From an uncultured cyanobacterium (GTDB lineage: Bacteria > Cyanobacteriota > Vampirovibrionia > Vampirovibrionales > JAGQHJ01): a stretch of 64,000 nucleotides of DNA. The notes beneath the pieces are model-generated. The model had not been told where the DNA came from, made no database searches, and was given only the letters and a program-made list of their open reading frames with translations. The position numbers and the translations under genes were made by a program. Shown one piece after another: positions 1-64,000 of the stretch (positions are counted from its first letter, which is position 1; each line of letters opens with the position of its first letter). The stretch spans positions 8,095 to 72,094 of the forward strand of contig CALAJO010000006.1 in NCBI GenBank assembly GCA_937922745.1, read 5' to 3'.

Positions 1-695
1 GGGATGGGGAAGTGGCCTTGTCCGATCAGCAGGAAGAAAAGCGGGGCCGGCGTCAGCGTATTACGGATGCCGATGCGCCGGATCTCCAGGGAATTGATAA
101 GCGGCTGCTGGAGCTGCTTCGCGGCCTGCGGCGCAACCTGGCCCGTGAGCGCAACGTCCCGCCCTATATCATCTTTAGCGATGTGACGTTGAGGGAAATG
201 GCAGCATATAAACCCCGCACGCTTTACGGATTCAGGAATATCCGAGGCATTGGGCAGCGCAAGCTGGAAGACCTGTGCCCGATGTTTCTTGAAGTGATCA
301 ATGACTACGAAGAGGCTGCGGGGAATCTTACAGGGCAAGTGGAACCGATCGAGCCGCCCTCCCGTTCCCAACGCCGGAGATCCTCCAAAATGGACACGAT
401 GGAAGAGGCATTTCGCATGTTTGCCGATGGCGCGTCGATAGAAGATGTCGTCTACCGCACGGGCCGCGCTGCAACAACGGTAACCAAGTACGCTTGTGAT
501 TACATTGCCGAGAATGGCATCGCCGAACCCGGTGAGTGGGTGGGGCCTTCCACGTTTGAGAGGGCTTGTGAGGCTTTTGAGGCCCTTGGCACGGAGCGGC
601 TTCGGCCAATATTTGATTACCTGGGCGGAGACGTCCATTACGATGAGATTGCGCTGTGCCGGGCGTTATATAAAAATCAAATAAGCCAGGCATAG
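1..695 (+). CDS. recQ: ATP-dependent DNA helicase RecQ, C-terminal part. Holds the HRDC domain plus an extra C-terminal domain. The gene starts upstream of the window; the frame is open from nt 3.
   Basis: Translation contains the HRDC-type motif PPYIIFSDVTLREMAAYKPRTLYGFRNIRGIGQRKLEDLCPMFLEVI, typical of the RecQ C-terminus. The reading frame stays open to the window edge. Confidence 0.7.
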   Translation, partial: DGEVALSDQQEEKRGRRQRITDADAPDLQGIDKRLLELLRGLRRNLARERNVPPYIIFSDVTLREMAAYKPRTLYGFRNIRGIGQRKLEDLCPMFLEVINDYEEAAGNLTGQVEPIEPPSRSQRRRSSKMDTMEEAFRMFADGASIEDVVYRTGRAATTVTKYACDYIAENGIAEPGEWVGPSTFERACEAFEALGTERLRPIFDYLGGDVHYDEIALCRALYKNQISQA

Positions 696-923
696 CAAGT
701 CTTTTTTGCATTCCCAATGCGATAATAAAAAGTATCTTCTGCCGTGATCCGTAATTATTTATGAGTGGGTAAAGAGATTCTCAGGAAGGGTGCAGGGAGG
801 GAACGGCCCTGCTCCAACCAACAAACATTATGCAGATCTTCTCTTGCCCCAATTATCTTGCGGATCGCTTGAGAACTTATTTACCTGATAGCAGTCTATG
901 GAATGGAAGGTGTTGGACGTTAA

Positions 924-1769
924 ATGAGGTTGAATCACATGGGTGGCATTCACATTCGATTGGGGTTGGCCGGGCTTGCCCTTTCCCTTGCAGCACAAAT
1001 ACCCTCTTCTTTTGCTGACAACATGATGCCTCCACTGCCGGGCTATCCGCCGCAGGCCGTGCAACCTGCCGTTACGCCGCCTGTGTCTTACCGGCATTCG
1101 CCTCAGGTGTTTTATCCGGCAAGCCAGTATCCGCCTGCCCCTTCCCGAATTTACCAGCAGGCGCCGCAGGTTTTCCAGCCCGTATCCCTTCCGCCCGGAT
1201 CGACTATCTTGCCTTCCATCCCGATGCAAAGCGATATGAACCACCCGCTGCGGCAAAAAATTGTGGAGATTGCCCGGACCCAGCTGTGGGTGGATAAAGG
1301 GATTAACCGGAATTATGTTAACTTCGCCTTCAGCACGGGGAAGGATCAGGCATGGTGCGCGGATTTCGTGTCCACTATCCTTAAATGGTCGGTGGGTTCG
1401 CCTTGGGGGCACGAGTCCCTGGCGAACAATATCTACCTTTGGGGGCGGAATAACAACCAGTTAAGCCCCATGCCTTCCCCAGGGGATATTGTCCTGTTCC
1501 GCTATGGCCAGGGGGATGTTTCCCACGTGGCCATTGTCGAATCCGTTAACCCGGATCAGACGATTACCGCCATTGGAGGGAATGAAGGCCCTGGCAAAGG
1601 GGGCGTTGGGGCAGGCGGCATTGTGCAGCGCAGCCGCTATAAACTTTCCGATGCCAATATTGCCGGTTTCGTCTCCCCGATTCCATCCCCTTGGCCTGCC
1701 CAGGCCGCCACCCCAAACCAGCCTTCATCCGTTGGCAGCGGACCCAATATCAATCCAACCTATCGATAG
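924..1769 (+). CDS. Secreted CHAP-domain amidase/peptidase with a proline-rich linker
   Basis: N-terminal signal-like segment GLAGLALSLAAQ, a P/Q-rich low-complexity region, and a CHAP-like Cys/His core (WCADFVSTIL ... GDIVLFRYGQGDVSHVAIVE). Confidence 0.7.
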   Translation: MRLNHMGGIHIRLGLAGLALSLAAQIPSSFADNMMPPLPGYPPQAVQPAVTPPVSYRHSPQVFYPASQYPPAPSRIYQQAPQVFQPVSLPPGSTILPSIPMQSDMNHPLRQKIVEIARTQLWVDKGINRNYVNFAFSTGKDQAWCADFVSTILKWSVGSPWGHESLANNIYLWGRNNNQLSPMPSPGDIVLFRYGQGDVSHVAIVESVNPDQTITAIGGNEGPGKGGVGAGGIVQRSRYKLSDANIAGFVSPIPSPWPAQAATPNQPSSVGSGPNINPTYR

Positions 1770-1832
1770 CGCAATTTTAAAACTGGATGGTTTTTATTAT
1801 CCCACTCAACCTTAAAAGGGATATGAATACCC
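1574..1832 (+). repeat. Copy 1 of a ~260 bp duplicated segment, covering the CHAP gene 3' end plus the leader of the HEAT-repeat gene
   Basis: Near-identical to 3864..4123, about 95-97% from 1611 onward by direct comparison. Confidence 0.85.
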
Positions 1833-3758
1833 ATGCAGATCCGTCTCAATCCCGTGATGTTTCGTTCTCACATCCAAGGCACAGCACACACCAAAGCCAT
1901 AAGAGCCTCGTTCCCACCCTTGGGGGCAGACACCGTACACTTTGGACAAGGTGCGGATATATCAAGGGCTTTCCGCTATACTCCGGACGAGGAAAAAGTA
2001 ATCGCACTATTTCACCCCGGTCTCGGCTTACAGATTGGATCCATAGAACGAATACTTCCCTATCTCCCCAAAACAATTGCCGCCAAGGTTTGCCTGGAGC
2101 TTTTAAAGCCCGGTATGGCCGATGAGAAAGTAAAGGTTGCCCTAGCCGAGCATCTGGGCCAAGTTCGAGGCCAATACAATATCGATGGCATTATAAGAGT
2201 GATGACCGCTCCTGATCAGCCATTTGAAGTGCGGTTAAAAACGGCCAGCAAGGCTAATTTGATTCGGGATCCCGATTTTTATCTACAAACAGTCAGACTT
2301 TACTATGATTTGCAACCACAAAAAGTATGGTTTGGGCCTGAGGAAAGATCTGTATTCTTTGCAAGCAAGAGCCGTCCTCAATATGTCACGTTGGCGCAGA
2401 TGAGTGAGATCCTGGATTATCTTGTATATGATGAAAAGGTCCAGACTGCTGAAAAACATCAACTTGCAGCAGTGAAAGAAATTGCAGGTTTATTACCTGC
2501 ATACCCGGATAAGTTTTATCACTATGCTTCAGCATTAGCTGCTCATCCTGAAAAAAGCGTTCAACTTGCAGTTGTAAATGAATTATCCTGTTATAAATCT
2601 GCTGCTGAAGATGATCCTCAAAGCCTCCAAATGGTCGATGATCTGATTGTCTCACTCGCTACTTCTACAAGTGTTTCTAACGACGTACACGAAGCTGCGT
2701 TGCTGGAATTGGATAATCTTTCCAGCCAAGCCAGGTTGGAACAAGCACTTAGACAGATTACATCGGCCGAACCTAAGAACGTTATCTCTTCACTGGTTCG
2801 ATTTATACCGATGGTAAAACATAAAGGAACTCTCCAGCACCTTATTGGCCTGCTGGAGCCAGCCAAGCTAACTTCTGAAGCGGAGAGACACTATGCCAGC
2901 ATCGCTGTAACCATCCCCGATCGATCGCTCAGGCTAAAGGTTATCAGGCAATTGGCAAATAGTACAACGAAAGCAGCCTGTGATATTCTTGCAAATTCAA
3001 TCATCCACCGACGTGATGATCCTGACCAACCAGCAATGTTAGCCATTCTACAGGGTAAGGATGGTGCGGTATCGCCGCAGATGCAGCAATCTCTGGCAGC
3101 CAAGCTATCGCATCTCGCCCCAAACATACCCGACAGGCCTGCTCAAGGCCAATTCCTGGTGGTTATATTTAATAAATTACAGCAATCCCCCGCAGATATT
3201 GCAGCATTAGAAGCTGAGTTGCGTGAGTTACAGCTGAGTGTTCCGGAAGAAACAGAAACGGATCGTGACAGAGCTGTACAGCGGGGTTTTTTAAAGGACT
3301 TTGCATTGCGCAAGCTGCAAGAATTGGTGGAAAATAAAAGCTCAGATGATAAAGCTCGGGCCATTGCGGTAAAAACCATTCTATCTAACCTGGACACGCA
3401 ATACGACGATACGCGGGAGGTTTATTACGCTTTTGTAGAGCATTGCCTGAATGATCCCTCCCCCGAAGTTCGGAAACTCATCCCGGACAGCCTGAAAACA
3501 AAGCAGTTAAACGCAATCGATAGTCCACAATGCAAGCGGATCGTCACTCGTCTTCTAGCCGATAAGGCTGAGCCTGTTGCCCGGGAATCGTTGGACAAAC
3601 TCTGGCACTTCTTTCCTGAGGAGGAGCTGTTTGAGGCGGAATTGCACAGAATTTTTGTTAATGATCAAGAAATCCTACCTGTTATTAGGCAAAAAGCTTT
3701 TGGATGGTTAGTTCACCGTGTTTGGTCTCGAGAAAACAAACAAGCTAACTCGGTTTAG
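1833..3758 (+). CDS. HEAT/ARM-like repeat protein of unknown function, paralog A (641 aa); lower GC than its flanks
   Basis: Long uninterrupted ORF with repeated alpha-helical HEAT-like motifs such as DDTREVYYAFVEHCLNDPSPEVRKLIPDSL. Its N- and C-terminal ends resemble those of the downstream paralog. Confidence 0.6.
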   Translation: MQIRLNPVMFRSHIQGTAHTKAIRASFPPLGADTVHFGQGADISRAFRYTPDEEKVIALFHPGLGLQIGSIERILPYLPKTIAAKVCLELLKPGMADEKVKVALAEHLGQVRGQYNIDGIIRVMTAPDQPFEVRLKTASKANLIRDPDFYLQTVRLYYDLQPQKVWFGPEERSVFFASKSRPQYVTLAQMSEILDYLVYDEKVQTAEKHQLAAVKEIAGLLPAYPDKFYHYASALAAHPEKSVQLAVVNELSCYKSAAEDDPQSLQMVDDLIVSLATSTSVSNDVHEAALLELDNLSSQARLEQALRQITSAEPKNVISSLVRFIPMVKHKGTLQHLIGLLEPAKLTSEAERHYASIAVTIPDRSLRLKVIRQLANSTTKAACDILANSIIHRRDDPDQPAMLAILQGKDGAVSPQMQQSLAAKLSHLAPNIPDRPAQGQFLVVIFNKLQQSPADIAALEAELRELQLSVPEETETDRDRAVQRGFLKDFALRKLQELVENKSSDDKARAIAVKTILSNLDTQYDDTREVYYAFVEHCLNDPSPEVRKLIPDSLKTKQLNAIDSPQCKRIVTRLLADKAEPVARESLDKLWHFFPEEELFEAELHRIFVNDQEILPVIRQKAFGWLVHRVWSRENKQANSV

Positions 3759-3863
3759 ATGCGTTAGTTTTCCCAATACCTTGATATTGCAGGTTTAAAA
3801 AGCACTAATACTTCCATCGCCTTCCATTATCGGAGCGAGATAAGTTTTTCATGCTGCGGTATC

Positions 3864-4060
3864 GGTGGGAATGAAGACCTAGGCTAAGAAGGCTCCGGCG
3901 CAGGCGGCATTGTGTAGCGCAGCCGCTATAAACTTTCCGATGCCCAATATTGCCGGTTTCGTCTCCCCGATTCCATCCCCTTGGCCTGCACAGGCCGCCA
4001 CCCCAAACCAGCCTTCATCCGTTGGCAGCGGCCCCAATATCAATCCAACCTATCGATAGC
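3864..4060 (+). pseudogene. Degraded 3' fragment of a CHAP-domain gene, carried along by the tandem duplication
   Basis: Homologous to the last ~65 codons of the CHAP gene at 924..1769 but lacks its 5' part. A 1 bp indel (atgcccaatattgcc versus atgccaatattgcc) breaks the frame. Confidence 0.55.
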
Positions 4061-4123
4061 GCAATTTTAAAACTGGATGGTTTTTATTATCCCACTCAAC
4101 CTTAAAAGGGAATATTAAAACCC
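3864..4123 (+). repeat. Copy 2 of the ~260 bp duplicated segment
   Basis: Matches 1574..1832, including the identical leader cgcaattttaaaactggatggtttttattatcccactcaaccttaaaaggga immediately upstream of the ATG. Confidence 0.85.
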
Positions 4124-6040
4124 ATGCAGATCCGTTTCAATCCGGCGGCGGTTGCTCGTTCTCACTTCCAAGGCGTGCATGCCAAAACCGTAAGGGCCTC
4201 GTTCCCACCCTTGGGATTAGATACCGTGCATTTTGGCCAAACAACTGCCGTAGAGCCACGACATCAAGTTCTGAATGAAGAAGAACAGATGATTTTTCAC
4301 TTTTATCATCAGCTGGATCAGGAACAAAAAGTCACCTTTATCTCGAAAAACCTTGCTTTGCTTCCTCCTGTGCTGCAAGTCGAGATCTGTAAAGGGATTA
4401 TCATTCCGGAAGCGCCTAAGGAGCTGAAGGTGGCCTTGGCAAAAAACTTGGATGATTTTCAACGAGGAACAATGCTAAATGGGCTTCTTCGGGCATTAAT
4501 TCAACCTCAACAACCGCGAGACGTTCGGTTGCATGCAGGTAAACAAGCTGCTGTATCAACCGATCCCGACCTGTTTGTCGCTGCGGCAAAAACATATTAT
4601 GATGTAGAATTTCGTTCCGATGCTAAGGTTTCCTTCTTTTCTCCCTACTATCGCCCTCAATCCGTTACGGTCGATCATATTCGCGAAGTCATTGACCATA
4701 TGATTTTTGGAAAACATTTGGGCAGTTATATCCAACAAAATCGAGTCTGGGCTGCCGAAGAATTGAATTATTTATTGTCGGAACAGCCTGATGAGTTCCT
4801 CCGTTATGGGCTGGAACTTATCTCAGATTCCAATTTTGAAGTCCAAGAGGCCGTTGCAAAGAAAATTGAATTTTGGGGCCACATTACCAAAGGGAATGAA
4901 ACGAGCCAAGAAGCTGTTAACACACTCATCCAAAACTTAGTGGATAATACGTTATCTCCTAAGCCTTCTGCCAAAGCCCGGGAAATTGCGCTACTCAATC
5001 TTAAATTTCTTAAGGATCCTGCGAAACGTGAAAACATAATTGGCAAACTAACCCCAACGGAGTCCGAAGCGGTTATGGTTTCAGTTGCAGACTTTATGCC
5101 AGAACTCAGCCGTCTTAGCACCCAGCAACATCTTGTTCAGCTTTTAACCAGAGATCACTATACGCGTAATGCGTTAATGAAAGTTGTCACGAAGATACCG
5201 GATAAGGAATTACGTTTACAAACCATTCGCATGCTGGCTAAATTATCTATTGATACCAAGCCTATGGTAGAAGCGATTGTCGCTGAACCGCACCATCCCG
5301 ATTATCAGTTATATCTCCAGATCCTTCAAACCACAGAGGGCGAGCATGCCGTTTATGTTCTTACTCAACGGGCTCTTGCAGAAGCTCTGGCTGAGGTAGC
5401 GGTAAATAAAAAGCCGCCCGAAGACGAAGAAGGTAAATGGCTATTGGCCATCATATCAACCGTGGGCCGCTCCGAAGCCGAGATTCACGCCATTGAGGAA
5501 CAATTGCGTGAATTAAGGGAAAGGGCAAGGCAAATTGCCGATACGGATGAGGCCCGTTATGAGCAAGTTAAAAAAGGCTTTATTCGGGATTATGCGATTA
5601 AGGTGCTGCAACAATTAATGAAAAACACCGCCGCTGATTCCATAGCACGCGTTACGGCAACTAAAGCCATTTTAAAGAACCTGGATGTGAAGTATGACGA
5701 TACACGTCAAGTTTACTTTGCCTTTTTGAGAACTTGTCTCGCGGATCAGTCACCTGATATTCGCAAGCTGATAGCGGAAGACTTGGTGAAAAAGAGGCTA
5801 AATGCAGAAGAAGAGCTACGCTGTTCTGAGATTGTCGATCGTCTTCTGGGTGACAGTAACGAACAGGTTGTGATGAGTACGCTGGACAATATTAATGCAC
5901 TTTACCCTACGGCCAAGACAAGACACCAAGTTTTGTGGCGAACCTTCCAAGATGAAAGCCTGAGTATAAACCTGCGGAGCAAGGCGCTTGAACTTCGTTC
6001 GAAAAGTATACATAAGGAATATCGACAAGTGGCCAGCTAA
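4124..6040 (+). CDS. HEAT/ARM-like repeat protein of unknown function, paralog B (638 aa)
   Basis: N-terminus MQIRFNPAAVARSHFQGVHAKTVRASFPPLGLDTVHFGQ and C-terminus YDDTRQVYFAFLRTCLADQSPDIRKLI parallel those of paralog A. The middle of the protein is diverged. Confidence 0.6.
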   Translation: MQIRFNPAAVARSHFQGVHAKTVRASFPPLGLDTVHFGQTTAVEPRHQVLNEEEQMIFHFYHQLDQEQKVTFISKNLALLPPVLQVEICKGIIIPEAPKELKVALAKNLDDFQRGTMLNGLLRALIQPQQPRDVRLHAGKQAAVSTDPDLFVAAAKTYYDVEFRSDAKVSFFSPYYRPQSVTVDHIREVIDHMIFGKHLGSYIQQNRVWAAEELNYLLSEQPDEFLRYGLELISDSNFEVQEAVAKKIEFWGHITKGNETSQEAVNTLIQNLVDNTLSPKPSAKAREIALLNLKFLKDPAKRENIIGKLTPTESEAVMVSVADFMPELSRLSTQQHLVQLLTRDHYTRNALMKVVTKIPDKELRLQTIRMLAKLSIDTKPMVEAIVAEPHHPDYQLYLQILQTTEGEHAVYVLTQRALAEALAEVAVNKKPPEDEEGKWLLAIISTVGRSEAEIHAIEEQLRELRERARQIADTDEARYEQVKKGFIRDYAIKVLQQLMKNTAADSIARVTATKAILKNLDVKYDDTRQVYFAFLRTCLADQSPDIRKLIAEDLVKKRLNAEEELRCSEIVDRLLGDSNEQVVMSTLDNINALYPTAKTRHQVLWRTFQDESLSINLRSKALELRSKSIHKEYRQVAS

Positions 6041-6096
6041 CCTGGTTTCAACGCTTTTGTCTTGCCAAGTTAAATAACAGAAATAACAATTAATGG

Positions 6097-7146
6097 TTAG
6101 TTCCCGGCGAGATAGTTTTTCAGGCTGCGGATGTTACGGTTATTCCGGCACATTTTTCGGAGCTTGTTAAGGGCACGGGTTTCAATCTGCCGCACCCGTT
6201 CGCGGGATACGCCGAACAGTTGCCCGATTTCTTCCAGCGTTCGCTTATTGCCATCATTCAGGCCGAACCGGAGCTTTAGCACATCCCGCTCGCGAGGGCG
6301 AAGGGTGTTGAGTATTTTATCCAGCTCGCTCACCAGGCTTTCGTTGGAGACACGGCTGTCCGGCGACTCGATGGAGTCATCCACCAGGAAGTCGCTGATG
6401 CGGGAGGCTTCATCCTTGGTGTGCAATGGGGTTTCGATACTAATGGTGGACTGGGTGGCTTTGAGAACCAGGCGTAGTTTTGACAGGGAGATGCCAACCC
6501 GCTGGGCGAGTTCCTCTTTGGTCGGGGCGCGACCCAGTTCTACCGTTAATTCGCGGGTTACGCGCTTTAGTTTGCCAATCGTCTCAATCATATGCACCGG
6601 CAGGCGAATCGTCCTGGATTTATCCGCAATGCCGCGGGTAATGGATTGCTGGATCCACCAGGTTGCGTAAGTGGAGAATTTGAAGCCCCGGCGATAATCG
6701 AACTTCTCGGCGGCGCGAATCAGCCCCATGTTGCCTTCCTGGATCAGGTCGAGAAAGGACAAGCCCCGGCCAATGTACTTTTTAGCAATGCTCACCACCA
6801 ACCGCAAGTTGGCTTGCACCAGTTTCTGCTTGGCAAGCTCATCCCCTTCGGCGATGCGCTTGGCCAGTTCAATTTCTTCATCGGCGCTCAACAGTTTCAC
6901 CCGTCCAATCTGCTGAAGATAAATTTTTACGGAGTCATCAACGGCCGAACGCGTGGTTTCTTCCTTTACATCTGGAGAGGAATCCTCGGTTTCCTCCTCT
7001 TCTTCCTCGTAAAGCTCAACCTTGTCGTTCCCGTCATCAAAGTTAAACCCCTCGTCCTCCATATCCTCAACCATATCGTCTGCGGGCATGCTTTTTTGCG
7101 CAGGCGCAGGGAAGTCTACAGGATGTTTTCGCTTGTTAACAGCCAA
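6097..7146 (-). CDS. rpoD: Primary-like sigma-70 factor (group 1/2) with an acidic N-terminal region
   Basis: Region 2 motifs [16 protein letters not shown] and [15 protein letters not shown], and a region 4 [30 protein letters not shown]. Confidence 0.9.
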
Positions 7147-7414
7147 CTCAAAAATTCCTCTAAAACATCTTCACCTGAAAAAGTAAGTTAATTATAACAG
7201 GTTACACTCTGGCCTATTAAAGTCAAACTCCCGCTTACTCAGAGACTTTCAGACTTTCGAAACTGCTCCTCCTCCGGTCAGGGGAGTTGGATAAATTCAG
7301 TCGTCTAGGTGAGATGGATTGCCAACCCGGGTAAGTTTCCTTGCTTGTGTTCCTGCTATGGTTTACGCTTAAAGTGTCAGTTCCTCTGGATAGATGAGTG
7401 CCGTAGGGTAAAAC

Positions 7415-7957
7415 TTGATTACAATAGATGTATTAAACAGGGTTTTAGGAATGATGGGTGAGATGCAGCTTGCACAAAATTTACTAATCGTCTTTTTGAT
7501 GATGCTGATTATGCTGACCGCGATTGATCCGGCCATGGCGGTATCCAAAAAGAAAAAGAGCAAAGCCGATATCGAGGTTCAGAAACAACTCGATCCGATT
7601 GTCCAGGAGCTGACGCCGCTATCGAACAAAGGCGCGGCGCGTGGCCTGTTTTCTCCGGATGAAGTGGCCAAGGCGATGGAGTTGAAGCTCAAGCTGCTGG
7701 ACTTGATTAACGAATATCCCACCAGCCCGCTGTTGGTCAGGCCCGCTTACGAGGCCGGCCGTCTGTTCAAAGCCAGAGAGCAATATGATGATGCATTCGA
7801 CTTCTATCATTATATCGAGGCGAATTTCCCTAACAGCCCTTACGCCACCATGGCTCGTGTCGAAATCCAGCGCATGAAGCAACAACTGGGCAACAGCTAT
7901 TTTGCAGATGATACTGCGGCCCCGGCAAAAGTCCCGGCAACCACGGCAAAGCCCTAA
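7415..7957 (+). CDS. Hypothetical secreted/lipoprotein-like TPR-type protein. The true start is probably at an internal Met.
   Basis: Hydrophobic signal-like stretch LIVFLMMLIMLTAIDPAMA followed by helical repeats ending YHYIEANFPNSPYATMARVEIQRMKQQ. No specific family recognised. Confidence 0.4.
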   Translation: MITIDVLNRVLGMMGEMQLAQNLLIVFLMMLIMLTAIDPAMAVSKKKKSKADIEVQKQLDPIVQELTPLSNKGAARGLFSPDEVAKAMELKLKLLDLINEYPTSPLLVRPAYEAGRLFKAREQYDDAFDFYHYIEANFPNSPYATMARVEIQRMKQQLGNSYFADDTAAPAKVPATTAKP

Positions 7958-8002
7958 TCCTTCCGGCCTAAAGTATCCTTTGGAATTGCCGATATCCTCC
8001 GT

Positions 8003-8668
8003 ATGAAGGAAGATAAACGCATTTTTAGCAAGATGGCAAACAAACCCAGGCAAGGCTTTTCCCTGGCAGAAATGCTGGTTTCCCTGGCGCTGATGGGCGC
8101 TTTGGCTTCCATGCTCCTGCCGATGCTGACCCATAACGTGGGTAAGGATAAGCTGATGTACATGGGCAAGGATGGAGCGGCTGAGCTGGTGCAGGCTTAT
8201 GCAACCTATCTTAAGACCAACGTGCCCACGGCCAATACCTCTGCACAGGATATTATTAACAACCTCAATTACATGCGCATCATTAACAATGGCTCGCAGA
8301 CCTTACAGGTAGAGAAAGTGAACAACACGCCTGCCTATGGCTCCTGTACCAGTGGCGGCAACCCATGCACCGTGTTTACTGCCGTTTGTCGTGCCGAAAC
8401 ACCTTGCGCGCTGCTGCATAGCGGCGCCCTCATTCAGTACGATGCGAATGCAACCTTTGGCGGCAATCCACCCCGATATAACACCAACGCCCTGCGCTTC
8501 ATCCTGGATCCGGACGCGGATGGGCCGCAAACATCCGTCTCGTTTGTCCTGTTTTATAGCGGCAGGCTTAGTACCCGACCTTATGCGCAAGCCGCAGTTT
8601 TAACGAATGACGACCTTGCCAATACAACCGTTGACCCGGAATACCTGATTGAATGGACAGACGGGTAG
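8003..8668 (+). CDS. Type IV pilin / pseudopilin with a prepilin-type N-terminal cleavage and methylation motif
   Basis: QGFSLAEMLVSLALMGALA matches the class III signal peptide (G|F..E, then a hydrophobic helix). An alternative ATG lies at 8033. Confidence 0.65.
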   Translation: MKEDKRIFSKMANKPRQGFSLAEMLVSLALMGALASMLLPMLTHNVGKDKLMYMGKDGAAELVQAYATYLKTNVPTANTSAQDIINNLNYMRIINNGSQTLQVEKVNNTPAYGSCTSGGNPCTVFTAVCRAETPCALLHSGALIQYDANATFGGNPPRYNTNALRFILDPDADGPQTSVSFVLFYSGRLSTRPYAQAAVLTNDDLANTTVDPEYLIEWTDG

Positions 8669-8974
8669 GTTAATTTAGGCTTTGCCGGCAAGCATTTTGC
8701 AGAACAAGCGTTCGTTTAGTAAATTTTTTTCCTTGAGGGTTTTTCGAATAATTACATGCTCGTTTGCGGCATGGTTAGTTTCAGGGTGAAAGGAAAAAAG
8801 ATGAATATTACCGCAATTTCCCAAAACTTGGCTCGTCCAAATAACGCCACAGCTAAAAGTACCTCTAACACACGGTTTGGCATGCACTCGAGTGATAAAC
8901 AGGCTTAATCACTCCTTGCCGATACGATTCAGGATTATGAGTTTAAACTAAGCCAATCATCACGAGACAAGCTT

Positions 8975-9295
8975 GTGTATGGTTTTGGAATGGGGCGAGT
9001 TGAGGTTACCTTTGGTACGGCTGACATCCTTGATTACCAAGATGGCGTCAGGATGAAGCAATATCCCTGCCTCATCTTGGAGCAGCCTGGAATGAACAGG
9101 AAGGTGCGAATTGTAAGAGGGGGATATAGCTTTAACCCTAAGAGATATCGTTTTGAACTCCCTGGAAGTAATTTTTGGTACGCATTAGATGACGGCAATC
9201 GTGATGAAAGGGAATTAGAAGGAAAATTAAAAGAGGCCTATGCAACGATTGCTGCGAATGCACGACAGATGGGAAGAAAAGATTTTACCAATTGA
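8975..9295 (+). CDS. Hypothetical small protein in an AT-rich stretch
   Basis: ORF only. The local GC drop (8680-9300) suggests inserted DNA. Confidence 0.3.
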   Translation: MYGFGMGRVEVTFGTADILDYQDGVRMKQYPCLILEQPGMNRKVRIVRGGYSFNPKRYRFELPGSNFWYALDDGNRDERELEGKLKEAYATIAANARQMGRKDFTN

Positions 9296-9314
9296 TAATC
9301 CGATTACCAGAGGA

Positions 9315-10310
9315 TTAACTTAAACTGAAAGACAAAAACATCTCTTCCAGGGCAGGTTCTTCCTTCACCCGGTCGCGGATCATATTTTTCGCATGCTCCA
9401 CCTGCATAATCAGCCGTTTGATTCGTTGATACTTAACGGCATTCTCGACGTGGGTTTCCAACTGTTCCTGCAAAAAGGCCTGGAGCCTGGTTAACACGTC
9501 CGGTAAGTCAATTCCGGTATCGGCCACCAGTTGGTTGAGTAATGTCGTTTGGGCCAGAAAATCGCCGTAGTGGCCGGGCGCGAACAGGGTGCCAAATGTT
9601 TCACGCTCAATCGGCGAGAGGTCGATGGTATAACAGGAGGCCGGTGTATTAAACGGCACCAGTTGACAGCGGGAAACAATCGTATCCAGGAGCTTGTCTT
9701 CCGAATCGGTGAGGAGGAAGAACAGGACATCCAGCGGCGGTTCTTCCAGGGTTTTGAGAAACTTGTTGGCCAGCTTGTCCGGAAAAACCTTCCTGTCCAG
9801 CGGCAATAAGTCAAACAGTACGCCTTCCGTTTGCCGCCAATCCTTCGGCGGCGGGAAAGGCTGGACGTCATGCTCCGTGGCCGGGCATTCCTGCGCTCCG
9901 GTCAGGATGATAATCCGATGGAAACCGCCACTATGCAGGGCCAGCTCATTCAGCAGGTTATCAAGCTGATCCACTTTAATAACCTGGGAGGGTTTCCCGG
10001 ACTTCGTCTTGGATGTCCCGGTCTCTGGATCAATGTCCGGCAGGTAAGTAAGGTTGCTCACGGTCATCACGCCAGGATGGGCATTGTCTTCAATCCATCG
10101 GCAGGACTGGCACTGGCCGCATGCGGCGGCCGGGTTCGGCCGTTGCGAACAGTTGATAATTTGCGCCAGCCTTAAAACAAGCCGGTACGATGTGGCAAAA
10201 TCCTTGCCCCGAAAAATATAGGCATTGACCATGCAGTGGTTTTGCAACGCCTGGGTAAAAAAGCGCGTGGGTAAGGGTTGCTGCTGCTCAAAATCAATCA
10301 GGGTTTTCAT
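9315..10310 (-). CDS. holB: DNA polymerase III delta-prime subunit
   Basis: Clamp-loader hallmarks: Zn-finger CGQCQSCRW, a Walker-like region and the SRC-type SRCQ motif. The start at MKTLIDF lies 5 nt after the holA stop. Confidence 0.8.
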   Translation of the reverse strand: MKTLIDFEQQQPLPTRFFTQALQNHCMVNAYIFRGKDFATSYRLVLRLAQIINCSQRPNPAAACGQCQSCRWIEDNAHPGVMTVSNLTYLPDIDPETGTSKTKSGKPSQVIKVDQLDNLLNELALHSGGFHRIIILTGAQECPATEHDVQPFPPPKDWRQTEGVLFDLLPLDRKVFPDKLANKFLKTLEEPPLDVLFFLLTDSEDKLLDTIVSRCQLVPFNTPASCYTIDLSPIERETFGTLFAPGHYGDFLAQTTLLNQLVADTGIDLPDVLTRLQAFLQEQLETHVENAVKYQRIKRLIMQVEHAKNMIRDRVKEEPALEEMFLSFSLS

Positions 10311-10315
10311 TGTCG

Positions 10316-11281
10316 TCAGGTTCCCAGCAATACTTCCAGTGCCAAGTGACCGTCCATTTGGCCGGTTTTGGTTTTCCACTCCATCTCCACCAGGGCGCGT
10401 TTTAATTTAACCCAGCGCTGGATAGGGACGCGTGAGAACGGCGACGTCAGGTGCTTTTTAATGGTAAACGGCTTTTGCCCGGTGCGCTGGGCAATGGCGT
10501 CCATGCCGGCCCCCTTGGAATGCAGCCACATAACACGAAAAATATTATTGAAGTAGCTTTGTACCGTGGCAAATATCTCAATCGGGTGGCGGCGCGACAG
10601 GATTTCATTCAGATCCCGAAACGTGTCCGCAGGTTTTTGCTGGAGGATCCAATTATTGACCAGCAAAAATAGGTTATCGCTATGGTTGCTCAGCTGCAAC
10701 ACATCCTGCCGGGTAATGGGACGATTAAGCGCATAAATTGAGAGTTTGTCCACTTCGTTGGCCAAAGGGCGCAGTTCCGTACCCATCAGTTCAACCAGGG
10801 TATCCGCCGCTTCCGGCAGAAGCTGGATATTGTTCTGCCGGGCATGTTGCTGGAGGAACTCCGAGGCCTTATCGGTCTCCCAAAACTTGAAGGTTTCATA
10901 CTTTTCCACCCGAAACTTGGGGTGCTTCACCAGCCACTTGGGAAACTTGATCTTGCCGTCAATCTTGCTGCTGAGAAACAGCACGACTTTACTGTCATCC
11001 ACGGCCTCCAAGAGGCCTTTGAGTTCATCCAGTTGCGCGTCGGTAAAGGCATCCTTGGAGGCCTGGTGAAGAAGCGAAAAATCTTTAATCTCAACCAGGG
11101 TTTGCCCACCCAGCGCCAGGGATACGCTGCCGACTGCCTCCAACACCTTTGCAAGGGAGGGGCTGGAATAAACCCGGTGGCACAGGCTGGCCATGGCGGG
11201 ATTAACCACTTGCTGGCGCAACCGGTTTGCCGCCTGCTCCAGCAGAAAGCTCTCATCTCCGTATAAAACGACTACGGGCAT
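10316..11281 (-). CDS. holA: DNA polymerase III delta subunit
   Basis: Delta-subunit-like N-terminus MPVVVLYGDESFLLEQ with a helical C-domain. Sits immediately upstream of holB in the same operon. Confidence 0.7.
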   Translation of the reverse strand: MPVVVLYGDESFLLEQAANRLRQQVVNPAMASLCHRVYSSPSLAKVLEAVGSVSLALGGQTLVEIKDFSLLHQASKDAFTDAQLDELKGLLEAVDDSKVVLFLSSKIDGKIKFPKWLVKHPKFRVEKYETFKFWETDKASEFLQQHARQNNIQLLPEAADTLVELMGTELRPLANEVDKLSIYALNRPITRQDVLQLSNHSDNLFLLVNNWILQQKPADTFRDLNEILSRRHPIEIFATVQSYFNNIFRVMWLHSKGAGMDAIAQRTGQKPFTIKKHLTSPFSRVPIQRWVKLKRALVEMEWKTKTGQMDGHLALEVLLGT

Positions 11282-11346
11282 CCAAACCTCGCTATGTTTA
11301 TCCTACACTTTAGATACCATAGAAATAAGGCTTTCGGCTAGGAAAA

Positions 11347-12189
11347 ATGTCTCGGCCCGTGATTGCAGTGATGACGGACTTTGGCCACCGCGACGGCTTT
11401 GTGGGCGTGATGAAAGGCGTCATCCTCTCACTTTGCCGGGATGTGACGTTGGTTGACGTTGCCAATGAAATACCGCCTCAAGATGTGCGGCACGCGGCCT
11501 GGGTCTTGAACCAGGCTTTCGGCCCTTTTCCTGAAGCGACCTGTTTTTTGTGCGTGGTGGATCCGCATGTTGGGAATCCGGAACAGAAAAAGCTGCTCAT
11601 TCATTTTCCGGCGGTTCGCAAAGCCATTGTTTGTCCGGATAATGGCCTAGCCAGTTGGGTTTTGCAAAAACATCCCGATGCAAGCGCTTACGCGATAGAG
11701 AATCCTTTGCTTTGCAGAAGTACCGCGGAGCCCAGCCAAACCTTCCATGGCAGGGATATTTACGCGCCGGTTGCCGCGCATTATATTAACGCATTAATAC
11801 AGAATCGGCTTCAGGGCTTTTTATCGTCCCTGGGAGAACCCCTGCCTCTCTCCCGGCTGGTTTTACTGGCGGCCGGCGAGCCCTGCCGCACCGAGTCCGG
11901 TCGGGTTATCGGCAGAATCGAAACGGCAGATATTTATGGGAACCTGATTACCAATATCCCCAACCGTTGGCTGGCGGGATTTGAAAAAAGGCATATTGTC
12001 GTTAATCAAAAACCATACACAGCCCAAAAGGTATCCCATTACTCGGCTATATCTGATGGATGCCATGAATCGATGCAACTCGGAATTGTCGCTGGCAGCC
12101 ACGGCTGCGCAGAGCTTTTTGTTAAAAATGGTTCGGCTGCCAAGGCCTTAAGCGTGCTGCCGGGTGCAATGGTTGAAATATGGCCATAA
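11347..12189 (+). CDS. SAM hydroxide adenosyltransferase (DUF62; fluorinase/chlorinase-like fold)
   Basis: N-terminal IAVMTDFGHRDGFVGVMKGV and mid-protein TFHGRDIYAPVAAHYINA correspond to the DUF62 family represented by SalL/FlA. Confidence 0.75.
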   Translation: MSRPVIAVMTDFGHRDGFVGVMKGVILSLCRDVTLVDVANEIPPQDVRHAAWVLNQAFGPFPEATCFLCVVDPHVGNPEQKKLLIHFPAVRKAIVCPDNGLASWVLQKHPDASAYAIENPLLCRSTAEPSQTFHGRDIYAPVAAHYINALIQNRLQGFLSSLGEPLPLSRLVLLAAGEPCRTESGRVIGRIETADIYGNLITNIPNRWLAGFEKRHIVVNQKPYTAQKVSHYSAISDGCHESMQLGIVAGSHGCAELFVKNGSAAKALSVLPGAMVEIWP

Positions 12190-12530
12190 AGGCCCTCCTC
12201 TATCCAGAGGAGAAAGGCGTGATTTAAATTAAGAAGATCTAAAGATTAGTTAAAAATTGTTTGAGCAAGAGATTTTGGAATGATGAATATCGGTTGAACG
12301 CATGATGGATATCGGAGATCAAAAAAGCCTTTTCTATCGGCACTTATACGGATGTGTAAAAAAAGGTGAATAAAAAAAGCCCTAATTCATGTAAAGAAAA
12401 AGCGGGTTTTATGACTGAAATCTTTATCTCACCGCTTCGTGTCACCATTGCACCATGTTCTGGAATCCGTTATAAACAATTACAAGCATTATCACTCCCT
12501 TAAATAAGATTCGGACGGAGACTTCAATAA

Positions 12531-12962
12531 ATGATGAGACAGGCGCCTTTCAGCCTAGAAGCATTAAAACTCAGACTCATCAGCAATGCTTCCAGCCCCT
12601 CTCAAGATCCGCTTTTAACCCAGGATGGGATTCACTATTTACTCAAAGCTTTGGCTTATGCAGACGCCGCCTTCTCTGAAGAGATTGAAAACGTGCTGGT
12701 CAAGGCAGGCAGCTTAGCCGTTCCCCAGTTAATCAAAAACCTGGTTTCCGATAACAATAACGTTCGCTCGGTTTCGGCAATGGCACTCATTCGCATTGGC
12801 CGTAACGCAGAAGATGCCCTTGTGAAAGGCTATGCCAAGTATGGCAAGAAAGCCTCCAACCGTTGGGTTTTCCAGTTTATCTTCCAGGAAATGGGAATGC
12901 AGCTCCCGGTTGCCCAGATGGTTTCCGATAACACGGTCGTTCCGCTGGAGCGCGTTGGGTAA
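12531..12962 (+). CDS. Small HEAT-repeat (PBS-lyase-like) protein
   Basis: Repeats such as NVRSVSAMALIRIGRNAEDALVKG. Confidence 0.45.
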   Translation: MMRQAPFSLEALKLRLISNASSPSQDPLLTQDGIHYLLKALAYADAAFSEEIENVLVKAGSLAVPQLIKNLVSDNNNVRSVSAMALIRIGRNAEDALVKGYAKYGKKASNRWVFQFIFQEMGMQLPVAQMVSDNTVVPLERVG

Positions 12963-13095
12963 GCAAAACCCACCGGCTTGCAAATTCTTTTCGTCTTGTG
13001 GCTGCCTGATTGGAAACCGAACCCATATTTCTCATCGTCAAGCCTGCCTGCATGCGATAAAATAATGCTGTCGCATTGAACCCTTCAGGAGTGTT

Positions 13096-13662
13096 ATGAA
13101 AAACAATCGCAACCTTGTTCTGATATTTGCCATATTGCTGGTCACGATTGCGGCTGTGTTCATTTTTAAGCCAAAGCCGGATGACAATGACCCGGTAAGA
13201 CCTGACTTGGTTGATGCGGCTAAAAGCGGCAAAGTGATGGTCTACTTTAATAAGGAACGGGGAAGCGAAGTTGTCACGGAGCCGGTTGTGCGATCCTTGC
13301 CGGAAGAACTGTCCAAGGACAGCAAGGAAGTAATGTCCTATGCCCTGTTGGAACTGTTAAACGGCCCCAAGGACAATGAGAAGGATGAAGGCTTTTTCAC
13401 GGAAATCCCGGAAGGAACCCGCCTGCTCTCTGTAACGGAGACGCCCAAAGCAATGTATATCGACCTATCTGGCGCGTATACGACCGGCGGCGGCTCCAAC
13501 AGCATGATTCAACGGTTAAACCAGGTTACTAAAACCGTGGTGTCCGTGCCGCAGAAGAAACCGGTTTACCTGAAGGTTGAGGGGAAACAGCTTGATGTAC
13601 TCGGCGGTGAAGGAATAATGGTGAATGAACCCATCACAAGCGACCCCAGCGTCTCACAGTAA
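13096..13662 (+). CDS. GerMN-domain (sporulation/germination-associated) protein with an N-terminal membrane anchor
   Basis: TM helix LVLIFAILLVTIAAVF followed by the GerMN-like core LLELLNGP...GTRLLSV. Confidence 0.55.
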   Translation: MKNNRNLVLIFAILLVTIAAVFIFKPKPDDNDPVRPDLVDAAKSGKVMVYFNKERGSEVVTEPVVRSLPEELSKDSKEVMSYALLELLNGPKDNEKDEGFFTEIPEGTRLLSVTETPKAMYIDLSGAYTTGGGSNSMIQRLNQVTKTVVSVPQKKPVYLKVEGKQLDVLGGEGIMVNEPITSDPSVSQ

Positions 13663-14032
13663 ATCCGGGATTGTATTCCTGGTTCACGGAACACGAAACA
13701 AGGCAGCCCAGCCAGTGATAATGGAATCCCTTGAGCGGTTGCGGCTTCGCTTTGCCGAATCGCTCCAGCTCCCGCAAGAAGCGGTGATTTTTGGCTTTCT
13801 GGAAATTATGCCACCCCTGCTGGATGAAGCGCTGGAAACGCTTTGTCAGATGGGAAAGACGGAGATCCGAATACTCCCCCTGTTGTTGTTCCCAGGCGGA
13901 CATCTCAATGAGGATATTCCCAACATTTCCCGGCAGGTGATGGAAAAATATCCTGGTGTCCGTATCAATACCGGCAACTGTATCGGGGTAGACGAGCCCG
14001 AGTTTATGGATATCCTGATGAAGCGCCTTTAA
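13625..14032 (+). CDS. cbiX: Sirohydrochlorin chelatase, small CbiX-type
   Basis: GIVFLVHGTRN ... LLFPGGHLNEDIP, typical of CbiX(S). Overlaps the preceding gene by 38 nt. Confidence 0.6.
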   Translation: MNPSQATPASHSKSGIVFLVHGTRNKAAQPVIMESLERLRLRFAESLQLPQEAVIFGFLEIMPPLLDEALETLCQMGKTEIRILPLLLFPGGHLNEDIPNISRQVMEKYPGVRINTGNCIGVDEPEFMDILMKRL

Positions 14033-14122
14033 AGCCACGCTTTACTTATCTTTACGGATATTTTCATCCTCAACCGACTTGGCTATAATCATTGCCAATA
14101 CTTTTAGTGGGAGTTTGGGGTT

Positions 14123-14848
14123 GTGGTATCGATAGTCCGTTTTGGCTATTTGCCTTTGCTCATTCCGAAAAAACCTTTGTTTAGTGGCCAAGCCTATAAT
14201 CGCGAAGTCTTATTGGATGCGTTTGCCTCACGTCGAACCCCTCCTTTTTGTGCATATTGCGGTAATAATTTTGATAAGAAACAATCTGTCACTTTTGATC
14301 ATGCACGTCCTGACATGAGAGGAGGACGCGATGAGCCAGCCAATGGTATTTTGGCTTGTCAGCCATGTAATCATCGGCGGAGCAATTTCTCGCTACTATA
14401 TTTCCTGCAAGGCACATTATCCCACGATGATTATCTACGGCCTGATGCCATTGAGGGTAACACGCCACTCAGTGGCATCCAGCAGAATGCAAAAAAGGTA
14501 AAAAGGCGTATTTACAGTTTTTCTCGATACTTGCGATTTTTTGTGGAGAACCAAATTCGCATCAATCCAATAACGGGCTCAACATGGTTTAACCAGGCTA
14601 TCGATAACCTTTTATTTCCTATTTTACTTCCCCGCGAAGAGAAGCAGGAGAAATACATAGCTTTTGACCGGTATAAAACACGGTTTAAGGCATTGGTGAG
14701 GTTGCTTACGCCAACTTCGCCAGAATTTTGGCTGGGCCGCAAATTTCAGGGTATCATCAGTGCGGATTTTAACCAGCAGCCTCTTAAAAAAAATGCCTTT
14801 ATCAAGGCATTACAGGAATTGAGGATGGAATATCAGTTTAATCAGTAA
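14123..14848 (+). CDS. Stand-alone HNH endonuclease; low-GC gene
   Basis: HNH motif CAYCGNNFDKKQSVTFDHARPDMRGGRDEPANGILACQPCNHRRSN. GC is visibly below that of the flanks. Confidence 0.6.
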   Translation: MVSIVRFGYLPLLIPKKPLFSGQAYNREVLLDAFASRRTPPFCAYCGNNFDKKQSVTFDHARPDMRGGRDEPANGILACQPCNHRRSNFSLLYFLQGTLSHDDYLRPDAIEGNTPLSGIQQNAKKVKRRIYSFSRYLRFFVENQIRINPITGSTWFNQAIDNLLFPILLPREEKQEKYIAFDRYKTRFKALVRLLTPTSPEFWLGRKFQGIISADFNQQPLKKNAFIKALQELRMEYQFNQ

Positions 14849-14974
14849 AATTGAGGGTCCACTGGCATAGTTAAGAATTGATACAGCTTTCCAAAATCCG
14901 CTAATCTACATATTGTTTATTCCTGGAATGCTATAGTAAACTACCCATAGAGTAACGGCATAGGACGATAGGCA

Positions 14975-15481
14975 GTGCCTGTAACTGCACTTTACCCGGG
15001 AAGTTTCGATCCGGTGACCTTGGGTCACGTGGATGTTGTAACCCGTGCCAGCCGGATGTTCGACAGGATTATTATGGCAGTGGTCGCAAACCCGCAAAAG
15101 GATAGTCTTTTTGATATCCCCCACCGGATGCGCCTGGTGGAAGATTCAGTCGGGCATTTAAGCAATGTTTCTGTCGAGTCCTTTGAAGGGCTGACGGTGG
15201 AGTTTGCCCGAAAACACCGGGCCAATGTCATTATTCGCGGCCTTCGCGCCATTTCCGACTTTGAGTTTGAATTCCAGATGTCCCAAATGAACAAGACATT
15301 GTATCCTGAATTGGAAACGGTTTTCGTGATGGCGAAACTGGACTATACGTTCCTCTCCTCAAGTATGGTAAAAGAAGTGGTTAAGCTTGGAGGCAACGTG
15401 TCATCCCTGGTTCCGCAACCGGTACAAAAAGCTTTAAGTCAAGTTAGCAGTAACCTAAAGAAAGGGGAGATGCGCCATTAA
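14975..15481 (+). CDS. coaD: Phosphopantetheine adenylyltransferase
   Basis: LYPGSFDPVTLGHVDVV ... IIRGLRAISDFEFEFQM, the canonical CoaD sequence. Confidence 0.9.
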   Translation: MPVTALYPGSFDPVTLGHVDVVTRASRMFDRIIMAVVANPQKDSLFDIPHRMRLVEDSVGHLSNVSVESFEGLTVEFARKHRANVIIRGLRAISDFEFEFQMSQMNKTLYPELETVFVMAKLDYTFLSSSMVKEVVKLGGNVSSLVPQPVQKALSQVSSNLKKGEMRH

Positions 15482-15521
15482 TACGCTATATAAATTACTC
15501 GACAGGCTCGAAAGCGTCATC

Positions 15522-16121
15522 ATGGACGGAATCCCTATTCCGTTCCTTCCGTATTCCCTGGTAAACCAGGAAAAACTGATCATGTTGCTGGACAAGATCC
15601 AGACGGCCATACCGGATGAGATCCAGCAGGCCGATCAGATCCTGGGTCGGAAAGAGGAAATTCAACTGGAATCCCAGCGGCGCGCCCAGCAGATGTTACA
15701 AGAGGCCAAGCAGCAGGCTGAGATCATGCTGAGTGAGTCTGAGTTGCTGAAGGCCGTCCAAGGAGAAGCGGAGCGGATTCGCCAGCAAGTGATGACCGAG
15801 TTGCAGGCATTGCGCCAACAAACCATCGAAGAAACCGAGTCCATGCGCAATAACGCATACGAAGAAGCACGACTGGTGCGCGAAAGCGCGGATGAATATG
15901 CCGATATGGTCCTGAAGACGCTTGGCCGTAACCTTGAGGAATTCCAGGTGGTTGCAAAGAATGCGCAAAAGCAGCTTAAACGGGCCCGCGCAGAATCCTT
16001 GCAAACCCAGCATCCGCAAGCCGCAATTGCTTCAGGCAGTTTTGCAACCGGCAAAACCAAGGAGCATGCCAAGTCGCACCGTGTGGATCGCGTTTCCGAG
16101 AATCAGGAAATCGGTGTATAA
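15522..16121 (+). CDS. Coiled-coil protein, resembling the ATPase b/E or FliH families
   Basis: Q/E/A/R-rich heptad-like sequence throughout. Confidence 0.45.
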   Translation: MDGIPIPFLPYSLVNQEKLIMLLDKIQTAIPDEIQQADQILGRKEEIQLESQRRAQQMLQEAKQQAEIMLSESELLKAVQGEAERIRQQVMTELQALRQQTIEETESMRNNAYEEARLVRESADEYADMVLKTLGRNLEEFQVVAKNAQKQLKRARAESLQTQHPQAAIASGSFATGKTKEHAKSHRVDRVSENQEIGV

Positions 16122-16160
16122 GGTCGGTACTCCAAGTTCAACCATAAACCTGCAAACCTT

Positions 16161-16197
16161 AAAACCTCTTATCTTTTTGGATAAGAGGTTTTTTATG
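16161..16197 (+). terminator. Rho-independent terminator
   Basis: Hairpin aacctcttatc / gataagaggtt followed by ttttat. Confidence 0.5.
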
Positions 16198-16214
16198 TCC
16201 GGAAGTCTGAAGCG

Positions 16215-16406
16215 TTACGCGGAGGCGCGCTTTTGGGCAATGTTTTGCTGGACGTACAGCGCTGCCTTTGCAAAGGCTGCCAAGGTATCCATTGCACCTT
16301 TTAACATCTCCGGGTCTTCGCGATAACTGGCCTGCAAGCTGGCGGCATTCTGAAGGTCGTGCAAATACCGGCTTGCAACATACTGTTCAAGGCTAGGTTG
16401 GCTCAA
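16215..16406 (-). CDS. Small 63 aa protein of unknown function (TTG start)
   Basis: GGAGGAG lies 9 nt upstream of the TTG, with an AT-rich promoter-like region further upstream. Confidence 0.35.
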   Translation of the reverse strand: MSQPSLEQYVASRYLHDLQNAASLQASYREDPEMLKGAMDTLAAFAKAALYVQQNIAQKRASA

Positions 16407-17433
16407 TTAACCTGCTCCTCCAAGTCGAAATGACAATTTACTGCCTTACATATATAAAAAAACAATTTCTTCGCCAAAGTTGCCTTTTCCCCTCTGTTTC
16501 ATTAAGAAGTATGTGTGCCTTCCCTTCCTGCGAGGGCACCAGGATGCTCCGCAAATTAAGCGCGATAGGAAGCAAATGCCAATTGAAAACCAGCTTAAAA
16601 GACAGATTACCAGGTTACCTGATTTACAATATTTCTTTTTTACAAATCTGTAACACCTGTTGAATGTGCGGCATTTATAAGTAGAATATATACAATAACT
16701 TAAATGAACAATTTTGCGAGGGAAGGAGATAGTTTAGCCGGTAGGGTTTGTTAAAGCCTTGCATTTAGCGCATTCGCCGGAATGGGGTAGGTCATTTACT
16801 TGACATTGGTACCCTCCCAGCTAGATGCGGTTCAATCAAGACGAAGCAATAAGCTCTTATCGCTTGATAACTTCTTCCCTCTTTTCCTTAAGTTTACCTA
16901 CAGAACATGCTGAGTCCGAGCATCGCATTGAGTCGATGTTTCGGGCTTTTTTTTATAAAGGCTTGCGCAAATAACTAAAACTTAAACACAGCCTGATAAA
17001 ATTTCTTGCAAACAAGTTCATAGGGTTGAGATGGCCGAAAAATCACATCCGACACGGCTTGGTAAGGATTTGCCCCCTATCCTCTAGGATATACACTTGA
17101 AAACTACTGACTGTTCGGAAGTTTCGCCCGAGAATGACAAAAACCAGCCGTAGTCGGTCACACGTTGAGGGTTTCATTCGTGGAAAGAACCACGGTCTGC
17201 CAATGGCGAAGCCATTTCAACCTAAAAAACGAGACAAAGCGGCTGCACCCCTTGCGGCTTGGCTTCGTCTGTAATCATTTAAAACAACTCTTTGTACTCA
17301 CTCGCTTCCGCCATTCTAGCGAAGGCACGAATCGGGCTCAACGGGTAAATTTGCGGATTTACAAAATGTTACGCCGGGCAATTTCCGGCGGTTGCAGGGT
17401 TTAGTTCATGCAGAGTGGAACGAGGGACGTGAG

Positions 17434-20084
17434 ATGAATCGCAGGCTATATCTGTGCAGTTCGCCGTATCAGGCGTTTCAGGCGGTTTGCGGGACGGATG
17501 TCGGTAGTGATTGCGTTGTCGTAACACCGGGGGCGAAGGCCGCTCGGGCAATCGGTTTTCCGCATCGTTCGCTGGTGCAGTTTGCGCGCAAAACCCTGGA
17601 AAGCAAGGCGTAGGGGTGGCTTCCGCTTTGGTGGCACATCGCCTGCTGCGAGAGGCCATTGTGGAGAACGGTTTCTACTCGGACGTGGAGGGCGCTGCAA
17701 CGGTTATAGCGGCCGTAATTAAGGAGCTGCTTCGGGTCGCTCCTGAGAGGGATAGTCTGTGCGCCCATCCCAATACGCGCATCAGCACCTTGGCGAATAT
17801 TTCACGGCTGTACCGTGAGAAACTTCGTGGTCAAAACTGGGTTGATGCTGCGGAGATCTACAACGAAGCGTGCAAGGCTGCCGTTGAGCGTCAGACGATG
17901 CTGGTTTACGGATATATTGGGTTTTCACCGGATGAGGCTGCATTTCTCGATGCTTTGGCGGGCGAGGGAAGTTTGCTGGTTCTGCCGTATAAACTTCACG
18001 ATGGCGTTCTCAGCCATCGGGAGGTGGTGGAAATGCTTGAAACCAACGGCTGGCAAGTTGAAATTCACGAAGAAAAGCCGCTTTCCCTCGGAGAGAAGGC
18101 GGCTTCTGCCTTTTCTGCGGGTGCGCCCTTGCCGCTGGAAGTTAAAGCCGTTGTGTATCCGCATCAGGAGGCGGAGGTGCGGGGCGTTTTGCGCGAGGTC
18201 AAGCAGTTGCTTCTCCAGGGCGTACCTTCGGACGAGGTGGTACTAGTGGCGCGGGATGAGGCGCTGTACGGCCCTGTCGTCCTTTCCGTGGGCTGGGAAT
18301 ATGACTTGCCGGTTAGAGTGCTTTATGATGTGCCGCTCTTAGAAACGGCGTTTGGCGCCTGGTTCAATCTTCTTCTGGAAGTGGTTCGGGACGGGATGCC
18401 GTATGAAACGACGTTGCAGTTGCTGTCTCACCCGTTTGCCGAAGCCTTGAGCGACTGGCAATATCAGCAGGCAAGGAAGACGCATCCCAATTCCCCGTTG
18501 GACTGGGAGCGGTTGGGCGTGACGGCCTCTCTGTTTGGTTGGCCGGAGCAGGACAAGGGCGGCGCGTGGATCAAGCGGATCCAATCGGTCTTCAAGTCTT
18601 TTGATTTTCCCGGCCGCCTGGCGCATCGTCCAAGGGATTTGGCGGCGTATCAGGCTCTCCTGCAACACTTGCCCTGGCTGGAAAACACTTTTTCTAAGCC
18701 CGTATCGCTTCCTGTGTTGCTGGATGAGCTGAACGATATGTTGCGTATCCTGTCCGTGCCGGCACAACCTGGCAGGGGTGGGGTGGAGCTGCGCACGCCA
18801 AAGGATTTGACGGGCGCCCGATACCCGTATGTCTTTGTGCTGGGGATGGCGGATGGTGTGCTTCCCGCCTCGATTCCCGAGGATACGAGCCTGGATTTTG
18901 CGGATCGGGCGGAATTGATGGTAATGGAAGGGCTTCCGCTGAAGGGAATTGCACAAGCGGCCGGTGAGGAGAGGCTGGCGTTTGACGCCCTGCTCCAGAT
19001 AGCAACTAAAGCCATTACCCTCTCGTATCCTAAGCTCATCCGCAGCAGGGGGATGCTGCCCAGTCCGTACATCCAGGAATTGGGCCTGCTGCCTTCGCGG
19101 CCGGGCGACAGTGCGTTTGGCAGCCTGGAGGAAGCCCGGTGCGTGTGGCTGCCGTTGGCTGATGCCGGGGATGATCCGTTGCTGCCTGAAATTCGACGGG
19201 CATATGCGGTGGAAAGTAGCCGTGAAAGTGCTGAATCATTTGATATGTATGACGGCATCCCGGGAATTCCCATTGATGTGTCCGCACGAATCTTTTCGGT
19301 CTCGCAGTTAACGCGCTTTGGCCAGTGTCCGTTCCGGTGGTTTGCCGGGGATGTGTTGAAACTGGCGGAGCCGGACGAGGCGGAGACGGATTTGAGCGCG
19401 TTGCAGCGCGGCAACCTGTATCACAAAGTCCTGGAGTGGCTAGCGGAAAGGACGCTGACAGAAGCCTCTCCCAGGGAGGCGATGCTGAGCCTGCTGGAAG
19501 ACGTGTTTGCCGAGGCGGAGGCCCTGCTGGGCGTGGAGTCGGTACAGGCCTGGCCGGTACGCCGGGCGGAGCATATCGCCCGGCTGAGGAGAGTGCTTCA
19601 ATCACCGGGATTTTTGCCGGAAGGCCACCGTATCCGTGTCCAGGAGCTGTCGTTTGAGAGTGAGTGGTATGGGCTGCCCTTAAAGGGAAAGATAGACAGG
19701 GTGGATGAAACGCCGGAGGGCTTGGTATTTATAGACTACAAGACCAGCGGTTCCAAACCCCTTGGCGTGCAAGACGAAAAAAGGGAATTGAAGCTGGATA
19801 TTCAGTTGCCGATTTATGTACAGGCCGCCTCGGTTGGATTGTTCCCCGGCGAGGCGGTGAAAGGGGCATATTACTTCTCTGTGACCAAGGGCCTTGTGCT
19901 AAATGAAGCCGTGCCGGGAGAAAACCGGGAACTGGCGAAATTTGCCGAATCGTTCAAGGCGCGCCTGGCTCAGGGATGCTTTCCAATCCAGCCGGACAAG
20001 GAGCGGAAAGCTTGCGAATATTGCGACATGGATCTGGTGTGCCGCCAGGGAGCCCGTTTAAACCGGAAGGAGGAAACCGCATGA
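17434..20084 (+). CDS. addB: AddB/RexB-type helicase-nuclease subunit (PD-(D/E)XK nuclease with C-terminal Cys cluster). The N-terminus is disrupted by an apparent frameshift near 17600-17615.
   Basis: The 73 aa ORF (MNRRLYLCSSPYQAF...) continues in the +2 frame into the 857 aa ORF. The C-terminus holds a nuclease motif (IDRVDETPEGLVFIDYKTS) and Cys residues (CPFRW ... CEYCDMDLVC). Confidence 0.65.
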
Positions 20085-23000
20085 CCCTGACGCAGGCGCA
20101 ACAGCAAGCTGCTTATACGCTCGCCAGCGTGGCGGTGACTGCCGGGGCCGGCACCGGCAAGACCCATATGCTGTCTGAGCGATACCGGTTTCATATCGCG
20201 GAGCAGGGGTTAAGACCGCTACAGATTGTGGCGGTGACGTTTACGGAAAAGGCGGTGGCTGAACTGAAAGCCCGCATCCGATCCAACCTGCTGGGGCAGA
20301 TGCCGGGACAGGCTACCCTAATGGCTGAGTTGGAGGCGGCCCCTATCTGCACATTTCATGCCCTTTGCGCACGAATTTGCCGGGAGCATCCCCAAGAAGC
20401 CCAGGTCCCGCCCGATTTCGAGATCCTTGATGACCTGGAAAGCCAGGTTTGGTGGGCCGAGCAGTTAAACCGGGCGATGGATAAGCTTCCCCCGGAAATT
20501 TATGAGAAAATCCCTTTTACCCGGCTTCACGATGCGTTAAGCAGGTTTCTGGCGGATCCGCTGACCGCGCGGCAAGCCTTGGCGCATGGATCGGAAAGCT
20601 GGCCGGCCATCATCTCTTTGGAGCGCCAACTGGCGGAGACGCGCCTGCTGAAGAGCCGTGCGTGGCTTGATGCCCTTATTGCGGTGACGGAGTATGCCGG
20701 GCAGCCGGAGGACGCCCTGGAGCAAAATCGGCAGACCGCGCTGGCTGCAATGACCGCTATTGAAGAAGGTAAGGAGATAACACCTTATCTGGACGCCATT
20801 TCGGGTTTGTCTTTTCGGGGCGGGAGCGTTAAAAATTGGCCGGGCGGTGGATTTGATATCGTCAAAGCGGCGTTAAAGGCGCTTCGCGACAAGGTTAAAG
20901 AAGCCCAGAGAAAAGGCTTGATTAACCTGGCGCTGGGCCCGGTGGATGAGGCGCTGGCTTCCTGCCTGCCATTGCTGAAGGAGGCCTTTGAGGCCGTTGA
21001 CACGATGATTGGCGAGGCAAAGCGGGAGAAGCGGATGCTGGATTATGCCGACCTGGAAGTCCATGCCCTGCGTGCGCTGGAGAACCCCGCTGTTTGCGAT
21101 TATTATGCCCGGCGCTGGAAAGCCTTTTTGATTGATGAATTCCAGGACACCAACCGGGTTCAGGCCGAATTGTTGTCCCGGTTGTGCGGCCAGGCCATCG
21201 TCACCATTGTGGGAGATGAAAAACAGTCGATTTACGGCTTTCGACGCGCCGATTTGCGTTGCTTCCAGTCCTTCCGGGAGCGTATCGCGGAGGCTGGCGG
21301 AGAAGCGGTCTCGATTGCCCTAAGTTTTCGCACCCATCGGCAGTTGGTAGAGGCGATGAACAGCACTTTCCAGCCCTTATTAGGATCCCTCTTCTCTCCG
21401 CTGGAGGCAGCGCGCCGGGAAACGCCGCATGCGGGCCCCCACTTGCGGGCTTATGTGCTGGAAGCCGACACGTCAACACGCCGCGCCGAGCGCTTGCAGG
21501 CGGAAGCCCGGATGATAGCCGGCCTGGTGGATGGGATGCTGACAAGCGAGCTACCGGTCTTCGACAAGCAGTTGGGCAGCCTGCGCCCTATTCGTCCCGG
21601 GGATATCGGGATTCTTTCGCGCACCTGGCAACCGCTGGATTGCTATGTGGACGCCCTCCAGACCCGTGGCGTCCCGGCCATGCATGCCGGTGGAGGCAGC
21701 CTGCTGGATACGCGGGAGGCCAAGGACGGCGTTGCCCTTGTTCGCTTCCTGGCGGATGCGTCGGATAATCTGGCGCTGGCGGCCCTGTTACGTAGCCCGT
21801 TTTTTGCCGTGAGCGACCAAGCGCTTCAGCGCTTTGCTGCGGGACTGCCTAGGGGAACATCCTGGTGGGCCTGCCTGCGACAAATGGAAACCGTCCCGCC
21901 TGAACTCCAACGGGCCAAGGCGGTTTTATCCGAAATGCTGGCCTTGCGGGCTGTACACCCTCCTTCGCGTCTGCTGCAATGGATGGATCGTTTGACCGGC
22001 TACACCGCGGTTATTGCGAATTTGCCTAACGGCTTGCGGCGGGAAGCTGACTGGCGCGGCTTTTGCGATCTGATAGGCATGCTGGAGACCGGGGCGGCCG
22101 ATCTGTTCTCCGTGATGCGACGGCTCAGGCAACTAATGGCGCAGACGGTGGAGATTCCCCGCTTGCCGATGGAGCCGGATAACGCCGTTTCCCTGATGAC
22201 CATCCATGCGGCCAAGGGGCTGGAATGGCCAATCGTTATCGTGCCGGATTTAACGCGGCGATCCGCTCCCGACAACCAGCCGTTGCGCCTGCATCCCGAG
22301 CTGGGCGTGGGTCTCAAGTTGTCGATGGATGAGGATGACGAGACGCTGCAAAAGCCCGCGATTTACAGCATCCTGGAGTGTCGCCATCGGGAGGAGCGGC
22401 ACGACGAGTTGAAACGCCTGCTTTATGTGGCCCTGACCCGCGCTCGCGATCAAGTGATCCTGACTGCGCCGGATGAAAAAGGCGAAGCGTTGGAGCTGCT
22501 TCGGGACGGTCTGGCGGCTGCCGATGTCCCGATTGAGGTGGTGACGCTGCAATCGCTGGATGCACAGGATGACGGGAAAGTCCCTGCGCGTCAGGATGCG
22601 ATTGCCGCCACGCTCCTTCAAGGCACGGCTTCCAGCGGATTGACCGAGTTGCCCGTAACGGCCATTACAGAGTTTGCCACTTGCCCCCAGCGGTTCCGCT
22701 TTGCCTACATTGATGGACATCCCGGGCTTCAGTCCCTCGTCGGCGAATCGGCTTTTGCCGCCCGCGTTGGTTCCCTGGTGCATCAGGCGCTGGAACTTGA
22801 CTTGCGGGAGCTGAAGGCGCTACGTGCGCTCGATCCCGACCTGCCTTTGGGAGCGGTCAAGGAAGCCCTGCAGTTAATCGAGGATTTCGATACATGTGAA
22901 GCGTTTGCCCCGTTCAGAAAGCCCTATTTCCAGCGTGAAGTCCCCATCAGCCTGGATATCGCTGCGGCAGGGCAGAAACTCTATCTTAACGGCGTTATCG

Positions 23001-23293
23001 ATTTGATGGGCGACGATTTTGTGCTGGATTACAAGTCCGATCGGGAGATGGCGCCGGAACACCATCGCTTACAGCTTTGGGCTTATGCCCGCGCCACAGG
23101 TCGCAAGCAGGCCCATATTGCCTATATCCGCCATGGGCAGGTGCATACCTTTAGCCCGTCGGATTTATCTGCTGCGGAATCGGAGGCAACCGCGATTGCA
23201 TGCAGCATCTTGTCCGGTCAGTTTCAGCCCGCGCCGGATGCCAGGCATTGCAGCTTCTGCCCGTACCACGCCATTTGCGAGGATAAAGCATAG
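20081..23293 (+). CDS. addA: AddA/RecB-type UvrD-family helicase with C-terminal PD-(D/E)XK nuclease
   Basis: Walker A AGAGTGKTHML with UvrD motifs, a C-terminal nuclease (IDLMGDDFVLDYKSD) and a Cys motif (CSFCPYHAIC). The ATG overlaps the addB stop in an ATGA arrangement. Confidence 0.8.
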   Translation: MTLTQAQQQAAYTLASVAVTAGAGTGKTHMLSERYRFHIAEQGLRPLQIVAVTFTEKAVAELKARIRSNLLGQMPGQATLMAELEAAPICTFHALCARICREHPQEAQVPPDFEILDDLESQVWWAEQLNRAMDKLPPEIYEKIPFTRLHDALSRFLADPLTARQALAHGSESWPAIISLERQLAETRLLKSRAWLDALIAVTEYAGQPEDALEQNRQTALAAMTAIEEGKEITPYLDAISGLSFRGGSVKNWPGGGFDIVKAALKALRDKVKEAQRKGLINLALGPVDEALASCLPLLKEAFEAVDTMIGEAKREKRMLDYADLEVHALRALENPAVCDYYARRWKAFLIDEFQDTNRVQAELLSRLCGQAIVTIVGDEKQSIYGFRRADLRCFQSFRERIAEAGGEAVSIALSFRTHRQLVEAMNSTFQPLLGSLFSPLEAARRETPHAGPHLRAYVLEADTSTRRAERLQAEARMIAGLVDGMLTSELPVFDKQLGSLRPIRPGDIGILSRTWQPLDCYVDALQTRGVPAMHAGGGSLLDTREAKDGVALVRFLADASDNLALAALLRSPFFAVSDQALQRFAAGLPRGTSWWACLRQMETVPPELQRAKAVLSEMLALRAVHPPSRLLQWMDRLTGYTAVIANLPNGLRREADWRGFCDLIGMLETGAADLFSVMRRLRQLMAQTVEIPRLPMEPDNAVSLMTIHAAKGLEWPIVIVPDLTRRSAPDNQPLRLHPELGVGLKLSMDEDDETLQKPAIYSILECRHREERHDELKRLLYVALTRARDQVILTAPDEKGEALELLRDGLAAADVPIEVVTLQSLDAQDDGKVPARQDAIAATLLQGTASSGLTELPVTAITEFATCPQRFRFAYIDGHPGLQSLVGESAFAARVGSLVHQALELDLRELKALRALDPDLPLGAVKEALQLIEDFDTCEAFAPFRKPYFQREVPISLDIAAAGQKLYLNGVIDLMGDDFVLDYKSDREMAPEHHRLQLWAYARATGRKQAHIAYIRHGQVHTFSPSDLSAAESEATAIACSILSGQFQPAPDARHCSFCPYHAICEDKA

Positions 23294-23490
23294 TCCCCGG
23301 AAAGCCTTGCTGCTGATCAGGAAGAATCCGGTAGGAAACAAAGGCAACAGGCTCGTGTGTGAGAGATGCTTAAGCGAGTTAAAGTTATGATATAGTCTGC
23401 TCTTGTGACTGATATTAAGGGAGTCTGCTAACTTCTATAATGTTTCCATGCCCTTCGGAGGTAAATGAAGAAGTAAGAGGACACAGGGAC

Positions 23491-23871
23491 ATGAGAAAAC
23501 CGTTACAACCGTATCCGCATTCGATACTGGATTACATGACCGGCCTGTTGCTGGTGGCTTCTCCCTGGATTTTGCAGTTCCACGACGTTTCTTCCATCGC
23601 GACCAACACGATGGTAACGCTGGGGATTGTGGTCTTGGGCCTTAGCCTGATTACGGATTATCCGCTGGGTGTGCTTAAGGCGGTTCCGTTTAAAACGCAC
23701 GGGGTGATTGAGACGCTGGGCGCCGTGGGCCTGCTTGTCTCACCGTGGTTGCTGGGTTATGCCGATGAGACCGGTACGGCGACCGTGTTTGCCGTCGTTG
23801 TTGCCATTGGCTGGCTGGGGGTTGTGGCCGTAACCAATTACAACTACCACAGCGAACGCATGGTTCACTAG
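23491..23871 (+). CDS. SPW-repeat membrane protein
   Basis: Two SPW motifs (VASPWIL and LVSPWLL) sit inside hydrophobic helices. Confidence 0.55.
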   Translation: MRKPLQPYPHSILDYMTGLLLVASPWILQFHDVSSIATNTMVTLGIVVLGLSLITDYPLGVLKAVPFKTHGVIETLGAVGLLVSPWLLGYADETGTATVFAVVVAIGWLGVVAVTNYNYHSERMVH

Positions 23872-23890
23872 AATCGCTTAGTTTAGCGAA

Positions 23891-23930
23891 CAAAAAAGAC
23901 CCCTGATTTATTTCAGAGGTCTTTTTTTAA
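23891..23930. terminator. Bidirectional rho-independent terminator shared by convergent genes
   Basis: Hairpin agacccctga / tcagaggtct with an A-run on one side and a T-run on the other. Confidence 0.55.
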
Positions 23931-23937
23931 ATAGATA

Positions 23938-24588
23938 CTATTGCGGCGGGTCGGCCAAGAGCTTGGCTTCAACAGGTCGAACGGCCACAAAGCCGGAGTA
24001 AAACAGCTCGACCGCATGCGGCTTGGCAAATTGCACTTTTACTTCCGGCATTTTTCCGAATGGGATCAGGGTAAGCGTCGAGAATGTGTGATTGGTCGGC
24101 AGCGTCCCGGCAGGCAAGGTATTGGAGAAGTCGCTGGAGGCTTCGCGGGCCTTGGAGTTGGCATTGGCGCGCTTCACCGTGTTCCCCACAATGGCGGTGA
24201 TACCTAAAAAGCTTGCCGGGCTTACCAGGCTGCGTTTTACATCCTCAAAGGCGGTTTTGCCATCCACCCCGTTTCCAATTTGGATACTTGTAATTTCCAC
24301 TGGATGCGGGCCTTGGTTCATTACTTTGACCTCAAAGCCGGTATATTTGCGCACGAACAGATCCGAATCGACTTCGACCGGCAAAATGGATACCAGAACG
24401 ACAGAGTGATTCGATTCCGCTTCCGCCTGGCGAACCTCTTCCGGATCCGCTGCCGTGGGGAAGATGGATTCGTAGGCCGGGATAAAACTGTGTGTGCCGG
24501 ATTGCGGCTCTGGCTCGTTCGCGGCGGCAGGCAAAGCCGTTGCCGTTAACATAGTTGCCAATAGTAACCGCGCGATGGAAGATTTCAT
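23938..24588 (-). CDS. Secreted hypothetical protein
   Basis: Signal peptide LLLATMLTATALPAAA. No recognisable domain. Confidence 0.5.
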   Translation of the reverse strand: MKSSIARLLLATMLTATALPAAANEPEPQSGTHSFIPAYESIFPTAADPEEVRQAEAESNHSVVLVSILPVEVDSDLFVRKYTGFEVKVMNQGPHPVEITSIQIGNGVDGKTAFEDVKRSLVSPASFLGITAIVGNTVKRANANSKAREASSDFSNTLPAGTLPTNHTFSTLTLIPFGKMPEVKVQFAKPHAVELFYSGFVAVRPVEAKLLADPPQ

Positions 24589-24665
24589 GCGTCAGGGATC
24601 CTCTGGTTTATTTTCTCCCAGTGTAGGGGCATTTCAACAAAAGGGGATCCCTTAGGTTCAGGACA

Positions 24666-26876
24666 TCATAATTTCACGTCGCGCAGGTAGCAATGCAGGG
24701 CGTCTTCCAGCGGGGTCATCAGTTGGCCGCGCTCCGTGCCCAGGGCGCTATATAAGGGGCGCTTGGCGATAAACTGCATCTCTTCGCACGGGATGCCCAC
24801 CACTTTTTTGGAGTCCATACCGGACATCTGGGCCGCGAGACGGGCAAAGTCCGCCCAGGAAACCTCGCACGGATTGGTAATGTGCCAGATGCCGGACTCG
24901 CCGTCAATCAGGAGATCCAGCGTCGTGTTTACGAGATCCGGCACGTAGGTTGGGGAAATGATGGTGTCCTCGGCAGCCTGGAAGGGCTGGCCGGACTGGA
25001 TGCGCCGCAGGGCGATGGTGATGAAGTTAAAGTCGTCCCACGGCCCAAAAAAGGAGCTGGTGCGAATCACCAGGCTGGTGGGCAAAATGTCTAGAACCTT
25101 CTGCTCCGAAGCCGCCTTGGTTTCTCCATACACGTTCAACGGGCGCATTTCGTCGCTTTCCAGGTATGGTTTTCTCGCGCTGCCGCAGAACACCAAGTCC
25201 GATGAGAAGGTGACAAGCGGGATATTTAAGTCAGAGCAGGCTTTGGCCAGGTTTGCGGGGCCGGTTACGTTGGCCAGCCAGCAGATATCCTTTTCGTTTT
25301 CCGCGTCATCCACCCGCACATAACCGGCCGCGTTGATGACTGCCCAAGGCCGCAGCTTCGCCAGGCGCTGCCCCACCAGTTCCGGGGTGGAAATATCCAT
25401 ATGGGCGCGGCTCAACAGGTAATAAGGAATCCCGCGGATATCGCACATGCGGGCAAACGCTTTGCCCAACGTGCCATTTGCCCCCACAATCACGATGGGC
25501 CGAATCCCGATATGGCATTCCTGCGTGAGTTCACAGTTTTCCGTAATGCTGACGGCATGGCATGTTTTCTCCGCGCGGGAAGGGTAAAACACGCGGTCTT
25601 CCCGCCGCCACCAGCCTTCCTTGTCCAGGATGGGATGATCCGGCTTTTCACCGGTGGCATAGGTTTTAATCAGTTGCGCCAGGGCGGTGGGCCTGGGCTT
25701 GCTCCCGCGCATATCAAACACGCCAGGCTCATAGAACCCGTTGTCCTTGGTGACCAGGCAGTTCCAATCGTAAGCCCCCAGCAGCGACCAAGCGGTGACG
25801 GCCACCACCGGAACCCCTTCCTCTCGTAAGCATTCGGCCGCATCCCAGATTTCCTTCAGCCAACGGAGCTGCTCATCCCGGGTGCAGCCCAGGTGGGCTT
25901 CCGTTACGGCGACAGGCAGGCCGTAGCGCTCATAGGTTTCCTTCAGCAGGGTGCGATGGCCCGCATAGTCCTGTTGATGCACGCGGATGGCCTCGACATC
26001 GGCATACTGGTGCTTCCCGTTCCCGCCATGAAATTGCGGCGGGTAGCAGTCCATATTCTCGTCCAGGAAGCGATCGCTGGTGAGGTAGTGGTTAATCCCC
26101 ACCACGTCCGGCGGACAGGGATTGTTAAGAAACCAGTTGAGCGCTTCCACGCTGGCGCCGCAACTTAGCAAATATTGCCACATGGGCTTGTCCGGCGTCA
26201 GCTTGCCGCAAAGCAGGTCGTACGTCAACCAACGGCGCTCGTTCTCCAGGTCCGCCTGATATTGCAGAAGCGGTGTGCTGTAAACTTTCCCCAGGTCATC
26301 CGTCTGGATCAGCTTGGCATCGGGGTTCACTTCCCGAATGGCTCGCATGGCCAGCACCGTGCCCTTGCACTCGTTGAGCAGCGCCGTCACAAAGGTCTGA
26401 TCATCACGCCCATGGGGATACCAGTGGCCGTACATGCCACTAAACCGCGCCGTGGTCAAAGGTTCATTTACGGGTGTATAAAACTCAAGCCAAGGGTAAC
26501 GCCGGGCGACGGCCCCGGCATATTCGGCCAGTTTCTTCGGAAACGCCGGATCGACCAGGCTGGTTGACATGGGGCCGCTGCCATGATGCACCAGGCCTGC
26601 AATCGGGTTGATTCCCAGCTCGCGAAGCCTTGGCAAGCGTTCATCCAACCAGGACCAATCGGCGTTCTCAATCCCGTTGGGTGCGGTTCTCTCCCAGATG
26701 ACCGGGTAGCGAATGACCTTGATGCCCAATTCCGCAATCATATCCAGGTCGCTGATGCGGTAGGCATGACCATTGCGCGCCAACTGATCATAATACCGAT
26801 CGCCAACCCGGTTGACGGTACATTCGATTCCTGCCCACATTTGCAGTGGAACTGCCTGACTACTACGCATATTCAA
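24666..26876 (-). CDS. Fusion protein: N-terminal GH1-like (clan GH-A) glycosidase domain plus a C-terminal RmlD-like NAD(P)H-dependent sugar reductase domain
   Basis: N-terminal half has acid/base NEP (YTPVNEPLT), nucleophile-like VTEAHL and an FxW..DxFxW-like tail. C-terminal half has IVIVGANGTLG ... YGETKAASE ... SPTYVPDL, typical of dTDP-4-dehydrorhamnose reductase. Confidence 0.7.
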   Translation of the reverse strand: MNMRSSQAVPLQMWAGIECTVNRVGDRYYDQLARNGHAYRISDLDMIAELGIKVIRYPVIWERTAPNGIENADWSWLDERLPRLRELGINPIAGLVHHGSGPMSTSLVDPAFPKKLAEYAGAVARRYPWLEFYTPVNEPLTTARFSGMYGHWYPHGRDDQTFVTALLNECKGTVLAMRAIREVNPDAKLIQTDDLGKVYSTPLLQYQADLENERRWLTYDLLCGKLTPDKPMWQYLLSCGASVEALNWFLNNPCPPDVVGINHYLTSDRFLDENMDCYPPQFHGGNGKHQYADVEAIRVHQQDYAGHRTLLKETYERYGLPVAVTEAHLGCTRDEQLRWLKEIWDAAECLREEGVPVVAVTAWSLLGAYDWNCLVTKDNGFYEPGVFDMRGSKPRPTALAQLIKTYATGEKPDHPILDKEGWWRREDRVFYPSRAEKTCHAVSITENCELTQECHIGIRPIVIVGANGTLGKAFARMCDIRGIPYYLLSRAHMDISTPELVGQRLAKLRPWAVINAAGYVRVDDAENEKDICWLANVTGPANLAKACSDLNIPLVTFSSDLVFCGSARKPYLESDEMRPLNVYGETKAASEQKVLDILPTSLVIRTSSFFGPWDDFNFITIALRRIQSGQPFQAAEDTIISPTYVPDLVNTTLDLLIDGESGIWHITNPCEVSWADFARLAAQMSGMDSKKVVGIPCEEMQFIAKRPLYSALGTERGQLMTPLEDALHCYLRDVKL

Positions 26877-26958
26877 TTTCCTCGATTAATTTCTTTCCGC
26901 CCTGTTCATAAACGAAAGCGTTGCTCAAAATGGCAACGCTTTCGCTAGAATTTCTTTT

Positions 26959-29400
26959 TTACCGGCTTGGTGCCAGCGCCGCCTGGGTTGCAGAAGCCGT
27001 TGCAGCCGGCTTGCTGGCAACCTTCTCGCCCTTGATGTGCTTGAAGAGCGTTAAGGCCTGGGCCACAACCTGATCCATGTTGTAGTACTTGTACGTGGCC
27101 AGGCGTCCTACGAAGTAAACGTTGGGAAGCGCATCCGCCAGGGCCTTGTACTGGTTATAAATGTCGGCATTTTCCGGCTTTGGGATGGGATAGTAGGGAT
27201 CCCCTTCCGCGCGGGAGTATTCGTACACGATGCTGGTTTTCTCGTGCTTTTGCCCCGTCAGTTGCTTGAACTCCGTAACGCGCGTGTAATCGTTATCGTT
27301 CGGGTAGTTTACCACGGCCACCGGCTGATGCACTTCCTTGTCCAGCGTCTCGTGCTTAAACTCCAGCGAGCGGTAAGGCAGCTTGCCGTAACGGTAGTTG
27401 AAGAACTCATCGACCGGGCCGGTGTAGATAATCTTGCGATGGGGAATAATGCGCAGGATTTCCCGGTAGTCCGTGTTCAGCATAATTTTGATGTTGGGGT
27501 GGGACAGCATGTTCTCAAACATCCGGGTAAATCCGTGGAGCGGCATGGCTTGGTAACTGTCCGTAAAATAGCGGTCATCCGTGTTCGTCCGGGTGGGGAT
27601 TCTCGCGGTCACGCACTTGTCCAGTTCGGAGGGATCCATGCCCCACTGTTTGCGGGTATAGCCTTGGAAAAACATCTCGTACAACTCCCGCCCGACGGTG
27701 CTGACCACAACGTCTTCGGAAGTCTTGATCACGTCTATCTGCTCCGCCTTGGAGGCCAGGAAGTCCGCGACGCCCTGCTCGTCAAGGTTCAGGTTATACA
27801 GCTTGTTAATCGTGGTTCGGTTAATCGGGATGGGAACCAGTTGGCCGTCCACCTGTGCCAGCACGCGGTGTTCGTAATCCCGCCACTCGGTAAAGCGCGA
27901 GAGGTAATCGAAAACTTCCTTGGAGTTGGTGTGGAAGATATGTGGGCCGTACTTGTGTACCAGGATGCCATGATCATCGTAGTGGTCGTAAGCATTCCCG
28001 GCAATGTGCGGCCGGCGATCCACGATCAGAACCTTGTTGCCGTCACTGGCAAGGCGCTCGGCCAGAACGCTCCCGGCAAACCCGGCGCCCACAATCAGGT
28101 AATCGAACGTGCCTTCTTTTGTCTGCCAGCGTTCGCGCCTGGAAACCACCTTGTGATCCTGGATATTTTTGCGGTTAAGGATGCGGTTGATATTGCCACG
28201 CATCCCGGCCCAAGTTTTATCCCAGGAGTTCTGGGAGAGAAAGGCATCGGCCCGTTGCTGCCAGTCAAGATCCGTATGGACTTCCTCGAACATGGCATCC
28301 AGTGCAGCCACAAACGCTTCAGACGTGTCGGCAATCTTCACCAGGCGCAAGGCTTCATAAGGCACCACAACGTCTTTTATGGATGTGGAGACGATGCGCT
28401 TACCCGCAGCCAGGAATTCCGGCGTTTTGGTGGGGCTGATAAACTCGGTCGATTCGTTCTTGGCAAACGGCATCATCGCCATATCCCAGCCGGAGAGGTA
28501 TTGCGGCAGCTCTTTGTAATCCTTGCCGCCCAGGTAATGGATGTTGGGCAGTTGCGGCAAGGTTGCCGGATCGATCTTGACCACCGGCCCGATGATGACG
28601 TAATGCCAATCCGGGCGTTTTTCGGCAATCTCTCTCAGCAGGTCGATGTTCAACCGCTCGTCAATCACGCCGAAGAAGCCGATACGTGGGTGTGGAATAT
28701 GGGCCTGATCGGCCGGTTCGGTTTCCACATGCTTGGCTTGCTCGAAATGCGCGACATCCACGCTGCTGGGAAAGGCATGCACTTCCGGGTGATGCGGGCG
28801 CTTGGCTTCATACAGGCTTTGCCCGCCGGTAAACACCAGGTCGGCTACTTTAAACAGGTCGATTTCCCGTTCAATCAGTTCCGGTGGTGCGCCTTTAAAG
28901 GCCGCCAACTGATCCATACAGTCGTAGACGATGGCCATGGGCTTGAGATGGGCGCTAAACGCCATTGCCATCGGCGTGTAATACCATAAAACGTATTGGT
29001 TGATATCGTTCTCGGCAATAAACTCATCCAGCAGACGTTGCTGTTCGGCTTCGCACTCTGCGGGAGAAAGGCTTTCAGGCAGGTAGGGCACGACAACGAC
29101 CACGCCTTCGTTGTTGGGATGGCTCACATGAAGCATCGGCTCCGGGTGGGTTGTGCGAATGGGCTCCTCCACGAAAAATACCCGGCGCTCCCTGGCGCAG
29201 CGGCTCAGCAGATGTTGCGGTCGCTGGAAAACAAAATTCCAGCGCAAGTGGGAAAGGCAGATCAGATCGAATTTCTGTTCACCGTCCAGCAGCGTTTCCT
29301 CGTGCATTTTATGCGTGTCCAGCTTCGCCCGAATATCGACGACAAGATGATTTTTCTGTACATCGTTGTGGTTGTTTCCACCGTTTTGGTCGTTTGTCAT
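26959..29400 (-). CDS. glf: Fusion protein: N-terminal glycosyltransferase plus C-terminal UDP-galactopyranose mutase
   Basis: C-terminal ~390 aa: FAD motif YDYLIVGAGFAGSVLAERL, then HKYGPHIFHT and YTGPVDEFF, canonical for Glf. N-terminal ~400 aa is GT-like (FFGVIDERLNIDLL, YLGG). Confidence 0.8.
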   Translation of the reverse strand: MTNDQNGGNNHNDVQKNHLVVDIRAKLDTHKMHEETLLDGEQKFDLICLSHLRWNFVFQRPQHLLSRCARERRVFFVEEPIRTTHPEPMLHVSHPNNEGVVVVVPYLPESLSPAECEAEQQRLLDEFIAENDINQYVLWYYTPMAMAFSAHLKPMAIVYDCMDQLAAFKGAPPELIEREIDLFKVADLVFTGGQSLYEAKRPHHPEVHAFPSSVDVAHFEQAKHVETEPADQAHIPHPRIGFFGVIDERLNIDLLREIAEKRPDWHYVIIGPVVKIDPATLPQLPNIHYLGGKDYKELPQYLSGWDMAMMPFAKNESTEFISPTKTPEFLAAGKRIVSTSIKDVVVPYEALRLVKIADTSEAFVAALDAMFEEVHTDLDWQQRADAFLSQNSWDKTWAGMRGNINRILNRKNIQDHKVVSRRERWQTKEGTFDYLIVGAGFAGSVLAERLASDGNKVLIVDRRPHIAGNAYDHYDDHGILVHKYGPHIFHTNSKEVFDYLSRFTEWRDYEHRVLAQVDGQLVPIPINRTTINKLYNLNLDEQGVADFLASKAEQIDVIKTSEDVVVSTVGRELYEMFFQGYTRKQWGMDPSELDKCVTARIPTRTNTDDRYFTDSYQAMPLHGFTRMFENMLSHPNIKIMLNTDYREILRIIPHRKIIYTGPVDEFFNYRYGKLPYRSLEFKHETLDKEVHQPVAVVNYPNDNDYTRVTEFKQLTGQKHEKTSIVYEYSRAEGDPYYPIPKPENADIYNQYKALADALPNVYFVGRLATYKYYNMDQVVAQALTLFKHIKGEKVASKPAATASATQAALAPSR

Positions 29401-29738
29401 TATATACTCCCTATGTTGTAGACCTTACCGTTTAGAGAGGCTGTAAAGCACAGCCCAGCTAGACCTCCCTGCATCCAGAGGCCCGGTGTGTGTTACTTCT
29501 CTTCGCTTTGATATCAAAATTTGGGTTTAATCAACACTGAAACCAATAAAAAACCAAGTCTTGATATCCTTTCCGCCTGACTGCCAGAGGAACCGGCAGA
29601 TCAAACTCTCGCGAGATTATTATGTGTGGAACAGGGAAAAAATAGATTACCCAACAAGCCAATTGATAAGGCTCATCTGGACCCTTTAGCCCGATCGGTT
29701 AATCCATCCCTTTTATAAATGTATAGAGGCGGGTGGGA

Positions 29739-30956
29739 TTACAGTTCTCGCACGCCGGATTGGGGTTGCGTAACGTAAAACGAAACCGGGTATTCGAACT
29801 GCCGGTTATATTCCATCTCCAGGGTTTGCTTGAAACCTTCCAACGCATCAATCCGAACCAGGTTGACCGTGCAACCGCCAAATCCGCCGCCTGTCATTCG
29901 CGCACCGATAACCCCGTCCAAGCCTTGCGCCAGTTCCACCAGCAGATCCAGCTCGGCGCAACTGACCTCGTAATCCAGTTGCAAGGATTGGTGTGATGCG
30001 TTCATCAGTTGTCCAAGCCGCTCGGCATCGTGGTGCTTTAAAGCTTCGGCGGCGAAAAGGGTTCGTTCATTCTCCGTAATCACGTGGCGCATGCGCTTGC
30101 GGATGGTCGGATCAGGCAGTTGCGATTCGTATCGTTCAAACGCCTGGGTGGAAATATCCCGCAAGGCGGTAATGTCCGGCATAAACTGCTGGAAAAAGGC
30201 AACGCCGTCCTGGCATTGCCGGCGTCGTTCGTTATACGCCGAAGAGGCCAGCTCATGCTTGACGCCGGAATCCACAATCACAACCGCGATTCCCGGCAAG
30301 TCCAGCGGAATGGGCGTCGCCTCCAGTGTCCGGCAATCGATGAGCAGGGCGTGGCGCTGCTGGCCCATGGCGGTAATAAACTGGTCCATAATACCGCATT
30401 TCGTGCCGACGTACCGGTGTTCTGCCGACTGCCCGGCCAGGGCCAGCTTTTTCAGGTCTATGTCTGAGTATCCATTTAGCGACAACAAGGCAAATCCCAC
30501 GGAATTTTCCAGCGCCGCAGAGGAGGACAAACCGGAACCGACCGGGACATTGCTTTCAATCAGCAGATCCGCGCCGTTGATGCGCCAGCCGGATTCCTCC
30601 AGGCTTCGGGCTTCGCCTTCCACGTAGCTCAGCCAATCGTGCGGGTGGGACTGCAACGGCCCATCCAGGCTAAACTCGCGGGTTTCCTGGCGCTCGATGG
30701 AATGCACGCGAATCTTCCGGTCTGCGCGAGATCGTCCTGCAATGAGCGTGCCCCGGTTTATCGCCAGGGGTAGCACAAAGCCATCGTTGTAATCCGTATG
30801 CTCGCCAATGAGGTTGACCCGGCCAGGTGCGACGAAAAATCGCGGCCGGGCATCCCCGAACAAGCCCTGGAACAGGTTGCCCAGGGCAAGCGCGTCAAAG
30901 CTTTCCACCAGGTTAACAGGCTGTGCTGCCGTTGATGCGGACGTTTCCATCAACAT
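29739..30956 (-). CDS. galK: Galactokinase
   Basis: Galactokinase signature PGRVNLIGEHTDYN and GHMP motif PVGSGLSSSAA. Confidence 0.9.
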   Translation of the reverse strand: MLMETSASTAAQPVNLVESFDALALGNLFQGLFGDARPRFFVAPGRVNLIGEHTDYNDGFVLPLAINRGTLIAGRSRADRKIRVHSIERQETREFSLDGPLQSHPHDWLSYVEGEARSLEESGWRINGADLLIESNVPVGSGLSSSAALENSVGFALLSLNGYSDIDLKKLALAGQSAEHRYVGTKCGIMDQFITAMGQQRHALLIDCRTLEATPIPLDLPGIAVVIVDSGVKHELASSAYNERRRQCQDGVAFFQQFMPDITALRDISTQAFERYESQLPDPTIRKRMRHVITENERTLFAAEALKHHDAERLGQLMNASHQSLQLDYEVSCAELDLLVELAQGLDGVIGARMTGGGFGGCTVNLVRIDALEGFKQTLEMEYNRQFEYPVSFYVTQPQSGVREL

Positions 30957-31016
30957 CCTCTTCCCGATTACATGATTATGTGGATGCAGTATAGCGTAAA
31001 TTCTGCCGGCCGCCGA

Positions 31017-32651
31017 TTAGCCAACTGTGCCGGATACCGAACCCTGCTTTAACGAGGCCATTAAATCCGCGAAGACCGTGGTGGTAAAATTCCGCTTCTC
31101 GTAGCCGGGCCAGCTGACCATGCCCACCGGGTGCAGCTTCAGGTCCTTCGGGGAACCGGAAAGCGCATCGCCCCAGTTGAACTGATCCATCAGGCTGTAC
31201 CAGGTAAAGCCCAATACGGGAATGCCGAACTTGGGCAGTTGGGCCAGCTCCACCAGTTGCTTCATGCCCCACTCTTCGCTGCCGTGGTCGAAGAAGTTGG
31301 TTTCGGTATGCAGGATAGGGAGCTGGTAACGGTTCCAGTATTCCATGCAGATACGGGCCAGGCCTTTGCGGCGATCGGAGCGGATTTCGGCTTCGTATCC
31401 CTTCACGTCGGTCATGGTTAATTGCTCGGGATGGCCGGGCTTCACGATTTCGCACGCCATGTAGTAATCCACGCCGAAGACGGTATCGGCCTTCATGGTT
31501 TTGCCAAAGCGCCGCTCGAAGAGGATATGGTATTGCTTGATGGTTTCCAGCTCCACGATCAGGTGTTGTATATCGTCCGCCAGGTTGTCCTGACGCACGT
31601 AATGGCGCGCCATCCAGCGGTACATGTCGGTCTTCTGGAAGTCGTCCTCCAGCAGCCACTCGTGGCCCAGGATCAGGTCGCTTGCCAGGAACCGGTTAAA
31701 TTCGTTGAAGTGGAAGTCGTCCGGCTGGTGTTCGCAACTGTCGTTATGGATGAAGATGACGCGCCGGCCTTCCTCCTGAAGGTGGGCTTCAATCTCGAAG
31801 CGGGCCTTGAGGGCGGCCTTGGCAATCAGCAGCGCCCTACGAATAAAGTAGTGATCGTACTGCGGATGATCAAAGCTGCCCGGCATGGCTTCGTTCCATT
31901 TCACCGCGCTAAAGCGGTTGGTAATCATCGGCTCGTTGATGATGGTGATGGCGTCCAGCTTGGGCAGGTAGGTTTTAACGGCCTTCATCCCAAACTCGAT
32001 GAAATGGTTGGGCCAATCCGGGTTGAGAAAAACGCTTTCTTCCGGTTTCTCATCATTACGGTAAGCCGCTGGCAGGCCAAAGTGCAGCAAGTCCAGGCTC
32101 ACTTTTTTGTTGCGGGCCTTAAAGCGATCCAGGATATTGGTAAACACCTGCCAGTTGTCCTGTTCCACCATAATGTGGTTGGGCATGCCAAGGCGCACAT
32201 TCTCAATCTGGCACTCGTCCATGGCATCCAATTGGCGATCGAGGTGTTCGTCTTCGTAGATGCCGGTAAAAGCCAGCTGATCCCAACGCTCGCCTTCCGG
32301 GCTTTGCGGGTTGCTGCACTCAATCCCGGTCCAGAAGAAAGAGGAGAATGTTTCCTTGAACAGGGCAATGGTTTCCTGGTTCTCGGCGGCGCGCCGCTCA
32401 TCCGCATGGCGAACCGCGCCGTATTTTGCCTCGTTGATGTATTGGTTTTCCGGCTGGTGCAACTTTTTCTCCGCCCAGCGGTGGTAGTTGTGAATCTCGT
32501 GATCCAGTGGGGTGTCCCCAGTTGGCAGAACATTGATGTGGAGCAGATCTTCCGCGCGCTCCTCCGGCTCCACAATATGGAGGGGGGCAACGACTTGCAT
32601 TGGAATAACATTGTCCAGTGGCTTTTCAGCCTCAAACCCGCTGTGATTCAC
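31017..32651 (-). CDS. GH1-like (clan GH-A) glycoside hydrolase, paralogous to the N-domain of 24666..26876
   Basis: INEPMITNRF (acid/base) and ILHTETN (nucleophile), plus a GFTWYSLMDQFNWGD tail. Shares IECSNP/IECTVN N-terminal similarity with the fusion protein. Confidence 0.6.
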   Translation of the reverse strand: MNHSGFEAEKPLDNVIPMQVVAPLHIVEPEERAEDLLHINVLPTGDTPLDHEIHNYHRWAEKKLHQPENQYINEAKYGAVRHADERRAAENQETIALFKETFSSFFWTGIECSNPQSPEGERWDQLAFTGIYEDEHLDRQLDAMDECQIENVRLGMPNHIMVEQDNWQVFTNILDRFKARNKKVSLDLLHFGLPAAYRNDEKPEESVFLNPDWPNHFIEFGMKAVKTYLPKLDAITIINEPMITNRFSAVKWNEAMPGSFDHPQYDHYFIRRALLIAKAALKARFEIEAHLQEEGRRVIFIHNDSCEHQPDDFHFNEFNRFLASDLILGHEWLLEDDFQKTDMYRWMARHYVRQDNLADDIQHLIVELETIKQYHILFERRFGKTMKADTVFGVDYYMACEIVKPGHPEQLTMTDVKGYEAEIRSDRRKGLARICMEYWNRYQLPILHTETNFFDHGSEEWGMKQLVELAQLPKFGIPVLGFTWYSLMDQFNWGDALSGSPKDLKLHPVGMVSWPGYEKRNFTTTVFADLMASLKQGSVSGTVG

Positions 32652-32795
32652 CTTCTAAACCTCTCTGTGTGCTACCGCGTAAACCCGTTGAAACCAGACC
32701 AATCTGCATAATATAACCGATTATGCCATTAGTTTTCGTTTTGTCTACCGATTTCTTGAAGGAATTTCGGGATTTTTTGGATTTTTTTTCGCGGT

Positions 32796-34127
32796 TTACC
32801 GAGCGTTTGGTTCAAGCGGACTCTTCAGTACAATGATATTTCCCTTCAGGACTGCGTTTTGGGCTTTGGCGGGCGCATGCGCCGAAGACCAAAAAATGAT
32901 GCCATGATCGTAATAATTGTGGATTGCTTCTGGCATGGGAAATCCCAGGTAACCTGCGTAAATGTCGCGGACGGTGGAAATGTACTGATCCGGCCGGCCG
33001 ATGTCGCTCCAGTAAAACGGCTCCTGCAACATTTGCGCATAAATCGGCCGCTTGGGGTCGGCAGCTTCATCATGCTGGGCCAGCAGGCCGGGGAAAAAGT
33101 CCATCGCATAATCGAACTCCGGGCTGGTCTGCCATTTACGCTGCCCGGCCTCCAGGAATAACGGGTAAACCTGTGGTGACAGCACATAAAACCCGATACT
33201 GCCCAGTCGGCTTGGCCCTGCTTCCGCCAGCGTCGGCTTTTCCTTGAAGGACAGCACAAACCCGGATTCTTCATCCGCATGGCTGCGATCCGTCACGACG
33301 ATGGCCATCTGGCTCACCTGGTCATCGGAGATATGCCGCACACCAATGCTGACCAGCGGATCCTGTTGGCGATGCGCGTTTAAAAAGGCGCTTAGGTTGG
33401 CATTGGTCACGGCATCCCCCTGCATAATCAAGATGGGCTTGTCCGGGTCAATCCGGTTTTGTTCCAGCGCCTTGACCAGGCCGCCCGCCGTACCGGAGGG
33501 TTGATCTTCGTCGATATAAATAAATTCCAGCCCTTCCACGGCTGCCAGTTGCGCCTTTAAAACGTCGGGCTTATAAAAGGTATTGATGATTATTTTTCGA
33601 ATGCCGTGGGATTGGAGATGCCGGGCCAGCATCGTGATTACGGAATCTTCTCCCACCAGAGGGGCGCTGGGCTTGGAATACCCGGTGACATCGCCGGAAA
33701 CCGGCACAAATCGGCTGGCCAACCCGGCTCCCAGGATCATTGCCTGATCGGTGACGGTTTGAATTTGAGCGGGTTTTTGCGGAATCTGCGGCGAGCTGAC
33801 CCGCCCCTGGATGATATCGCCCGGCATGTCCAACTGCGTGTCGTTCAGCCGTATCTGGCTGCCGGGGAGGGCAATGTAGGTGAGCTGCCCCGTCTTGACG
33901 ATGCCAAAGAAGCCGCCTTTTTCATTAAGGAAGCGGACCTGGGTGGTGGCGTCCTCCACCTGCCGAACGGATGCCAGGATCTGGTGCGGCCCAAACCGTG
34001 TGGAGTCCGGCTCCGGGTTCCATAGCGTGGTTTTCTGCCAGCCGGGGGCATCCTGCTCGGTTCTGCCTTCCACGGCGGTTTTAACCTGGGGATGTTTTTC
34101 CAGCGTTACGGATCCGAATGTCTGCAT
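32796..34127 (-). CDS. Sugar-1-phosphate nucleotidyltransferase with ~110 aa N-terminal and ~150 aa C-terminal extensions
   Basis: NTP_transferase core MILGAGLASRF ... GTAGGL ... IMQGD. Confidence 0.75.
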   Translation of the reverse strand: MQTFGSVTLEKHPQVKTAVEGRTEQDAPGWQKTTLWNPEPDSTRFGPHQILASVRQVEDATTQVRFLNEKGGFFGIVKTGQLTYIALPGSQIRLNDTQLDMPGDIIQGRVSSPQIPQKPAQIQTVTDQAMILGAGLASRFVPVSGDVTGYSKPSAPLVGEDSVITMLARHLQSHGIRKIIINTFYKPDVLKAQLAAVEGLEFIYIDEDQPSGTAGGLVKALEQNRIDPDKPILIMQGDAVTNANLSAFLNAHRQQDPLVSIGVRHISDDQVSQMAIVVTDRSHADEESGFVLSFKEKPTLAEAGPSRLGSIGFYVLSPQVYPLFLEAGQRKWQTSPEFDYAMDFFPGLLAQHDEAADPKRPIYAQMLQEPFYWSDIGRPDQYISTVRDIYAGYLGFPMPEAIHNYYDHGIIFWSSAHAPAKAQNAVLKGNIIVLKSPLEPNAR

Positions 34128-34364
34128 GGCCTCTCATCCTTCAGCATCACGAAAAACTTGATGGGCAATCGTCATCCCATCTATCATTCCCGATGGGAAT
34201 GGCGCATGCAATTGAACAGTCGGTTATCTTTTTTTCCCGTAAATTATGAGAGAGTATTAAAGGTAAATAATAAAGGGTCGGTGCAGGGCAGGAACAGGCC
34301 CTGCGCAACCAGCAAACTTTTTGACTGTTTCTTCATGTTCTGATTAAAAGGAGTTCAAATCATC

Positions 34365-35378
34365 ATGCTCTTAGTCACAGGCGGCGCAGGATACATTGGA
34401 AGCCATTTCGTAAAGACGTACCTGGATACCCATCCGCAGGCGCAAGTGGTGGTCGTGGACGACCTGTCCGAAGGGCACCGCGAGGCCTTGGCCTTTTCAG
34501 ACCGGATTCGCTTTATCCAGGAAGATATCGGCAATGTGGAGGGGATGATCCAGGTTCTGCAATCGCAGGGGATTGAGGCCATCGTGCATTTTGCCGCCAG
34601 TTGCTACGTCGGCGAATCGCAAACGAATCCCACCAAGTATTTCCAAAACAACGTCGTTAAGACGCTCAACCTCTTCAAGGCCATGGATCAGGCCGGTGTG
34701 AAGCGAATCGTCTTTTCCTCCACCTGCGCCACCTACGGCAACCCGGTGCGCATGCCGCTGGATGAAACGCACCCGCAAAACCCCATTAATATCTACGGCC
34801 TCACCAAGCTGATGATCGAGCAGGCGTTGCGCGGCTACTGCGAAACCCTGGGCTGGTCCGCGTTTGCCCTGCGCTACTTTAATGCCGCAGGGGCGGATGA
34901 GAGCGGCCTCATCGGGGAGCTGCACGACCCGGAAACCCATCTGATTCCGCTGGTATTGCGGGCGGCGCAAGGCAAGAGCAAGGCCATCGACATTTACGGC
35001 GAGGACTATGACACGCCGGACGGCACATGCATCCGCGATTATATCCACGTCACCGACCTGGCCCACGCGCACATCAAGGCGTTGGAGAAGCTGCAAGCCA
35101 GCACCGGCTTCGATGCCATTAATCTGGGGACGACCCATGGCGCGTCAGTCAAGGAGATTATCGCCATTTGCGGGGAAGTTACCGGCAAGCCCATCCCGGT
35201 CAATGTGGCCGGCCGTCGTCCTGGGGATCCGCCACGGCTGGTGGCCAACGCCGACAAGGCCTTGAACGTGTTGGGCTGGAAGACGCAGTTTGACCTGCGC
35301 ACCATCATCCGTACCGCATGGGCATGGGAAGAAGGAGGAAAGTATGCAACCGACAGGCTCACCGCTAGCCACGCTTAA
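34365..35378 (+). CDS. galE: UDP-glucose 4-epimerase
   Basis: LVTGGAGYIGSH, catalytic YGLTK and the HVTDLAHAH region. Confidence 0.9.
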   Translation: MLLVTGGAGYIGSHFVKTYLDTHPQAQVVVVDDLSEGHREALAFSDRIRFIQEDIGNVEGMIQVLQSQGIEAIVHFAASCYVGESQTNPTKYFQNNVVKTLNLFKAMDQAGVKRIVFSSTCATYGNPVRMPLDETHPQNPINIYGLTKLMIEQALRGYCETLGWSAFALRYFNAAGADESGLIGELHDPETHLIPLVLRAAQGKSKAIDIYGEDYDTPDGTCIRDYIHVTDLAHAHIKALEKLQASTGFDAINLGTTHGASVKEIIAICGEVTGKPIPVNVAGRRPGDPPRLVANADKALNVLGWKTQFDLRTIIRTAWAWEEGGKYATDRLTASHA

Positions 35379-36561
35379 CCGCGAGCTGGAAACCCGCTTT
35401 GATAACGCCGCCATGCAAGGGGCCTTGCAGCCCTTCCTGCACTTCGTTAACCAGGCCATGCCGTCGTTAAAGTCGGTGCCGGACTTGAGCGTCGTCGAGA
35501 GTTCCCTGGCCACCGAGCCGGGTGACGAGGGAACGCTTACGGTTGCAGCCCTTCAGTCCGGACCGGTGAGGCTTACCGTGAACCATGAGCTGGGGATTCG
35601 CCTGTATTACCACGGGAAGCAAGTGACGACGGACCGGGAGAATATCCCCTATCATTACCCATGGTTTAGCATCGATCCGGCGGATCCGGAGAAGATTGCG
35701 GCGTATGCCATCAAGCATGTGTCCCGCGGCTCCCGTGCGGATAGCTGGCCGGAAAGCCAATGGCCCCTGGTTCAGGGTGTGCTTCAGGGGGAGCAGAACT
35801 GGCCGCCGCGCAGTGTGGCTTTTGGCCCTTACGATTTGGACCTGGTGGAGGATGGCCCGGTGCGCGCCATTCAGGTGGGCCTTCCCTCGCAGGATGGGTT
35901 ACCGGTGGAACCGAATGCTTATGGCGTCATCCCGCGGGGGTTGTTCAGCGTCAACCCGGATCAATCCGTGGTGATGGCGTGGCAGAACGAAAACCACTCC
36001 GAGAAGGGGTTGCACTGGTGCGCCTGGTTTATCCTGGGGTTTGCGATGCCCAGGGCCAACCCGTCCTACTCCGATCCCACGGTGATCTTCGCGATTCCCG
36101 ACAGCGAGGCGGATGACCCGTCCACAAACCGGATGACCAAGGTTTGGAACTACTTTGACATCAACGGCCGCAGGATGGCGTTAATTAACCCGCACGTCAA
36201 AACGCTCAACGAGCCGTTCAAGAAGTTTTATCGGGATGTGAACTGGACAGTGGTGGCCGAAAAGGGCGCTGACCATCTCATCCTGACGCGGAGTATGCTG
36301 CGCCATGATGAGCAGTTTTTCCCGTTCCTGGAGCATGGGCAGTACTTCATCGAGGCTGAGCATACGGGCCGCCTGGCCGCGCCGGGGGAGAAAAGCACCG
36401 TTGTCGTCCGCCACGATTTTGTGAAGCTGGCCGACCTGACCCAGGGGAAACTCACCCAGTTCAGCACCTCCCCGGCGTTTGTCGAGGAAGTCCAGGCCAT
36501 CCTGGCGGAACTGGTCGCCCTGGATGACGCCGGCCGTCTGATTGCTGTCGTTTCAGAATAA
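35344..36561 (+). CDS. Hypothetical 406 aa protein with no recognisable domain. The track ORF is trimmed to the ATG at 35344, preceded by GGAGGAAAGT.
   Basis: ORF with a good RBS. Co-oriented with galE, which it overlaps, and with the following dioxygenase. Confidence 0.5.
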   Translation: MQPTGSPLATLNRELETRFDNAAMQGALQPFLHFVNQAMPSLKSVPDLSVVESSLATEPGDEGTLTVAALQSGPVRLTVNHELGIRLYYHGKQVTTDRENIPYHYPWFSIDPADPEKIAAYAIKHVSRGSRADSWPESQWPLVQGVLQGEQNWPPRSVAFGPYDLDLVEDGPVRAIQVGLPSQDGLPVEPNAYGVIPRGLFSVNPDQSVVMAWQNENHSEKGLHWCAWFILGFAMPRANPSYSDPTVIFAIPDSEADDPSTNRMTKVWNYFDINGRRMALINPHVKTLNEPFKKFYRDVNWTVVAEKGADHLILTRSMLRHDEQFFPFLEHGQYFIEAEHTGRLAAPGEKSTVVVRHDFVKLADLTQGKLTQFSTSPAFVEEVQAILAELVALDDAGRLIAVVSE

Positions 36562-36654
36562 GTTGGATTTTCATCATTTTTTATCGCACCCATTTTCTTG
36601 CGGTTGAATATGGTTTATTCTTTATTGTTCAAAATCTGGAAGAGGGGCTCGTTT

Positions 36655-37500
36655 ATGTCGACACAATCTCAATCCGCTATCCGTAACCGCTATACCGAAG
36701 CCGAAATCGAAGGTTATACCCAACAAATACTGCGGGATGGCTTTTGCATCCTGAAGGGGCATTTTCCCAAGGAGAAGCTGCAAACCTGGAAAGAGGCGTT
36801 CGATCCGTTAATGGAACAGCGGATCCAGGATGGCACGGCCTCCGAGCGGGGGCCGAAACGGTTTTACATTTCCCTGCCGTTTACCATGCCCTTTGCCGAC
36901 CCGGCCATTTACGAGGACCCCGATATTCTGGCAATCCTGGAACGTCTGGGCGGGGATATCGTGATGCCGGAGCTGGCCAGCGATACCCCACTGCAAGGAT
37001 CCGACTTCCAGGTGATCCACCGGGATCATCTGCAGATGTCGCCGGATCTGCCGGATCGTGACCCGGCCCTGCCGTTCCAGTTTGCCGTCAACTTTCCGCT
37101 GGTGGATGTGACGCTGGCGAACGGCCCGTTTGAAGTGGCCCGCGGCACCCACCTCCTCACCGATGCCGAGTGCAAGGAACGCATCCGCTCCGGGGAGATG
37201 GAGACCCAACTGGAGCCGCTGATGATGGAAGTGGGCGATGTAATGATTCGGGATGTGCGTGCCCTGCACCGCGGCACCCCCAACCACACCGAAACCCCAC
37301 GCACCATGATTGTTGTGGGCTACAACTGCGCAGAACACCAACGCCCCCAGTTAAAGATTCATATTCCCCAAGCGGAGTTTAACAAGCTCTCCGGGCGCGG
37401 GCGGCAGTTGCTTCGACTGAACCCCGTTGTGGAGTCCCTGGATGCCATCCGGCCGTCCGAAACCTACTCCAACCTCTACTTCCTGGAGGATGCGGATTAG
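36655..37500 (+). CDS. PhyH-family Fe(II)/2-oxoglutarate-dependent dioxygenase
   Basis: HRDH...(D) facial-triad region (QVIHRDHLQ) and a distal HRGTPNHT, typical of the PhyH fold. Confidence 0.65.
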   Translation: MSTQSQSAIRNRYTEAEIEGYTQQILRDGFCILKGHFPKEKLQTWKEAFDPLMEQRIQDGTASERGPKRFYISLPFTMPFADPAIYEDPDILAILERLGGDIVMPELASDTPLQGSDFQVIHRDHLQMSPDLPDRDPALPFQFAVNFPLVDVTLANGPFEVARGTHLLTDAECKERIRSGEMETQLEPLMMEVGDVMIRDVRALHRGTPNHTETPRTMIVVGYNCAEHQRPQLKIHIPQAEFNKLSGRGRQLLRLNPVVESLDAIRPSETYSNLYFLEDAD

Positions 37501-37543
37501 CCGGGACGCTGAAGGGCTGGCTATTATAAACCCGTCCGAGCCA

Positions 37544-38818
37544 TCATTTTATGGAAACCAGTTCCCACGGGATATAGCACAGGATGGTGGTTCCTTTGGG
37601 CGTTGTATCCGTGGCATCCCCTGCCGTGGCGCTTTGGATGACCAGCCGGCCCCCGGCTGACGAGAGCAACTGGCTCATTGCGGGCAAGCCAAACCCACTG
37701 CCGCTGGCCATCTTCTCTGCATCGGGCGCTTTATTTAAATCAGGCATCCTGTCTGCCGGAATGCCTAACCCGTTATCCGTTACCTTAAACACGAGCATGG
37801 TTTGATCTTTGGAGGGGAACCCAGACCCCCAGTGATTGGCTTTTATTTTGGCCTGTCCAATGTCCAGCGCGATGGTTTTTTGAGGCTCATCGGGATCGCT
37901 GTAGCGGATGGCATTGGCAACCAGGTTGGAAAGCACGATGAAGAACCAGCCGGGTGTCTTCAACGCCAGCGCCTCGTCTCTCTTAAGCGTGGGAGATGTA
38001 GACAGGGAAACGTTTTGGGCTACCATCATCTGGGCATAGATCTGGTGAATATCAGACATGGTTTCGTACAGGGTTGGATTTTGATTGGGCGCGGCGAGCA
38101 TATAAGAGGATACGGTGGCCGACTTAAGGCGCAAAATGTTCAGCGCAGCCATCAGGATTTCGAAATGCCTGGCTTGCTGGGCTTCCGTGTTATCGGGCCG
38201 GTTCATCATTTCGGCCTGCCCAACGATTGCCGCAATCGGGGTCTTGAACTCGTGGGTGACCGTGCCCACAAAATGCCTGTCTTTTGTGGACAAGGATTGG
38301 CTGAAAGTCTGTACAAACATGGCTATGGCATCCAGGCGAATTCCCATCTCCAGGAACGACTGGGCTTGCTTCAGGCGGAGTTTTGCAATCGCCTCGTCCG
38401 TGTTTTGCCCTTTTGGTGGCATCGCTTTACGTCTGGCCAGTTTTTCAATCTCACGGGTTGAAGCGTGAATCGTGAGCAAGCTGCGCTCAATGGTTTTGCT
38501 CACCATATCGCACAGGCTGGTGGTGATTTCCTTGGCGACAGGGCTATCAAATAACGTAGTTTGATTTTGGGCGGCAAACTTTACAGCCTGGGCTCCCGGC
38601 AGTACTGTTTGACGGGAAGGCAGGATCTGCCCGGAAGGAAAATTTAAGCTGGGTTTGCCCGCTTGAGCGAATGGTTGCCGATATGGCGACTTGCTGCAAT
38701 ACAGCGCGCCCGGGGGCATCAGTGCGGATGATATCATGGGGAAATCGTCTCTTCTTTTTATAAGGGGGTTAAGCGAGGAATAAGGAAAGGTTAAACCATA
38801 TAAACCTCTCAATGCCAA
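37544..38818 (-). CDS. Soluble sensor histidine kinase with no transmembrane region and no cognate response regulator nearby
   Basis: H-box HEFKTPIAAIVGQAEMM, N-box LVANAIRYS, G-boxes DNGLGIP and GSGFGL. TTG start at 38818; an alternative ATG lies at 38736. Confidence 0.75.
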   Translation of the reverse strand: MALRGLYGLTFPYSSLNPLIKRRDDFPMISSALMPPGALYCSKSPYRQPFAQAGKPSLNFPSGQILPSRQTVLPGAQAVKFAAQNQTTLFDSPVAKEITTSLCDMVSKTIERSLLTIHASTREIEKLARRKAMPPKGQNTDEAIAKLRLKQAQSFLEMGIRLDAIAMFVQTFSQSLSTKDRHFVGTVTHEFKTPIAAIVGQAEMMNRPDNTEAQQARHFEILMAALNILRLKSATVSSYMLAAPNQNPTLYETMSDIHQIYAQMMVAQNVSLSTSPTLKRDEALALKTPGWFFIVLSNLVANAIRYSDPDEPQKTIALDIGQAKIKANHWGSGFPSKDQTMLVFKVTDNGLGIPADRMPDLNKAPDAEKMASGSGFGLPAMSQLLSSAGGRLVIQSATAGDATDTTPKGTTILCYIPWELVSIK

Positions 38819-38892
38819 AAATTGCCTGCTCTAAAAAGTTGTGCGGATTGCAGAGGAGGCAAACTAAAAAGTGAGAAAACAAACCCATTTTT

Positions 38893-39014
38893 GGCGGATA
38901 AGTCCACACCTCTTTTCTGCAAATAAATTTTGAACGAACGAAGCCATTTTTTTGGTCGGATAAGTCCACACCTCTTTTCTGTAAATGAATTTTGAACGAA
39001 CGAAGCCATTTTTT
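38893..39014. repeat. Tandem direct repeat, 2 x 61 bp
   Basis: GG(c/t)CGGATAAGTCCACACCTCTTTTCTG(c/t)AAAT(a/g)AATTTTGAACGAACGAAGCCATTTTTT occurs twice, back to back. Confidence 0.75.
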
Positions 39015-39188
39015 GCCGGACAGTAAATGATAGGAAAGATGATTCAACCCGTGATTTACGCATGAGAGACCCTGCAATGAGGGGGGAAACCTGGAAGGCA
39101 CGCACTTAGATAGTATAAAGCCTGTTTTTTTATATAATTTATATATTTAATGAATAATTAAGATTTAGGATCGCCTGAAATTCCCCGG

Positions 39189-40223
39189 CTAGGGGTTTTT
39201 GAGATAGCGTTTGATGTAGTAGGTTTCCACCAGCAGGCCCAGGGTGATGGCGGCAGGCACCGCCAGAATGACGCCCGGCACACCCATGAGCAATCCGCCT
39301 GTCAGCAGGCTGATGAGGATCCAGAACGGATGGATGCCGACCGAGCGACCCAGAATGTAGGGGGAGAGGACGTAGCTTTCAATCTGCTGCACCACGAAAT
39401 AAACCAGCGCGGCCCAAAGCGCCATGGTGGGGCTTTGCCCAAGGGCAATTACGATGCCGAAGGTGGAAGCAACCAGCGGGCCGACAATCGGGATAATATC
39501 GAGCAAAAAGACAATGAGGCCCAGGATGAAGGCATAGGGAACCCCCACGATGGACAGGCCCAGCCAGGTAAGCCCCCCGGTCAGCAGCATTACGATAAAC
39601 TGGCCCCGAACGTATGTGCCTACGTTTAGCGCGGTTTCACGCAGCAGGCAGCGAACTTCCTCCTGCCGGGACTGCGGGATAAGGCGAAGGAAAACGGACT
39701 CGAAATAGGTGGCATCCGACAGCAGGTAGAAGGAGAAGATAAGGATGCTGAGCAGGCTGATGGCCGCGTGGAGGACAGTGAAAATGTAATTGAGGCCAAA
39801 CAGGGCCACGCTTACCACGCGGTTGGTAATATTGCCGATATAGTTCGAAAGGTTCGTTAACAGGGCGGGATCGGACTTGAGAAACGGGATATTATAAAGC
39901 CGCTCTGTCGCATTCTCAGCGTATTCCGGCAAACGCTCCAGGAATTGCTGCCCTTCCGTGTAAAGAACATTGCCCAGCATGGAAATAATGCCGGCGGATA
40001 TAAGGATGAGCAGCAGGTACACCATCAGGATGCTGAGCTTACGGGGCAGGCGCGTCGTGGTAATGCGGTTGGCAATGGGATATAACGCCGTGGCAAGCAG
40101 CAAGGCAATCAGCAACAGGATCACCGCTTCGCGGATCATGAAAAGAACCCAGCAAAGCAGCAAAAACCCAACAAAAAGCATAATGGTCTTAAACGAAATA
40201 CTGACCTGGTGATGGGTTTCCAA
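39189..40223 (-). CDS. AI-2E family transporter (UPF0118/PerM)
   Basis: Multi-TM protein; N-terminal LLIALLLATALYPI and overall topology match the AI-2E family. Confidence 0.75.
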   Translation of the reverse strand: METHHQVSISFKTIMLFVGFLLLCWVLFMIREAVILLLIALLLATALYPIANRITTTRLPRKLSILMVYLLLILISAGIISMLGNVLYTEGQQFLERLPEYAENATERLYNIPFLKSDPALLTNLSNYIGNITNRVVSVALFGLNYIFTVLHAAISLLSILIFSFYLLSDATYFESVFLRLIPQSRQEEVRCLLRETALNVGTYVRGQFIVMLLTGGLTWLGLSIVGVPYAFILGLIVFLLDIIPIVGPLVASTFGIVIALGQSPTMALWAALVYFVVQQIESYVLSPYILGRSVGIHPFWILISLLTGGLLMGVPGVILAVPAAITLGLLVETYYIKRYLKNP

Positions 40224-40688
40224 TCTATGCCCCTTTCAGTTTAACCGCAATGGTGAGTCGATTATGTCACAAAGCCATACCCATCGGAATTCATCCATCA
40301 GCTAGACCAGGCAGCGGGGTTGTATTTGGTTGCACCGCACAGGTGCAGGTGGGCTGTTGTGCAAACAGGGGGTCGATTATTCAGCTTACATTAAATGGCG
40401 CAAAAAAAGCGTTATTCGGAAATGCGTCCGTTAATCCATGATTCAAAAGAATCAAATTATGAATAACCGTAAATTTGTCTTGTGTCCAAAAAACCAGGCT
40501 GGATGGCGATTTAAGGCAATGTATACAAAGGTTAAGAAAATCGGTAGTCGAATTAAAGTTCCCTTTTTCCAAGTCGAATACCAAATCATAAGTTCTCACA
40601 CAATCAGTCTCGGAGCAGAGATAAACACTCAGACCAACAATCCCAAAGCTGTAGGTTATCAAAGAGAAAAGAAATAGGAGTACTGTAG

Positions 40689-40880
40689 ATGAAAAAGTTT
40701 CTGAATTCCAAAAAGCGTGGACAAGGTGTAATTGAGTACGCTGGCGCAATGATTGTAGCTGCACTGATTGTGGCCGCCGTACTGGTTGTAGGCCGCGACG
40801 GCATGACCAACGTATACAACAGCATCTTCGATGGCGTAGAGAACTTCTTCAATACGCAATCCAACGATCTGAGCAGCTAA
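40689..40880 (+). CDS. flp: Flp/Fap family pilin
   Basis: Flp motif RGQGVIEYAGAMIVAALIV (G-x-x-x-x-EY), followed by a hydrophobic helix. Confidence 0.75.
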   Translation: MKKFLNSKKRGQGVIEYAGAMIVAALIVAAVLVVGRDGMTNVYNSIFDGVENFFNTQSNDLSS

Positions 40881-40995
40881 TAACAATTAAAGGCTTACCG
40901 GCTAGAGAGGGGCAACCCTCTCTAGCCCCCTTTATACCCCTCTCAACAAATATGGGTTATTCCACACTTACAGTTATTCAGATGAGATAAGGCTT

Positions 40996-41472
40996 ATGCT
41001 GCGTAAAACCAAACGGTCTACACCCAAACAATCCGGCCAGGCTGCCATCGAACTCGTCATGTCCCTACTGCTATTTGTGATGATGGTTGGGACGCTTTTG
41101 AGTTTAAGCCTGTATATGTATGTCCATCATTCGTTCCTTACCGCGGCGAAGGAAGGCGCCAGGGCCGCCGCCGTGGAGGCCAGCCTGGCGAACGCAGGCA
41201 CTCGCCAAACCGGCGTTAATAATGTTGCCGATACCGTGGTTGATTTTGTTTCCGGCAGCACCGGGATTACGCTGAACCGGAATAGCAACGTTACTGTTAC
41301 CGGGCCAACGGGCGCCACTGTAGGAGACAGAACGGTGACTGTAACCGTTAACTATGCCTTTGACAATCCCATCCAGATTCGGACATTTATGAATCGTTTA
41401 TCCGGAGGATCCGCTGAGGACCTGGATAAACTTACCATAAGTCATACGGCAACCATGCGATATGAGGAGTAG
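40996..41472 (+). CDS. tadE: TadE-like pseudopilin
   Basis: GQAAIELVMSLLLFVMMVG, a TadE-type N-terminus. Confidence 0.7.
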   Translation: MLRKTKRSTPKQSGQAAIELVMSLLLFVMMVGTLLSLSLYMYVHHSFLTAAKEGARAAAVEASLANAGTRQTGVNNVADTVVDFVSGSTGITLNRNSNVTVTGPTGATVGDRTVTVTVNYAFDNPIQIRTFMNRLSGGSAEDLDKLTISHTATMRYEE

Positions 41473-41480
41473 AGTCACTT

Positions 41481-42545
41481 ATGAGTATGAAACCCGCCGC
41501 AGGCGGCCCCAGGCTGCGTCGCCTGAATATGGGGCAAATTTTTATTCTGCTGGCCGTTGTCAGTTTCGTCATCACCATCTTCGTTTTCAAAAGCATGATG
41601 GGTGGCAAACAGGAAGTGAAGGCCGAGAAGGTTGAAACCAGACCATTGGTCGTGGCCGCCCACCAGTTGTTTAGCGGCGAGGTCATTACCCCCGATAGCC
41701 TAAAGGAAATCGAGTGGCCGGTTGAGCATTACCCAAAAAGCAATGTGTACGACAGTGCCGATAAAGTGGTCGGTCGCGTCGTCAAGTCCAACATCTACGC
41801 CGGGCAACCCATTTACCAGCCCAGCCTTGCCGGTGGCGAATCCGACGGCGGCATGCCGGTCGTTATCCCACCGGGCCATCGCGCCATGACGATTCTCGTG
41901 ACCGAGAACAAGGGCGTTGGCGGTTTCGTGAAACCCGGCAACCGTGTGGATATTATTGGAACCTTCAAAATCGAGATTTCCGAAGCCAGCCAGGAAGCAT
42001 TGGCCAAGAAAAACGGCCCGCTGCTGGAAGAAAGCATTGACGTAACCCAAACCATTCTCCAAAACGTGCAGGTTCTGGCCATTGCGCAGGAAATGTACGA
42101 AAAGAAATCGGACATTGAAGCGGGCTTGCAAGGCGATCCGGAGAAGAAGAAGGAAGCCGGCAACAAAAAAGATGCCGACCCGGAAGTGACCAAGGCCAAG
42201 GTGGTTTCCTCCGTAACCCTGGCGGTGACCCCGGAGCAAGCCGAAAAACTGGCCTTCGCCGATACCAAGGGCGACCTGAGACTGGCCCTTCGTCCGGAGA
42301 ACGAGGATGAAGAAAAGCAACTGCTTGGCGCCTTCAGTGCGGATGTGGTTCCTCTGCAAAATATCTTCGAAAAGGTGAACCAGATTGCCAGCGGCTTTGA
42401 CCCCGGTATGTTCAACGATCCCCCGCCAATACCGGAGCCGGTCGGCAAGCAGATGGCGTCTGCCCCGCCCCTTATGCCGGATCCCTCGCCGGGACGAACG
42501 GTTGAAGTGATTGAGGGCGTCAGTAAAAGCTCCGTCGGATTCTAA
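41481..42545 (+). CDS. cpaB: Flp pilus assembly protein CpaB/RcpC (SAF domain)
   Basis: N-terminal TM helix, an SAF-like region (AAHQLFSGEVIT) and the RcpC family core (GHRAMTI ... PGNRVDII). Confidence 0.8.
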   Translation: MSMKPAAGGPRLRRLNMGQIFILLAVVSFVITIFVFKSMMGGKQEVKAEKVETRPLVVAAHQLFSGEVITPDSLKEIEWPVEHYPKSNVYDSADKVVGRVVKSNIYAGQPIYQPSLAGGESDGGMPVVIPPGHRAMTILVTENKGVGGFVKPGNRVDIIGTFKIEISEASQEALAKKNGPLLEESIDVTQTILQNVQVLAIAQEMYEKKSDIEAGLQGDPEKKKEAGNKKDADPEVTKAKVVSSVTLAVTPEQAEKLAFADTKGDLRLALRPENEDEEKQLLGAFSADVVPLQNIFEKVNQIASGFDPGMFNDPPPIPEPVGKQMASAPPLMPDPSPGRTVEVIEGVSKSSVGF

Positions 42546-42553
42546 ACCATCTA

Positions 42554-42588
42554 AGAGAGGTCTCGCAAGAGACCTCTCTTTTCGTTTA
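42554..42588 (+). terminator. Rho-independent terminator after cpaB
   Basis: agagaggtctc-gcaa-gagacctctct followed by tttcgttt. Confidence 0.6.
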
Positions 42589-42596
42589 AAGCCGTT

Positions 42597-42832
42597 TCTC
42601 CCACCCTAGCCCTCTCCCGTGCAACGGGAGAGGGAATAGATCTGGATTGCCGCCACAACTGGGCGCTTTACCTTGAACTTTGTCAAGGCAGATTGATTTG
42701 CAACCTGGCTGATGAAGCCCCTCACCCTAGCCTCGACAGAGCTTGTTGGGTCGTTCTCAGCCAACCAGAGTTCCAAGGTAATAGCGACTGTCCCCTCTCC
42801 CGCTCGCGGGGGAGGGCTAGGGTGGGGGTTAG
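42597..42832. mobile_element. MITE-like element: two ~35 bp imperfect terminal inverted repeats, each a hairpin, flanking ~150 bp
   Basis: Left arm cccaccctagccctctcccgtgcaacgggagaggg. Right arm cccctctcccgctcgcgggggagggctagggtggg, which is the reverse complement of the left arm. An internal partial copy, caccctagcctcgac, lies at ~42720. Confidence 0.45.
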
Positions 42833-43004
42833 CTCCAGTAAACACTACAAAACGAACCGGATCTTATTGGCAAAATTCAACAAACCAGCAAAATCTGAAA
42901 AGAAATAAAATCAACCATTTAGACCCTCTTGATTTGAAAAGAAGAAATTATACTTTAGATATTCCCCAACTGGATACTTATGTTACGAGGAGAGTTGCGT
43001 CCGC

Positions 43005-45461
43005 ATGAATAAACGTTTTATCGCTTTAGCCCTCAGCCTGGTGCTGTCCGGTGGATCGACCGTGACACCGTATGTCTTTGCCGCAACGGCAAAAGCCCCT
43101 GTTCTTAAAACCGCTGTTTCCCAGGATGTCAGCCACGTGGAGCTGACCTTGGGGAAGGCCCAGATCATCAAGCTCAACATGCCCGCAACCCGCGTGTCCA
43201 TCAGCGACCCGGAAGTGGTGGGGATCGTCCTGATCAGCCCGACTGAAGTGCAGTTGATCGGGAAGTCCGTTGGGGTGGCCAACCTGTTGGTATGGGGCGA
43301 AAAAACCGGCGACAACTACCTCACCATCGATCTCTCCGTCCATCGCGACGTCTCCGTGCTGGCGCGTAAGATCCAGATGATTGACCCCGGCATTAACATT
43401 ATGCCCATGGCGGCAGAAGATGCCGTGATCCTCACCGGCGTTGCCGAATCCAACGAAAAAGCGCAACTGGCCTACGATTTAGCCAAAGCCTTCTTTACGG
43501 ATGACAAGGCCGCCGCGGCGGGCGGTGATACCGGCGGTAGTTCCAACTCCCCGGGAAGCGCCACGTTTGCGGGCACATCGGCTAAAATCATCAACCTCAT
43601 CCGCGTGATGGGCCAGCCCTCCACCAAGGCGGAAATGGTCCAGAAGCAGTTGAGCGAAATTGACGCCAATATCAAACTTAACGTCGTTCCCGGCTTTGGC
43701 GGCAAGGAAAAAGCCATCCTCAGCGGACGCGTCAAGAATGCATCTGCGGTGTCCAAGGCGGTGAACCTGACCAGCATCTTCTACGGCGCGCCTGGTATTA
43801 AGGTGATTACCGGCCCTGGCGGCAACCTCATCGGCGAGCAGCGGGAGCAGGCGGCTTCGCAAAGCTTTGCCACCGATGCGGCTGGCGGCGGCCTGGTGGG
43901 CAATATGAACAATAACGTGCTGCAAGGCTCCATCATTACCGATACGTCCGGCAACGTGGTGAGCATGCTGGAAGTGGAGGAGCGCCCACAGGTCAAATGC
44001 ACCATCAAGTTTATGGAAGTCCGCAAGGATAGCGGGTTTAACTATGCCTCCGGGTTCCAGTACAACCAGGGCCAGTTGAGCCTCAACTCCTTTACCGGTT
44101 CAACGGCCGTTCCCGGCACGGAGGCCGCAACCTTCCGCATCCTGGGCAACGACTTGGGCATTGCATTGCAAGGTCTGGTCAGCCAGGGCAAGGCCCGTAT
44201 CCTTGCAGAGCCCACGATTACCGCGATCAGCGGAGAGCCGGCAACCTTCCTGGCCGGCGGGGAGTTCCCAATCCCGGTTTCCAACGTCAATGGGCAGGTC
44301 AACGTGGCCTTTAAGGAGTTTGGTATCCGCCTCAACCTGATGGCGACCGTGACCGATCGCGGCACCATTCATATGCAGGTCAGCCCGGAGGTCAGCTCGC
44401 TGGATCCGTCCGCGGGGATTGTCGTTACCGGCTTTGCCATCCCCGGCCTGAGATCGCGCAAGAGCCAGACCGTGGTGGAGATGCAGAACGGCCAGAACTT
44501 CGTGTTGAGCGGCCTGTATAACGAGGACATGACCAACCAGCTCAACAAGACGCCGCTGCTGGGCCAGATCCCGATTATCGGCGCCCTCTTCAGAAGCCAG
44601 GCGTACCGGAATGCCGAGACCGAGATGGTGATCGTCATCCACCCTGAAATTGTGTCCGATATGAACATGAGCGCCGTCGAGGCCGCCACACGGGCTGCGC
44701 AGGCCGCGCCGCAAAGTATGCCGGTGGTCAGCTCGGTCAATACCATCAGCACCATCCAGCCGATGAAGACCACCGCCGGGTTCCCGGAAGTGACAGATAA
44801 GCCCTCCAGGGACTTGGAGAAAGCCCAGAAGCAGATTGATGCCCAGCAGAAGAACCTGACGGCCAAAGACGTGAAAAAGCAGCAGAAGGAGATGATAAAG
44901 CTCTCCGAGACGCTGGAAAAAGGCAAAGACAGCGTGAAGAAGCATGACAAGCCGGTATCCAACATCTCCGCTGCGGATGATGTGAAGGATGCTTCGACCA
45001 CTGTGCAGAAAGCGGCTGACACGCAAGCGCCCCAGGTTTTCCTGGCGCAGCAGGCCTCGCAGGAAGCCCGTCTGAAAAGCACGGAAGACTTGTCGAAGCT
45101 GATTCGCGAGATGGAAGCCCCGGTGGCGATTGAAGCCCCGGACGATGAGCCGCAGTATGTCCCTAAAACCGAGGCCCCGGCCCAACCGAGCGGCATAAAG
45201 GAAAACCCGCCTGCCGCCGCACCGGCTGCAACCACTAAGCCGGAACCGGCCAAGCAGACGATAAATGAGGCGAATGCTCCGGCATCCGCGCAAAAAAACG
45301 ATAAGCCGGCCATCAAGGCAAAGCAAGTTAAGCGGAACACGCCCCAGCGGGTAAGCCGCCGGTACGTTGCCCCGCAAACCCCTCAGAAAGCGGTTGCCCG
45401 CGAGAGCGTCCAGCAGATTCACAAGGCCGTATCCAGCCTGCTTAGCCTGGAACAGTTCTAG
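43005..45461 (+). CDS. cpaC: Flp pilus secretin CpaC/RcpA with a ~260 aa low-complexity C-terminal extension
   Basis: Signal peptide, BON/pilus-N region, and secretin domain (ILAEPTITAISGEPATFLAGGEFPIP ... TPLLGQIPIIGALFRS). The tail is K/A/P/Q-rich. Confidence 0.85.
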   Translation: MNKRFIALALSLVLSGGSTVTPYVFAATAKAPVLKTAVSQDVSHVELTLGKAQIIKLNMPATRVSISDPEVVGIVLISPTEVQLIGKSVGVANLLVWGEKTGDNYLTIDLSVHRDVSVLARKIQMIDPGINIMPMAAEDAVILTGVAESNEKAQLAYDLAKAFFTDDKAAAAGGDTGGSSNSPGSATFAGTSAKIINLIRVMGQPSTKAEMVQKQLSEIDANIKLNVVPGFGGKEKAILSGRVKNASAVSKAVNLTSIFYGAPGIKVITGPGGNLIGEQREQAASQSFATDAAGGGLVGNMNNNVLQGSIITDTSGNVVSMLEVEERPQVKCTIKFMEVRKDSGFNYASGFQYNQGQLSLNSFTGSTAVPGTEAATFRILGNDLGIALQGLVSQGKARILAEPTITAISGEPATFLAGGEFPIPVSNVNGQVNVAFKEFGIRLNLMATVTDRGTIHMQVSPEVSSLDPSAGIVVTGFAIPGLRSRKSQTVVEMQNGQNFVLSGLYNEDMTNQLNKTPLLGQIPIIGALFRSQAYRNAETEMVIVIHPEIVSDMNMSAVEAATRAAQAAPQSMPVVSSVNTISTIQPMKTTAGFPEVTDKPSRDLEKAQKQIDAQQKNLTAKDVKKQQKEMIKLSETLEKGKDSVKKHDKPVSNISAADDVKDASTTVQKAADTQAPQVFLAQQASQEARLKSTEDLSKLIREMEAPVAIEAPDDEPQYVPKTEAPAQPSGIKENPPAAAPAATTKPEPAKQTINEANAPASAQKNDKPAIKAKQVKRNTPQRVSRRYVAPQTPQKAVARESVQQIHKAVSSLLSLEQF

Positions 45462-45510
45462 GACGGGCATCCTGGAGATAACTGAACCCGGATTGAACCG
45501 ATATATCCCC

Positions 45511-45539
45511 CGATGTTGCAGGCATTGCCTGCAACATCG
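45511..45539. promoter_or_regulatory. 29 bp near-perfect palindrome between cpaC and cpaE
   Basis: cgatgttgcaggca-t-tgcctgcaacatcg. No U-tail, so not a classical intrinsic terminator. Confidence 0.4.
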
Positions 45540-45732
45540 CGTATCCGGGTTAAAAACAAACCGGATGAAGGATTTGTTTCATCACATTCGTAAAGAAACT
45601 CCAATATCTGCCGACAACCACTGTAATTGAGGAAGTAGAAAACCTAATCCTGTAAGGGACAGCCGTGAATCACTTTTCGTGGACGACACACAACGATAAA
45701 AGGAATTTAAAACCCATGGTGAGGAAAGGGGC

Positions 45733-46977
45733 ATGAATACGCTGAAGGTTATTGCCGTTGCCAGTTCCGAGGAAACGCGTGTCAAGCTGACCAAGCAACT
45801 GCAACAGTACAACTTTTTGGAATTTGACGGTGTGGTATTGGAGTTATCCGATGCTCAGCAGCTCTGGCAGAAACAAAAGCCGGATCTCCTGATCATTGAC
45901 CTGACCGGACGTGAGCTGGACGCCTGCCTGTTTATCGAAGTCATCAACTATAACGTCGAGAGCAAGACCATCGTTTTCGGCCTGCACAAGGAGCTGGATC
46001 CCAATATCATCGTCAAGGCCGTATCCAGCGGGGTCAAGGAGTTCATCCAGTATCCCAACGACCCTGATGCCCTGGGCAACGCGTTAGAGAAGCAATGGAA
46101 GTTCCTGCAAAAGCTGGCCTCCTCCCAAAAAGGGGAAGCCGACACGAAGGGTAAGGTTTACCCGGTTTTCGGGAGCAAGGGCGGCGTTGGCGCCTCCACG
46201 GTGGCCGTTAACCTGGCCCACCAGCTTCGCATGATAACCCGTAAACCCGTTGTCCTGTTTGATATGGACCAAGTGTTCGGCAACACCGCCGTCATGCTCA
46301 ACTTTAAGGCCAGTTACGCCATCTCTGACCTGGTTTCCGAAAAGCCGGACGAGATTGACGATGAAGTGCTAAAGAAGATTGTTGTCCACCACGAAACCGG
46401 CATCGACCTGGTGGTGGCCTGTAAAAGCGTGCTGGACGAAAACCCGCTGATTCCGCCGGAACTGCTGGAGCGGGTGATGACCTACCTGAAAGAGAATTAC
46501 AGCTACGTGGTGATTGATTTGCCCACCCACGTGGTCGATCCGTACCATCAGTACTTTATGGAAAACGCGGATGACATCCTGCTGGTGTCCTCGCTGGATA
46601 TTCCCGGCCTGTACCGCACGCGGCAATACCTGGAGCTGGTGAAGCGCCACCTGGATATGAACAAGGTCAAGCTCATCCTTAACCGCTTCGACTTGAAAGC
46701 GGCCGTGGGCCTGTCCAACGAGAACATCGAAGAAGAGTTTAAATACCCCATTTATGCCCGCTTGCCCAATAACTGGTCCCTCAACGTGGAGGCGATGAGT
46801 TTGGGGCAAGCTTTGGGCACCGTGTCTCCCACGGCGGACCTGGTGAAAGGCTTCCAGGCGCTGGCCTCCAAACTAACCGGGATAACGGAGAGCGCGCAAA
46901 ATGGGAAACCGGCTGCCAAACCAAGCGGCGGCCTGCTGGAACGGTTAACGAAGCGAGGAAGTAGCGCATGTCACTAG
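45733..46977 (+). CDS. cpaE: CpaE/TadZ: receiver-like N-domain plus ParA/MinD-type ATPase
   Basis: Deviant Walker A GSKGGVGAST and a REC-like N-terminus. Confidence 0.8.
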   Translation: MNTLKVIAVASSEETRVKLTKQLQQYNFLEFDGVVLELSDAQQLWQKQKPDLLIIDLTGRELDACLFIEVINYNVESKTIVFGLHKELDPNIIVKAVSSGVKEFIQYPNDPDALGNALEKQWKFLQKLASSQKGEADTKGKVYPVFGSKGGVGASTVAVNLAHQLRMITRKPVVLFDMDQVFGNTAVMLNFKASYAISDLVSEKPDEIDDEVLKKIVVHHETGIDLVVACKSVLDENPLIPPELLERVMTYLKENYSYVVIDLPTHVVDPYHQYFMENADDILLVSSLDIPGLYRTRQYLELVKRHLDMNKVKLILNRFDLKAAVGLSNENIEEEFKYPIYARLPNNWSLNVEAMSLGQALGTVSPTADLVKGFQALASKLTGITESAQNGKPAAKPSGGLLERLTKRGSSACH

Positions 46978-48395
46978 CAAGGCAAGGCGGCGGCTGGGGC
47001 GCATTTAAAAAGCCGACAGACCCGCCGGAGAATGGTAACAAGCCGGAAGGCGAGCAGCCAGCAGCAGGCAGCACACCGCCACCCCCTCGAAAAGAGCAAT
47101 CCGCCACGGCAATGGCCGTCAAGTCCGACAAGGAACATGAGTCGGAACAATTGCGCGTTAAAATCCACAAGCGACTGATCGAGGAAATGGACACGTCGCA
47201 GCTCAGCGACATTAACCCCACCGAGCTGCGCAAACAGATTCGCCAGGCCGTTAACGAACTGTTGATGGAAGAAAGCGCCCTGCTGACCCAGGCCGAGCGT
47301 GAGCGCCTGGTGGATGAAATCCTGGATGAAACCATGGGCCTTGGCCCGCTGGAGCCTCTTCTTAGGGACAAGACCATTAGCGAAGTGATGGTGAACGGCG
47401 CCAAGCACGTTTACGTGGAGCGCAAGGGGAAACTGACCCTGACCGACGTCCAGTTTAAGGACGACGCCCATTTGCTCCAGATTATCGACCGGATTGTGTC
47501 CCGCATCGGCCGGCGTGTCGATGAAAGCACCCCTCTTTGCGATGCCCGCTTGCAGGACGGATCACGGGTTAACGTTATTATCCCGCCCCTGGCCATTGAT
47601 GGGCCGGCGCTCACCATCCGTAAGTTCTCGGCGGATCCGTATACCGTGCAGGACTTGATCAATTTCGGATCGTTATCCAACATGGCCGCTGAATTATTGC
47701 GGGCCTGCGTTTTTGCCCACCTCAACATCGTTATCTCCGGCGGTACCGGCTCCGGTAAAACCACGCTGCTCAACGTCGTTTCCAGCTTCATCCCCAACGA
47801 TGAGCGGATCGTGACGATTGAGGACGCGGCGGAACTGCAACTGCAACAGGAGCATGTGGTGCGGCTGGAAACCCGCCCGCCCAATATCGAGGGCAAAGGG
47901 GCCATCACCATGCGCGATCTTGTGAAGAACTCCCTGCGGATGCGCCCGGAACGCATCGTTGTGGGTGAGGTCCGTGCCGGGGAAGCCCTGGATATGTTAC
48001 AGGCTATGAACACCGGCCACGACGGATCCTTGACCACGCTTCACGCGAATACCCCGCGAGATGCCATCCGACGGATGGAAACCCTCGTGATGATGGCAGG
48101 CTTTGACCTGCCGCAGCGCGCCATCCGCGAGCAGATTGCGTCCGCAATAGACCTGATTATCCAGGCCAGCCGCCTGAGCGACGGAAGCCGTAAAGTCACC
48201 AGCATCACCGAGATTGTGGGGATGGAAGGCGACGTGGTGCTGATGCAGGACATCTTCCTGTTTAAGCAGGAGGGCGTGGACGAAAACGGCAAAATTGTCG
48301 GCGAGTTTAAATACACCGGCGTGCGCCCCAAGTTTCTCGACCGCATTATCGCGTCCGGGGCGAAGCTGGATCTCAGCATGTTTGAAACCTTTTAA
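46968..48395 (+). CDS. cpaF: CpaF/TadA secretion ATPase
   Basis: Walker A GGTGSGKTT, Asp and His boxes, and the VirB11/PilB-like fold motifs. Confidence 0.9.
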   Translation: MSLARQGGGWGAFKKPTDPPENGNKPEGEQPAAGSTPPPPRKEQSATAMAVKSDKEHESEQLRVKIHKRLIEEMDTSQLSDINPTELRKQIRQAVNELLMEESALLTQAERERLVDEILDETMGLGPLEPLLRDKTISEVMVNGAKHVYVERKGKLTLTDVQFKDDAHLLQIIDRIVSRIGRRVDESTPLCDARLQDGSRVNVIIPPLAIDGPALTIRKFSADPYTVQDLINFGSLSNMAAELLRACVFAHLNIVISGGTGSGKTTLLNVVSSFIPNDERIVTIEDAAELQLQQEHVVRLETRPPNIEGKGAITMRDLVKNSLRMRPERIVVGEVRAGEALDMLQAMNTGHDGSLTTLHANTPRDAIRRMETLVMMAGFDLPQRAIREQIASAIDLIIQASRLSDGSRKVTSITEIVGMEGDVVLMQDIFLFKQEGVDENGKIVGEFKYTGVRPKFLDRIIASGAKLDLSMFETF

Positions 48396-48425
48396 AGCAC
48401 ACCAGTTGGAGGCGGCGTTTCTGCT

Positions 48426-49367
48426 ATGGAGTTGATCTATATACTGCCAATTATCCCCATCGCCCTTATCTTCGCCGGGATTTACTTCACCTTTTTCGCG
48501 AAGAAGGACCAGGCCAGGGAGTTTGTACACCAGTTATTCAACGAGGATGACCGCTCGGAACAGATGAAACGGTTGCAGCAGCAACACTTCATCCTCAAGA
48601 AAAAACGCAAGGACCAGAGCCCGTTCATCCAACGGCTGGATATGGATCTTGAGCGCGCCAACCTGATGATTAAGCCCAACGAGTTCTTGATGATCGGCCT
48701 TGGAACGGCATTCCTAGGCTTTGTTATCGTCTTTTTGCTGGGCAAGGGCATCTTCTTCTCGGTGCTGGGCGCCATTGGCGGCCTTTTGCTACCGAAGCTG
48801 TTTTTAATGGTCAAGATTATGCTCCGCATGAACAAGGCGCGTCGCCAGTTTGCCGACGTGCTGGACACGCTGGTGAGCTGCTTCAAGTCCGGTTACGGGT
48901 TTACCCGCGCCGTGCAGGTCGTCTCGGAGAACTTTGACGACCCCTGGTCCACCGAGCTGGGCAAGGTGGCAACGGAAATGAACTTCGGCTCCACGCAGGA
49001 GGATGCGCTGATGGGCCTTGCCAAGCGCATTCCAAACGCGGATGTGGCCCTGTTCGTCACCGCCGTCCTCATCCAAAAGGAAACCGGGGGTAACTTGGCC
49101 GAGCTGCTGACCAACCTGAGCAAAACCATTCGGGAGCGCTATAAGCTGCTAAGCAAGGTTAGCGCCCTCTCCGCGCAGGGCAAGCTCTCCGCTGTCATCG
49201 TGTTCCTGATCCCGTTTGGCCTGGCCGGCACGTTTACGCTGATTATGCCGGATATGATGGCCCAGTTCGTGAAAAATCCCATTGGGATTGCATTAATCGT
49301 CTTTGCTTGTGTGATGCAGCTGATCGGCGGGCTCGTCCTCAAGAAAATCGTGACGCTGGAGGTATAG
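48426..49367 (+). CDS. tadB: TadB inner-membrane platform protein (T2SSF domain)
   Basis: T2SSF-like region, TM helices and position in the locus. Confidence 0.75.
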   Translation: MELIYILPIIPIALIFAGIYFTFFAKKDQAREFVHQLFNEDDRSEQMKRLQQQHFILKKKRKDQSPFIQRLDMDLERANLMIKPNEFLMIGLGTAFLGFVIVFLLGKGIFFSVLGAIGGLLLPKLFLMVKIMLRMNKARRQFADVLDTLVSCFKSGYGFTRAVQVVSENFDDPWSTELGKVATEMNFGSTQEDALMGLAKRIPNADVALFVTAVLIQKETGGNLAELLTNLSKTIRERYKLLSKVSALSAQGKLSAVIVFLIPFGLAGTFTLIMPDMMAQFVKNPIGIALIVFACVMQLIGGLVLKKIVTLEV

Positions 49368-49371
49368 CCCC

Positions 49372-50340
49372 ATGGAAATGATACTGCTGGGAATTATGGT
49401 CTTTTTCACAATGGCGATGCTCGCCTTCGGCGTGATGCGCGCCAAAAGCGAAAACCAGGTCAAGGCCCGCGTCAGCACCCTGCACGATGGGACACCCGTG
49501 ACGAAAGTGCTTCACGGGCGGCAAAAGGGGATGGAGGATAACTTTACCCAACGCGTCATTATTCCCTTTGCCCAAAACCTGTCGGATAAAATCCAAACCA
49601 TCGTCCCCGTGTCCGGTAAATCCTGGATTCGCCAGAAGCTCATCCAGGCCGGCTACACCAAGCCCCAACACATCAAAACGTTTATGGGCGTCCACTGTAT
49701 CAGTACGGTTGCCCCCATCCTGTTCATCCTGTTCCTTACCATCGTCACCGGCTCCGTTACCGGCGTTGTGGCCATCCTGATGTTTATTATGTTCGGCGCA
49801 ATGGGCTTCGGTCTGCCAATCCTGTGGCTTATCCAGCAAGCCTCCAAACGCCAGGACAGTATCCGAAAATCCCTGCCCGATTTCCTCGATCTGTTGGTCA
49901 TCTGCGTGGAGGCCGGTTTGGGCCTGGATATGGCCATCTCCAAGATTACCAAGATCGAGTCCGTCCAGACATCCGAATACCTGAAAGAGGAGCTTATCCG
50001 CTACACCAAGGATATCGGCTTCGGCAAACCCCGCAAGGACGCCCTGCTGGATTTGGCCAGCCGCACCGGTGTGGATGATCTCAATACCATTGTCAATGCA
50101 CTGGTTCAATCCTACGAAATGGGGACCGGCGTTACCCAGACGCTTAAAGTCCAGTCCGAAGGGTTGCGCCAGAAGCGCCTCCACCGTGCGGAAGCCGCCG
50201 CCAACAAGATTTCGGTCAAGATGGTTCTGCCGATTTACCTGTTCTTCTTTCCTGGCATCTTCATCGTCATCCTCGGCCCGATGATCCTCTACGCCTTCGG
50301 CCAGATTACCCAGACCATGCACCAAACCGGCGGCCCATAG
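49372..50340 (+). CDS. tadC: TadC inner-membrane platform protein (T2SSF domain)
   Basis: Second T2SSF-type membrane protein, immediately after tadB. Confidence 0.75.
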   Translation: MEMILLGIMVFFTMAMLAFGVMRAKSENQVKARVSTLHDGTPVTKVLHGRQKGMEDNFTQRVIIPFAQNLSDKIQTIVPVSGKSWIRQKLIQAGYTKPQHIKTFMGVHCISTVAPILFILFLTIVTGSVTGVVAILMFIMFGAMGFGLPILWLIQQASKRQDSIRKSLPDFLDLLVICVEAGLGLDMAISKITKIESVQTSEYLKEELIRYTKDIGFGKPRKDALLDLASRTGVDDLNTIVNALVQSYEMGTGVTQTLKVQSEGLRQKRLHRAEAAANKISVKMVLPIYLFFFPGIFIVILGPMILYAFGQITQTMHQTGGP

Positions 50341-50430
50341 GGCGATTTGTAAAGGGCTGGTGCATCTCCAATGAATTCAGGCCTTGCGACATTCAATCAT
50401 CGTTGAAAACCGCTTCGCTTTGACCCGGGC

Positions 50431-50787
50431 ATGTCTTTATCCTATTCTGAAACCATGCCGATTACAGAAGATTCCAAGGAAAAGCTGAAACGCCGCCTCG
50501 TTAAGGCGATGGGGCACCTTAACGCCGTGCATAAAATGGTGGATGAGAAGCGCTACTGCATCGACGTCCTGCACCAGCTCAAAGCCGTGCAGGCCGCGCT
50601 GGACAAAGCCGGTGAGGAAATCCTGAAGCAGCATCTGGAAACCTGCGTCGTGGACGCCATCCGCAACCAGGATGAGCAGCGGGTGATTGACGAGCTGATC
50701 CAGGTCTACCGCAAGGCGCCGAATCTCAGCATTCCGGAAGAAGAGGTCGTCTCGATCTTCTCAGCCAAATCCAACTGCTGCCATTAA
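50431..50787 (+). CDS. csoR: CsoR/RcnR-family metal-sensing repressor (DUF156)
   Basis: Metal-ligand pattern RYCIDVLHQ...HLETC (the C-H-C motif of CsoR). Confidence 0.7.
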   Translation: MSLSYSETMPITEDSKEKLKRRLVKAMGHLNAVHKMVDEKRYCIDVLHQLKAVQAALDKAGEEILKQHLETCVVDAIRNQDEQRVIDELIQVYRKAPNLSIPEEEVVSIFSAKSNCCH

Positions 50788-50793
50788 GGCCCC

Positions 50794-51210
50794 TTAGCAG
50801 CCGCAGCCCCCCTTGGCCGGGATCACCCGCGTAAAGCCGTTCTGGGTGAGCGTGATTTTGCTCCTGTCGTAAGATATCCCGCCTTCCTGCTCCCTGCCCT
50901 TGCCGTAGGCCACGCTAATGGTGATATCCTCATAGCGGTAGCGATAAATAAGGTTTTCAGGCTCCGTTGGGTGAAGTTCAATCAGCTTGACGTCCTGGTT
51001 ATCAAAGTTCATCCATGTGCCGTCGGCCCCGCTGAAAAAGAGCATGGGCTCGCGCCCCTTGGGGTTTCGCAATTCCAGGACGCAGCCGGCATCAATCGTC
51101 TGGTTCTTCAGCGGCCCGATGACCAGCTTCTTCAAGTCCGCGGATTCCGCGGCGCTGGCCAACACAAACGGCATCAGCAGGGATAAAAGGAAAATCCGTT
51201 TCTTCGGCAT
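50794..51210 (-). CDS. Secreted hypothetical protein ending in GGCGC
   Basis: Signal peptide after MPKKRIFLLSLLMPFVLASA. The C-terminal Cys-Gly-Cys suggests a metal ligand. Confidence 0.45.
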   Translation of the reverse strand: MPKKRIFLLSLLMPFVLASAAESADLKKLVIGPLKNQTIDAGCVLELRNPKGREPMLFFSGADGTWMNFDNQDVKLIELHPTEPENLIYRYRYEDITISVAYGKGREQEGGISYDRSKITLTQNGFTRVIPAKGGCGC

Positions 51211-51363
51211 GTTCAACTCCATACTTCAACAGGACTGGTTTAAATGGACGCGCCCGCACGGGAAATGTTGCAGGCGCCCCCTCCGATTATCGCATGGTAT
51301 CCCCACCGGGGGGTTAGCTTACAGCGTCTTCATGTCCGGATTATGGTTGAGGACGTTACCCGA

Positions 51364-52149
51364 ATGAAAAAGGTTCTCTATGCTATGCACCATTCACTGT
51401 CTGCTGCTTCAAAACGGGCCGTTGCTCTGGCCCTTTGTATTGGGATGTGCGGTACTTCTGCCCTCGCTTGTTCAACTGCTCAGGCACCTCCCGCTGAAAC
51501 GGCTGTAAGCGCCTCAACCGAGGATCAATCCACCGAACCTATCCTGCTTGCCCATCATGGCGGGGAAGCGGGAAGCGCTGCCTTAACCGGGGCAACGGCA
51601 GCGCCGGTAATGACCACGGTCAAAACGGGTGTCTCACAAAATATGTCCTACTCCGACAGCCTTTGGGGCAACCTGCTGCTGGGCATGGCGTACCAGCGCG
51701 ACCCGGAACTACAGAAGCTGGCGAGGAAACTGGGCCGGGTAAATACGTTTACGCTGCTTTCCGTGGCGGGCGTTTCCGCCCTGGGGATGGCGCAAGGCAT
51801 CTCCGCCCTCAACGATATCGAGCCGCAGAGCATTGACGTGACACCGCCCCATCATCCCGGCGGATCGCCCCATGTGCATATCCCGGAGGAAAGCCGGACG
51901 CCGGCCAGGCTGGGCATTATCGGCAGCGGCGCAACCTTGGCGACCCTGGGCGTGCGTGCGGTGATGAACAGTCGCTATTCCAGTAAGATCAGTCAGCGCC
52001 AAAGCCTTATCCAACGCCGTGTCGATGAGATTTTGGCACGGTTGGAAAGCGGGGCTGAAACCGCTGCCGTGGAGCCGGACTTAACGGCCCTCGTCGGCCC
52101 CCGCGCAACCCGTGAATTCCTGCATCTCTGGACGAAAACGTACCAGTAG
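51364..52149 (+). CDS. Putative lipoprotein of unknown function
   Basis: MKKVLYAMHH..., then a signal peptide with LAC near its end. Confidence 0.4.
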   Translation: MKKVLYAMHHSLSAASKRAVALALCIGMCGTSALACSTAQAPPAETAVSASTEDQSTEPILLAHHGGEAGSAALTGATAAPVMTTVKTGVSQNMSYSDSLWGNLLLGMAYQRDPELQKLARKLGRVNTFTLLSVAGVSALGMAQGISALNDIEPQSIDVTPPHHPGGSPHVHIPEESRTPARLGIIGSGATLATLGVRAVMNSRYSSKISQRQSLIQRRVDEILARLESGAETAAVEPDLTALVGPRATREFLHLWTKTYQ

Positions 52150-52653
52150 GAATACCCCTCTGTTCCCCTTCATCCAACCCTTTCTGCAAGCGCTTGATTC
52201 ACTTATTGGTTTTATATAAAGTTGAATCATTATCACAAAGCAGGGTGGTGGGATGAAGGTTGGCATAATAAGTCCATATCACTATAATTCGACAGCAACT
52301 CGGGTGAAAACGGCTCCAGATTGCCCAGGTTCATCAGAACGCTTCGGGCATCGGATCTCACCCCGCCTTTTAAGCGTGATGGGCTTGGCATTGTCTGCCG
52401 TATTGCTGGGCGCCGAGGTATTACCGCCCGGTCAAAGGCTATCCAGGGCAGTTACGGCACTGGAAGAAGCTGCGAACCCCGCGCAAAACCGGCAAATTGA
52501 TCCCGTGATTATTTCTGCCCTGGGATGGAGCCGGAAGCCTGTGCCTATTTAAATGGCCGATAAGTGTAAATAACAAGCCTGATTGTTATTTGTTGCATTA
52601 TTTCCTTGTTTAATTTACGGTTGAGTTGAATTGGGAGGTTTGGGAGCGATTGA

Positions 52654-53487
52654 ATGAAAATTGCATTAGCCAGTGCAACTGTTTACAGTTCAAAACCGGC
52701 ACGGTTATCCGGTCAACCTAATCTATCCCAAGCCCACGCGCGCTTTGCCGCCCACCGATTCACCGCCAGGGATTTACCGTTGGCGGGCGCATTAGCGGTT
52801 GCGTTACTGCTGGGAGCCTATGCTGTCCCGAACCAAGCCCAGATACAGCAGGAACTGGCCGTGCAAATGGGGTTGGTCTCGGTTTCGGCAGCCAGCAGGG
52901 ATTTGAACCCAGCCCAGGTGCAGCGATTGATGGAAATGGAGCAAGCGCTGAGAGGAACCTCCGGTATTGGTTATTATTTGTTGAGGAATGAATGGGCCCA
53001 GAAAATCCAGGAGGTCAGAAATAAAGCAATCGGCAAAGCCCGTAGGAAATGGGGTATTCGATTGCCGATGAAACCGGATTACCGCTATTACCGTGGTTCG
53101 GTTGAGTTCCTTTACCGCTACGACAATGGGGAAAAGCAGTTAAAGGGCATTCGGATAGCAGACAAGACCGGGCGTATTGTGTACATCCTGGATGCAAAAG
53201 GACAGCTTCGGGAAGTCAAGGCCCTGGTCACCCGGGATCCGTTTAGCGGTAAGGAAACCAGTGAGTTTAGTCCATTTGAACTCTCGATTATGATTGAACA
53301 GCGGCATGTGGATGCGGCGAACGCCATTTTGGCCGAAATCGGGGATCAGTATGACAGTATCGAGGCGGCCAAAGCCGCTGCCGCAAACGCTCCCCCGCCG
53401 CCACCGGGCGCAAAGCCGCCACCGGATCCGCCACGCCAACCCGTAATGAATCCGCCCTGGTGCCATGAGCCCTGGGTAAGCTGCTAG
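52654..53487 (+). CDS. Hypothetical protein with a proline-rich C-terminus
   Basis: ORF with an internal hydrophobic helix and a PPPPPGAKPPPDPP tail. Confidence 0.4.
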   Translation: MKIALASATVYSSKPARLSGQPNLSQAHARFAAHRFTARDLPLAGALAVALLLGAYAVPNQAQIQQELAVQMGLVSVSAASRDLNPAQVQRLMEMEQALRGTSGIGYYLLRNEWAQKIQEVRNKAIGKARRKWGIRLPMKPDYRYYRGSVEFLYRYDNGEKQLKGIRIADKTGRIVYILDAKGQLREVKALVTRDPFSGKETSEFSPFELSIMIEQRHVDAANAILAEIGDQYDSIEAAKAAAANAPPPPPGAKPPPDPPRQPVMNPPWCHEPWVSC

Positions 53488-53499
53488 CCTGGGTAGGCC

Positions 53500-55353
53500 T
53501 TAGTCTTTAATCCAGATGGACTCGATGTTGTGGAAGGTGCCCAGCGGCGTGGGAGCAAAGTTCCGGATTCGGGTCCGGACGGCCACGATGGACTTGGGAG
53601 AATAGAGATAGATCATCGGCAGGTTGTCATACACCACCTGCTGGTATTGGTTATAAATCGCCTTGCGCTTCTCCGTTTCCAGTGTGGTGGCGCCTTTGTT
53701 AAACAGCATGTCCAGTTCGCGCTCCCACGGTTCCAGGAAGTCGGTTCCGGGCATATCCGTGGCCGGGTTGCGCTGGTTGAAGAGGTGAAGCGCCCCGGTG
53801 CTTTCCCACACGTTTTTGCCGCCATTGGGCTCAATGGCGCTGCCGGTTAAACCCAGCACGACGCCCTCCCATTCCGCGGTGCCCATTTTGCCCACCAGCA
53901 CGTTAAAGTCGATAGGCTTAAAGTTAACGCGGATGCCCAACTGCTCCAGGTCTTCCTTGATGGACACGCCGACCGACTCGCGCTCCAGGTTGCCGGAATT
54001 GGTAATCAGCTCGAACTCAACCCGGTTGCCGTCCCTGTCCAGCAGTTGATTCTGTTTGTTCCAGGTAAAGCCGCTGGCCCGCAAGTATTCCCTGGCCTTT
54101 TCCATGTCGTGCGGATGCCCTTTCGCCAGATCCTTGTTGAGATAGACGGATGCCAGGCTTTCCGCGGTAAACAGGGGGCTGCCGACGCCCATCAGGATGT
54201 TCTGGACGATTTGGTCCCGGCGGATGGCGTAATCCACGGCCCGGCGAAAATTGAGATCCCGGAACCACTTCTGCTTGACCGGGCTGACGTAAGGCTTGCC
54301 CTGTTTGTTCTTGCGCGGGTTCATGTTGAAGACCAGGAAGGTTGTCCCAGTGGCGGGGCCCAGGTCATACATGCGGAAGTCCGGGTTTTGCAGGTGCTTG
54401 ATGTAAAACACCTGGTTGCCGGGGACGGACAGCGAATCCAGGCGTCCCTGCTCAAACTGCAGAATCTCCGCGTTCTGGTCCTGCACGAACTCGATAATGT
54501 AGCGACCCAGGTAGGGCAGGCTGTTTCCGCGCTTATCCACCATAAAGTACTTGGGGTTACGCTTTAACACCACGCGCTGGCCGCTGATATACTTGTCGAT
54601 AATGAACGGGCCGTTGACGACGAAGCTGGACGGATTGGCCGTGACGCCCCAGAAGGAATCGAACGCCTTGGGATTATTGCGAATCACCGGCTCGATGATA
54701 TGTTTGGGCAAGATATTGTTGCCCAGGCTGCCCTTGAATGGTGCAAACGGTTCCGGGGTCACAAACTTGACGGTGAGATCGTCGACCTTGGTAATGTCGG
54801 GGAATTTGCCGTTGATTAACACGACATCGCGGTTGCTGGGGTTGCCCAGGCCGGGCTTGATAATGTCGTTCCAGGTAAACACCACGTCATCCGCGGTTAA
54901 CGGGTGCCCATCGGACCATTGGAGGCCCTTTCGCAGCGTTACGATGTAGGTTCTGTTATCCGGCCGGATTTCCACGCTTTTGGCCAGGTGAGGAATGCTC
55001 TCGCCGCTGTAGGCATCCGTATCGGTAAGGCCGGTAAACATCAGGCCGCCTATCATGGTGGATGTGGCATCCATAGATACCAGCGGGTTAAAGGTTTTCG
55101 GGGCGCGGCCAATGCTGGCGTCATAGTAGGTGCCGCCATACTCCCCAACAGGCGAGCGGGATTGCTTGAACTCGACCCCGTTGATTTCGACGGTCTTGAA
55201 CGCGGGCGCCTCCCCCTTTTCGACCTTGATGATCTTATGTCCCGAATCCGCAATTTTGGGATTGGGCACGGCGCAGGCGGACAGGGCGGTAACCAGCACG
55301 GTGACGCTGAGGTAGAGGGACAAGGTTTTGGGAAAAGCAAATCGCAAGGTCAA
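53500..55353 (-). CDS. ABC transporter substrate-binding lipoprotein, family 5 (oligopeptide/dipeptide/nickel type)
   Basis: Lipobox LSAC and SBP_bac_5-like length and motifs. Confidence 0.8.
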   Translation of the reverse strand: MTLRFAFPKTLSLYLSVTVLVTALSACAVPNPKIADSGHKIIKVEKGEAPAFKTVEINGVEFKQSRSPVGEYGGTYYDASIGRAPKTFNPLVSMDATSTMIGGLMFTGLTDTDAYSGESIPHLAKSVEIRPDNRTYIVTLRKGLQWSDGHPLTADDVVFTWNDIIKPGLGNPSNRDVVLINGKFPDITKVDDLTVKFVTPEPFAPFKGSLGNNILPKHIIEPVIRNNPKAFDSFWGVTANPSSFVVNGPFIIDKYISGQRVVLKRNPKYFMVDKRGNSLPYLGRYIIEFVQDQNAEILQFEQGRLDSLSVPGNQVFYIKHLQNPDFRMYDLGPATGTTFLVFNMNPRKNKQGKPYVSPVKQKWFRDLNFRRAVDYAIRRDQIVQNILMGVGSPLFTAESLASVYLNKDLAKGHPHDMEKAREYLRASGFTWNKQNQLLDRDGNRVEFELITNSGNLERESVGVSIKEDLEQLGIRVNFKPIDFNVLVGKMGTAEWEGVVLGLTGSAIEPNGGKNVWESTGALHLFNQRNPATDMPGTDFLEPWERELDMLFNKGATTLETEKRKAIYNQYQQVVYDNLPMIYLYSPKSIVAVRTRIRNFAPTPLGTFHNIESIWIKD

Positions 55354-55598
55354 TCACGCTCTCGCCTGACATTTACCTTTTTATTTTAACGCACCCGGCA
55401 CAAATATTCCGCCCCAGGTTGCGTGGGCCGGGCGGTTTTGATTATGATAGTCGCAACCGCCGAAAGATGCCTGATGGCCTTGCAGGCGGAACCGTTACAA
55501 CCTATCGGGGTGCTTGCCGCAGCAGGCTGAGAGCAGGAAATGCCCGTTCCTGAAACCCGTTGAACCTGATCTGGATAATACCAGCGGAGGGAGACACT

Positions 55599-56162
55599 AT
55601 GTCCATATCCTTTTACCCGGCTTTTTCGCCGCAAGCGATGCAACGTATCGCACCTCCCGGTTATCACGTATCCCAGCCGTTTAGCAGCCTTCATCCTGCA
55701 CCATTTCGGCCTTTAAACAACGGCTTCCATCCTGAGCCGATGGCCGAAGCGTTGCCCAAAACCCAGCCGAAGGCAAAACCTGTCCCGCAAAACCGTATCG
55801 TTGCCTTGTTTCGGAATCCCAAGGCGCAGGAGATGGGCATGTTGGCCTTTACCGCCATTGCCATCCCCGCGCTAAAGACATGGATGCACCTGAAGGCCAA
55901 CCAGCATGCGGGGTTGTCCCTTTCCCAGCGCCGGTTACTGCACCAGCAGGAGTGGATCCGGCAGACGGTCAGCACCGCCTTATGGCTTGGCACCTCCCTG
56001 GCGACCTATGTGCTGCTGGATAACGTCTTCCCCAGCCAGAGCGCCGTGGGCCGCTTCCTTACCAGCAACCTGATCTCCTCGATCCCGGATACCTTTATCC
56101 GCCCGTTTGTCACCGCGCGAATCCTCAAGTTTGTGCTGGCCAACAAGAAGCTGATGCCCTGA
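55599..56162 (+). CDS. Hypothetical membrane protein
   Basis: GGAGGGAG lies 7 nt upstream of the ATG. Hydrophobic segments are present. Confidence 0.4.
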   Translation: MSISFYPAFSPQAMQRIAPPGYHVSQPFSSLHPAPFRPLNNGFHPEPMAEALPKTQPKAKPVPQNRIVALFRNPKAQEMGMLAFTAIAIPALKTWMHLKANQHAGLSLSQRRLLHQQEWIRQTVSTALWLGTSLATYVLLDNVFPSQSAVGRFLTSNLISSIPDTFIRPFVTARILKFVLANKKLMP

Positions 56163-56228
56163 AAATTGAAACTGATCAAACAAAGCCAATTGGCTGAAAA
56201 TCCAAATATACCTTGAATATTTTCGGAT

Positions 56229-57659
56229 TTACGTTTGCTTTGACTGGACGGTTAACCGATGGTAGAGTATGCCGACGCAAAAGCCCACGAGGCTGAGGCC
56301 GATGCCCATCAGGGTGGTAAACGGCCACTTGGGATACCAATCCGGCAGGCCGATGAGGTGCAGATCCTTGAGGAAGTTCAGTATCACCGGGATGCTGCCG
56401 AACAGGATGGCGTAAATGCCGGCCAGCCGGCCGCTGTTGGGAGAGTAAAACAACCCCATCACCGGGATGAACATGGTGGAAGCGTATATATCCGCGGAAA
56501 TCCAGAGAATCTGGATTAAATCCTGGTAGAACAAGGCTGCAACGACAGCGGGAATGCCAAGCAGGACCGTCGCAGCCCGGCTGAGCAGGACCAGGTGTTC
56601 CGGCTTGGCCTTGGGCCATAGGTGCCGGTTGACGATATCCCGGCTGAAGGTGAGGCTGCCCACGTTCAACGAGGAATCCACGCTGGACGTAATGGCCGAA
56701 AGCACACCCACGAGGACAGCCGCCGTTAAGACAGGCGACGGCAACAGCATCGATAGGGACACCAGCACGTTCTTCTGGGCAAAGGCGTTGCTGGAAGGCA
56801 AATGGTAAACCGCCACCAGGCCCACGATCATGACCATGGCGTACAGCAGCCCCAGCAACCCCCCGGCGGTTAAGGCCGCCATCTTCGCCTGGCGAGGGGA
56901 ACGGGTTGAGGACATGCGCTGCCACATCTCCGGCGCGATGCTCCAGGCCAGCACAAAGGTAAACAGCATCGCCAGGTTTTGCGGCAGATCCAGCCACAAA
57001 TCCCAGAAGCCCACACGCATCTCCATTGGGTAGGGAACCGTCGGCGGCATCAGGAGGACATAAGCCATCAGGATAACGAGCGCCAGGCTAAAGCAGATGA
57101 ACTGGACAATGTCGGTCATCACCACGGCGCGAAACCCGCCAATCCAGGAGTAAAGGATGACCGCGCCCAATATAAACAGAATCGACCAGGTCGGCGACCA
57201 GCCTGCGGCGATTTCAAACAGATGCCCGGCCGCGACCAGTTGGGAGGCGATATACGTCGTCACGCAGGCCAGGATGATCCAGGCCATTAGAAATGCGCCA
57301 AGGGGGCCATATTGCCGCTCTACCGCTTCCGGAAGGGAGAGGCTCTCCAGTCTGCGGATTTTTCCGGCCCAGAGGAAACCCACCATCAGGCAGCAGATCA
57401 GGGAGGGGACGGCGATGAGCCAGAGGGCGCTCAGCCCTTTTTCGTAGGCCTGGTTAATGGAGCCGATGGTGGAGCCTGCCCCAAACCAGGACGCCACAAA
57501 CGTGATGGCAATCGCCATGCCCGGCAGCGACCGCCCGGCGAGGAAGAAATCCGAGAGGTTGCCCATACGGCGTGACATCAGCTTGGACAGACCCACCAAT
57601 AGCAGCAGGTAAACCCCTACCAAGGCCAGCAGCATTGCTTGTTGTTCAAACGGTTCCAT
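56229..57659 (-). CDS. Sodium:solute symporter (SSS family)
   Basis: About 13 TM helices and a conserved N-terminal GRSLP...GAG region. Confidence 0.8.
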   Translation of the reverse strand: MEPFEQQAMLLALVGVYLLLLVGLSKLMSRRMGNLSDFFLAGRSLPGMAIAITFVASWFGAGSTIGSINQAYEKGLSALWLIAVPSLICCLMVGFLWAGKIRRLESLSLPEAVERQYGPLGAFLMAWIILACVTTYIASQLVAAGHLFEIAAGWSPTWSILFILGAVILYSWIGGFRAVVMTDIVQFICFSLALVILMAYVLLMPPTVPYPMEMRVGFWDLWLDLPQNLAMLFTFVLAWSIAPEMWQRMSSTRSPRQAKMAALTAGGLLGLLYAMVMIVGLVAVYHLPSSNAFAQKNVLVSLSMLLPSPVLTAAVLVGVLSAITSSVDSSLNVGSLTFSRDIVNRHLWPKAKPEHLVLLSRAATVLLGIPAVVAALFYQDLIQILWISADIYASTMFIPVMGLFYSPNSGRLAGIYAILFGSIPVILNFLKDLHLIGLPDWYPKWPFTTLMGIGLSLVGFCVGILYHRLTVQSKQT

Positions 57660-57981
57660 ACGGTTGGGTTCAATCCGGCAGGCTGTCTCATTGCCCTTGT
57701 GTTATAGCATCAAAGTGCCCAGGGAACAAAGCGGCGGAGATGTTCCGGCGCATTTTACGCAACCGGTTGCCCGTTATGGATTTGCCGGGAAGCTGCGTGT
57801 AGAGCATTCCAGACGGGTTTGCGCGTCCTCGTGATTCATCTGCGGGCACCGTTTTTATACTCCTTTCAGTCTCATTTCAGTCTGTACCCCGGCGGGATTT
57901 CTGAAGTGTTACGCCCCATCCGGCCTGTTGTTGGAAAGATAGCGGTATAATGGAGTTTCCAGCAATTTTTGGATCGGATGG

Positions 57982-59133
57982 ATGAAACCGGATCGTTTAT
58001 TATCGGCTCGCTTGGGTACGGCGCTGTTCTTCCTGATTCACGGCCTGGTGATTGGGACCTGGGTTTCCCGAATTCCTGCCATACAGATGAAGCTCGGCCT
58101 GTCGCAATCCCTGCTGGGGGTGTTGCTGCTGGGTGGGGCAATCGGGGCGCTGATCGCCATGGTCACGTCCGGCTGGACTTTGAAGTGGTACGGCAGCAAA
58201 ACGACCACGGCGGTGTCCTCGTTCGCCTTTTGCCTGGCGCTCGGCTTCATCGGGCTGTCCGGTTCCATCCCGATGCTGGGAGTGTCCCTGGTTTTTCTGG
58301 GCATGTCCGCCGGGTTGATGGATGTTTCCATGAATGCCCAGGCGGTGGAAGTGGAAAAGGGCTATCAGCGTCCGTTGATGGCGTCGTTTCATGCCATGTT
58401 CAGTATCGGGGCGGTTATTTCGGCGTTTCTCAGCGGTTGGATTGCTCATCATGGCATTAGCCCGTTTCTGCATTTTACGGTTTCCGCCGCGGTTTACTTT
58501 TTGCTGGTCTTCGCCGGGATCCCGTACCTGCTGCCTGGCGGGGCGGCGCAGCGCAAGGAGAAAATCCGCTTTCCCAAAGTCGATCGCGTTTTTGTGGGAC
58601 TGTGTATCGTTGGTTTTTGCTGCTACATTACCGAGGGCGCCATGACGGATTGGGGCGCCGTGTATCTGTATAAAGTCATCAAAACCAGCGAAGGCCTCGC
58701 TGCAACCGGGTACGCCGTGTTCTCCGCCACGATGACCGTGGGACGGCTGCTCGGGGACTGGATGACCCAACGCTTCGGGGCGCAAGCCATTGTGCTGTAC
58801 GGCACGTTAATGGCCGTGTGCGGATATATCGTTGCCATTACGGCGATGGACTCCACCTGGGCCTTCCTGGGGTATGCGTTGGTCGGCCTGGGCTTATCCG
58901 GCATTATTCCGCTGGTGTTCAGCACCGCAGGATACCTGACCGACAAGACCGGCGCAACGTACCTCTCCATGATTACGGCGTTCTGCTATTTCAGCTACCT
59001 GCTTGGCCCGCCGGTGGTCGGCTTCATCTCCGACGCGTTTGGGCTGAAAGTGGCATTCAGCCTAATCACCGTGTTGCTGGTCTTGTCCCTGCCCTTTGTC
59101 AGCGTCTTTCGGCGGAAAGCGCCAGCCACCTGA
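57982..59133 (+). CDS. MFS transporter
   Basis: 12-TM pattern with GR-rich loops. Confidence 0.75.
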   Translation: MKPDRLLSARLGTALFFLIHGLVIGTWVSRIPAIQMKLGLSQSLLGVLLLGGAIGALIAMVTSGWTLKWYGSKTTTAVSSFAFCLALGFIGLSGSIPMLGVSLVFLGMSAGLMDVSMNAQAVEVEKGYQRPLMASFHAMFSIGAVISAFLSGWIAHHGISPFLHFTVSAAVYFLLVFAGIPYLLPGGAAQRKEKIRFPKVDRVFVGLCIVGFCCYITEGAMTDWGAVYLYKVIKTSEGLAATGYAVFSATMTVGRLLGDWMTQRFGAQAIVLYGTLMAVCGYIVAITAMDSTWAFLGYALVGLGLSGIIPLVFSTAGYLTDKTGATYLSMITAFCYFSYLLGPPVVGFISDAFGLKVAFSLITVLLVLSLPFVSVFRRKAPAT

Positions 59134-59143
59134 TCGATATTCA

Positions 59144-59370
59144 TTTTTGAACGAACGAACCCAATTTCTTTACCAACGCTGTCATTCCCGCGCAGGCGGG
59201 AATCCAGTCTTATTCAGGGTGTGTTGTGTTGAGGAGATGGAATTGCCAATACGTCCTGAATCCCGGCCCTATGGATTCCGCTGTGCGGGAATGACAAGGA
59301 CTGACGCTTGTATGCGATACCAGGAAGCAGCATTCGACACACTAAAAAACGGACGAACGAAGCCATTTTG
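59144..59370. mobile_element. MITE-like small element: subterminal inverted repeats bounded by GAACGAACGAA-type direct repeats
   Basis: gtcattcccgcgc at 59181 and its reverse complement gtgcgggaatgac at 59283. Flanked by ttgaacgaacgaaccc at 59148 and cggacgaacgaagcc at 59350. Confidence 0.4.
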
Positions 59371-59740
59371 GGAAAGAACGCCGCCGGTTGCCGAAAGCGT
59401 ATCGTGACAGGTCAAATTCCGCCCCTTGGGTGAGGGAAACGTGGAACTTATAGATACCTCTTAGCCGAAAAAAGATGGCCAAGCGGTACGGATTGCGGAT
59501 GTCGGTTTTCCGGTTCTTCGTTCGACCTGGCCCGAACCGGAGCCTCATCCGGTGGGCGGCAGTAAAGACGCCCTGTCTGGTTTATTCCCAACAAAAGGTG
59601 GCTTGAAACCCGCATCAGATAAGATTAATAAAGAATTAATAATTACGCTGAAAAGACGCTGGGCCGAATGGCAATGGTTCTGGTGCCGCAGCATCTCGGT
59701 TTTTGGGCAGGTTGGCTTTTGATGTCCGATTTCGATGCGA

Positions 59741-60828
59741 TTACTTAGGGGAAGATGGGAATTCTGAGCCATTGATCAGTTCCAGCCGGGGTTTTCCGCC
59801 CAGTTCGTAAGCGTTTCGAAGCAGGTAGGCGGCCAATTGCCAGCAGTGTTTCAGTTGTTGCTGCGCAATGGGAAACCAGGCCTTGCGCAGCTCGAAGCGG
59901 TAGCTTTCGGGGTTGCCGTTTAGCCTGAGGCGAACCTGCGAATCCGCTTCCACCATTCGTGGCAGTTGGGAATGGCTGTCATAAAGCGTATCCGCAATGT
60001 GCGCAGCAACGGTCTTATGCGTGTCCACCCGATCCGGATGCGCGTCCTCGCCTTGAAGGATGTTTCTACGGAGGCCAAGATGCCAGTTTTGGCTGAACAA
60101 GCCGTTCTCGAAGAAGCGATGGGAACTGAACTCGCTGATCCGGTTGAGCGGATGCGCCAGTGCGTACTTGTACAGCGCCGTTGTATGGAAAGGCTGAGTC
60201 ATATCGACAAGGGAGTGAAGGAAAACCGCCATTTTATCGCTAAGGTAGGCCTGCCCTGCGTTGCGAATGAACGCCTTTGCCTGCTCCGCTTCCTTGGCCA
60301 GTTTGATTCGGCCATCCGGCTAAAAAGTCCGCCAAACGTTTCCTCGCAGAAACCCATCACGTCCTCCAGCTTTTTAACACCCTGGAAGGCCCGAATCAAG
60401 TCCTCCCTCGCGTTAAAAAAGGCGCTCACCACATTCTCCGACGTGCGCATGGCCGACTTGGGCTCTGCCACCTGGGCGAACAGTTCGCGGATTAAAACCG
60501 GGCGCCTGGCCGGCTGTGGGCCGGTGTGGGAATAATACGCCTGGGCTTGCTGTAAGGACGGCAGCGTACAAGCCTCCTCAGGCGGGTGGGCCGACACGGC
60601 ATCTCCAAAGTACTGCTCCAGGTGGATATAATGCGCCGGGCTGTTGCGCAGATCGTATGCCAGGCTAAAATCGTTAATCTGCTTTTCATTTTCCTGCAAA
60701 AACTGAAGCAAAGGCTGGACGGATTGCGCTTTTGGCCCTGTTTGAAGCAGGGTTTGCACACTATGGTGCGTTTCGTCGTGAACGGTTTTGCCCCAGCCAA
60801 AGCGAACCAGGCCCACCATGACAGCCAC
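59741..60828 (-). pseudogene. Unknown-function gene of ~360 aa, split by a frameshift near 60300-60320
   Basis: Two same-strand ORFs (60199..60828 and 59741..60232) overlap in different frames. The break lies near an aaaaa homopolymer. Confidence 0.45.
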
Positions 60829-60937
60829 CTCGGGTTTTGATTCCTCTTGCCAACAGCATACCGAAAATACGCTTATTGTAATAGGCCTGATATTAACCCG
60901 TAAGCCATGGTGTCCGGGGACTAGAAAACGTAAAAGA

Positions 60938-61945
60938 TTAGTTCAGTTGGACACGGGCAACCGAGTTGGACTCCTGTTGCGAAACGTACAAGGTCTTGCG
61001 GGCTTCGTCCAGGAAGATGTTATACGGCTTTTTCAGGCCGGTTGCCACGATGGACACCTTGCCGTCCTGGGAAATGCGGGCAATGGAGTTATCCAGGTGG
61101 TTGGCAATGTACAGGTCGTTGGTGCGGGAGTCCAGCGTCATCCCAACCGGGCCGTTAATCCCGAAGCCGGAAGCCAGCAGTTGCTTTTCGCCATTGGGGC
61201 TTACCTTGTAAATGGTGTTCTTGGAGAAGTTGGCGACATACAGCGTGCCGCTGCCATCCACCACCACGCCGGTGGGCCCGGAGAAGCCATCGACAAACTC
61301 CTGCACTTCCAACTGTTTCAGGCTGGGGATATTCGCCCCGGGGCGGTTGCTCTTAGCGGCCACCGGCGTTGTGGTGCGCGTGGTTACGGCCGTGCTGGGA
61401 GAGGTTGTCGTGGTTGTCGTCACCGGGTTGTCCAAAAAGGAGGTGGTATTCGGTTGTGTCCGGTTTGGGCGGGTTACGGGCTGACTGGCAGCCTGGGTAT
61501 TGCTGCCAGGGTTGGCCTTGGCCGCTTTCAGGCGATTGATGTTTTCCTGGGCGCGGGCGTAGCGGGAAGACTCTGCCGGGATTTTACCGAAAGCGGTCAT
61601 GGCGTCGTCCGGCTGGTTCATCTTTTCGTAAATCAAACCGGTCTGGTAACGCGCGCCATGGTCGTTGGGATCGATCTGGAGCAGCTTGTTAAAGGCTTCC
61701 AGGGCTTCGTTGTACCGGCCCTGCTTGTAATAAATGGCCCCGATATTAAAATGGGAATCCATGTGATTCGGATCCGCCTGTATGGCATCCTTAAAGTAGT
61801 CCAGTGCCTGCTGCATCTGGCCGCTGGTGTAGGCTGCCTGGCCTTTGCTAAAGTAATCCTGCGCGGTTTGGGCAAAGGCTGCGGTGGTTAAAAACAGGTT
61901 CAAAGCCAGGGATGCGGCGCCAACTCTCCAGATCTGTCTCTTCAT
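60938..61945 (-). CDS. Secreted TPR plus NHL-repeat (beta-propeller) protein
   Basis: Signal peptide, TPR helices (YFKDAIQADPNH...), a Thr-rich linker and NHL-like repeats (GPTGVVVDGSGTLYVANF ... LYIANHLDNSI). ATG at 61945 has GGAGAA upstream. Confidence 0.7.
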   Translation of the reverse strand: MKRQIWRVGAASLALNLFLTTAAFAQTAQDYFSKGQAAYTSGQMQQALDYFKDAIQADPNHMDSHFNIGAIYYKQGRYNEALEAFNKLLQIDPNDHGARYQTGLIYEKMNQPDDAMTAFGKIPAESSRYARAQENINRLKAAKANPGSNTQAASQPVTRPNRTQPNTTSFLDNPVTTTTTTSPSTAVTTRTTTPVAAKSNRPGANIPSLKQLEVQEFVDGFSGPTGVVVDGSGTLYVANFSKNTIYKVSPNGEKQLLASGFGINGPVGMTLDSRTNDLYIANHLDNSIARISQDGKVSIVATGLKKPYNIFLDEARKTLYVSQQESNSVARVQLN

Positions 61946-62031
61946 CGAATGTTCTCCAAGGACGACGGTTTTTACTCTGTAAGGTTTATCCTCTATTATA
62001 GTTGAAGCACTCAAAAGGATGAGTACCTAAT

Positions 62032-64000
62032 ATGTTACCGCTTGAAGAAGCAAGACTCAAGCTGAACGATCTTCAACAAGCCATCGAGATTGAGCGCCAG
62101 CGCCAGTATATCGATTTGCAAGGGCGCAAGAAGCGATTCTCGGAGTTTTTGCTTGAGACGGTAACGCTGCTGGAGCCCTTTCTGCCGCCTGGAGAGCTAA
62201 ATGATCCCTTGCAGGGGTCGATTCGGCATTACGGGTTCATGGATGTCACCGGGCGGATGCGCTTGCTGGAACGCATCAGCGACTTGCTGGGCAAGGTATC
62301 CCTGGCGAAGGCCGCGCAGCGTCCCAAAACGGTGATGCGCAACCATTACGACCAGCAACCGTCCGAGGTTGAAGTAAAGTTTGTGAAAGGCGTCGGCCCC
62401 AGCTTGGCGGCCGTCCTCAACCGGGCGGACATCTATACGGTTGAGGATCTGCTGTATTATTTCCCGCGCAAGTACATGGATTACCTCAACCGCTTGAAGA
62501 TTAAGGATCTACAGGAAGGGAAGGAGGCCACAATCATTGGGGACGTGGTTTCCGTTAACGCGTATAACACCAAAAACAAGAACCTGTCCATCGTTTCCGT
62601 TACCGTAAAGGATGACACCGGCGCGCTGGTGGCTAACTGGATTTTTGCCAACGGCAACCGGGCCATGCTGGAAAGCTACAAGAACAAATTTACCAAGGGC
62701 GCGGAAATTATGCTGTCCGGCAAGGTGAAGTGGGACAGTTACAAGAACAAGCTGGCGATGGATCGCCCGGAAGTGGAGATCTTAAGCTACGGCATGGCGG
62801 ATCCCGAGGATATTGTGGCTTCCTCCTTGCACTCCGGCAGGATTGTGCCGGTCTATCCACTGGTGCAGGGGCTTAACCTTAAAACGTTGCGGCGCGCCAT
62901 TCGCAATGCCCTGGATGGCTTCCTGCCGGGTATTTCCGACCCGATGCCGCCGGAGATCCGCAAACGCTACCAACTTACCGACCTGCAAACCGCGCTGGAG
63001 CAAATCCACTTTCCCGACTCCAACGAGCAGTACGAGTCGGCGCGGCGACGGCTGGTGTTTGATGAACTGTTCTACCTCCAGGCGCGCCTGGCGTTGATTC
63101 GGACCCAATATAAAAAGACGGTGAAGGGCCTTTCGATGGAGATTCGGGAGGATGGCTATATCCAGCGCTTCCTGTCCTTGCTGCCGTTTCATCTCACCAA
63201 TGCGCAAAAGCGGGTTTTTGAGGAGGTTAAATCCGATATGGCGAGCGGTGAGCCTATGTATCGCCTGCTTCAAGGGGATGTTGGCAGCGGGAAGACCATT
63301 ATCGCGATGCTAACCTTGCTGATTGCCGCTGATAACGGCTATCAAGGCGTACTGATGGCGCCGACGGAAATCCTGGCCGAGCAGCACTACCGCAATTTTA
63401 TCCAGTGGCTCACGCCGCTTGGCCTCAAGGCCGGGTTGTTTGTCGGGAAATCCGGCGCCAGGGAACGCCGGGAGCTTCGGCAGGGGCTGTTGAACGGGCA
63501 AATCCACATTGCCGTGGGCACCCACGCGCTCATCCAGGATAACGTCGAGTTTGACCGGCTCGGCGCTATTGTCGTGGATGAACAGCATCGTTTCGGCGTT
63601 CGCCAAAGGCTCCTGCTGAAAAGCAAGGGCGAAAACCCGGAAATGCTGACCATGACGGCAACCCCCATCCCTAGGACGCTGGCCATGACCCTGCACGGGG
63701 ATCTGGATGTCTCAATTCTGGATGAACTGCCACCCGGCCGCACGCCAATCCAAACCGGCCTGTTTCGCGGGAAAAGCCAGCGCCAGCAAGCCATTCAGCT
63801 CATCCGCCACGAAATCCAGAAAGGCCGCCAGGTCTACGTGGTCTTTCCCTTTATCGAAGAGTCCGAAACCATCTCCGCCAAGGCGGCCACGGTAGAGTAC
63901 GAAAAGTTAAAGCGCGAGATCTTCCCGGAGTTCCGGGTCGGCCTGCTTCACGGCAAGCAATCCAGCACGGAGAAAGAGGCCGTGATGGATGACTTTGTAC
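62032..64000 (+). CDS. recG: ATP-dependent DNA helicase RecG, N-terminal ~656 codons. The gene runs off the window end.
   Basis: Hand-translated from the ATG at 62032 to the end of the window without a stop. It contains a wedge/OB region, Walker A GDVGSGKT, DEQHRFGV and TATPIPRT. Confidence 0.85.
   Translation, partial: MLPLEEARLKLNDLQQAIEIERQRQYIDLQGRKKRFSEFLLETVTLLEPFLPPGELNDPLQGSIRHYGFMDVTGRMRLLERISDLLGKVSLAKAAQRPKTVMRNHYDQQPSEVEVKFVKGVGPSLAAVLNRADIYTVEDLLYYFPRKYMDYLNRLKIKDLQEGKEATIIGDVVSVNAYNTKNKNLSIVSVTVKDDTGALVANWIFANGNRAMLESYKNKFTKGAEIMLSGKVKWDSYKNKLAMDRPEVEILSYGMADPEDIVASSLHSGRIVPVYPLVQGLNLKTLRRAIRNALDGFLPGISDPMPPEIRKRYQLTDLQTALEQIHFPDSNEQYESARRRLVFDELFYLQARLALIRTQYKKTVKGLSMEIREDGYIQRFLSLLPFHLTNAQKRVFEEVKSDMASGEPMYRLLQGDVGSGKTIIAMLTLLIAADNGYQGVLMAPTEILAEQHYRNFIQWLTPLGLKAGLFVGKSGARERRELRQGLLNGQIHIAVGTHALIQDNVEFDRLGAIVVDEQHRFGVRQRLLLKSKGENPEMLTMTATPIPRTLAMTLHGDLDVSILDELPPGRTPIQTGLFRGKSQRQQAIQLIRHEIQKGRQVYVVFPFIEESETISAKAATVEYEKLKREIFPEFRVGLLHGKQSSTEKEAVMDDFV

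Follow-up and report, generated by a model that had tools for sequence, protein, structure and literature searches.

A tandemly duplicated pair of orphan genes for predicted HEAT-type solenoid proteins in a Vampirovibrionales genome

Gene content of the locus

Vampirovibrionia are non-photosynthetic sisters of cyanobacteria, and to our knowledge the molecular biology of the predatory members of this class is almost unknown. We analyzed a 64-kb stretch of DNA (hereafter, the window) whose source genome, judged from its sequence, belongs to the Vampirovibrionales; the rpoD protein encoded in it was 76–84% identical to rpoD in Vampirovibrionales MAGs. Two ORFs of similar length, here termed A and B, lie one behind the other in the left part of the window. 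The features of the locus were as follows.

12–695: 3' end of recQ, beyond the CHAP gene on the left side
924–1769 (+): CHAP-domain hydrolase gene (Pfam CHAP, 1.2e-12), with a signal-peptide-like N-terminus; stop codon TAG at 1767–1769
1570–1832 (+): 5' repeat, copy 1, consisting of the CHAP 3' end and a 63-nt intergenic region; 93% identical over 263 nt to 3861–4123
1833–3758 (+): predicted HEAT-solenoid paralog A, ORF of 641 aa
1833–1949 (+): codons 1–39 of A, encoding the N-terminal tag MQIRLNP...RASFPPLGADTVHFGQ, basic and predicted to be disordered; 80% nucleotide identity to 4124–4240
3759–3859 (no strand): decayed counterpart of the sequence that follows B, ending in an rpoD 3' remnant (about 3835–3859); junction at 3859/3860
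3860–4059 (+): dead CHAP 3' fragment, equal to residues ~217–281, broken by two in-frame stops and a single frameshift
4060–4123 (+): intergenic region, copy 2 (64 nt), sharing with copy 1 its ribosome-binding site and putative -10 element
4124–6040 (+): predicted HEAT-solenoid paralog B, ORF of 638 aa; all-alpha AF2 model, best Foldseek matches PR65 chains
6041–6130 (no strand): right end of the duplicated unit, a 56-nt spacer and the 3'-terminal 34 nt of convergent rpoD
6097–7146 (-): sigma-70 family (rpoD-like) gene with Pfam regions 1.2, 2, 3, and 4; convergent right neighbor

The first-pass annotation had described the pair as flanked by recQ and rpoD. The rpoD-like gene is indeed the right neighbor, whereas the immediate left neighbor is the CHAP hydrolase gene. 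A comparison of the CHAP protein with metagenome contigs gave no match, and look-ups by exact sequence of CHAP (two start sites) and of rpoD (two forms) found no record. A pairing of CHAP toxin with HEAT immunity proteins was considered and rejected, because immunity to a wall hydrolase needs a periplasmic protein, whereas signal peptides are absent from both A and B.

Paralogy and coding status of A and B

The two genes had been taken for paralogs of about 640 aa, and their products aligned end to end (34% identity, 55% positives, E 5e-105). Nucleotide identity in the gene bodies was 38–57%, and synonymous divergence between the copies was saturated (pS 0.77), with a pN of 0.45 and a dN of 0.68. 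Because amino acids have been kept over these saturated synonymous sites, A and B are protein-coding genes that are still under purifying selection. In the codons for DTVHFGQ, for example, four of seven differ synonymously between A and B, and the amino acids are unchanged. A pseudogene or non-coding reading was ruled out by the two intact 1.9-kb frames together with this amino-acid conservation.

The most conserved segment of the bodies was codons 480–560 (50% identity), which overlap the HEAT_2 match of A described below. The conserved N-terminus was also found as annotated, with the same motif and 28 invariant positions among the first 39 residues. A diversity-generating retroelement was rejected as the source of the divergence, since no reverse transcriptase is present and the divergence spans the whole gene.

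Tandem duplication in place

A and B lie in head-to-tail copies of a 2.29-kb unit (~1570–3859 and 3860–6130), and the direct repeats are spaced 2289–2291 nt from start to start. The last ~200 nt of the CHAP gene form the left end of this unit. At 3859/3860, the rpoD 3' remnant is joined to the CHAP 3' remnant, the arrangement of a tandem segmental duplication. Local alignment of 3743–3859 with 6035–6130 gave a score of 51, compared with 18.7±3.4 (maximum 37) for shuffled sequences. A tblastn search with the CHAP protein located its residues 245–281 with 100% identity at 3946–4056, and the two stops and the frameshift in the CHAP fragment were visible in the frame translations. These junction remnants show that the duplication giving rise to A and B took place on site, between CHAP and rpoD.

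The ancestral segment would have begun within the CHAP gene, taken in the final 34 nt of convergent rpoD, and carried a single gene for a HEAT-type alpha-solenoid of ~640 residues; its copying in place would be an old event. In an independent assembly of run ERR9287890, Logan contig L001 matched window positions 1792–3973 at 100% identity. This contig spans the A-to-remnant junction, and either end lies 30 nt inside an exact repeat.

A 5' block of high identity between the copies

The 5' ~0.4 kb of the unit (CHAP tail, intergenic region, and first 39 codons) was far more alike between the copies than the remainder. Identity formed a gradient, from a decayed 3' flank through 85% at 3861–3944 and 99% over 168 nt (1654–1821 versus 3944–4111) to 80% in the tag codons and 38–57% in the bodies. 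For about codons 1–39, dS was 0.47 and dN was 0.18; the tag that they encode has a pI of 10.8 and an AF2 pLDDT of about 30. At the DNA level, a repeat that begins within CHAP sequence, ~260 nt ahead of either start codon, has the conserved N-terminus as its tail, a point that the earlier annotation had missed.

We infer that gene conversion would keep the 5' block alike, so that promoter-proximal signals, ribosome-binding signals, and the N-terminal tag would stay common to A and B. The intact CHAP copy would most likely be the donor, because conversion in the reverse direction would leave CHAP with the stops and the frameshift. The 99% stretch could in part be due to constraint on a regulatory element instead of gene conversion. 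The 63-nt intergenic region of copy 1 holds the ribosome-binding site of A and probably also its promoter. A promoter scan found no + strand match to the sigma-70 consensus in either repeat copy, a terminator scan found no + strand site between CHAP, A, and B, and an Rfam search of 1400–4400 (E up to 1) gave no RNA family for the upstream block. The sequence TATTAT, read by eye only, stands about 30 nt ahead of either ATG.

Predicted fold and family assignment

Among Pfam profiles, HEAT_2 (PF13646) at residues 498–586 of A (31.6 bits; gathering score, 27.7) was the only match of the pair above the gathering score, and it covers fewer than 90 of about 640 residues. In B, HEAT (PF02985) reached 22.1 bits, below its gathering score of 23.5. 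The AF2 models of A and B, built on a two-sequence alignment and of moderate confidence (mean pLDDT, 68–69, with 69.4 for B; pTM, 0.46–0.49), were both all-helical solenoids with residues 1–50 disordered. In these models the predicted antiparallel helix pairs stack into a right-handed solenoid, as in HEAT proteins. The description of A and B as HEAT-repeat proteins thus agrees with the alpha-solenoid fold predicted by both AF2 models, as checked with Foldseek, and with the HEAT_2 match in A.

The best structural matches of the models were PP2A PR65, AP-complex beta, and TOG domains. For the B model, the top Foldseek matches were PR65 chains (E 9e-7 to 5e-6), and TM-scores of both models to PR65 were only about 0.3. 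As modeled, A and B resemble PR65 at the fold level only. PR65, the scaffold subunit A of PP2A, has 15 HEAT repeats and shares its fold class with A and B; homology at the sequence level was not found, and the neighborhood of A and B contains no phosphatase gene. Generic bacterial HEAT_2 proteins, such as E. coli YibA, differ from the pair in that B misses the Pfam threshold and A and B have no detectable homolog outside their own genome.

Neither protein has a transmembrane segment or signal peptide, and their pI values are 6.3 and 6.5. In keeping with the earlier statement that no enzymatic motif was recognizable, searches of Pfam, NCBIfam, PADLOC, PHROGs, and PDB sequences assigned A and B to no catalytic or defence family. 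The PADLOC-DB anti-phage models gave no family for either protein at E up to 1. As to phage or viral families, the best PHROGs match had an E of 0.11, BFVD gave no fold match with E ≤0.001, and the viral contig scan was empty.

Homolog searches

An exhaustive profile search (hmmsearch) of 1.84 billion representative proteins matched only A and B themselves, and single-protein searches with A and with B each recovered only the query. Profile-pattern scans of genome, metagenome, and viral contigs, a weak test that needs exact peptide words, found nothing; the negative that counts is that of the hmmsearch. The 80 rpoD loci of Melainabacteria that were inspected contained no shared neighbors, no A/B homolog, and no N-terminal motif. 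The phyletic check therefore gave neither homology to a characterized family nor conserved synteny (0 homologs in 1.84 billion proteins; 0 of 80 rpoD loci sharing the gene order); near A and B themselves, as the first-pass annotation had reported, no partner genes were recognized. In the literature, no paper connecting Vampirovibrio with these proteins was found, nor any that cites run ERR9287890. A and B are a new family of known fold.

Base composition

The overall GC of A and B was 0.463 and 0.451. Their GC3 was 0.424 and 0.426, and GC1 and GC2 were ordinary. The 34 other window ORFs of at least 200 aa had a GC3 of 0.663±0.082, which places A and B at z ~ -2.9. The AT-richness relative to the rest of the window that had been pointed out before is thus real and is located at third codon positions. 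Equally low GC3 occurred elsewhere in the window in an HNH endonuclease gene (14123–14848) and in three short ORFs.

Discussion

The results are best explained jointly by an old tandem duplication in place, gene conversion of the 5' block, a soluble scaffold function, and a long-standing low GC3, a combination that we regard as reasonably probable. That the pair is an assembly artefact, in which the assembler joined two strain alleles of a single gene via shared flanks, is very improbable: the assembly is of the metagenome type and a 168-nt near-exact repeat can confuse assemblers, but 3759–3943 is unique sequence with graded decay (rpoD remnant, then CHAP remnant with stops) and no abrupt 100% join, the Logan assembly of ERR9287890 reproduces 1792–3973 exactly with the junction included, and alleles as divergent as this (34% identity) would be extraordinary for a single species. 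The low GC had been read as a sign of horizontal acquisition, that is, of an island from an AT-richer donor. The low GC3 itself holds (0.42 versus 0.66±0.08, with normal GC1 and GC2), orphan status is typical of accessory DNA, the HNH endonuclease gene, a typical mobile gene, is also low in GC3, and AT-rich donors exist in the class, other Melainabacteria having 27–49% GC (PMC4451040). The transfer does not follow from it: the duplication junction proves that the second copy arose in place, saturated dS between the copies puts any arrival of the ancestor long ago, and a donor homolog was absent from 1.84e9 representatives and from the genome, metagenome, and viral contig scans. Integrase, tRNA, and transposase genes were not found nearby, nor was viral or phage similarity. 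We therefore judge foreign origin as marked by low GC to be unlikely. Composition by itself is no proof of transfer, and recent transfer of A and B is unlikely; an acquisition in the distant past, from a donor very rich in AT, may have taken place, with amelioration still incomplete. Because synonymous sites between the copies are saturated, A and B have long been resident in the lineage, and we infer that their low GC3 is a long-standing property of lineage-restricted genes rather than a sign of recent arrival.

Judged from fold class alone, and within the 64-kb window, A and B are most likely soluble protein-binding scaffolds that would share expression signals and a disordered N-terminal tag. 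Each would be a non-enzymatic scaffold binding other proteins, which is the weakest step of the proposal; the shared basic 39-residue N-terminal peptide would dock both to one common partner or machinery, and the diverged solenoids would bind different ligands. Membership in the characterized cyanobacterial HEAT family of phycobiliprotein lyases and degradation factors (CpcE/CpcF/NblB) has a near-negligible probability: CpcF did appear, only 33rd and among generic solenoids, the PBS-lyase HEAT-like profiles in Pfam and NCBIfam were unmatched even at E up to 1, A and B are more than twice as long as CpcE or CpcF, and Vampirovibrionia are non-photosynthetic and have no phycobilisomes (PMC4451040). 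A minor chance falls to the view that a predatory or host-associated bacterium exports or translocates A and B as effectors, with the N-terminal 39 residues as export signal and HEAT solenoids that bind prey or host proteins and diverge fast under an arms race, the homogenized 5' block holding promoter and signal constant. The one characterized member of the Vampirovibrionales is an epibiotic predator of Chlorella that, according to a published proposal, transfers proteins into its prey (PMC4451040). The orphan status, tandem duplication, and fast protein divergence (dN 0.68) of the pair would suit effectors, as would a conserved basic disordered N-terminus on divergent bodies, top fold matches to eukaryotic scaffolds, and a position downstream of a secreted CHAP hydrolase, with which A and B possibly form one transcript because no terminator-like site was found between them. 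Against this, no Sec or Tat signal and no Sec-type hydrophobic N-terminus is present, and known type IV secretion signals are C-terminal. The only secretion-type machinery within the window is a Tad/Flp pilus locus at 41.5–50.3 kb, 35 kb from A and B; HEAT proteins are also common in the bacterial cytoplasm, and saturated dS prevents measurement of positive selection.

Under either function, partner-binding scaffolds or prey-directed effectors, A and B are concrete candidates for lineage-specific biology, being large, clearly selected, and without a relative among 15 billion predicted proteins. Their practical value is modest until a partner or localization is established. The locus is also an unusually clean tandem duplication in which both junction remnants persist, with concerted evolution limited to the regulatory and N-terminal end and a low GC3 that is not readable as recent transfer.

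It is a long shot that A and B are the first Vampirovibrionales-specific translocated effectors mimicking eukaryotic HEAT scaffolds (e.g., PR65) in algal prey, with the tag as a new export signal and the 5' block as a recombination handle that fixes promoter and signal while the solenoids diversify. In type III effectors, paralogs with a conserved 5' promoter and N-terminal module and divergent bodies are described as products of terminal reassortment. Like A and B, such effectors have promoter-proximal DNA and an N-terminal peptide far more identical than the rest, and they are tandemly duplicated and lineage-restricted; unlike them, A and B have no identified secretion system or signal. Moreover, terminal reassortment is a fusion of unrelated C-termini, whereas the bodies of A and B are homologous over their full length, so that the pattern seen here comes from local homogenization.

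A tandem pair of paralogous HEAT-repeat genes

Two open reading frames, A and B, were found on the same strand at exactly the coordinates reported in the first-pass annotation. That annotation had named recQ and rpoD as the flanking genes; both are present, but a gene for a secreted CHAP-domain hydrolase (CHAP), which it did not mention, stands between recQ and A.

Genes at and around the pair (window coordinates)
12..695 (+), recQ 3' end, HRDC and HTH_40
924..1769 (+), secreted CHAP-domain hydrolase gene
1833..3758 (+), A, ORF of 641 aa
4124..6040 (+), B, ORF of 638 aa
6097..7146 (-), sigma-70 gene (rpoD), convergent
8003..8668 (+), pilin-like gene, 221 aa, prepilin-type N-terminal methylation motif
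9315..10379 (-), holB
10316..11281 (-), holA
11347..12189 (+), SAM hydroxide adenosyltransferase gene

BLASTP aligned A and B from end to end (34% identity, 55% positives, E 5e-105), confirming that they are paralogs, and the best-conserved segment of the gene body was codons 480-560 (50% identity). The N-terminal peptide previously quoted as common to both was also recovered: of the first 39 residues (the N-terminal tag), 28 are invariant.

Anatomy of the duplication

A 263-nt block preceding B (3861-4123) was 93% identical to the 263-nt block preceding A (1572-1832). Copy 1 of the block consists of the CHAP 3' end and the 63-nt intergenic region. The CHAP part is dead in copy 2: the frame equivalent to residues 217-244 has two stop codons, followed by a 1-nt insertion, past which the last 37 CHAP codons are 100% identical in a different frame. 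A 117-nt stretch from the end of A onward (3743-3859) aligned with 6035-6130, a segment made up of the end of B, its 56-nt spacer and the final 34 nt of the convergent rpoD. This alignment had a local score of 51, compared with 18.7±3.4 for shuffled sequences (maximum 37, n=300), and ended in the block GCGAGATAAGTTTTTCATGCTGCGG, matching GCGAGATAGTTTTTCAGGCTGCGG. Because an rpoD 3' remnant thus lies to the left and the dead CHAP 3' fragment to the right, 3859/3860 is a head-to-tail junction; the unit of about 2.29 kb agrees with the repeat spacing of 2289-2291 nt. We therefore have direct evidence that the duplication occurred in place, between CHAP and rpoD.

An assembly chimera is very unlikely, because a 2182-nt contig from an independent assembly (Logan, run ERR9287890) matched window 1792..3973 with zero mismatches and reproduced the junction exactly. 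Both ends of this contig fall 30 nt inside an exact repeat, the kind of position at which k-mer assembly is expected to end.

Age and concerted evolution of the two copies

Identity between the copies was peak-shaped along the unit.

Identity between the copies
3861-3944, 85%
3944-4111 (against 1654-1821), 99% over 168 nt
Codons 1-38, 80% nt; dS 0.47, dN 0.18
Remaining gene bodies, 38-57% nt; pS 0.77 (saturated), dN 0.68
3' flank, decayed, with indels

A and B are selected protein-coding genes. Within the tag, the stretch coding for ASFPPL was identical between the copies at 18/18 bases, and four of the seven DTVHFGQ codons differed synonymously with the amino acids unchanged. It follows that the tag, too, is translated and under selection, and that homogenization of the 5' block is more recent than the divergence of the bodies. 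The simplest account is that the unit was duplicated long ago and that gene conversion has since acted repeatedly around the promoter-proximal region. Identity rises sharply from 85% to 99% at the frameshift of the CHAP remnant, which would fit conversion tracts being tolerated only where the live CHAP gene is left undamaged. Constraint on a regulatory element may also contribute to the identity of the 5' block. Rfam identified no known RNA in this block, and a consensus promoter scan gave no match on the + strand; by eye, TATTAT and AAAGGG were seen about 30 nt and about 12 nt before each ATG, respectively. A single CHAP-A-B transcript is possible, because the scan detected no terminator-like site between these genes. 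The 168-nt repeats should permit RecA-mediated loss of A or amplification of the unit.

Composition and the question of horizontal transfer

The first-pass annotation had described the pair as AT-rich and had taken this as a sign of horizontal acquisition. Comparison of GC and codon adaptation with the other window ORFs upheld the AT-richness: GC was 0.463 (A) and 0.451 (B), and GC3 was 0.424 and 0.426, respectively, versus 0.663±0.082 in the other ORFs of 200 aa or more (n=34; z about -2.9). The deviation lay at third codon positions, GC1 and GC2 being ordinary. On a codon-adaptation index derived from the window, no ORF scored below A, and B came third from the bottom. Composition was nearer the genome norm in the first 39 codons (GC3 0.56) and in the upstream repeat (GC 0.53).

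The proposed acquisition was not supported. Since duplication occurred in place and the copies have reached synonymous saturation, their ancestor was long resident in the lineage; no donor, integrase, tRNA or phage signal was present for the pair, so that recent acquisition finds no support. Two explanations remain for the nearly equal low GC3 of both copies despite this long residence. Low GC3 may be maintained in both, speculatively because genes restricted to a lineage evade the GC bias that accompanies recombination in core genes, or through some selection on expression. Alternatively, the ancestor may have been imported long ago from a very AT-rich donor, and both copies would then have ameliorated only partly, in parallel.

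An HNH endonuclease gene at 14123..14848 (+) (Pfam PF01844, 8e-11) has a GC3 of 0.42, as low as the HEAT pair, and may be mobile or foreign among housekeeping genes. Three short ORFs of 106-127 aa, at 8975..9295 (+), 38769..39101 (-) and 40381..40764 (-), have a GC3 of 0.37-0.46 and lack a Pfam match; likewise compositional outliers, they may represent further lineage-specific genes or non-coding DNA.

Predicted fold and distribution

The only Pfam match above threshold was HEAT_2 on residues 498-586 of A (31.6 bits, cut-off 27.7), overlapping the best-conserved segment; B scored slightly under the HEAT cut-off. AlphaFold2 models built from the two-sequence alignment were all-helical solenoids for both proteins (A: mean pLDDT 67.8, pTM 0.46, residues 190-420 at 80-92; B: mean pLDDT 69.4, pTM 0.49, residues 180-340 and 530-630 at 79-93). 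Together, the match and the models support the HEAT-type solenoid fold predicted for A and B. Residues 1-50 were unstructured in both models (pLDDT about 30), and the first 52 residues are basic (pI about 10.7), against a pI of 6.3 for whole A and 6.5 for whole B. With no transmembrane segment or signal peptide in either, both proteins are predicted to be soluble. As had been noted, no enzymatic motif was recognizable: Pfam and NCBIfam gave no catalytic motif or domain.

The sigma-70 protein was 76% identical over its full length to a Vampirovibrio chlorellavorus MAG protein; partial matches in several Vampirovibrionales MAGs had 81-84% identity, and more distant matches were Gastranaerophilales. 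These identities show that the source is a Vampirovibrionales bacterium without a close species representative in GTDB. None of 80 rpoD loci (1.3 Mb) carried CHAP, A, B, holA or holB beside rpoD, and neither an A+B HMM nor the N-terminal peptide matched there. Not even the closest Vampirovibrionales genomes, whose rpoD is 74-84% identical, shared the gene order around rpoD; in them, CHAP, holA, holB and the SAM hydroxide adenosyltransferase gene were absent within 10 kb of rpoD.

An exhaustive A+B profile search covered 1.84 billion representatives, standing for about 15 billion proteins; besides A and B themselves, its one match was weak (E 4.6e-4) and was a generic, highly repetitive HEAT protein. 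Word-indexed searches recovered the queries alone, each a singleton cluster; scans of genome, metagenome and viral contigs returned nothing, and PDB sequences, PADLOC and PHROGs gave no match. A and B are orphans at the reach of sequence methods, where a two-sequence profile of a repeat fold would miss relatives below about 20% identity.

Possible function

A and B constitute a new family of a well-known fold class, so far specific to this genome, at a locus with an unusually legible duplication history and a 5' module evolving in concert. Their function we infer indirectly. The 5' DNA block and the N-terminal peptide are common to both, and A and B may be non-enzymatic protein-binding scaffolds, in which the common disordered tag would dock them to one shared partner or machinery while the diverged solenoids would bind different ligands. 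The main rival is that A and B are effectors. The sole characterised member of the order is predatory and has been proposed to deliver proteins into Chlorella (PMC4451040), and effectors would suit a pair that is orphan, fast-diverging, duplicated and positioned behind a secreted hydrolase gene. However, neither an export signal nor a linked secretion system was recognizable for A or B, and the sole secretion-type machinery in the window, a Tad/Flp pilus locus at 41.5-50.3 kb, is not known to export proteins of this kind.

Other features of the window

The Tad/Flp locus (41481..50340, +) looks complete, with RcpC/CpaB, a secretin with a pilus N-terminal domain, a ParA-like CpaE, the CpaF ATPase and two TadB/TadC-type T2SSF proteins. 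The prepilin-type gene at 8003..8668 (+) is isolated, 33 kb away. An AddAB-type pair lies at 17511..23293 (+), where an 857-aa PD-(D/E)XK nuclease overlaps a 1105-aa UvrD helicase plus PD-(D/E)XK protein. A sugar-nucleotide/polysaccharide cluster (24666..37500) contains unusual fusions, namely a 736-aa glycosyl hydrolase family 1 plus RmlD protein and an 813-aa glycosyltransferase plus UDP-galactopyranose mutase protein, together with a galactokinase, a nucleotidyl transferase, an epimerase/dehydratase and a PhyH-type dioxygenase. A TPP riboswitch at 55496..55610 (+) (Rfam RF00059, 71.5 bits) lies directly upstream of the ORF at 55560..56162.

Follow-up and report, generated by a model that had tools for sequence, protein, structure and literature searches.

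The question raised by this locus is what lies behind an addB-like gene that is spread over two overlapping reading frames of the window (the whole 64,000-nucleotide stretch of DNA that was analysed). The N-terminal fragment (17434–17613, forward strand) lies in frame 1, which opens at a TTG at 17392, contains an ATG at 17434, reads MNRRLYLCSSPYQAFQAVCGTDVGSDCVVVTPGAKAARAIGFPHRSLVQFARKTLESKA and ends at a premature TAG (17611–17613). Its peptide, MNRRLYLCSSPYQAF...KTLESKA, comprises 59 codons from the ATG (MNRRLYLCSS...ARKTLESKA) and 73 from the TTG. The remainder of the AddB-like protein is carried by frame 3 (17601–20084, forward strand), with SF1-helicase-like domains, a PD-(D/E)XK nuclease domain and four Fe-S cysteines; it reads KQGVGVASALVAHRLLREAI... 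from about position 17601 and has the C-terminal end ...ACEYCDMDLVCRQGARLNRKEETA. The frame-3 ORF as such is open from 17511 to 20084 and overlaps the frame-1 ORF. The original prediction had counted 73 codons for the quoted peptide, which is correct from TTG 17392, but the peptide itself starts at ATG 17434 and has 59 codons. It had likewise described an ORF of 857 aa; this is indeed the frame-3 continuation, but the figure is counted from TTG 17511, which lies inside the frame overlap and is no real start, and takes in 30 overlap codons without homology to anything, the homology in frame 3 setting in only at approximately 17601–17607.

That both pieces belong to one gene was apparent from comparison with orthologs. 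An ortholog-only HMM (74 orthologs, window sequence left out) was searched against the 1,758 six-frame ORFs of the window and matched only two of them. The small frame-1 ORF was matched by HMM positions 1–52 (E = 9e-5), with the match beginning exactly at ATG 17434, and the long frame-3 ORF by positions 51–874 (E = 2e-301). The stretch matched in the small ORF is thus exactly what the long ORF is without, and the two matches abut without a gap at profile positions 51/52. In the alignment, the N-terminal fragment corresponds to residues 1–58 of about 30 orthologs, with ATG 17434 aligned to their Met1. The ortholog N-termini (MKRTLYLNS...VITPTPQAARAL.VPHQSLE.LA...L...G..VAP.L.AHR.L) correspond residue for residue to frame 1 as far as ...ARKTLESK and then to frame 3 from GVGVASALVAHRLL. 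The possibility that the small ORF is spurious and that the true start lies downstream was ruled out by the alignment and the HMM: instead of starting at a downstream Met, the orthologs have a homologous and colinear N-terminus of about 58 residues. The originally predicted frameshift near the N-terminus of an AddB-like gene is therefore borne out by both the alignment and the HMM, and the predicted stop at 17611–17613 is present as the frame-1 TAG.

Because the two frames are colinear with the orthologs and abut without a gap, a single base (-1) is missing in the interval 17599–17610 (forward strand); aligning intact orthologs, which had been suggested for placing the indel, thus succeeded in locating it. 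Judged from the aligned sequences, the addB-like gene is one base shorter in this interval than every intact ortholog. The simplest repairs are to extend AAA (17600–17602) to AAAA, giving ...TLEKQGVGV in agreement with the profile consensus 'kq', or GG (17607–17608) to GGG, giving ...TLESKGVGV, and the lost base probably came from one of these short A or G runs. Every single-base repair within 17599–17610, as enumerated, yields a protein of 883 aa. A search with the repaired protein recovered about 93 full-length orthologs of 860–910 aa, the best of them 45% identical; those with a named source were mostly cyanobacterial. Upstream of the ancestral start ATG 17434, at a distance of 5 nt, is a Shine-Dalgarno-like GAGGGA (17423–17428, forward strand), whose duplex with the anti-Shine-Dalgarno sequence has an energy of -6.4 kcal/mol, compared to a median of -5.9 kcal/mol for 25 genes of the window. 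Frames were assigned by family matches in place of a codon-usage plot, as the self-trained frame plot of the window separated the frames too poorly to map the shift or reveal other frameshifts.

The interrupted gene encodes the AddB-like subunit of an AddAB-type helicase-nuclease, a type of enzyme that processes double-strand breaks for recombination. The nuclease family PF12705 matched residues 621–871 of the repaired protein end to end (profile positions 2–247 of 247, E = 2e-37), and C632, C861, C864, and C870 are invariant in an alignment of 36 sequences that includes the window protein, which reads ...ACEYCDMDLVC.... One of these cysteines precedes the nuclease domain and the other three follow it, the arrangement that binds the Fe-S cluster in Bacillus subtilis AddB and defines the family. 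Among PDB sequences, the family profile matched B. subtilis AddB best (3U44_B, E = 8e-20). The AlphaFold model of the repaired protein (mean pLDDT 86.7) had AddB chains as its top five Foldseek matches (E of about 1e-30, best 4e-31), followed by AdnA and RecC. B. subtilis AddB (RexB; PDB 3U44, 3U4Q, and 4CEH, chain B) is thus the closest solved structure by both profile and fold, and the window protein shares with it the C-terminal RecB-type PD-(D/E)XK nuclease domain, the four invariant cysteines flanking this domain (one plus CxxCx5C), and the adjoining, coupled addA, whose product is a UvrD-type helicase that has a nuclease of its own. It differs from the B. subtilis protein (1166 aa) in its length of about 880 aa, in an identity of only about 15%, in the interruption of its gene by a frameshift after codon ~58, and in an N-terminal strand (LYLCSSPYQAF, similar in the orthologs) without the Walker A motif GxxGxGKT. 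The motif GxxGxGK[ST] was absent from residues 1–60 of the window protein and of its orthologs, and we therefore name the protein AddB-like and place it in a Walker-A-less cyanobacterial subgroup.

The partner gene is intact. The addA-like gene (20081–23293, forward strand) encodes 1070 aa with UvrD-helicase, UvrD_C, and C-terminal PDDEXK_1 (PD-(D/E)XK nuclease) domains, and its exact product is present in NCBI, ENA, and Logan. Its ATG at 20081 overlaps the addB stop codon as ATGA, by which the two genes are translationally coupled, and is preceded by the strong Shine-Dalgarno sequence GGAAGGAGG (-12.3 kcal/mol). The same addB-addA pairing with a 4-nt overlap was found at an ortholog locus, and the arrangement is shared with cyanobacterial orthologs annotated as 'PD-(D/E)XK nuclease family protein' or 'ATP-dependent helicase/DNAse subunit B', such as those of Cyanomargarita calcarea (P0006) and Stanieria cyanosphaera (Sta7437_3530, P0036). 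These are colinear with the repaired protein from end to end at 35–45% identity. They are, however, single ORFs of 860–910 codons, while the copy in the window is frameshifted and derives from Vampirovibrionia and not from a photosynthetic cyanobacterium. The annotation deposited for this metagenome-assembled genome starts the interrupted gene at GTG 17616, and the resulting product of 822 aa, recorded in NCBI and ENA (P0108), represents a frameshifted gene called without its N-terminus. By exact look-up, the window forms part of a contig of 105,416 bp that is present in both databases.

The break is not shared by the orthologous loci. In species-representative genomes, the gene was a single ORF from its N-terminus at 73 of 80 loci; of the remaining seven, five diverged slightly at the N-terminus or had it truncated by the contig, one (L028) was a single ORF with a spurious short second match, and one (L053) contained in-frame stops. 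At metagenome loci, 56 of 79 had a single ORF from the N-terminus, 13 were cut by contig ends, and about ten carried stops, frameshifts or a deletion that break the gene at scattered positions. None of the 159 loci (80 genome and 79 metagenome) was broken at the junction seen here. No relative above approximately 48% identity was present among these profile-guided loci, the best ortholog being 45–48% identical, and the ancestral sequence at the site is consequently not directly readable. Genome and metagenome contigs scanned for an exact pattern that allowed either allele gave no match, and neither did a collection of 15 billion proteins searched for exact copies of the small-ORF peptides (59 aa and 73 aa) and of two repaired proteins of 883 aa, or the contig index searched for the 822-aa product. 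In the most closely related MAG found via RpoD (GCA_041697335.1, L087), synteny is lost before addB.

A genuine, recent single-base deletion that disrupted the addB-like gene is the probable explanation of these observations, and it was weighed against three others. An error in the sequence is unlikely; the organism would then have an intact addB of 883 codons, and the missing base would be an artefact of the reads carried into both available assemblies. In its favour, short homopolymers (AAA, GG), where indel errors typically arise, could accommodate the missing base; apart from the break, the gene is perfectly preserved; and low-coverage metagenome contigs often carry broken copies of the family (about 10 of 79). 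Moreover, both assemblies probably derive from the same run (ERR9287890), and a systematic read error would show in both. On the other hand, the homopolymers at the site are merely 2–3 nt long, and the two assembly pipelines gave identical sequences over 7.8 kb here and 13.3 kb in total: a contig of 7,784 bp in the Logan assembly of ERR9287890 (L082) corresponds to window positions 11685–19468 with 100% identity and no gaps and covers every base of 17380–17700, and L081 and L083, two other contigs from Logan, likewise match the window with 100% identity. From the identity of the assemblies we conclude that the reads were accurate and that their k-mers mostly support the deletion allele; an artefact of the assembler is unlikely. 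The Logan gene caller likewise left the frames unjoined and placed the start at the equivalent of GTG 17661. No other gene within the 64 kb has a comparable break. For about 24 neighbouring genes a family match was obtained, and they are all single ORFs without split pieces, among them holA, holB, coaD, galK, galE, rpoD, cpaB, the secretin, T2SSE, and T2SSF genes, and those for a UDP-galactopyranose mutase, an SBP_bac_5 protein, an SSF transporter, and an MFS transporter, and where the model spans the whole protein (holA, coaD, galK, galE, cpaB) it was matched essentially end to end; the contig is therefore not generally indel-ridden. A full-text literature search for ERR9287890 found no paper.

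Two further explanations accept the missing base as real and let a functional protein be made nonetheless. Programmed recoding, by which -1 ribosomal frameshifting or transcriptional slippage would restore full-length AddB at some frequency, is extremely improbable; programmed frameshifting had been offered with the original prediction, beside a pseudogenising mutation and a sequencing error. Its geometry alone is suitable, as in genes with programmed -1 frameshifting (dnaX, transposases of the IS3 family), in which the downstream of two overlapping frames is likewise at -1, but, unlike these, the locus lacks a slippery heptamer, a stimulatory structure, and a conserved two-frame arrangement. 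The stretch 17434–17612 contains a single XXXYYYZ heptamer, AAACCCT at 17591, whose phase is wrong for frame 1, and thus no in-phase X XXY YYZ; the longest A/T runs in 17434–17700 are 4 nt (AAAA at 17590, TTTT at 17556) and the junction itself is AAA, compared to a slippage criterion of at least 6–9 nt; and the 120 nt of 17596–17715 fold with -45.8 kcal/mol, compared to -43.3 ± 3.7 kcal/mol for shuffled sequences (z = -0.66). A frame change at this position was seen at 0 of the 159 orthologous loci. An E-value scan of 16100–17640 with Rfam gave one sub-threshold chance match only, and a scan for promoters and terminators found these to be no richer than in shuffled sequence. Distinctly unlikely, too, is a functional split gene, in which ribosomes would re-initiate after the TAG at 17611–17613, at GTG 17616, TTG 17628, or GTG 17631, and produce an AddB of 817–822 aa that lacks the first ~60 residues and acts alone or together with the 59-aa peptide, so that the downstream ORF would stay under selection. 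The candidate re-initiation sites (17612–17633, forward strand) consist of a Shine-Dalgarno-like AGGGGUGG that overlaps the premature stop and of the in-frame TTG 17628 and GTG 17631, which it precedes by 7–10 nt with a gene-typical energy of -6.6 kcal/mol. The split-gene reading is also favoured by the position of the break at a helix end and loop (residues 57–60 of the model), where chain breaks are best tolerated, and by the 822 downstream codons, which remain open and conserved. However, AGGGGUGG merely represents the ancestral codons for V-G-V-A, the score of GTG 17616 (-3.3 kcal/mol) is near the random mean (-2.8 kcal/mol; gene median -5.9 kcal/mol), the missing segment supplies two core strands of its domain, and such a two-ORF arrangement was found in no ortholog, while an intact downstream ORF is as expected for a young lesion. 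A more specific variant, in which the 59-residue micro-protein and a chain of ~818–822 residues, made by termination-reinitiation at AGGGGUGG, reassemble the first RecA-like domain and keep AddAB active, is highly unlikely; if true, a working split AddB would account for the pristine state of the 822 downstream codons.

Under the favoured explanation of a recent disrupting deletion, ribosomes starting at the ancestral ATG 17434 would translate 58–59 correct codons and then stop at the TAG (17611–17613), and the remaining 822 codons would lie in the -1 frame, with no full-length AddB made by standard decoding. The lesion would be carried by the dominant genotype of the sequenced sample. We infer both a mutation, rather than a read-level error, and inactivation of the protein. 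In the AlphaFold model, residues 1–58 form part of the first RecA-like domain (strand 3–7, helix 11–19, strand 28–30, helix 34–39, helix 47–57), and the junction falls at the end of helix 47–57 and in the loop 58–60. Because the truncated product would be without two core β-strands of this domain, loss or severe impairment of AddB is predicted as the most likely consequence.

The lesion, if genuine, is evolutionarily young, because neither the addB fragments nor the coupled addA have decayed. The repaired protein keeps 154 of the 168 alignment columns (92%) that are at least 90% conserved, compared to 81–99% in intact orthologs, and the four near-invariant residues found within the first 58 positions (T31, A37, L47, A51) have all been retained. 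Continued translation of the downstream part under selection would equally be expected to leave a long intact ORF. The lesion is of an ordinary gene-breaking kind and implies no new mechanism. The finding matters mainly for annotation: the gene should be flagged as disrupted, unless the reads contradict the consensus, in which case it should be repaired. A genuine mutation would mean that the AddAB-type enzyme for processing double-strand breaks was lost recently from this Vampirovibrionia population, or is now being lost. A recent loss of AddAB is consistent with the roughly 10% of metagenomic copies of the family that are broken at various positions, and the AddB-like family may be dispensable in these lineages. 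The RpoD encoded in the window is 83% identical to its nearest match and 80% identical to that of Vampirovibrio chlorellavorus, with the other named matches belonging to Vampirovibrionales or Melainabacteria, and the gene content of the window, with a Tad pilus operon, a secretin, and galactose metabolism genes, fits a non-photosynthetic diderm.

Breakage of the addB-like gene was also found in orthologs from other assemblies (loci L053:3727–3801, with L053 and L105 being one contig; L088:3000–3004; and L120, L138, L150, L163 and L165), and several metagenome contigs carry frameshifts in this gene. About 10 of the 79 metagenome loci had broken copies, every one at a different position. In-frame stops were present in the addB-like orthologs of a Pleurocapsa MAG (n = 2, EEVRGVLTQV*IL*TQGV) and of a 214 kb Oculatellaceae contig (n = 1). 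The deposited 822-aa product of the addB-like gene in the window, P0108, was grouped in the protein collection at '90% identity' beneath the unrelated 56-aa representative P0109 (P0110 is similar), and was therefore hidden from the homolog search. This placement of P0108 looks like a clustering artefact.

The addB start is separated from the upstream gene, which ends at 16121, by a spacer of ~1.3 kb (16122–17433) that is A+T-rich as judged by eye. A hairpin followed by a T-run lies at about 16160–16197, directly 3' of the upstream gene end. No convincing ORF was found in the spacer, coding potential was weak, and an Rfam scan of 16100–17640 returned no families over threshold.

A second recombination/repair helicase gene of the window, recQ, is located about 17 kb from addAB. 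The match of the first ORF (12–695, forward strand) to RecQ is confined to its C-terminal ~75 residues (positions 516–591 of the 591-position profile), and recQ therefore extends past the left window edge. The HNH-domain protein encoded at 14123–14848 (forward strand) showed a weak match to IscB, an RNA-guided endonuclease, in the HNH part of the latter (E = 5e-7); with 29 bits versus a cutoff of 175, this match was sub-threshold.

Two tandem paralogous genes on the forward strand (1833–3758 and 4124–6040) encode products of about 640 aa each that are 34% identical along their full length (E = 5e-105), with a weak HEAT-repeat match as sole domain match. Their third-position GC is 0.42, compared to 0.6–0.78 in most other long ORFs, and they may have been acquired horizontally. 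The TTG at which ORF 55560–56162 nominally begins lies within a forward-strand TPP riboswitch (RF00059, 71.5 bits, E = 4e-12) at 55496–55610, and the true start of this ORF is thus probably further downstream. Pilus genes comprise a ComGE-like pilin ORF (8003–8668) and a forward-strand Tad/Flp-type operon (40996–50340) encoding CpaB, a secretin, a CpaE/MinD-like ATPase, a T2SSE ATPase, and two T2SSF proteins.

Follow-up and report, generated by a model that had tools for sequence, protein, structure and literature searches.

The fusion gene and its surroundings

In the window (the whole 64,000-nucleotide stretch of DNA that was analysed), an intact gene on the reverse strand encodes a GT-B glycosyltransferase (GT) joined in frame to a UDP-galactopyranose mutase (UGM, or Glf). 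The parts of this gene, followed by the genes around it, are listed here.

26959..29400, reverse strand: whole fusion gene, GT-B glycosyltransferase plus UDP-galactopyranose mutase; intact open reading frame of 813 aa with domain matches
29269..29400, reverse strand: variable N-terminal tail, residues 1-44; unconserved in homolog alignments A1 and A3, pLDDT below 50 over residues 1-40
28159..29268, reverse strand: GT-B (GT4-like, TuaH-like) glycosyltransferase domain, residues ~45-414
28111..28158, reverse strand: inter-domain linker, residues ~415-430; unconserved, pLDDT below 50 over residues 415-429
27031..28110, reverse strand: UDP-galactopyranose mutase (Glf) domain, residues 431-790; matches to TIGR00031, Pfam GLF, NAD_binding_8 and drUGM 3HDQ
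24666..26876, reverse strand: conserved partner of 736 aa, joining a GH1-like barrel (clan GH-A type) to an RmlD-like SDR reductase; Pfam Glyco_hydro_1 and RmlD_sub_bind
29739..30956, reverse strand: galactokinase (galK); TIGR00131 score of 389 bits (cut-off 227); galK lies near GT+UGM in many relatives
31017..32651, reverse strand: divergent stand-alone GH1-like barrel, 544 aa, paralog of the partner barrel; weak Pfam GH1 match
32796..34127, reverse strand: sugar-1-phosphate nucleotidyltransferase, 443 aa, with an N-terminal extension of ~125 aa; Pfam NTP_transferase, E=9e-25
34365..35378, forward strand: UDP-glucose 4-epimerase GalE, divergently transcribed; TIGR01179 score of 413 bits (cut-off 262)
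36598..37500, forward strand: PhyH-like Fe(II)/2-oxoglutarate dioxygenase, possible accessory gene; Pfam PhyH, E=1.6e-14

The reading frame begins with ATG, preceded at 6 nt by a Shine-Dalgarno-like GGGAG motif, and continues without interruption for 813 aa. The identical protein is recorded in several sources and independent assemblies, including an independent Logan assembly contig, and more than 120 homologs of ~780-860 aa have the same Pfam architecture and align to 92-98% of its length at 63-70% identity. Furthermore, a stop between the two halves is absent in 44 of 90 related loci, which come from many phyla. Thus, the in-frame fusion proposed in the first-pass annotation is genuine, and the hidden frameshift or stop that would have separated the domains is excluded by the identical independent records and the full-length homologs. 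That the gene is a pseudogene, or two genes merged through faulty sequencing or assembly, has a probability close to nil, being ruled out by the independent records, the stop-free loci, and the strong conservation of both halves. The domain boundaries were mapped to residues ~45-414 for the GT and 431-790 for the canonical Glf, with a linker of ~16 residues between them, and both motifs quoted earlier were found in place, namely GAGFAG (G438-x-G440-x-x-G443) and HKYGPHIFHT (residues 482-491). The N-terminal tail is probably disordered, judging from the structural model.

The partner gene downstream recurs with the fusion. Its RmlD-like part matches RmlD from the PDB (3SC6; E=8e-34), and in 53 of the 90 loci GT+UGM has a GH1-like gene nearby, mostly directly downstream. 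In this partner, the N-E-P and T-E glutamates of the barrel are invariant in all 48 orthologs compared (48/48), as are the GxxGxxG and YxxxK motifs of the reductase (35/35). Barrels homologous to its GH1-like domain are elsewhere fused directly to the window-type GT family. The stand-alone 544-aa barrel shares 23% identity with the same domain (E=3e-11) and has an ortholog, 62% identical, at the same position in another locus (L003).

The remaining neighbors concern galactose and its nucleotide sugars. The 443-aa nucleotidyltransferase matched no NCBIfam model at its cut-off, and it may convert Gal-1-P to NDP-Gal; in an 'Actinomycetota' MAG locus, GalT stands in place of the window-type nucleotidyltransferase. 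An SDR epimerase accompanies GT+UGM in Nostoc, Cystobacter, and locus L003, and galK occurs in other lineages together with GalT and/or an SDR epimerase, as a UDP-Gal supply. PhyH homologs (37-52% identity) lie within a few kb of GT+UGM (10 kb in locus L015) in 12 cyanobacterial loci. The window cluster contains no GT2- or GT111-type gene, no polyprenyl-phosphate GT, and no polymer-export genes, and no teichuronic-acid genes were found near the fusion gene. Promoter and terminator scans of the cluster gave sites no more frequent than in shuffled sequence; Rfam models had no match in the cluster, the sole match in the window being a TPP riboswitch elsewhere, and a tRNA search found none.

The mutase and transferase halves

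The C-terminal half scores 391.4 bits against TIGR00031 (cut-off 303.75), with residues 432-788 covering model positions 2-375 of 378, and 266.6 bits against Pfam GLF (PF03275; E=1.8e-79, cut-off 26.3); an NAD_binding_8 match (E=1.3e-18) also falls within the Glf domain. The FAD-binding GxGxxG motif, GAGFAG at residues 438-443, is invariant across 54 fusions. The alignment to Deinococcus radiodurans UGM (drUGM; 3HDQ) is almost free of gaps (E=2.5e-185), and the 12 residues that we take to be the drUGM substrate-binding set (F175, F176, Y179, T180, W184, R198, Y209, R305, Y335, R364, Y370, and N372) are all identical in the window protein. The window equivalents R600, R707, Y581, W586, Y611, Y737, Y772, and N774 are invariant across 54 fusions. 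By these sequence measures, the C-terminal half is a bona fide canonical prokaryotic UDP-galactopyranose mutase.

The N-terminal ~400 aa score 32.6 bits against Pfam PF13692 (Glyco_trans_1_4; gathering score 27) and only 16.5 bits against PF00534, below its 26.4. The best-scoring named family is the model for TuaH (NF047676), a teichuronic acid glycosyltransferase of Bacillus subtilis, which is matched over nearly its whole length by residues 121-400; at 85.3 bits, far under the equivalog cut-off of 550, TuaH is a distant relative, and membership of that family was rejected. A sequence search of the PDB with the GT half returned nothing at E<=1, so a comparison of folds was needed. The GT half was modelled confidently as a GT-B protein of two Rossmann-like domains, with nucleotide-sugar-dependent transferases as its top fold matches. 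R239, K275, and E328, assigned by motif position as the expected nucleotide-sugar binders, are invariant in 87 orthologs. An invariant SHLRW-x-FV-x-QRPQH motif stands in place of the glycine-rich first loop, and the canonical GT4 E-x7-E motif is out of register, with E/D316 and E328 (placed by motif position) being 12 rather than 8 residues apart.

The characterized bacterial galactofuranose (Galf) transferases named in PMC12269835 belong to GT2 (GlfT1, GlfT2, and PamC) or GT111 (WbbM and PamA); GlfT2 and PamC are shown there to form beta linkages. No Glycos_transf_2 or other GT2/GT111-type domain was matched in the GT half by Pfam at E<=0.01. The 'glfT'-type identity implied by the first-pass annotation was therefore not borne out, the fold being GT-B/GT4-like and not that of the characterized GT2/GT111 enzymes (PMC12269835); the GT half is unrelated to the known Galf-transferases. 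It shares only 10-17% identity with GT-B enzymes of the GT4 type (sucrose-phosphate synthase, BshA, MshA, PimA, HepE, and PglA), and we know of none among these that uses a furanose donor or is fused to a mutase.

The linker between the halves is short (~16 residues) and polar in the window protein. Measured between fixed anchors in 43 fused orthologs, it has a median length of 25 aa (range 8-52) and an unconserved sequence. The full-length AlphaFold2 model (pTM 0.46) gave no confident inter-domain geometry, with the UGM half being poorly modelled from a shallow 54-sequence alignment; physical channelling between the halves is thus unsupported. Split units being about as common as fused ones also points to co-localization or matched stoichiometry as the role of the fusion, not to an obligatory tunnel.

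Fused and split units across phyla

The GT+UGM unit, fused or split, occurs in at least 592 species-representative genomes from about ten phyla. Of the 90 loci examined, 44 carry it as a fusion and 46 as two adjacent genes, with at least five fused/split transitions on a quick tree. Fused forms are found in Nostocales, Sphingomonadales, Azospirillum, and others; adjacent separate genes are found in Cystobacter, Phormidesmis, Blastocatellia, Deinococcus, and Mesorhizobium. In S. meliloti, the pair is located on pSymA. The earlier expectation that mutase and transferase are usually separate proteins holds for characterized systems, as in Kingella, where the mutase PamB is separate from PamA and PamC (PMC12269835), and in Salmonella, where the mutase STM0719 is separate from WbbN and WbbO (PMC11294581), but it does not extend to nature at large, where both arrangements occur in hundreds of species; nor, on these counts, is the fusion rare. 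Identity to the window protein across phyla is 51-68% for the GT and 66-78% for the UGM, and since the two halves are about equally conserved, both are under purifying selection.

GTs related to the window family at about 45-49% identity have been fused independently to a second mutase lineage, that of the eukaryote-type UGMs (A. fumigatus 3UTE; T. cruzi 4DSG). The C-terminus of one such protein, P0327, matches 3UTE at E=2.8e-49; P0310, P0316, and a 1236-aa protein of Pantoea are likewise bacterial GT plus eukaryote-type UGM fusions. These are analogous to the window protein, although their mutases are ~500 aa in length and of the Amino_oxidase/PRK07208 type, unlike the classical prokaryotic Glf of the window. 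Overall, the comparative genomics argues strongly that this GT and UGM are functionally linked.

Of the solved structures, drUGM (3HDQ; DR_A0367) is closest to the C-terminal half, and it belongs to the same GT+UGM module. An upstream gene, which overlaps the drUGM gene by 8 nt, encodes a 361-aa GT that is 54% identical to the window N-terminal half, so that drUGM represents the split form, and it was found studied only as an isolated mutase, whereas the window protein is fused. In Deinococcus geothermalis, the pair stands alone, and the flanks examined in D. radiodurans and Mesorhizobium contain no further annotated GT; in these pairs, therefore, there would be no other locally encoded user of UDP-Galf.

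Among the split loci, 43 of 46 have both genes in the same frame with one stop between them. This excess was put down to selection bias, as the finder ranks single tblastn alignments highest, and programmed read-through was rejected; of four split loci found by other routes, only L006 has the genes in the same frame, and L007, L008, and L010 do not.

Proposed function and alternative readings

With a probability of about 0.6, the protein is a bifunctional enzyme whose UGM half makes UDP-Galf and whose tethered GT-B half transfers Galf to an acceptor. The C-terminal flavoenzyme domain would interconvert UDP-galactopyranose and UDP-galactofuranose in the cytoplasm, and the N-terminal domain would take the UDP-Galf made beside it and hand galactofuranose on. 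Because UGM at equilibrium strongly favors the pyranose form, a consuming transferase tethered 1:1 would pull the reaction forward and keep the labile donor local. UDP-Gal would be supplied by GalE from UDP-Glc and by GalK plus the nucleotidyltransferase from free galactose, and the GH1-like barrels and the RmlD-like reductase would act on the product or the acceptor. UDP-Galf as the donor, the direction of flux, and the roles of the neighbors are what we infer, the donor from recurrent fusion or adjacency with two UGM lineages. The pair probably points to an undescribed pathway for making molecules that contain galactofuranose.

The same layout is seen in known loci, in which UGM is encoded beside a presumed UDP-Galf user (Glf/GlfT2 in M. 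tuberculosis; PamB/PamA/PamC in Kingella; Glf/WbbN/WbbO/WbbM in Klebsiella and Salmonella). Those systems, however, have a separate mutase and GT2/GT111 enzymes and make beta-Galf in lipid-linked surface polymers, whereas the window has a fused GT-B/GT4-like enzyme, accompanied by a GH1-like barrel and an RmlD-like reductase in place of the polymer genes of galactan and O-antigen loci. That the Galf linkages shown in PMC12269835 are beta and the characterized enzymes named there are GT2/GT111 counts against the bifunctional Galf-transferring enzyme, as does the E-x7-E motif being out of register; the catabolic-looking neighbors (GH1-like genes, GH2 or GH43 in relatives, and galK) also point against it and would fit degradation.

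Those neighbors also enter a reversed, catabolic reading. Here, UDP-dependent cleavage of a galactofuranoside by the GT-B half would yield UDP-Galf, which the fused UGM would convert, thermodynamically downhill, to UDP-Galp for the Leloir pathway, and the GH1-like, GH2, GH43, and GalK proteins would process the remaining substrate. Sucrose synthase and TreT, both structural neighbors of the GT, can operate in reverse, but catabolism needs no UGM, as free Galf released by a hydrolase equilibrates spontaneously to the pyranose. Moreover, the Deinococcus and Mesorhizobium loci consist of GT+UGM only, with catabolic genes and sugar transporters absent from the flanks examined, and the fusion gene has no sugar-uptake transporter next to it in the window. 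In Azospirillum, the gene after the pair carries the annotation ABC transporter ATP-binding protein; it may belong to an exporter, and this would hint at synthesis of a product. Together, these points make the catabolic direction distinctly improbable. A slightly better, though still poor, chance is given to a GT that uses another donor, such as UDP-Galp or UDP-Glc, for a primer or neighboring residue of a Galf glycan; the true Galf-transferase would then lie elsewhere, or the GH1-like barrel would act as a transglycosylase, and the fusion would serve co-regulation or complex formation only. Indeed, the closest structural neighbors of the GT all use pyranose donors, WaaG having been crystallized with UDP-galactose; in Klebsiella-type galactan systems, the addition of Galp is predicted to fall to a GT distinct from the Galf-transferase (WbbO and WbbN; PMC11294581); and the fusions of GH-A-type barrels to the window-type GT family would suit a transglycosylase. 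A GT consuming UDP-Galp, however, would compete with UGM for its substrate, leaving no reason for repeated fusion, and the independent fusion of two UGM lineages, together with the pair-only loci whose examined flanks hold no other annotated GT, argues that the GT needs the UGM product. The absence of a GT2- or GT111-type gene from the window cluster speaks against this donor choice as well.

A more specific version of Galf transfer is offered tentatively, as a speculation likelier to be wrong than right. The GT-B family may be an unrecognized class of galactofuranosyltransferases which, given their GT4-like character, would be retaining and make alpha-D-Galf, within a cytoplasmic, phylum-spanning pathway in which the GH-A-type barrel and the RmlD-like reductase help in building, and perhaps trimming or recycling, one particular Galf-glycoside, either a small metabolite or a glycolipid. 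Such a product, and not a variable surface polymer, would fit the GT being unusually conserved across phyla (51-68%). The origin of alpha-D-Galf linkages is described as unclear in the literature (PMC3520571).

In the literature searched, no description was found of a GT-UGM fusion, a GT4-type Galf-transferase, or a GH1-RmlD fusion, and no study of the D. radiodurans GT partner or its biological product; for the D. radiodurans UGM itself, the finds were limited to structural entries and a single passing mention in a transcriptomic study. A paper on UGM and horizontal transfer in tunicates proved unrelated. The Nostoc cluster is mentioned in passing as 'galactose/polysaccharide metabolism' (PMC2900214), and dr_A0367 appears in a transcriptome table (PMC7022480).

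Beside GT2 and GT111, the family is a third, structurally unrelated transferase family tied to UGM, and the tie is of the most compelling genomic sort, namely repeated fusion, with two UGM lineages and in hundreds of species. Galactofuranose, a rare form of galactose with a five-membered ring, does not occur in mammals, and the pathway that makes it is a target for drugs and diagnostics. If Galf transfer is correct, an unstudied Galf branch would exist in environmentally dominant groups, including cyanobacteria, Acidobacteriota, Bacteroidota, Sphingomonadales, rhizobia, and Deinococcus; it may also explain alpha-Galf synthesis and would give the D. radiodurans UGM a biological context. Many of the carriers (Deinococcus, Hymenobacter, Nostoc, Microcoleus, Pyrinomonadaceae, Sphingomonas, and rhizobia) appear to be soil- or stress-associated. 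The impression of a link between GT+UGM and stress or desiccation comes from the names of the taxa and a single Mesorhizobium neighborhood, and no support for it was found in the literature searched. Fusions of ~800 aa are annotated as 'UDP-galactopyranose mutase' only, which hides the transferase half.

The fusion protein and its two halves

The gene at 26959-29400 (-) was found to be a single ORF that begins with ATG and runs uninterrupted for 813 codons; a GGGAG motif is located 6 nt ahead of this start. In alignments of 15 and of 54 full-length fusions, the two halves are about equally conserved, whereas the N-terminal tail and the linker vary.

Layout of the fusion protein (residues)
1-44, variable N-terminal tail
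to ~414, glycosyltransferase (GT) half
about 415-430, variable inter-domain linker
431-790, gene on (-) strand, UDP-galactopyranose mutase (UGM, Glf) domain; TIGR00031, Pfam GLF, NAD_binding_8

The C-terminal half is, as judged from its sequence, a textbook UGM, the enzyme interconverting UDP-galactopyranose and UDP-galactofuranose (UDP-Galf). It covers the whole TIGR00031 model (391 bits against the curated NCBIfam cut-off of 304), matches Pfam GLF (E=1.8e-79) and NAD_binding_8 (E=1.3e-18), and carries GAGFAG at 438-443 and HKYGPHIFHT at 482-491, the motifs for which the first-pass annotation had called it a canonical Glf; the call is upheld by an alignment, with almost no gaps, to the crystallised Deinococcus radiodurans UGM 3HDQ (E=2.5e-185). 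The residues that we take to be the substrate-binding set of 3HDQ—F175, F176, Y179, T180, W184, R198, Y209, R305, Y335, R364, Y370, and N372—are all identical in the UGM half. Furthermore, the gene of the crystallised enzyme is overlapped by 8 nt by that of an upstream GT of 361 aa, 54% identical to the N-terminal half of the window protein. The bacterial UGM with the best-known structure is thus a member of a GT+UGM module, in its split form.

The N-terminal ~400 residues, described earlier as GT-like, score above the Pfam gathering threshold for Glyco_trans_1_4, with a distant match to the TuaH model (85 bits; cut-off 550). Modeled alone with 49 stand-alone homologs, this half yielded a confident prediction (pLDDT 91.8, pTM 0.87) in which it adopts a GT-B fold, the top Foldseek neighbors being MshA, SPS, PimA, HepE, and BshA; the earlier description is thus borne out. 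R239, K275, and E328, at positions expected to contact the nucleotide sugar as in other GT-B enzymes, are invariant in 87 orthologs, as is an unusual first-loop motif, SHLRW-x-FV-x-QRPQH; the E-x7-E spacing is not preserved in its canonical form.

The fusion had been proposed with the proviso that an overlooked frameshift or stop might separate the two domains. Such an interruption is excluded: independent sources record the same protein sequence, which was also read on an independent Logan assembly contig, and more than 120 homologs of 780-860 aa (63-70% identity, 92-98% query coverage) share the domain architecture. An artefactual origin of the fusion is accordingly extremely improbable, and the original observation is confirmed.

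Fused and split forms

The arrangement, at first considered unusual, is not rare, which lessens the surprise of the fusion as such. When one genome was scanned for each species, at least 592 contained a relative; the best 80 belong to Cyanobacteria, Acidobacteriota, Bacteroidota, Chloroflexota, Myxococcota, Gemmatimonadota, Actinomycetota, Chlorobiota, and Alpha- and Betaproteobacteria. The pair, fused or split, occurs across many of these phyla; GT and UGM are fused in 44 of the 90 loci compared and split in 46, in a sample biased toward same-frame neighbors by the way the locus finder ranks matches. The window copy adds one member to a family that is widespread and uncharacterized.

Searching with the GT half also returned many stand-alone GTs of 400-460 aa (60-66% identity), with a separate glf directly downstream in Cystobacter fuscus, Phormidesmis priestleyi, and a Blastocatellia MAG. 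A neighbor-joining tree of GT+UGM, built without support values, requires at least five changes between the fused and split states, with fused clades in Nostocales-type cyanobacteria, Proteobacteria, some Chloroflexota, Gloeobacterales, Gaiellaceae, and the window protein with its closest relative, GCA_041697335.1. On plasmids and chromids, both halves were found in 107 records (as a fusion in Azospirillum and Gloeothece and as separate genes in Deinococcus and Skermanella), and the GT half alone in 147, rhizobia and Pantoea among them.

The two halves share a reading frame, with an intervening stop, in 43 of the 46 split loci and in only one of four split loci found by other routes; since the finder puts single tblastn alignments first, this excess most likely reflects selection bias rather than programmed read-through. 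Split pairs were also seen on rhizobial symbiosis or accessory replicons, namely Mesorhizobium ciceri pMc1192 (L093) and S. meliloti pSymA (L094). The former adjoins a manganese catalase, a DUF1206 gene, and a 'phage holin family' gene, with a GH1-like gene on the opposite strand. This neighborhood presumably resembles that of stress-response genes, a hint that the rhizobial pair may be under stress regulation.

Measured between fixed anchor points in 43 fused orthologs, the linkers run from 8 to 52 aa with a median of 25 aa; they are polar in composition and show no sequence conservation. The full-length model is poor (pLDDT 67, pTM 0.46): pLDDT stays under 50 in the linker and N-terminal tail, a shallow alignment left the UGM half under-determined, and the model is neutral as to a fixed interface between the domains. 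With a flexible, unconserved linker, and split forms about as common as fused ones, strict channeling of UDP-Galf, as put forward in the first-pass annotation, is not supported; its interpretation of the fusion stands in part.

Gene neighborhood, partners, and predicted role

Genes around the fusion
32796-34127 (-), sugar-1-phosphate nucleotidyltransferase, first in minus-strand order
31017-32651 (-), very divergent stand-alone GH1-like barrel, 544 aa, ~100-aa N-terminal extension
29739-30956 (-), galactokinase (389 bits, cut-off 227)
26959-29400 (-), fusion gene, between galactokinase and GH1-RmlD genes
24666-26876 (-), GH1-like barrel plus RmlD-like NAD(P)-dependent reductase (GH1-RmlD), 736 aa, directly downstream of the fusion gene
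34365-35378 (+), bona fide GalE (413 bits against 262), divergent to the minus-strand cluster
35290-36561 (+), 423-aa ORF, no family match; 57% identical ortholog at the locus of the closest relative
36598-37500 (+), PhyH-like dioxygenase; homologs recur near the GT+UGM module in cyanobacteria

The gene order in GCA_041697335.1 is the same. In Nostoc punctiforme, a GH1-RmlD gene and an SDR epimerase come after the fusion, and galK and PhyH lie a few kb before it; in 2010 this region was described simply as a 'galactose/polysaccharide metabolism' cluster (PMC2900214). Downstream of the Azospirillum fusion are genes annotated as 'beta-glucosidase' and as the ATP-binding protein of an ABC transporter; Deinococcus geothermalis and Mesorhizobium have the GT+glf pair only. 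A GH1-like gene (at least 49% identity) lies near GT+UGM, mostly directly downstream, in at least 53 of the 90 loci—a lower bound, as many contigs are cut. GH1-RmlD recurs downstream of the GT-UGM gene in several phyla. Both domains of GH1-RmlD look catalytically competent from their invariant motifs, the N-E-P and T-E glutamates in 48 of 48 orthologs and the SDR GxxGxxG and YxxxK in 35 of 35.

With the GT half as query, an exhaustive HMMER search gave 1,803 representative clusters at E<=1e-30, among which are two further kinds of fusion. In some proteins, the GT is followed by a ~500-aa flavoprotein of the other, eukaryote-type UGM lineage; one of these, P0327, matches the A. fumigatus UGM 3UTE (E=2.8e-49) and NCBIfam PRK07208 models. 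In others, of ~800 and ~1270 aa, the GT is preceded by a ~400-aa domain that is homologous (E=4e-13 and 5e-14) to the GH1-like barrel beside the window's fusion gene and keeps the candidate catalytic glutamate motifs; a three-domain protein of this type in Pantoea is labeled 'FAD-dependent oxidoreductase'. As fusions link GT, UGM (of either lineage), and a GH-A-type barrel in various arrangements, Rosetta-stone reasoning provides strong evidence that they function together.

GalE, and galactokinase with the nucleotidyltransferase, would supply UDP-Gal, from which the UGM domain would make UDP-Galf for immediate consumption by the tethered GT. Such coupling is thermodynamically sensible, as the UGM equilibrium strongly favors the pyranose form. 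A reverse, catabolic role of the fusion is improbable, and a donor other than UDP-Galf for the GT is also unlikely, if marginally less so. Characterized bacterial UDP-Galf transferases are of families GT2 (GlfT2, PamC) or GT111 (WbbM, PamA), PamC and GlfT2 making beta-Galf linkages and the mutase PamB being separate from the transferases (PMC12269835); the Salmonella mutase is likewise separate (PMC11294581). The GT-B/GT4-like window GT, in contrast, lacks the fold defining either family, and the module differs further in its covalent coupling and new partners.

If the GT transfers Galf, it would represent a new class of Galf-transferase and, if also retaining, a candidate maker of alpha-Galf linkages. 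Alpha-D-Galf is rare (PMC7278926), and the incorporation of alpha-Galf units is said to 'remain[s] unclear' (PMC3520571). That the GT is highly conserved between phyla (51-68% identical to that of the window) and that the window cluster is devoid of polymer-export genes suggest that the acceptor is a defined molecule, either cytoplasmic or a membrane lipid, and not a variable surface polysaccharide; a polyprenyl-phosphate transferase and a second GT are likewise absent from the cluster. A full-text literature search found no paper on the fusion or the GH1-RmlD architecture, and the ~800-aa fusions are labeled merely 'UDP-galactopyranose mutase' in databases. The module is large, strongly conserved, and unstudied, includes the partner of a crystallized enzyme, and makes directly testable the question of what makes non-GT2/GT111, possibly alpha, Galf linkages.

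Other features of the cluster and window

The nucleotidyltransferase has a ~125-aa N-terminal extension matching nothing, and no NCBIfam model reached its cut-off for this protein. At the locus of an 'Actinomycetota' MAG (L004), GalT stands in its place, which suggests non-orthologous displacement for Gal-1-P activation. The stand-alone barrel is a paralog of the GH1-RmlD barrel (23% identity, E=3e-11) with the NEP and TE(T) motifs kept, and is 62% identical in GCA_041697335.1. The gap between galK and the fusion gene (29401-29738) is unusually long (338 nt) and AT-richer, without Rfam matches or a convincing promoter or terminator; gene calling places a 78-aa ORF in the equivalent gap of the relative. 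A 216-aa protein with a signal-peptide-like N-terminus (23938-24588, -) has no family match and, among the loci examined, occurs in the window genome only.

Elsewhere in the window are the following:
17511-23293 (+), AddB-like (PD-(D/E)XK, 857 aa) and AddA-like (UvrD helicase-nuclease, 1105 aa) pair, listed ORFs overlapping by ~100 nt
41481-50340, Tad/Flp-type pilus cluster with RcpC/CpaB-like protein, 818-aa secretin, CpaE/MinD-like ATPase, and TadA-family ATPase
55496-55610 (+), TPP riboswitch (Rfam RF00059, 71.5 bits, gathering score 54.3), upstream of or overlapping a 200-aa ORF at 55560-56162

The G+C content of 2001-17000 is lower (45-53%) than that of the rest (53-60%). Two large ORFs at 1833-3758 and 4124-6040 (~640 aa each) have no NCBIfam match at E<=1e-10. 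On a single marker, the window most likely derives from a member of Vampirovibrionia, non-photosynthetic relatives of cyanobacteria: the RpoD-like sigma factor within the low-G+C segment (6097-7146) has its nearest named matches, at up to 80% identity, in Vampirovibrio chlorellavorus and Vampirovibrionales/'Melainabacteria' MAGs.

Follow-up and report, generated by a model that had tools for sequence, protein, structure and literature searches.

A head-to-head pair of BoxC-type repeat units in the cpaB-cpaC spacer of a Vampirovibrionia tad locus

The cpaB-cpaC spacer of the tad locus studied here, which belongs to a Vampirovibrionia MAG, carries a 236-nt element with two inverted arms. Judged by their sequence, the arms are two complete units of the known dispersed repeat BoxC in an inverted pair and not the ends of a private element. 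We favour, with a probability of about 0.7, the reading that a head-to-head inverted BoxC pair with the remnant of a third unit has been gained in this lineage and is carried as a passenger without a dedicated tad role. The repeat family to which the feature belongs has been published before; the host lineage is new.

BoxC is the same as the PIT element (potential intrastrand triplex) and the TM_ECO triplex motif (Holder et al., NAR 2015, PMC4666352). The HPG1/HPG2 G-quadruplex-hairpin-duplex switch is a further name for the BoxC motif (Kaplan et al., NAR 2016, PMC5100583), and BoxC is listed among the known stem-loop repeat families of E. coli (PMC2267715). The TM_ECO pattern reads CCCTCNCCC-N3-6-GGGNGAGGG-N3-GGGNGAGGG, with one stem mismatch allowed (PMC4666352). 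E. coli MG1655 has 23 TM_ECO copies, all of them intergenic and at five sites arranged as inverted pairs, and 3610 copies have been found in 262 proteobacterial genomes (PMC4666352). As a single strand TM_ECO forms a stable triplex in vitro, and in vivo no triplex footprint was seen (PMC4666352). The isolated G-rich strand of the BoxC family adopts an intrastrand triplex in Mg2+ or a G-quadruplex in K+ in vitro (PMC4666352, PMC5100583).

The window, i.e. the whole stretch of DNA analysed, is 64 kb long. Upstream of the element lies cpaB/rcpC for Flp pilus assembly (41481-42545, plus strand; Pfam RcpC 3.1e-29, SAF 3.3e-10) and downstream the cpaC/rcpA secretin gene (43005-45461, plus strand; Pfam Secretin 3.8e-41, T2SS-T3SS_pil_N 1.6e-15). 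The 459-nt spacer between them consists of a terminator-like part (42546-42596), the element itself (42597-42832, GC 0.58) and a leader of cpaC (42833-43004). The terminator-like hairpin (42553-42590, plus strand), which was found by a terminator scan, is made up of a 12-bp stem (42553-42580; an inverted repeat with 100% complementarity) with a 4-nt loop, followed by TTTTCGTTT. The leader is 172 nt long, AT-rich (GC 0.36) and in the orientation of cpaC (plus strand), with two promoter-like sites at 42867-42894 and 42934-42963. The element is 3' of the sole terminator-like site of the spacer and 5' of the promoter-like sites, and its predicted position between the cpaB terminator and cpaC is borne out. 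The ORFs that overlap the element, including a spurious minus-strand ORF (42606-42845), are without a Pfam match, and no gene was called over it on the matching Logan contigs. Several observations concern the surroundings. The secretin CpaC is a long protein in this lineage (744-882 aa in the window and in loci L123-L129); in the window protein the Pfam secretin domain stops near residue 550 and about 270 C-terminal residues are unmatched. The sole Rfam match in the window is a TPP riboswitch aptamer at 55496-55610 on the plus strand, which exceeds the gathering score of RF00059 with 71.5 bits. Between about 2000 and 18000 the GC content is 0.45-0.50, compared to 0.53-0.60 in the remainder; this stretch holds the ORFs 1833-3758 (HEAT-repeat match only) and 4124-6040 (no Pfam match) as well as the sigma-70 gene.

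The original prediction spoke of two arms of about 35 bp that are reverse complements of each other, each of them a GC-rich hairpin, enclosing a third partial copy, and this anatomy was recovered throughout. The segments 42600-42619 and 42807-42826 are complementary at 95% over 20 nt, and in the alignment the likeness of the arms extends to about 35 nt with 4-5 differences, mostly in the hairpin loop. Each arm consists of a GC-rich hairpin and a C-rich tail. The left unit (42598-42634, minus strand), recognised by a relaxed family pattern, its hairpin and a G-quadruplex motif, has a perfect 11-bp stem (42610-42620 / 42624-42634; DNA fold -13.7 kcal/mol, z -5.0). Its minus-strand sequence is CCCTCTCCC-GTTGCAC-GGGAGAGGG-CTA-GGGTGGGAG. 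It is a degenerate copy: its loop measures 7 nt (or 5 nt with an extra G-C pair assigned to the stem), and its third block contains two mismatches. The right unit (42793-42828, plus strand), recognised by the TM_ECO pattern and by BLAST, is CCCTCTCCC-GCTCGC-GGGGGAGGG-CTA-GGGTGGGGG, with a 10-bp stem that includes one T.G mismatch; it fits the published TM_ECO pattern with a single mismatch, in the third block. Both units read as the family plan of a C-rich block, a short loop, a complementary G-rich block that closes the hairpin, 3 nt and a second, mirror-type G-rich block. Between them is a gap of 158 nt. It contains the partial third unit CCCCTCACCCTAGCC (42718-42732, plus-strand coordinates), 15 nt that match the 5' half of the family consensus; this remnant comprises tail, loop and stem start, is oriented like the left unit and ends before the hairpin. 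The gap also contains a further inverted repeat of about 20 nt, detected by local alignment of CGCTTTACCTTGAACTTTG (42664-42682, plus strand) with the reverse complement of CAGAGTTCCAAGGTAATAGCG (42766-42786, plus strand), the score of which was equalled in 3 of 2000 shuffles.

The 64-kb window holds this one pair only: the 20-mer occurs twice at up to 3 mismatches, compared to 0.00 occurrences expected from 100 shuffles. The G-rich strands of both arms have four G3+ tracts each and supply two of the G-quadruplex motifs, of which the 64 kb hold only three. The complete element of 236 nt, when folded as RNA, is predicted to form one extended hairpin (-129.6 kcal/mol, z -9.1), which answers the call for RNA folding made along with the prediction. 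A C in the third block that is rare in the family (5 of the 127 units among the matches listed) is found in both window arms, and the arms therefore appear to be sister copies of recent common origin.

A chance likeness or an assembly artefact, for instance a palindromic chimera, is highly improbable. In favour of an artefact, hairpins may cause mis-joins when short reads are assembled, and both Logan contigs have an end within the right arm. Against this, the shuffles predict zero chance matches, both arms match an independently known family, and two Logan contigs assembled separately from run ERR9287890 agree with the window at 100% identity over the region. One of them runs from the left arm through the interior to halfway into the right arm, and the second covers what follows; the end of the former (L001) and the start of the latter (L002) overlap by 20 nt inside the right-arm hairpin (window 42800-42819). 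The unit may be repeated in the sample, which would explain the break, or coverage and graph trouble at a GC-rich hairpin may have caused it. Anatomy, shuffle test, fold and the identical independent contigs together confirm the inverted-repeat observation.

Membership in the BoxC family is also borne out by comparison with E. coli. A blastn search with 42590-42840 against 5426 complete E. coli genomes matched 1508 of them, at 80-86% identity over about 43 nt, and all matches were chromosomal, with none under an annotated feature. The best of these is the adk-hemH intergenic copy, the sequence of which is given in Table 1 of PMC4666352. The closest copies overall are on Azospirillum replicons, at 91% identity to the right arm. 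The window units share with BoxC of E. coli the three-block sequence CCCTCTCCC, loop, GGGAGAGGG, 3 nt and a GGGTGAGGG-like block, as well as the four G3 tracts of the G-rich strands and the inverted pairing on opposite strands; the window pair is intergenic, as are all E. coli copies. They differ in that the host is a Vampirovibrionia MAG and not a proteobacterium, that the second loop is CTA instead of TTA or CCG, and that the third block is degenerate (GGGTGGGGG, GGGTGGGAG), unlike in E. coli BoxC. The spacing of the pair is 158 nt in contrast to 17-60 nt in E. coli, as reckoned from Table 1 of PMC4666352. Other identities offered by Rfam were discarded. Chlorobi-1 RNA (RF01696) reached 19.3 bits against a gathering threshold of 50 bits, a score that rests on the GC hairpin and a GGGGG run; the weak engA and TCV_Pr matches are GC-hairpin noise, and no family reaches its threshold at the element.

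One genome per species was scanned with the pattern CCTARCCCTCTCCC-N4-10-GGGAGAGGG, which returned at least 120 loci. According to record titles, the unit occurs in more than 15 phyla among the matches listed, a spread beyond the 262 proteobacterial genomes of 2015 (e.g. L011, L034, L036, L090, L097, L109). Listed hosts include Alpha-, Beta- and Gammaproteobacteria, Dehalococcoidia (closed MAG chromosomes among them), Cyanobacteria (Leptolyngbya PCC 6406), Planctomycetota (a Bremerella isolate), Verrucomicrobiota, Nitrospiria, Elusimicrobiota, Atribacterota, Patescibacteria and other CPR lineages, Dormibacteraeota and others. The consensus of the 127 units listed, cCCCTCACCCTA(A/G)CCCTCTCCC-loop-GGGAGAGGG(G/A)A, has sharp borders, and the 5' block CCCTC(A/T)C (third block), although outside the scan pattern, is present in 113 of them. 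With a relaxed pattern, 195 units were counted in the 120 loci listed. Units occur singly or as inverted pairs in other genomes; an inverted pair is the usual form of the family, because 57 of 63 neighbouring pairs in the loci listed are inverted (29 of one polarity, 28 of the other) and 6 direct. Gaps within inverted pairs are mostly 8-100 nt, with a few of up to 478 nt in these 120 loci, and the 158 nt of the window lie at the long end of the range. Other arrangements were seen as well: three direct units in tandem, one every 46 nt, in a Dormibacteraeota MAG (L097, 1234-1360), a cluster of eight units of mostly alternating orientation in a Dehalococcoidia chromosome (L050, 1391-2060), and some single hairpins with tails on both sides that make one longer palindrome (L041, L069, L079). 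Matches in plasmid records are nearly all on large replicons of Azospirillum, Sinorhizobium and Rhizobium, the chromids and megaplasmids of which carry up to 34 copies per replicon. A phage origin was rejected, with no match in 50,697 records of cultured phage genomes; the exact motif is found in 112 IMG/VR viral contigs.

The third block seems to co-vary with the hairpin. The bases at position 4 of the first G-block and position 6 of the second were compared in 76 units outside the scan pattern: 54 units are A/A, 15 are G/G (5 of these being poly-G artefacts) and 3 are discordant (A/G or G/A), and the further 4 have other bases (3 T/G, 1 A/C). In most cases the C-block base in Watson-Crick pairing changes along with them, T/A/A becoming C/G/G (units in L158, L112, L056, L226, L122 and L077). 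This mirror-symmetric three-way covariation, drawn from few independent lineages, is what would be expected of an antiparallel purine-motif triplex (A.A-T to G.G-C); an alternative Watson-Crick hairpin does not predict it. The right arm of the window (42793-42828) has the intermediate state T/G/G, and its G/G at positions S2-4 and S3-6 would be compatible with a G.G-C triad.

The feature had been predicted to be MITE-like, possibly a non-autonomous transposable element. As a true MITE, the 236-nt composite would be mobile as one unit, and a transposase from a gene elsewhere in the genome would bind its arms as terminal inverted repeats. Like Correia/NEMIS, RUP and ERIC/IRU, MITEs that are non-coding, 100-300 nt in length, bounded by terminal inverted repeats, able to form a long RNA hairpin and located in intergenic regions or within operons, the element is of usual MITE size (236 nt), has terminal inverted repeats (20 nt at 95%, reaching about 35 nt) and shows further inverted symmetry inside the arms (42664-42682 / 42766-42786). 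It is missing from related loci, and the Logan contigs break in the right arm as they would for sequence repeated elsewhere in the sample. It differs from these MITEs in having no target-site duplication and, in the metagenome scan, no interior in common with other copies, and each of its arms is an independent unit. Direct repeats at the flanks reach at most 4 nt, which 76% of random position pairs equal or exceed, and no target-site duplication thus rises above chance. Each arm is an entire repeat unit, and units of this family are mostly single or paired, with variable spacing and unrelated interiors. A metagenome scan for the unit plus the interior core did not yield a second copy of the 236-nt composite; it returned one locus, L126, which has only about 15 nt in common with the window beside the hairpin. 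L126 (1487-1609) is an inverted pair with a 29-nt spacer between unrelated genes; CAAGGTAAWAGCGAC next to its hairpin is shared with the window, and its palindrome continues outward for about 15 nt from each unit (GTAACT..ACCTG / CAGGT..AGTTAC). This likeness suggests a slightly longer sub-family unit and not a mobile 236-nt composite. Finally, the 8-kb loci around the 120 units listed have no recurrent transposase family; an all-against-all BLAST of their 1701 ORFs returned only common families such as ABC-F ATPases and acyl-CoA dehydrogenases. We hold the strict MITE to be quite unlikely. The idea of a non-autonomous repeat nevertheless pointed in the right direction, since the units form a dispersed intergenic family and relatives lack the element; what did not stand is the MITE in the strict sense, given no target-site duplication above chance, no second composite in the metagenome scan and no recurrent transposase around the units listed.

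REP/BIME sequences and REPINs, too, resemble the pair. REPs are short, GC-rich, imperfect palindromes, intergenic, dispersed and usually of alternating orientation, and a doublet can fold as a long hairpin; their BIME clusters recall the inverted pairing that is usual for BoxC. They are species-specific; the 5' end of the REP palindrome carries a conserved GTAG (or CGTC) tag with a cognate RAYT, and REPINs are REP doublets mobilised by RAYT transposases. BoxC units, by contrast, are nearly identical across phyla and have the additional mirror-repeat third block that REPs lack. All 127 units listed have CTAG or CTAA at the tag position, which is partly imposed by the scan pattern, and no RAYT-like gene was seen among the 1701 ORFs around the 120 units listed. 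REP, BIME or REPIN identity was rejected, there being no GTAG-type tag and no recurrent transposase nearby.

The tad locus itself was compared with its relatives. The primary-type sigma factor of the window has its best named homologue in Vampirovibrio chlorellavorus (80% identity), followed by Vampirovibrionales and Melainabacteria MAGs, and the nearest named CpaB homologues are likewise of Vampirovibrionia type; the source is accordingly a Vampirovibrionia MAG, in which the window lies on a 105-kb contig. Eight related tad loci have the same gene order, with CpaB 50-58% identical and a cpaB-cpaC spacer of 89-131 nt, compared to 459 nt in the window. In the six for which DNA was available (88 kb), the spacer is AT-rich and no BoxC unit was found anywhere in the locus. 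With spacers of this length and relatives without the unit, the element was probably gained in the window lineage. The comparison of spacers had been proposed along with the prediction; the spacer is not conserved, and the mobile-element idea is not refuted by it. Gain of the pair in the window lineage would explain much of the growth of the spacer from about 100 to 459 nt. The nearest relatives available are so distant (CpaB at most 58%) that their lack of the element neither dates the gain nor defines an empty site. The composition of the cpaC leader is similar to that of the entire 89-131 nt spacer of the relatives. Element, terminator-like hairpin and longer leader are specific to the lineage, because they are absent from the related loci, and the extra hairpin and longer leader could be a functional reorganisation of the operon.

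A rival reading is that the element is a dedicated regulatory structure that uncouples expression of flp-tadE-cpaB from that of cpaC-tadC. Its long hairpin, or the hairpin, triplex or G-quadruplex of the arms, would act as a roadblock, be processed by RNase III or protect the 3' ends of read-through transcripts, the last being a role of REP elements in some operons of E. coli. The stability of the predicted RNA hairpin (-129.6 kcal/mol, z -9.1) argues for such a role, as do the site within an operon that is contiguous in relatives, the gain of a terminator-like hairpin and promoter-like sites in the same spacer, and the presence in the element of two of the three G-quadruplex motifs of the 64 kb. 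Yet the stability of the hairpin is a mere result of two GC-rich repeat copies, the same units adjoin unrelated genes in more than 15 phyla among the matches listed, and the structure is missing from all related tad loci. Moreover, no T-run follows either arm, the sequences there being AATAGATC and TTAGCTCC. Members of the family in E. coli are without promoter or terminator activity, according to earlier work cited in PMC4666352, and TM_ECO copies show no tie to gene function (PMC4666352); these negative function tests were done in E. coli, an organism other than the host. On balance a dedicated regulatory structure is unlikely. The more specific proposal of a transcription attenuator or insulator found no support: an intrinsic terminator or attenuator was rejected, the scan reporting only the separate hairpin at 42553-42580 and the arms having no T-run, and the E. 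coli members are negative.

Two bolder readings, which we regard together as rather improbable, deserve mention. Either the tad operon is split by a module peculiar to this lineage and made up of pair, terminator-like hairpin and leader, in which the hairpin, triplex or G-quadruplex of an arm would set read-through or RNase III processing toward cpaC, or a repeat of about 40 nt has recently arrived across phyla in a lineage otherwise without it. If the latter were true, the locus would be one for working out how BoxC spreads.

We therefore return to the passenger reading. The pair would have lodged in the gap with the terminator-like hairpin of cpaB on one side and the promoter-like sites of cpaC on the other. 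We infer, without direct demonstration, that it is a passenger with generic effects only, and likewise that it persists because its site breaks no gene and no promoter. A very stable hairpin would form in read-through RNA. In single-stranded DNA, the G-rich strands might adopt a hairpin, triplex or G-quadruplex and may destabilise the locus. Local rearrangement around TM_ECO exceeds that at control sites (PMC4666352), and non-B structures may go together with local sequence instability in E. coli. The extra inverted symmetry and the fold at z -9 are such that a selected RNA or DNA structure would look alike.

For the locus, a long, GC-rich and strongly folding spacer in a tad operon is explained without a new regulator, and caution is called for, as its hairpins are not to be taken for an attenuator. 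The family is of more interest: a non-coding sequence of about 40 nt with sharp borders is near-identical in Proteobacteria, Chloroflexota, Cyanobacteriota, Planctomycetota, CPR and others. To the question of its function and spread, the probable gain of a copy by predatory cyanobacteria of which few have been sampled contributes a further case.
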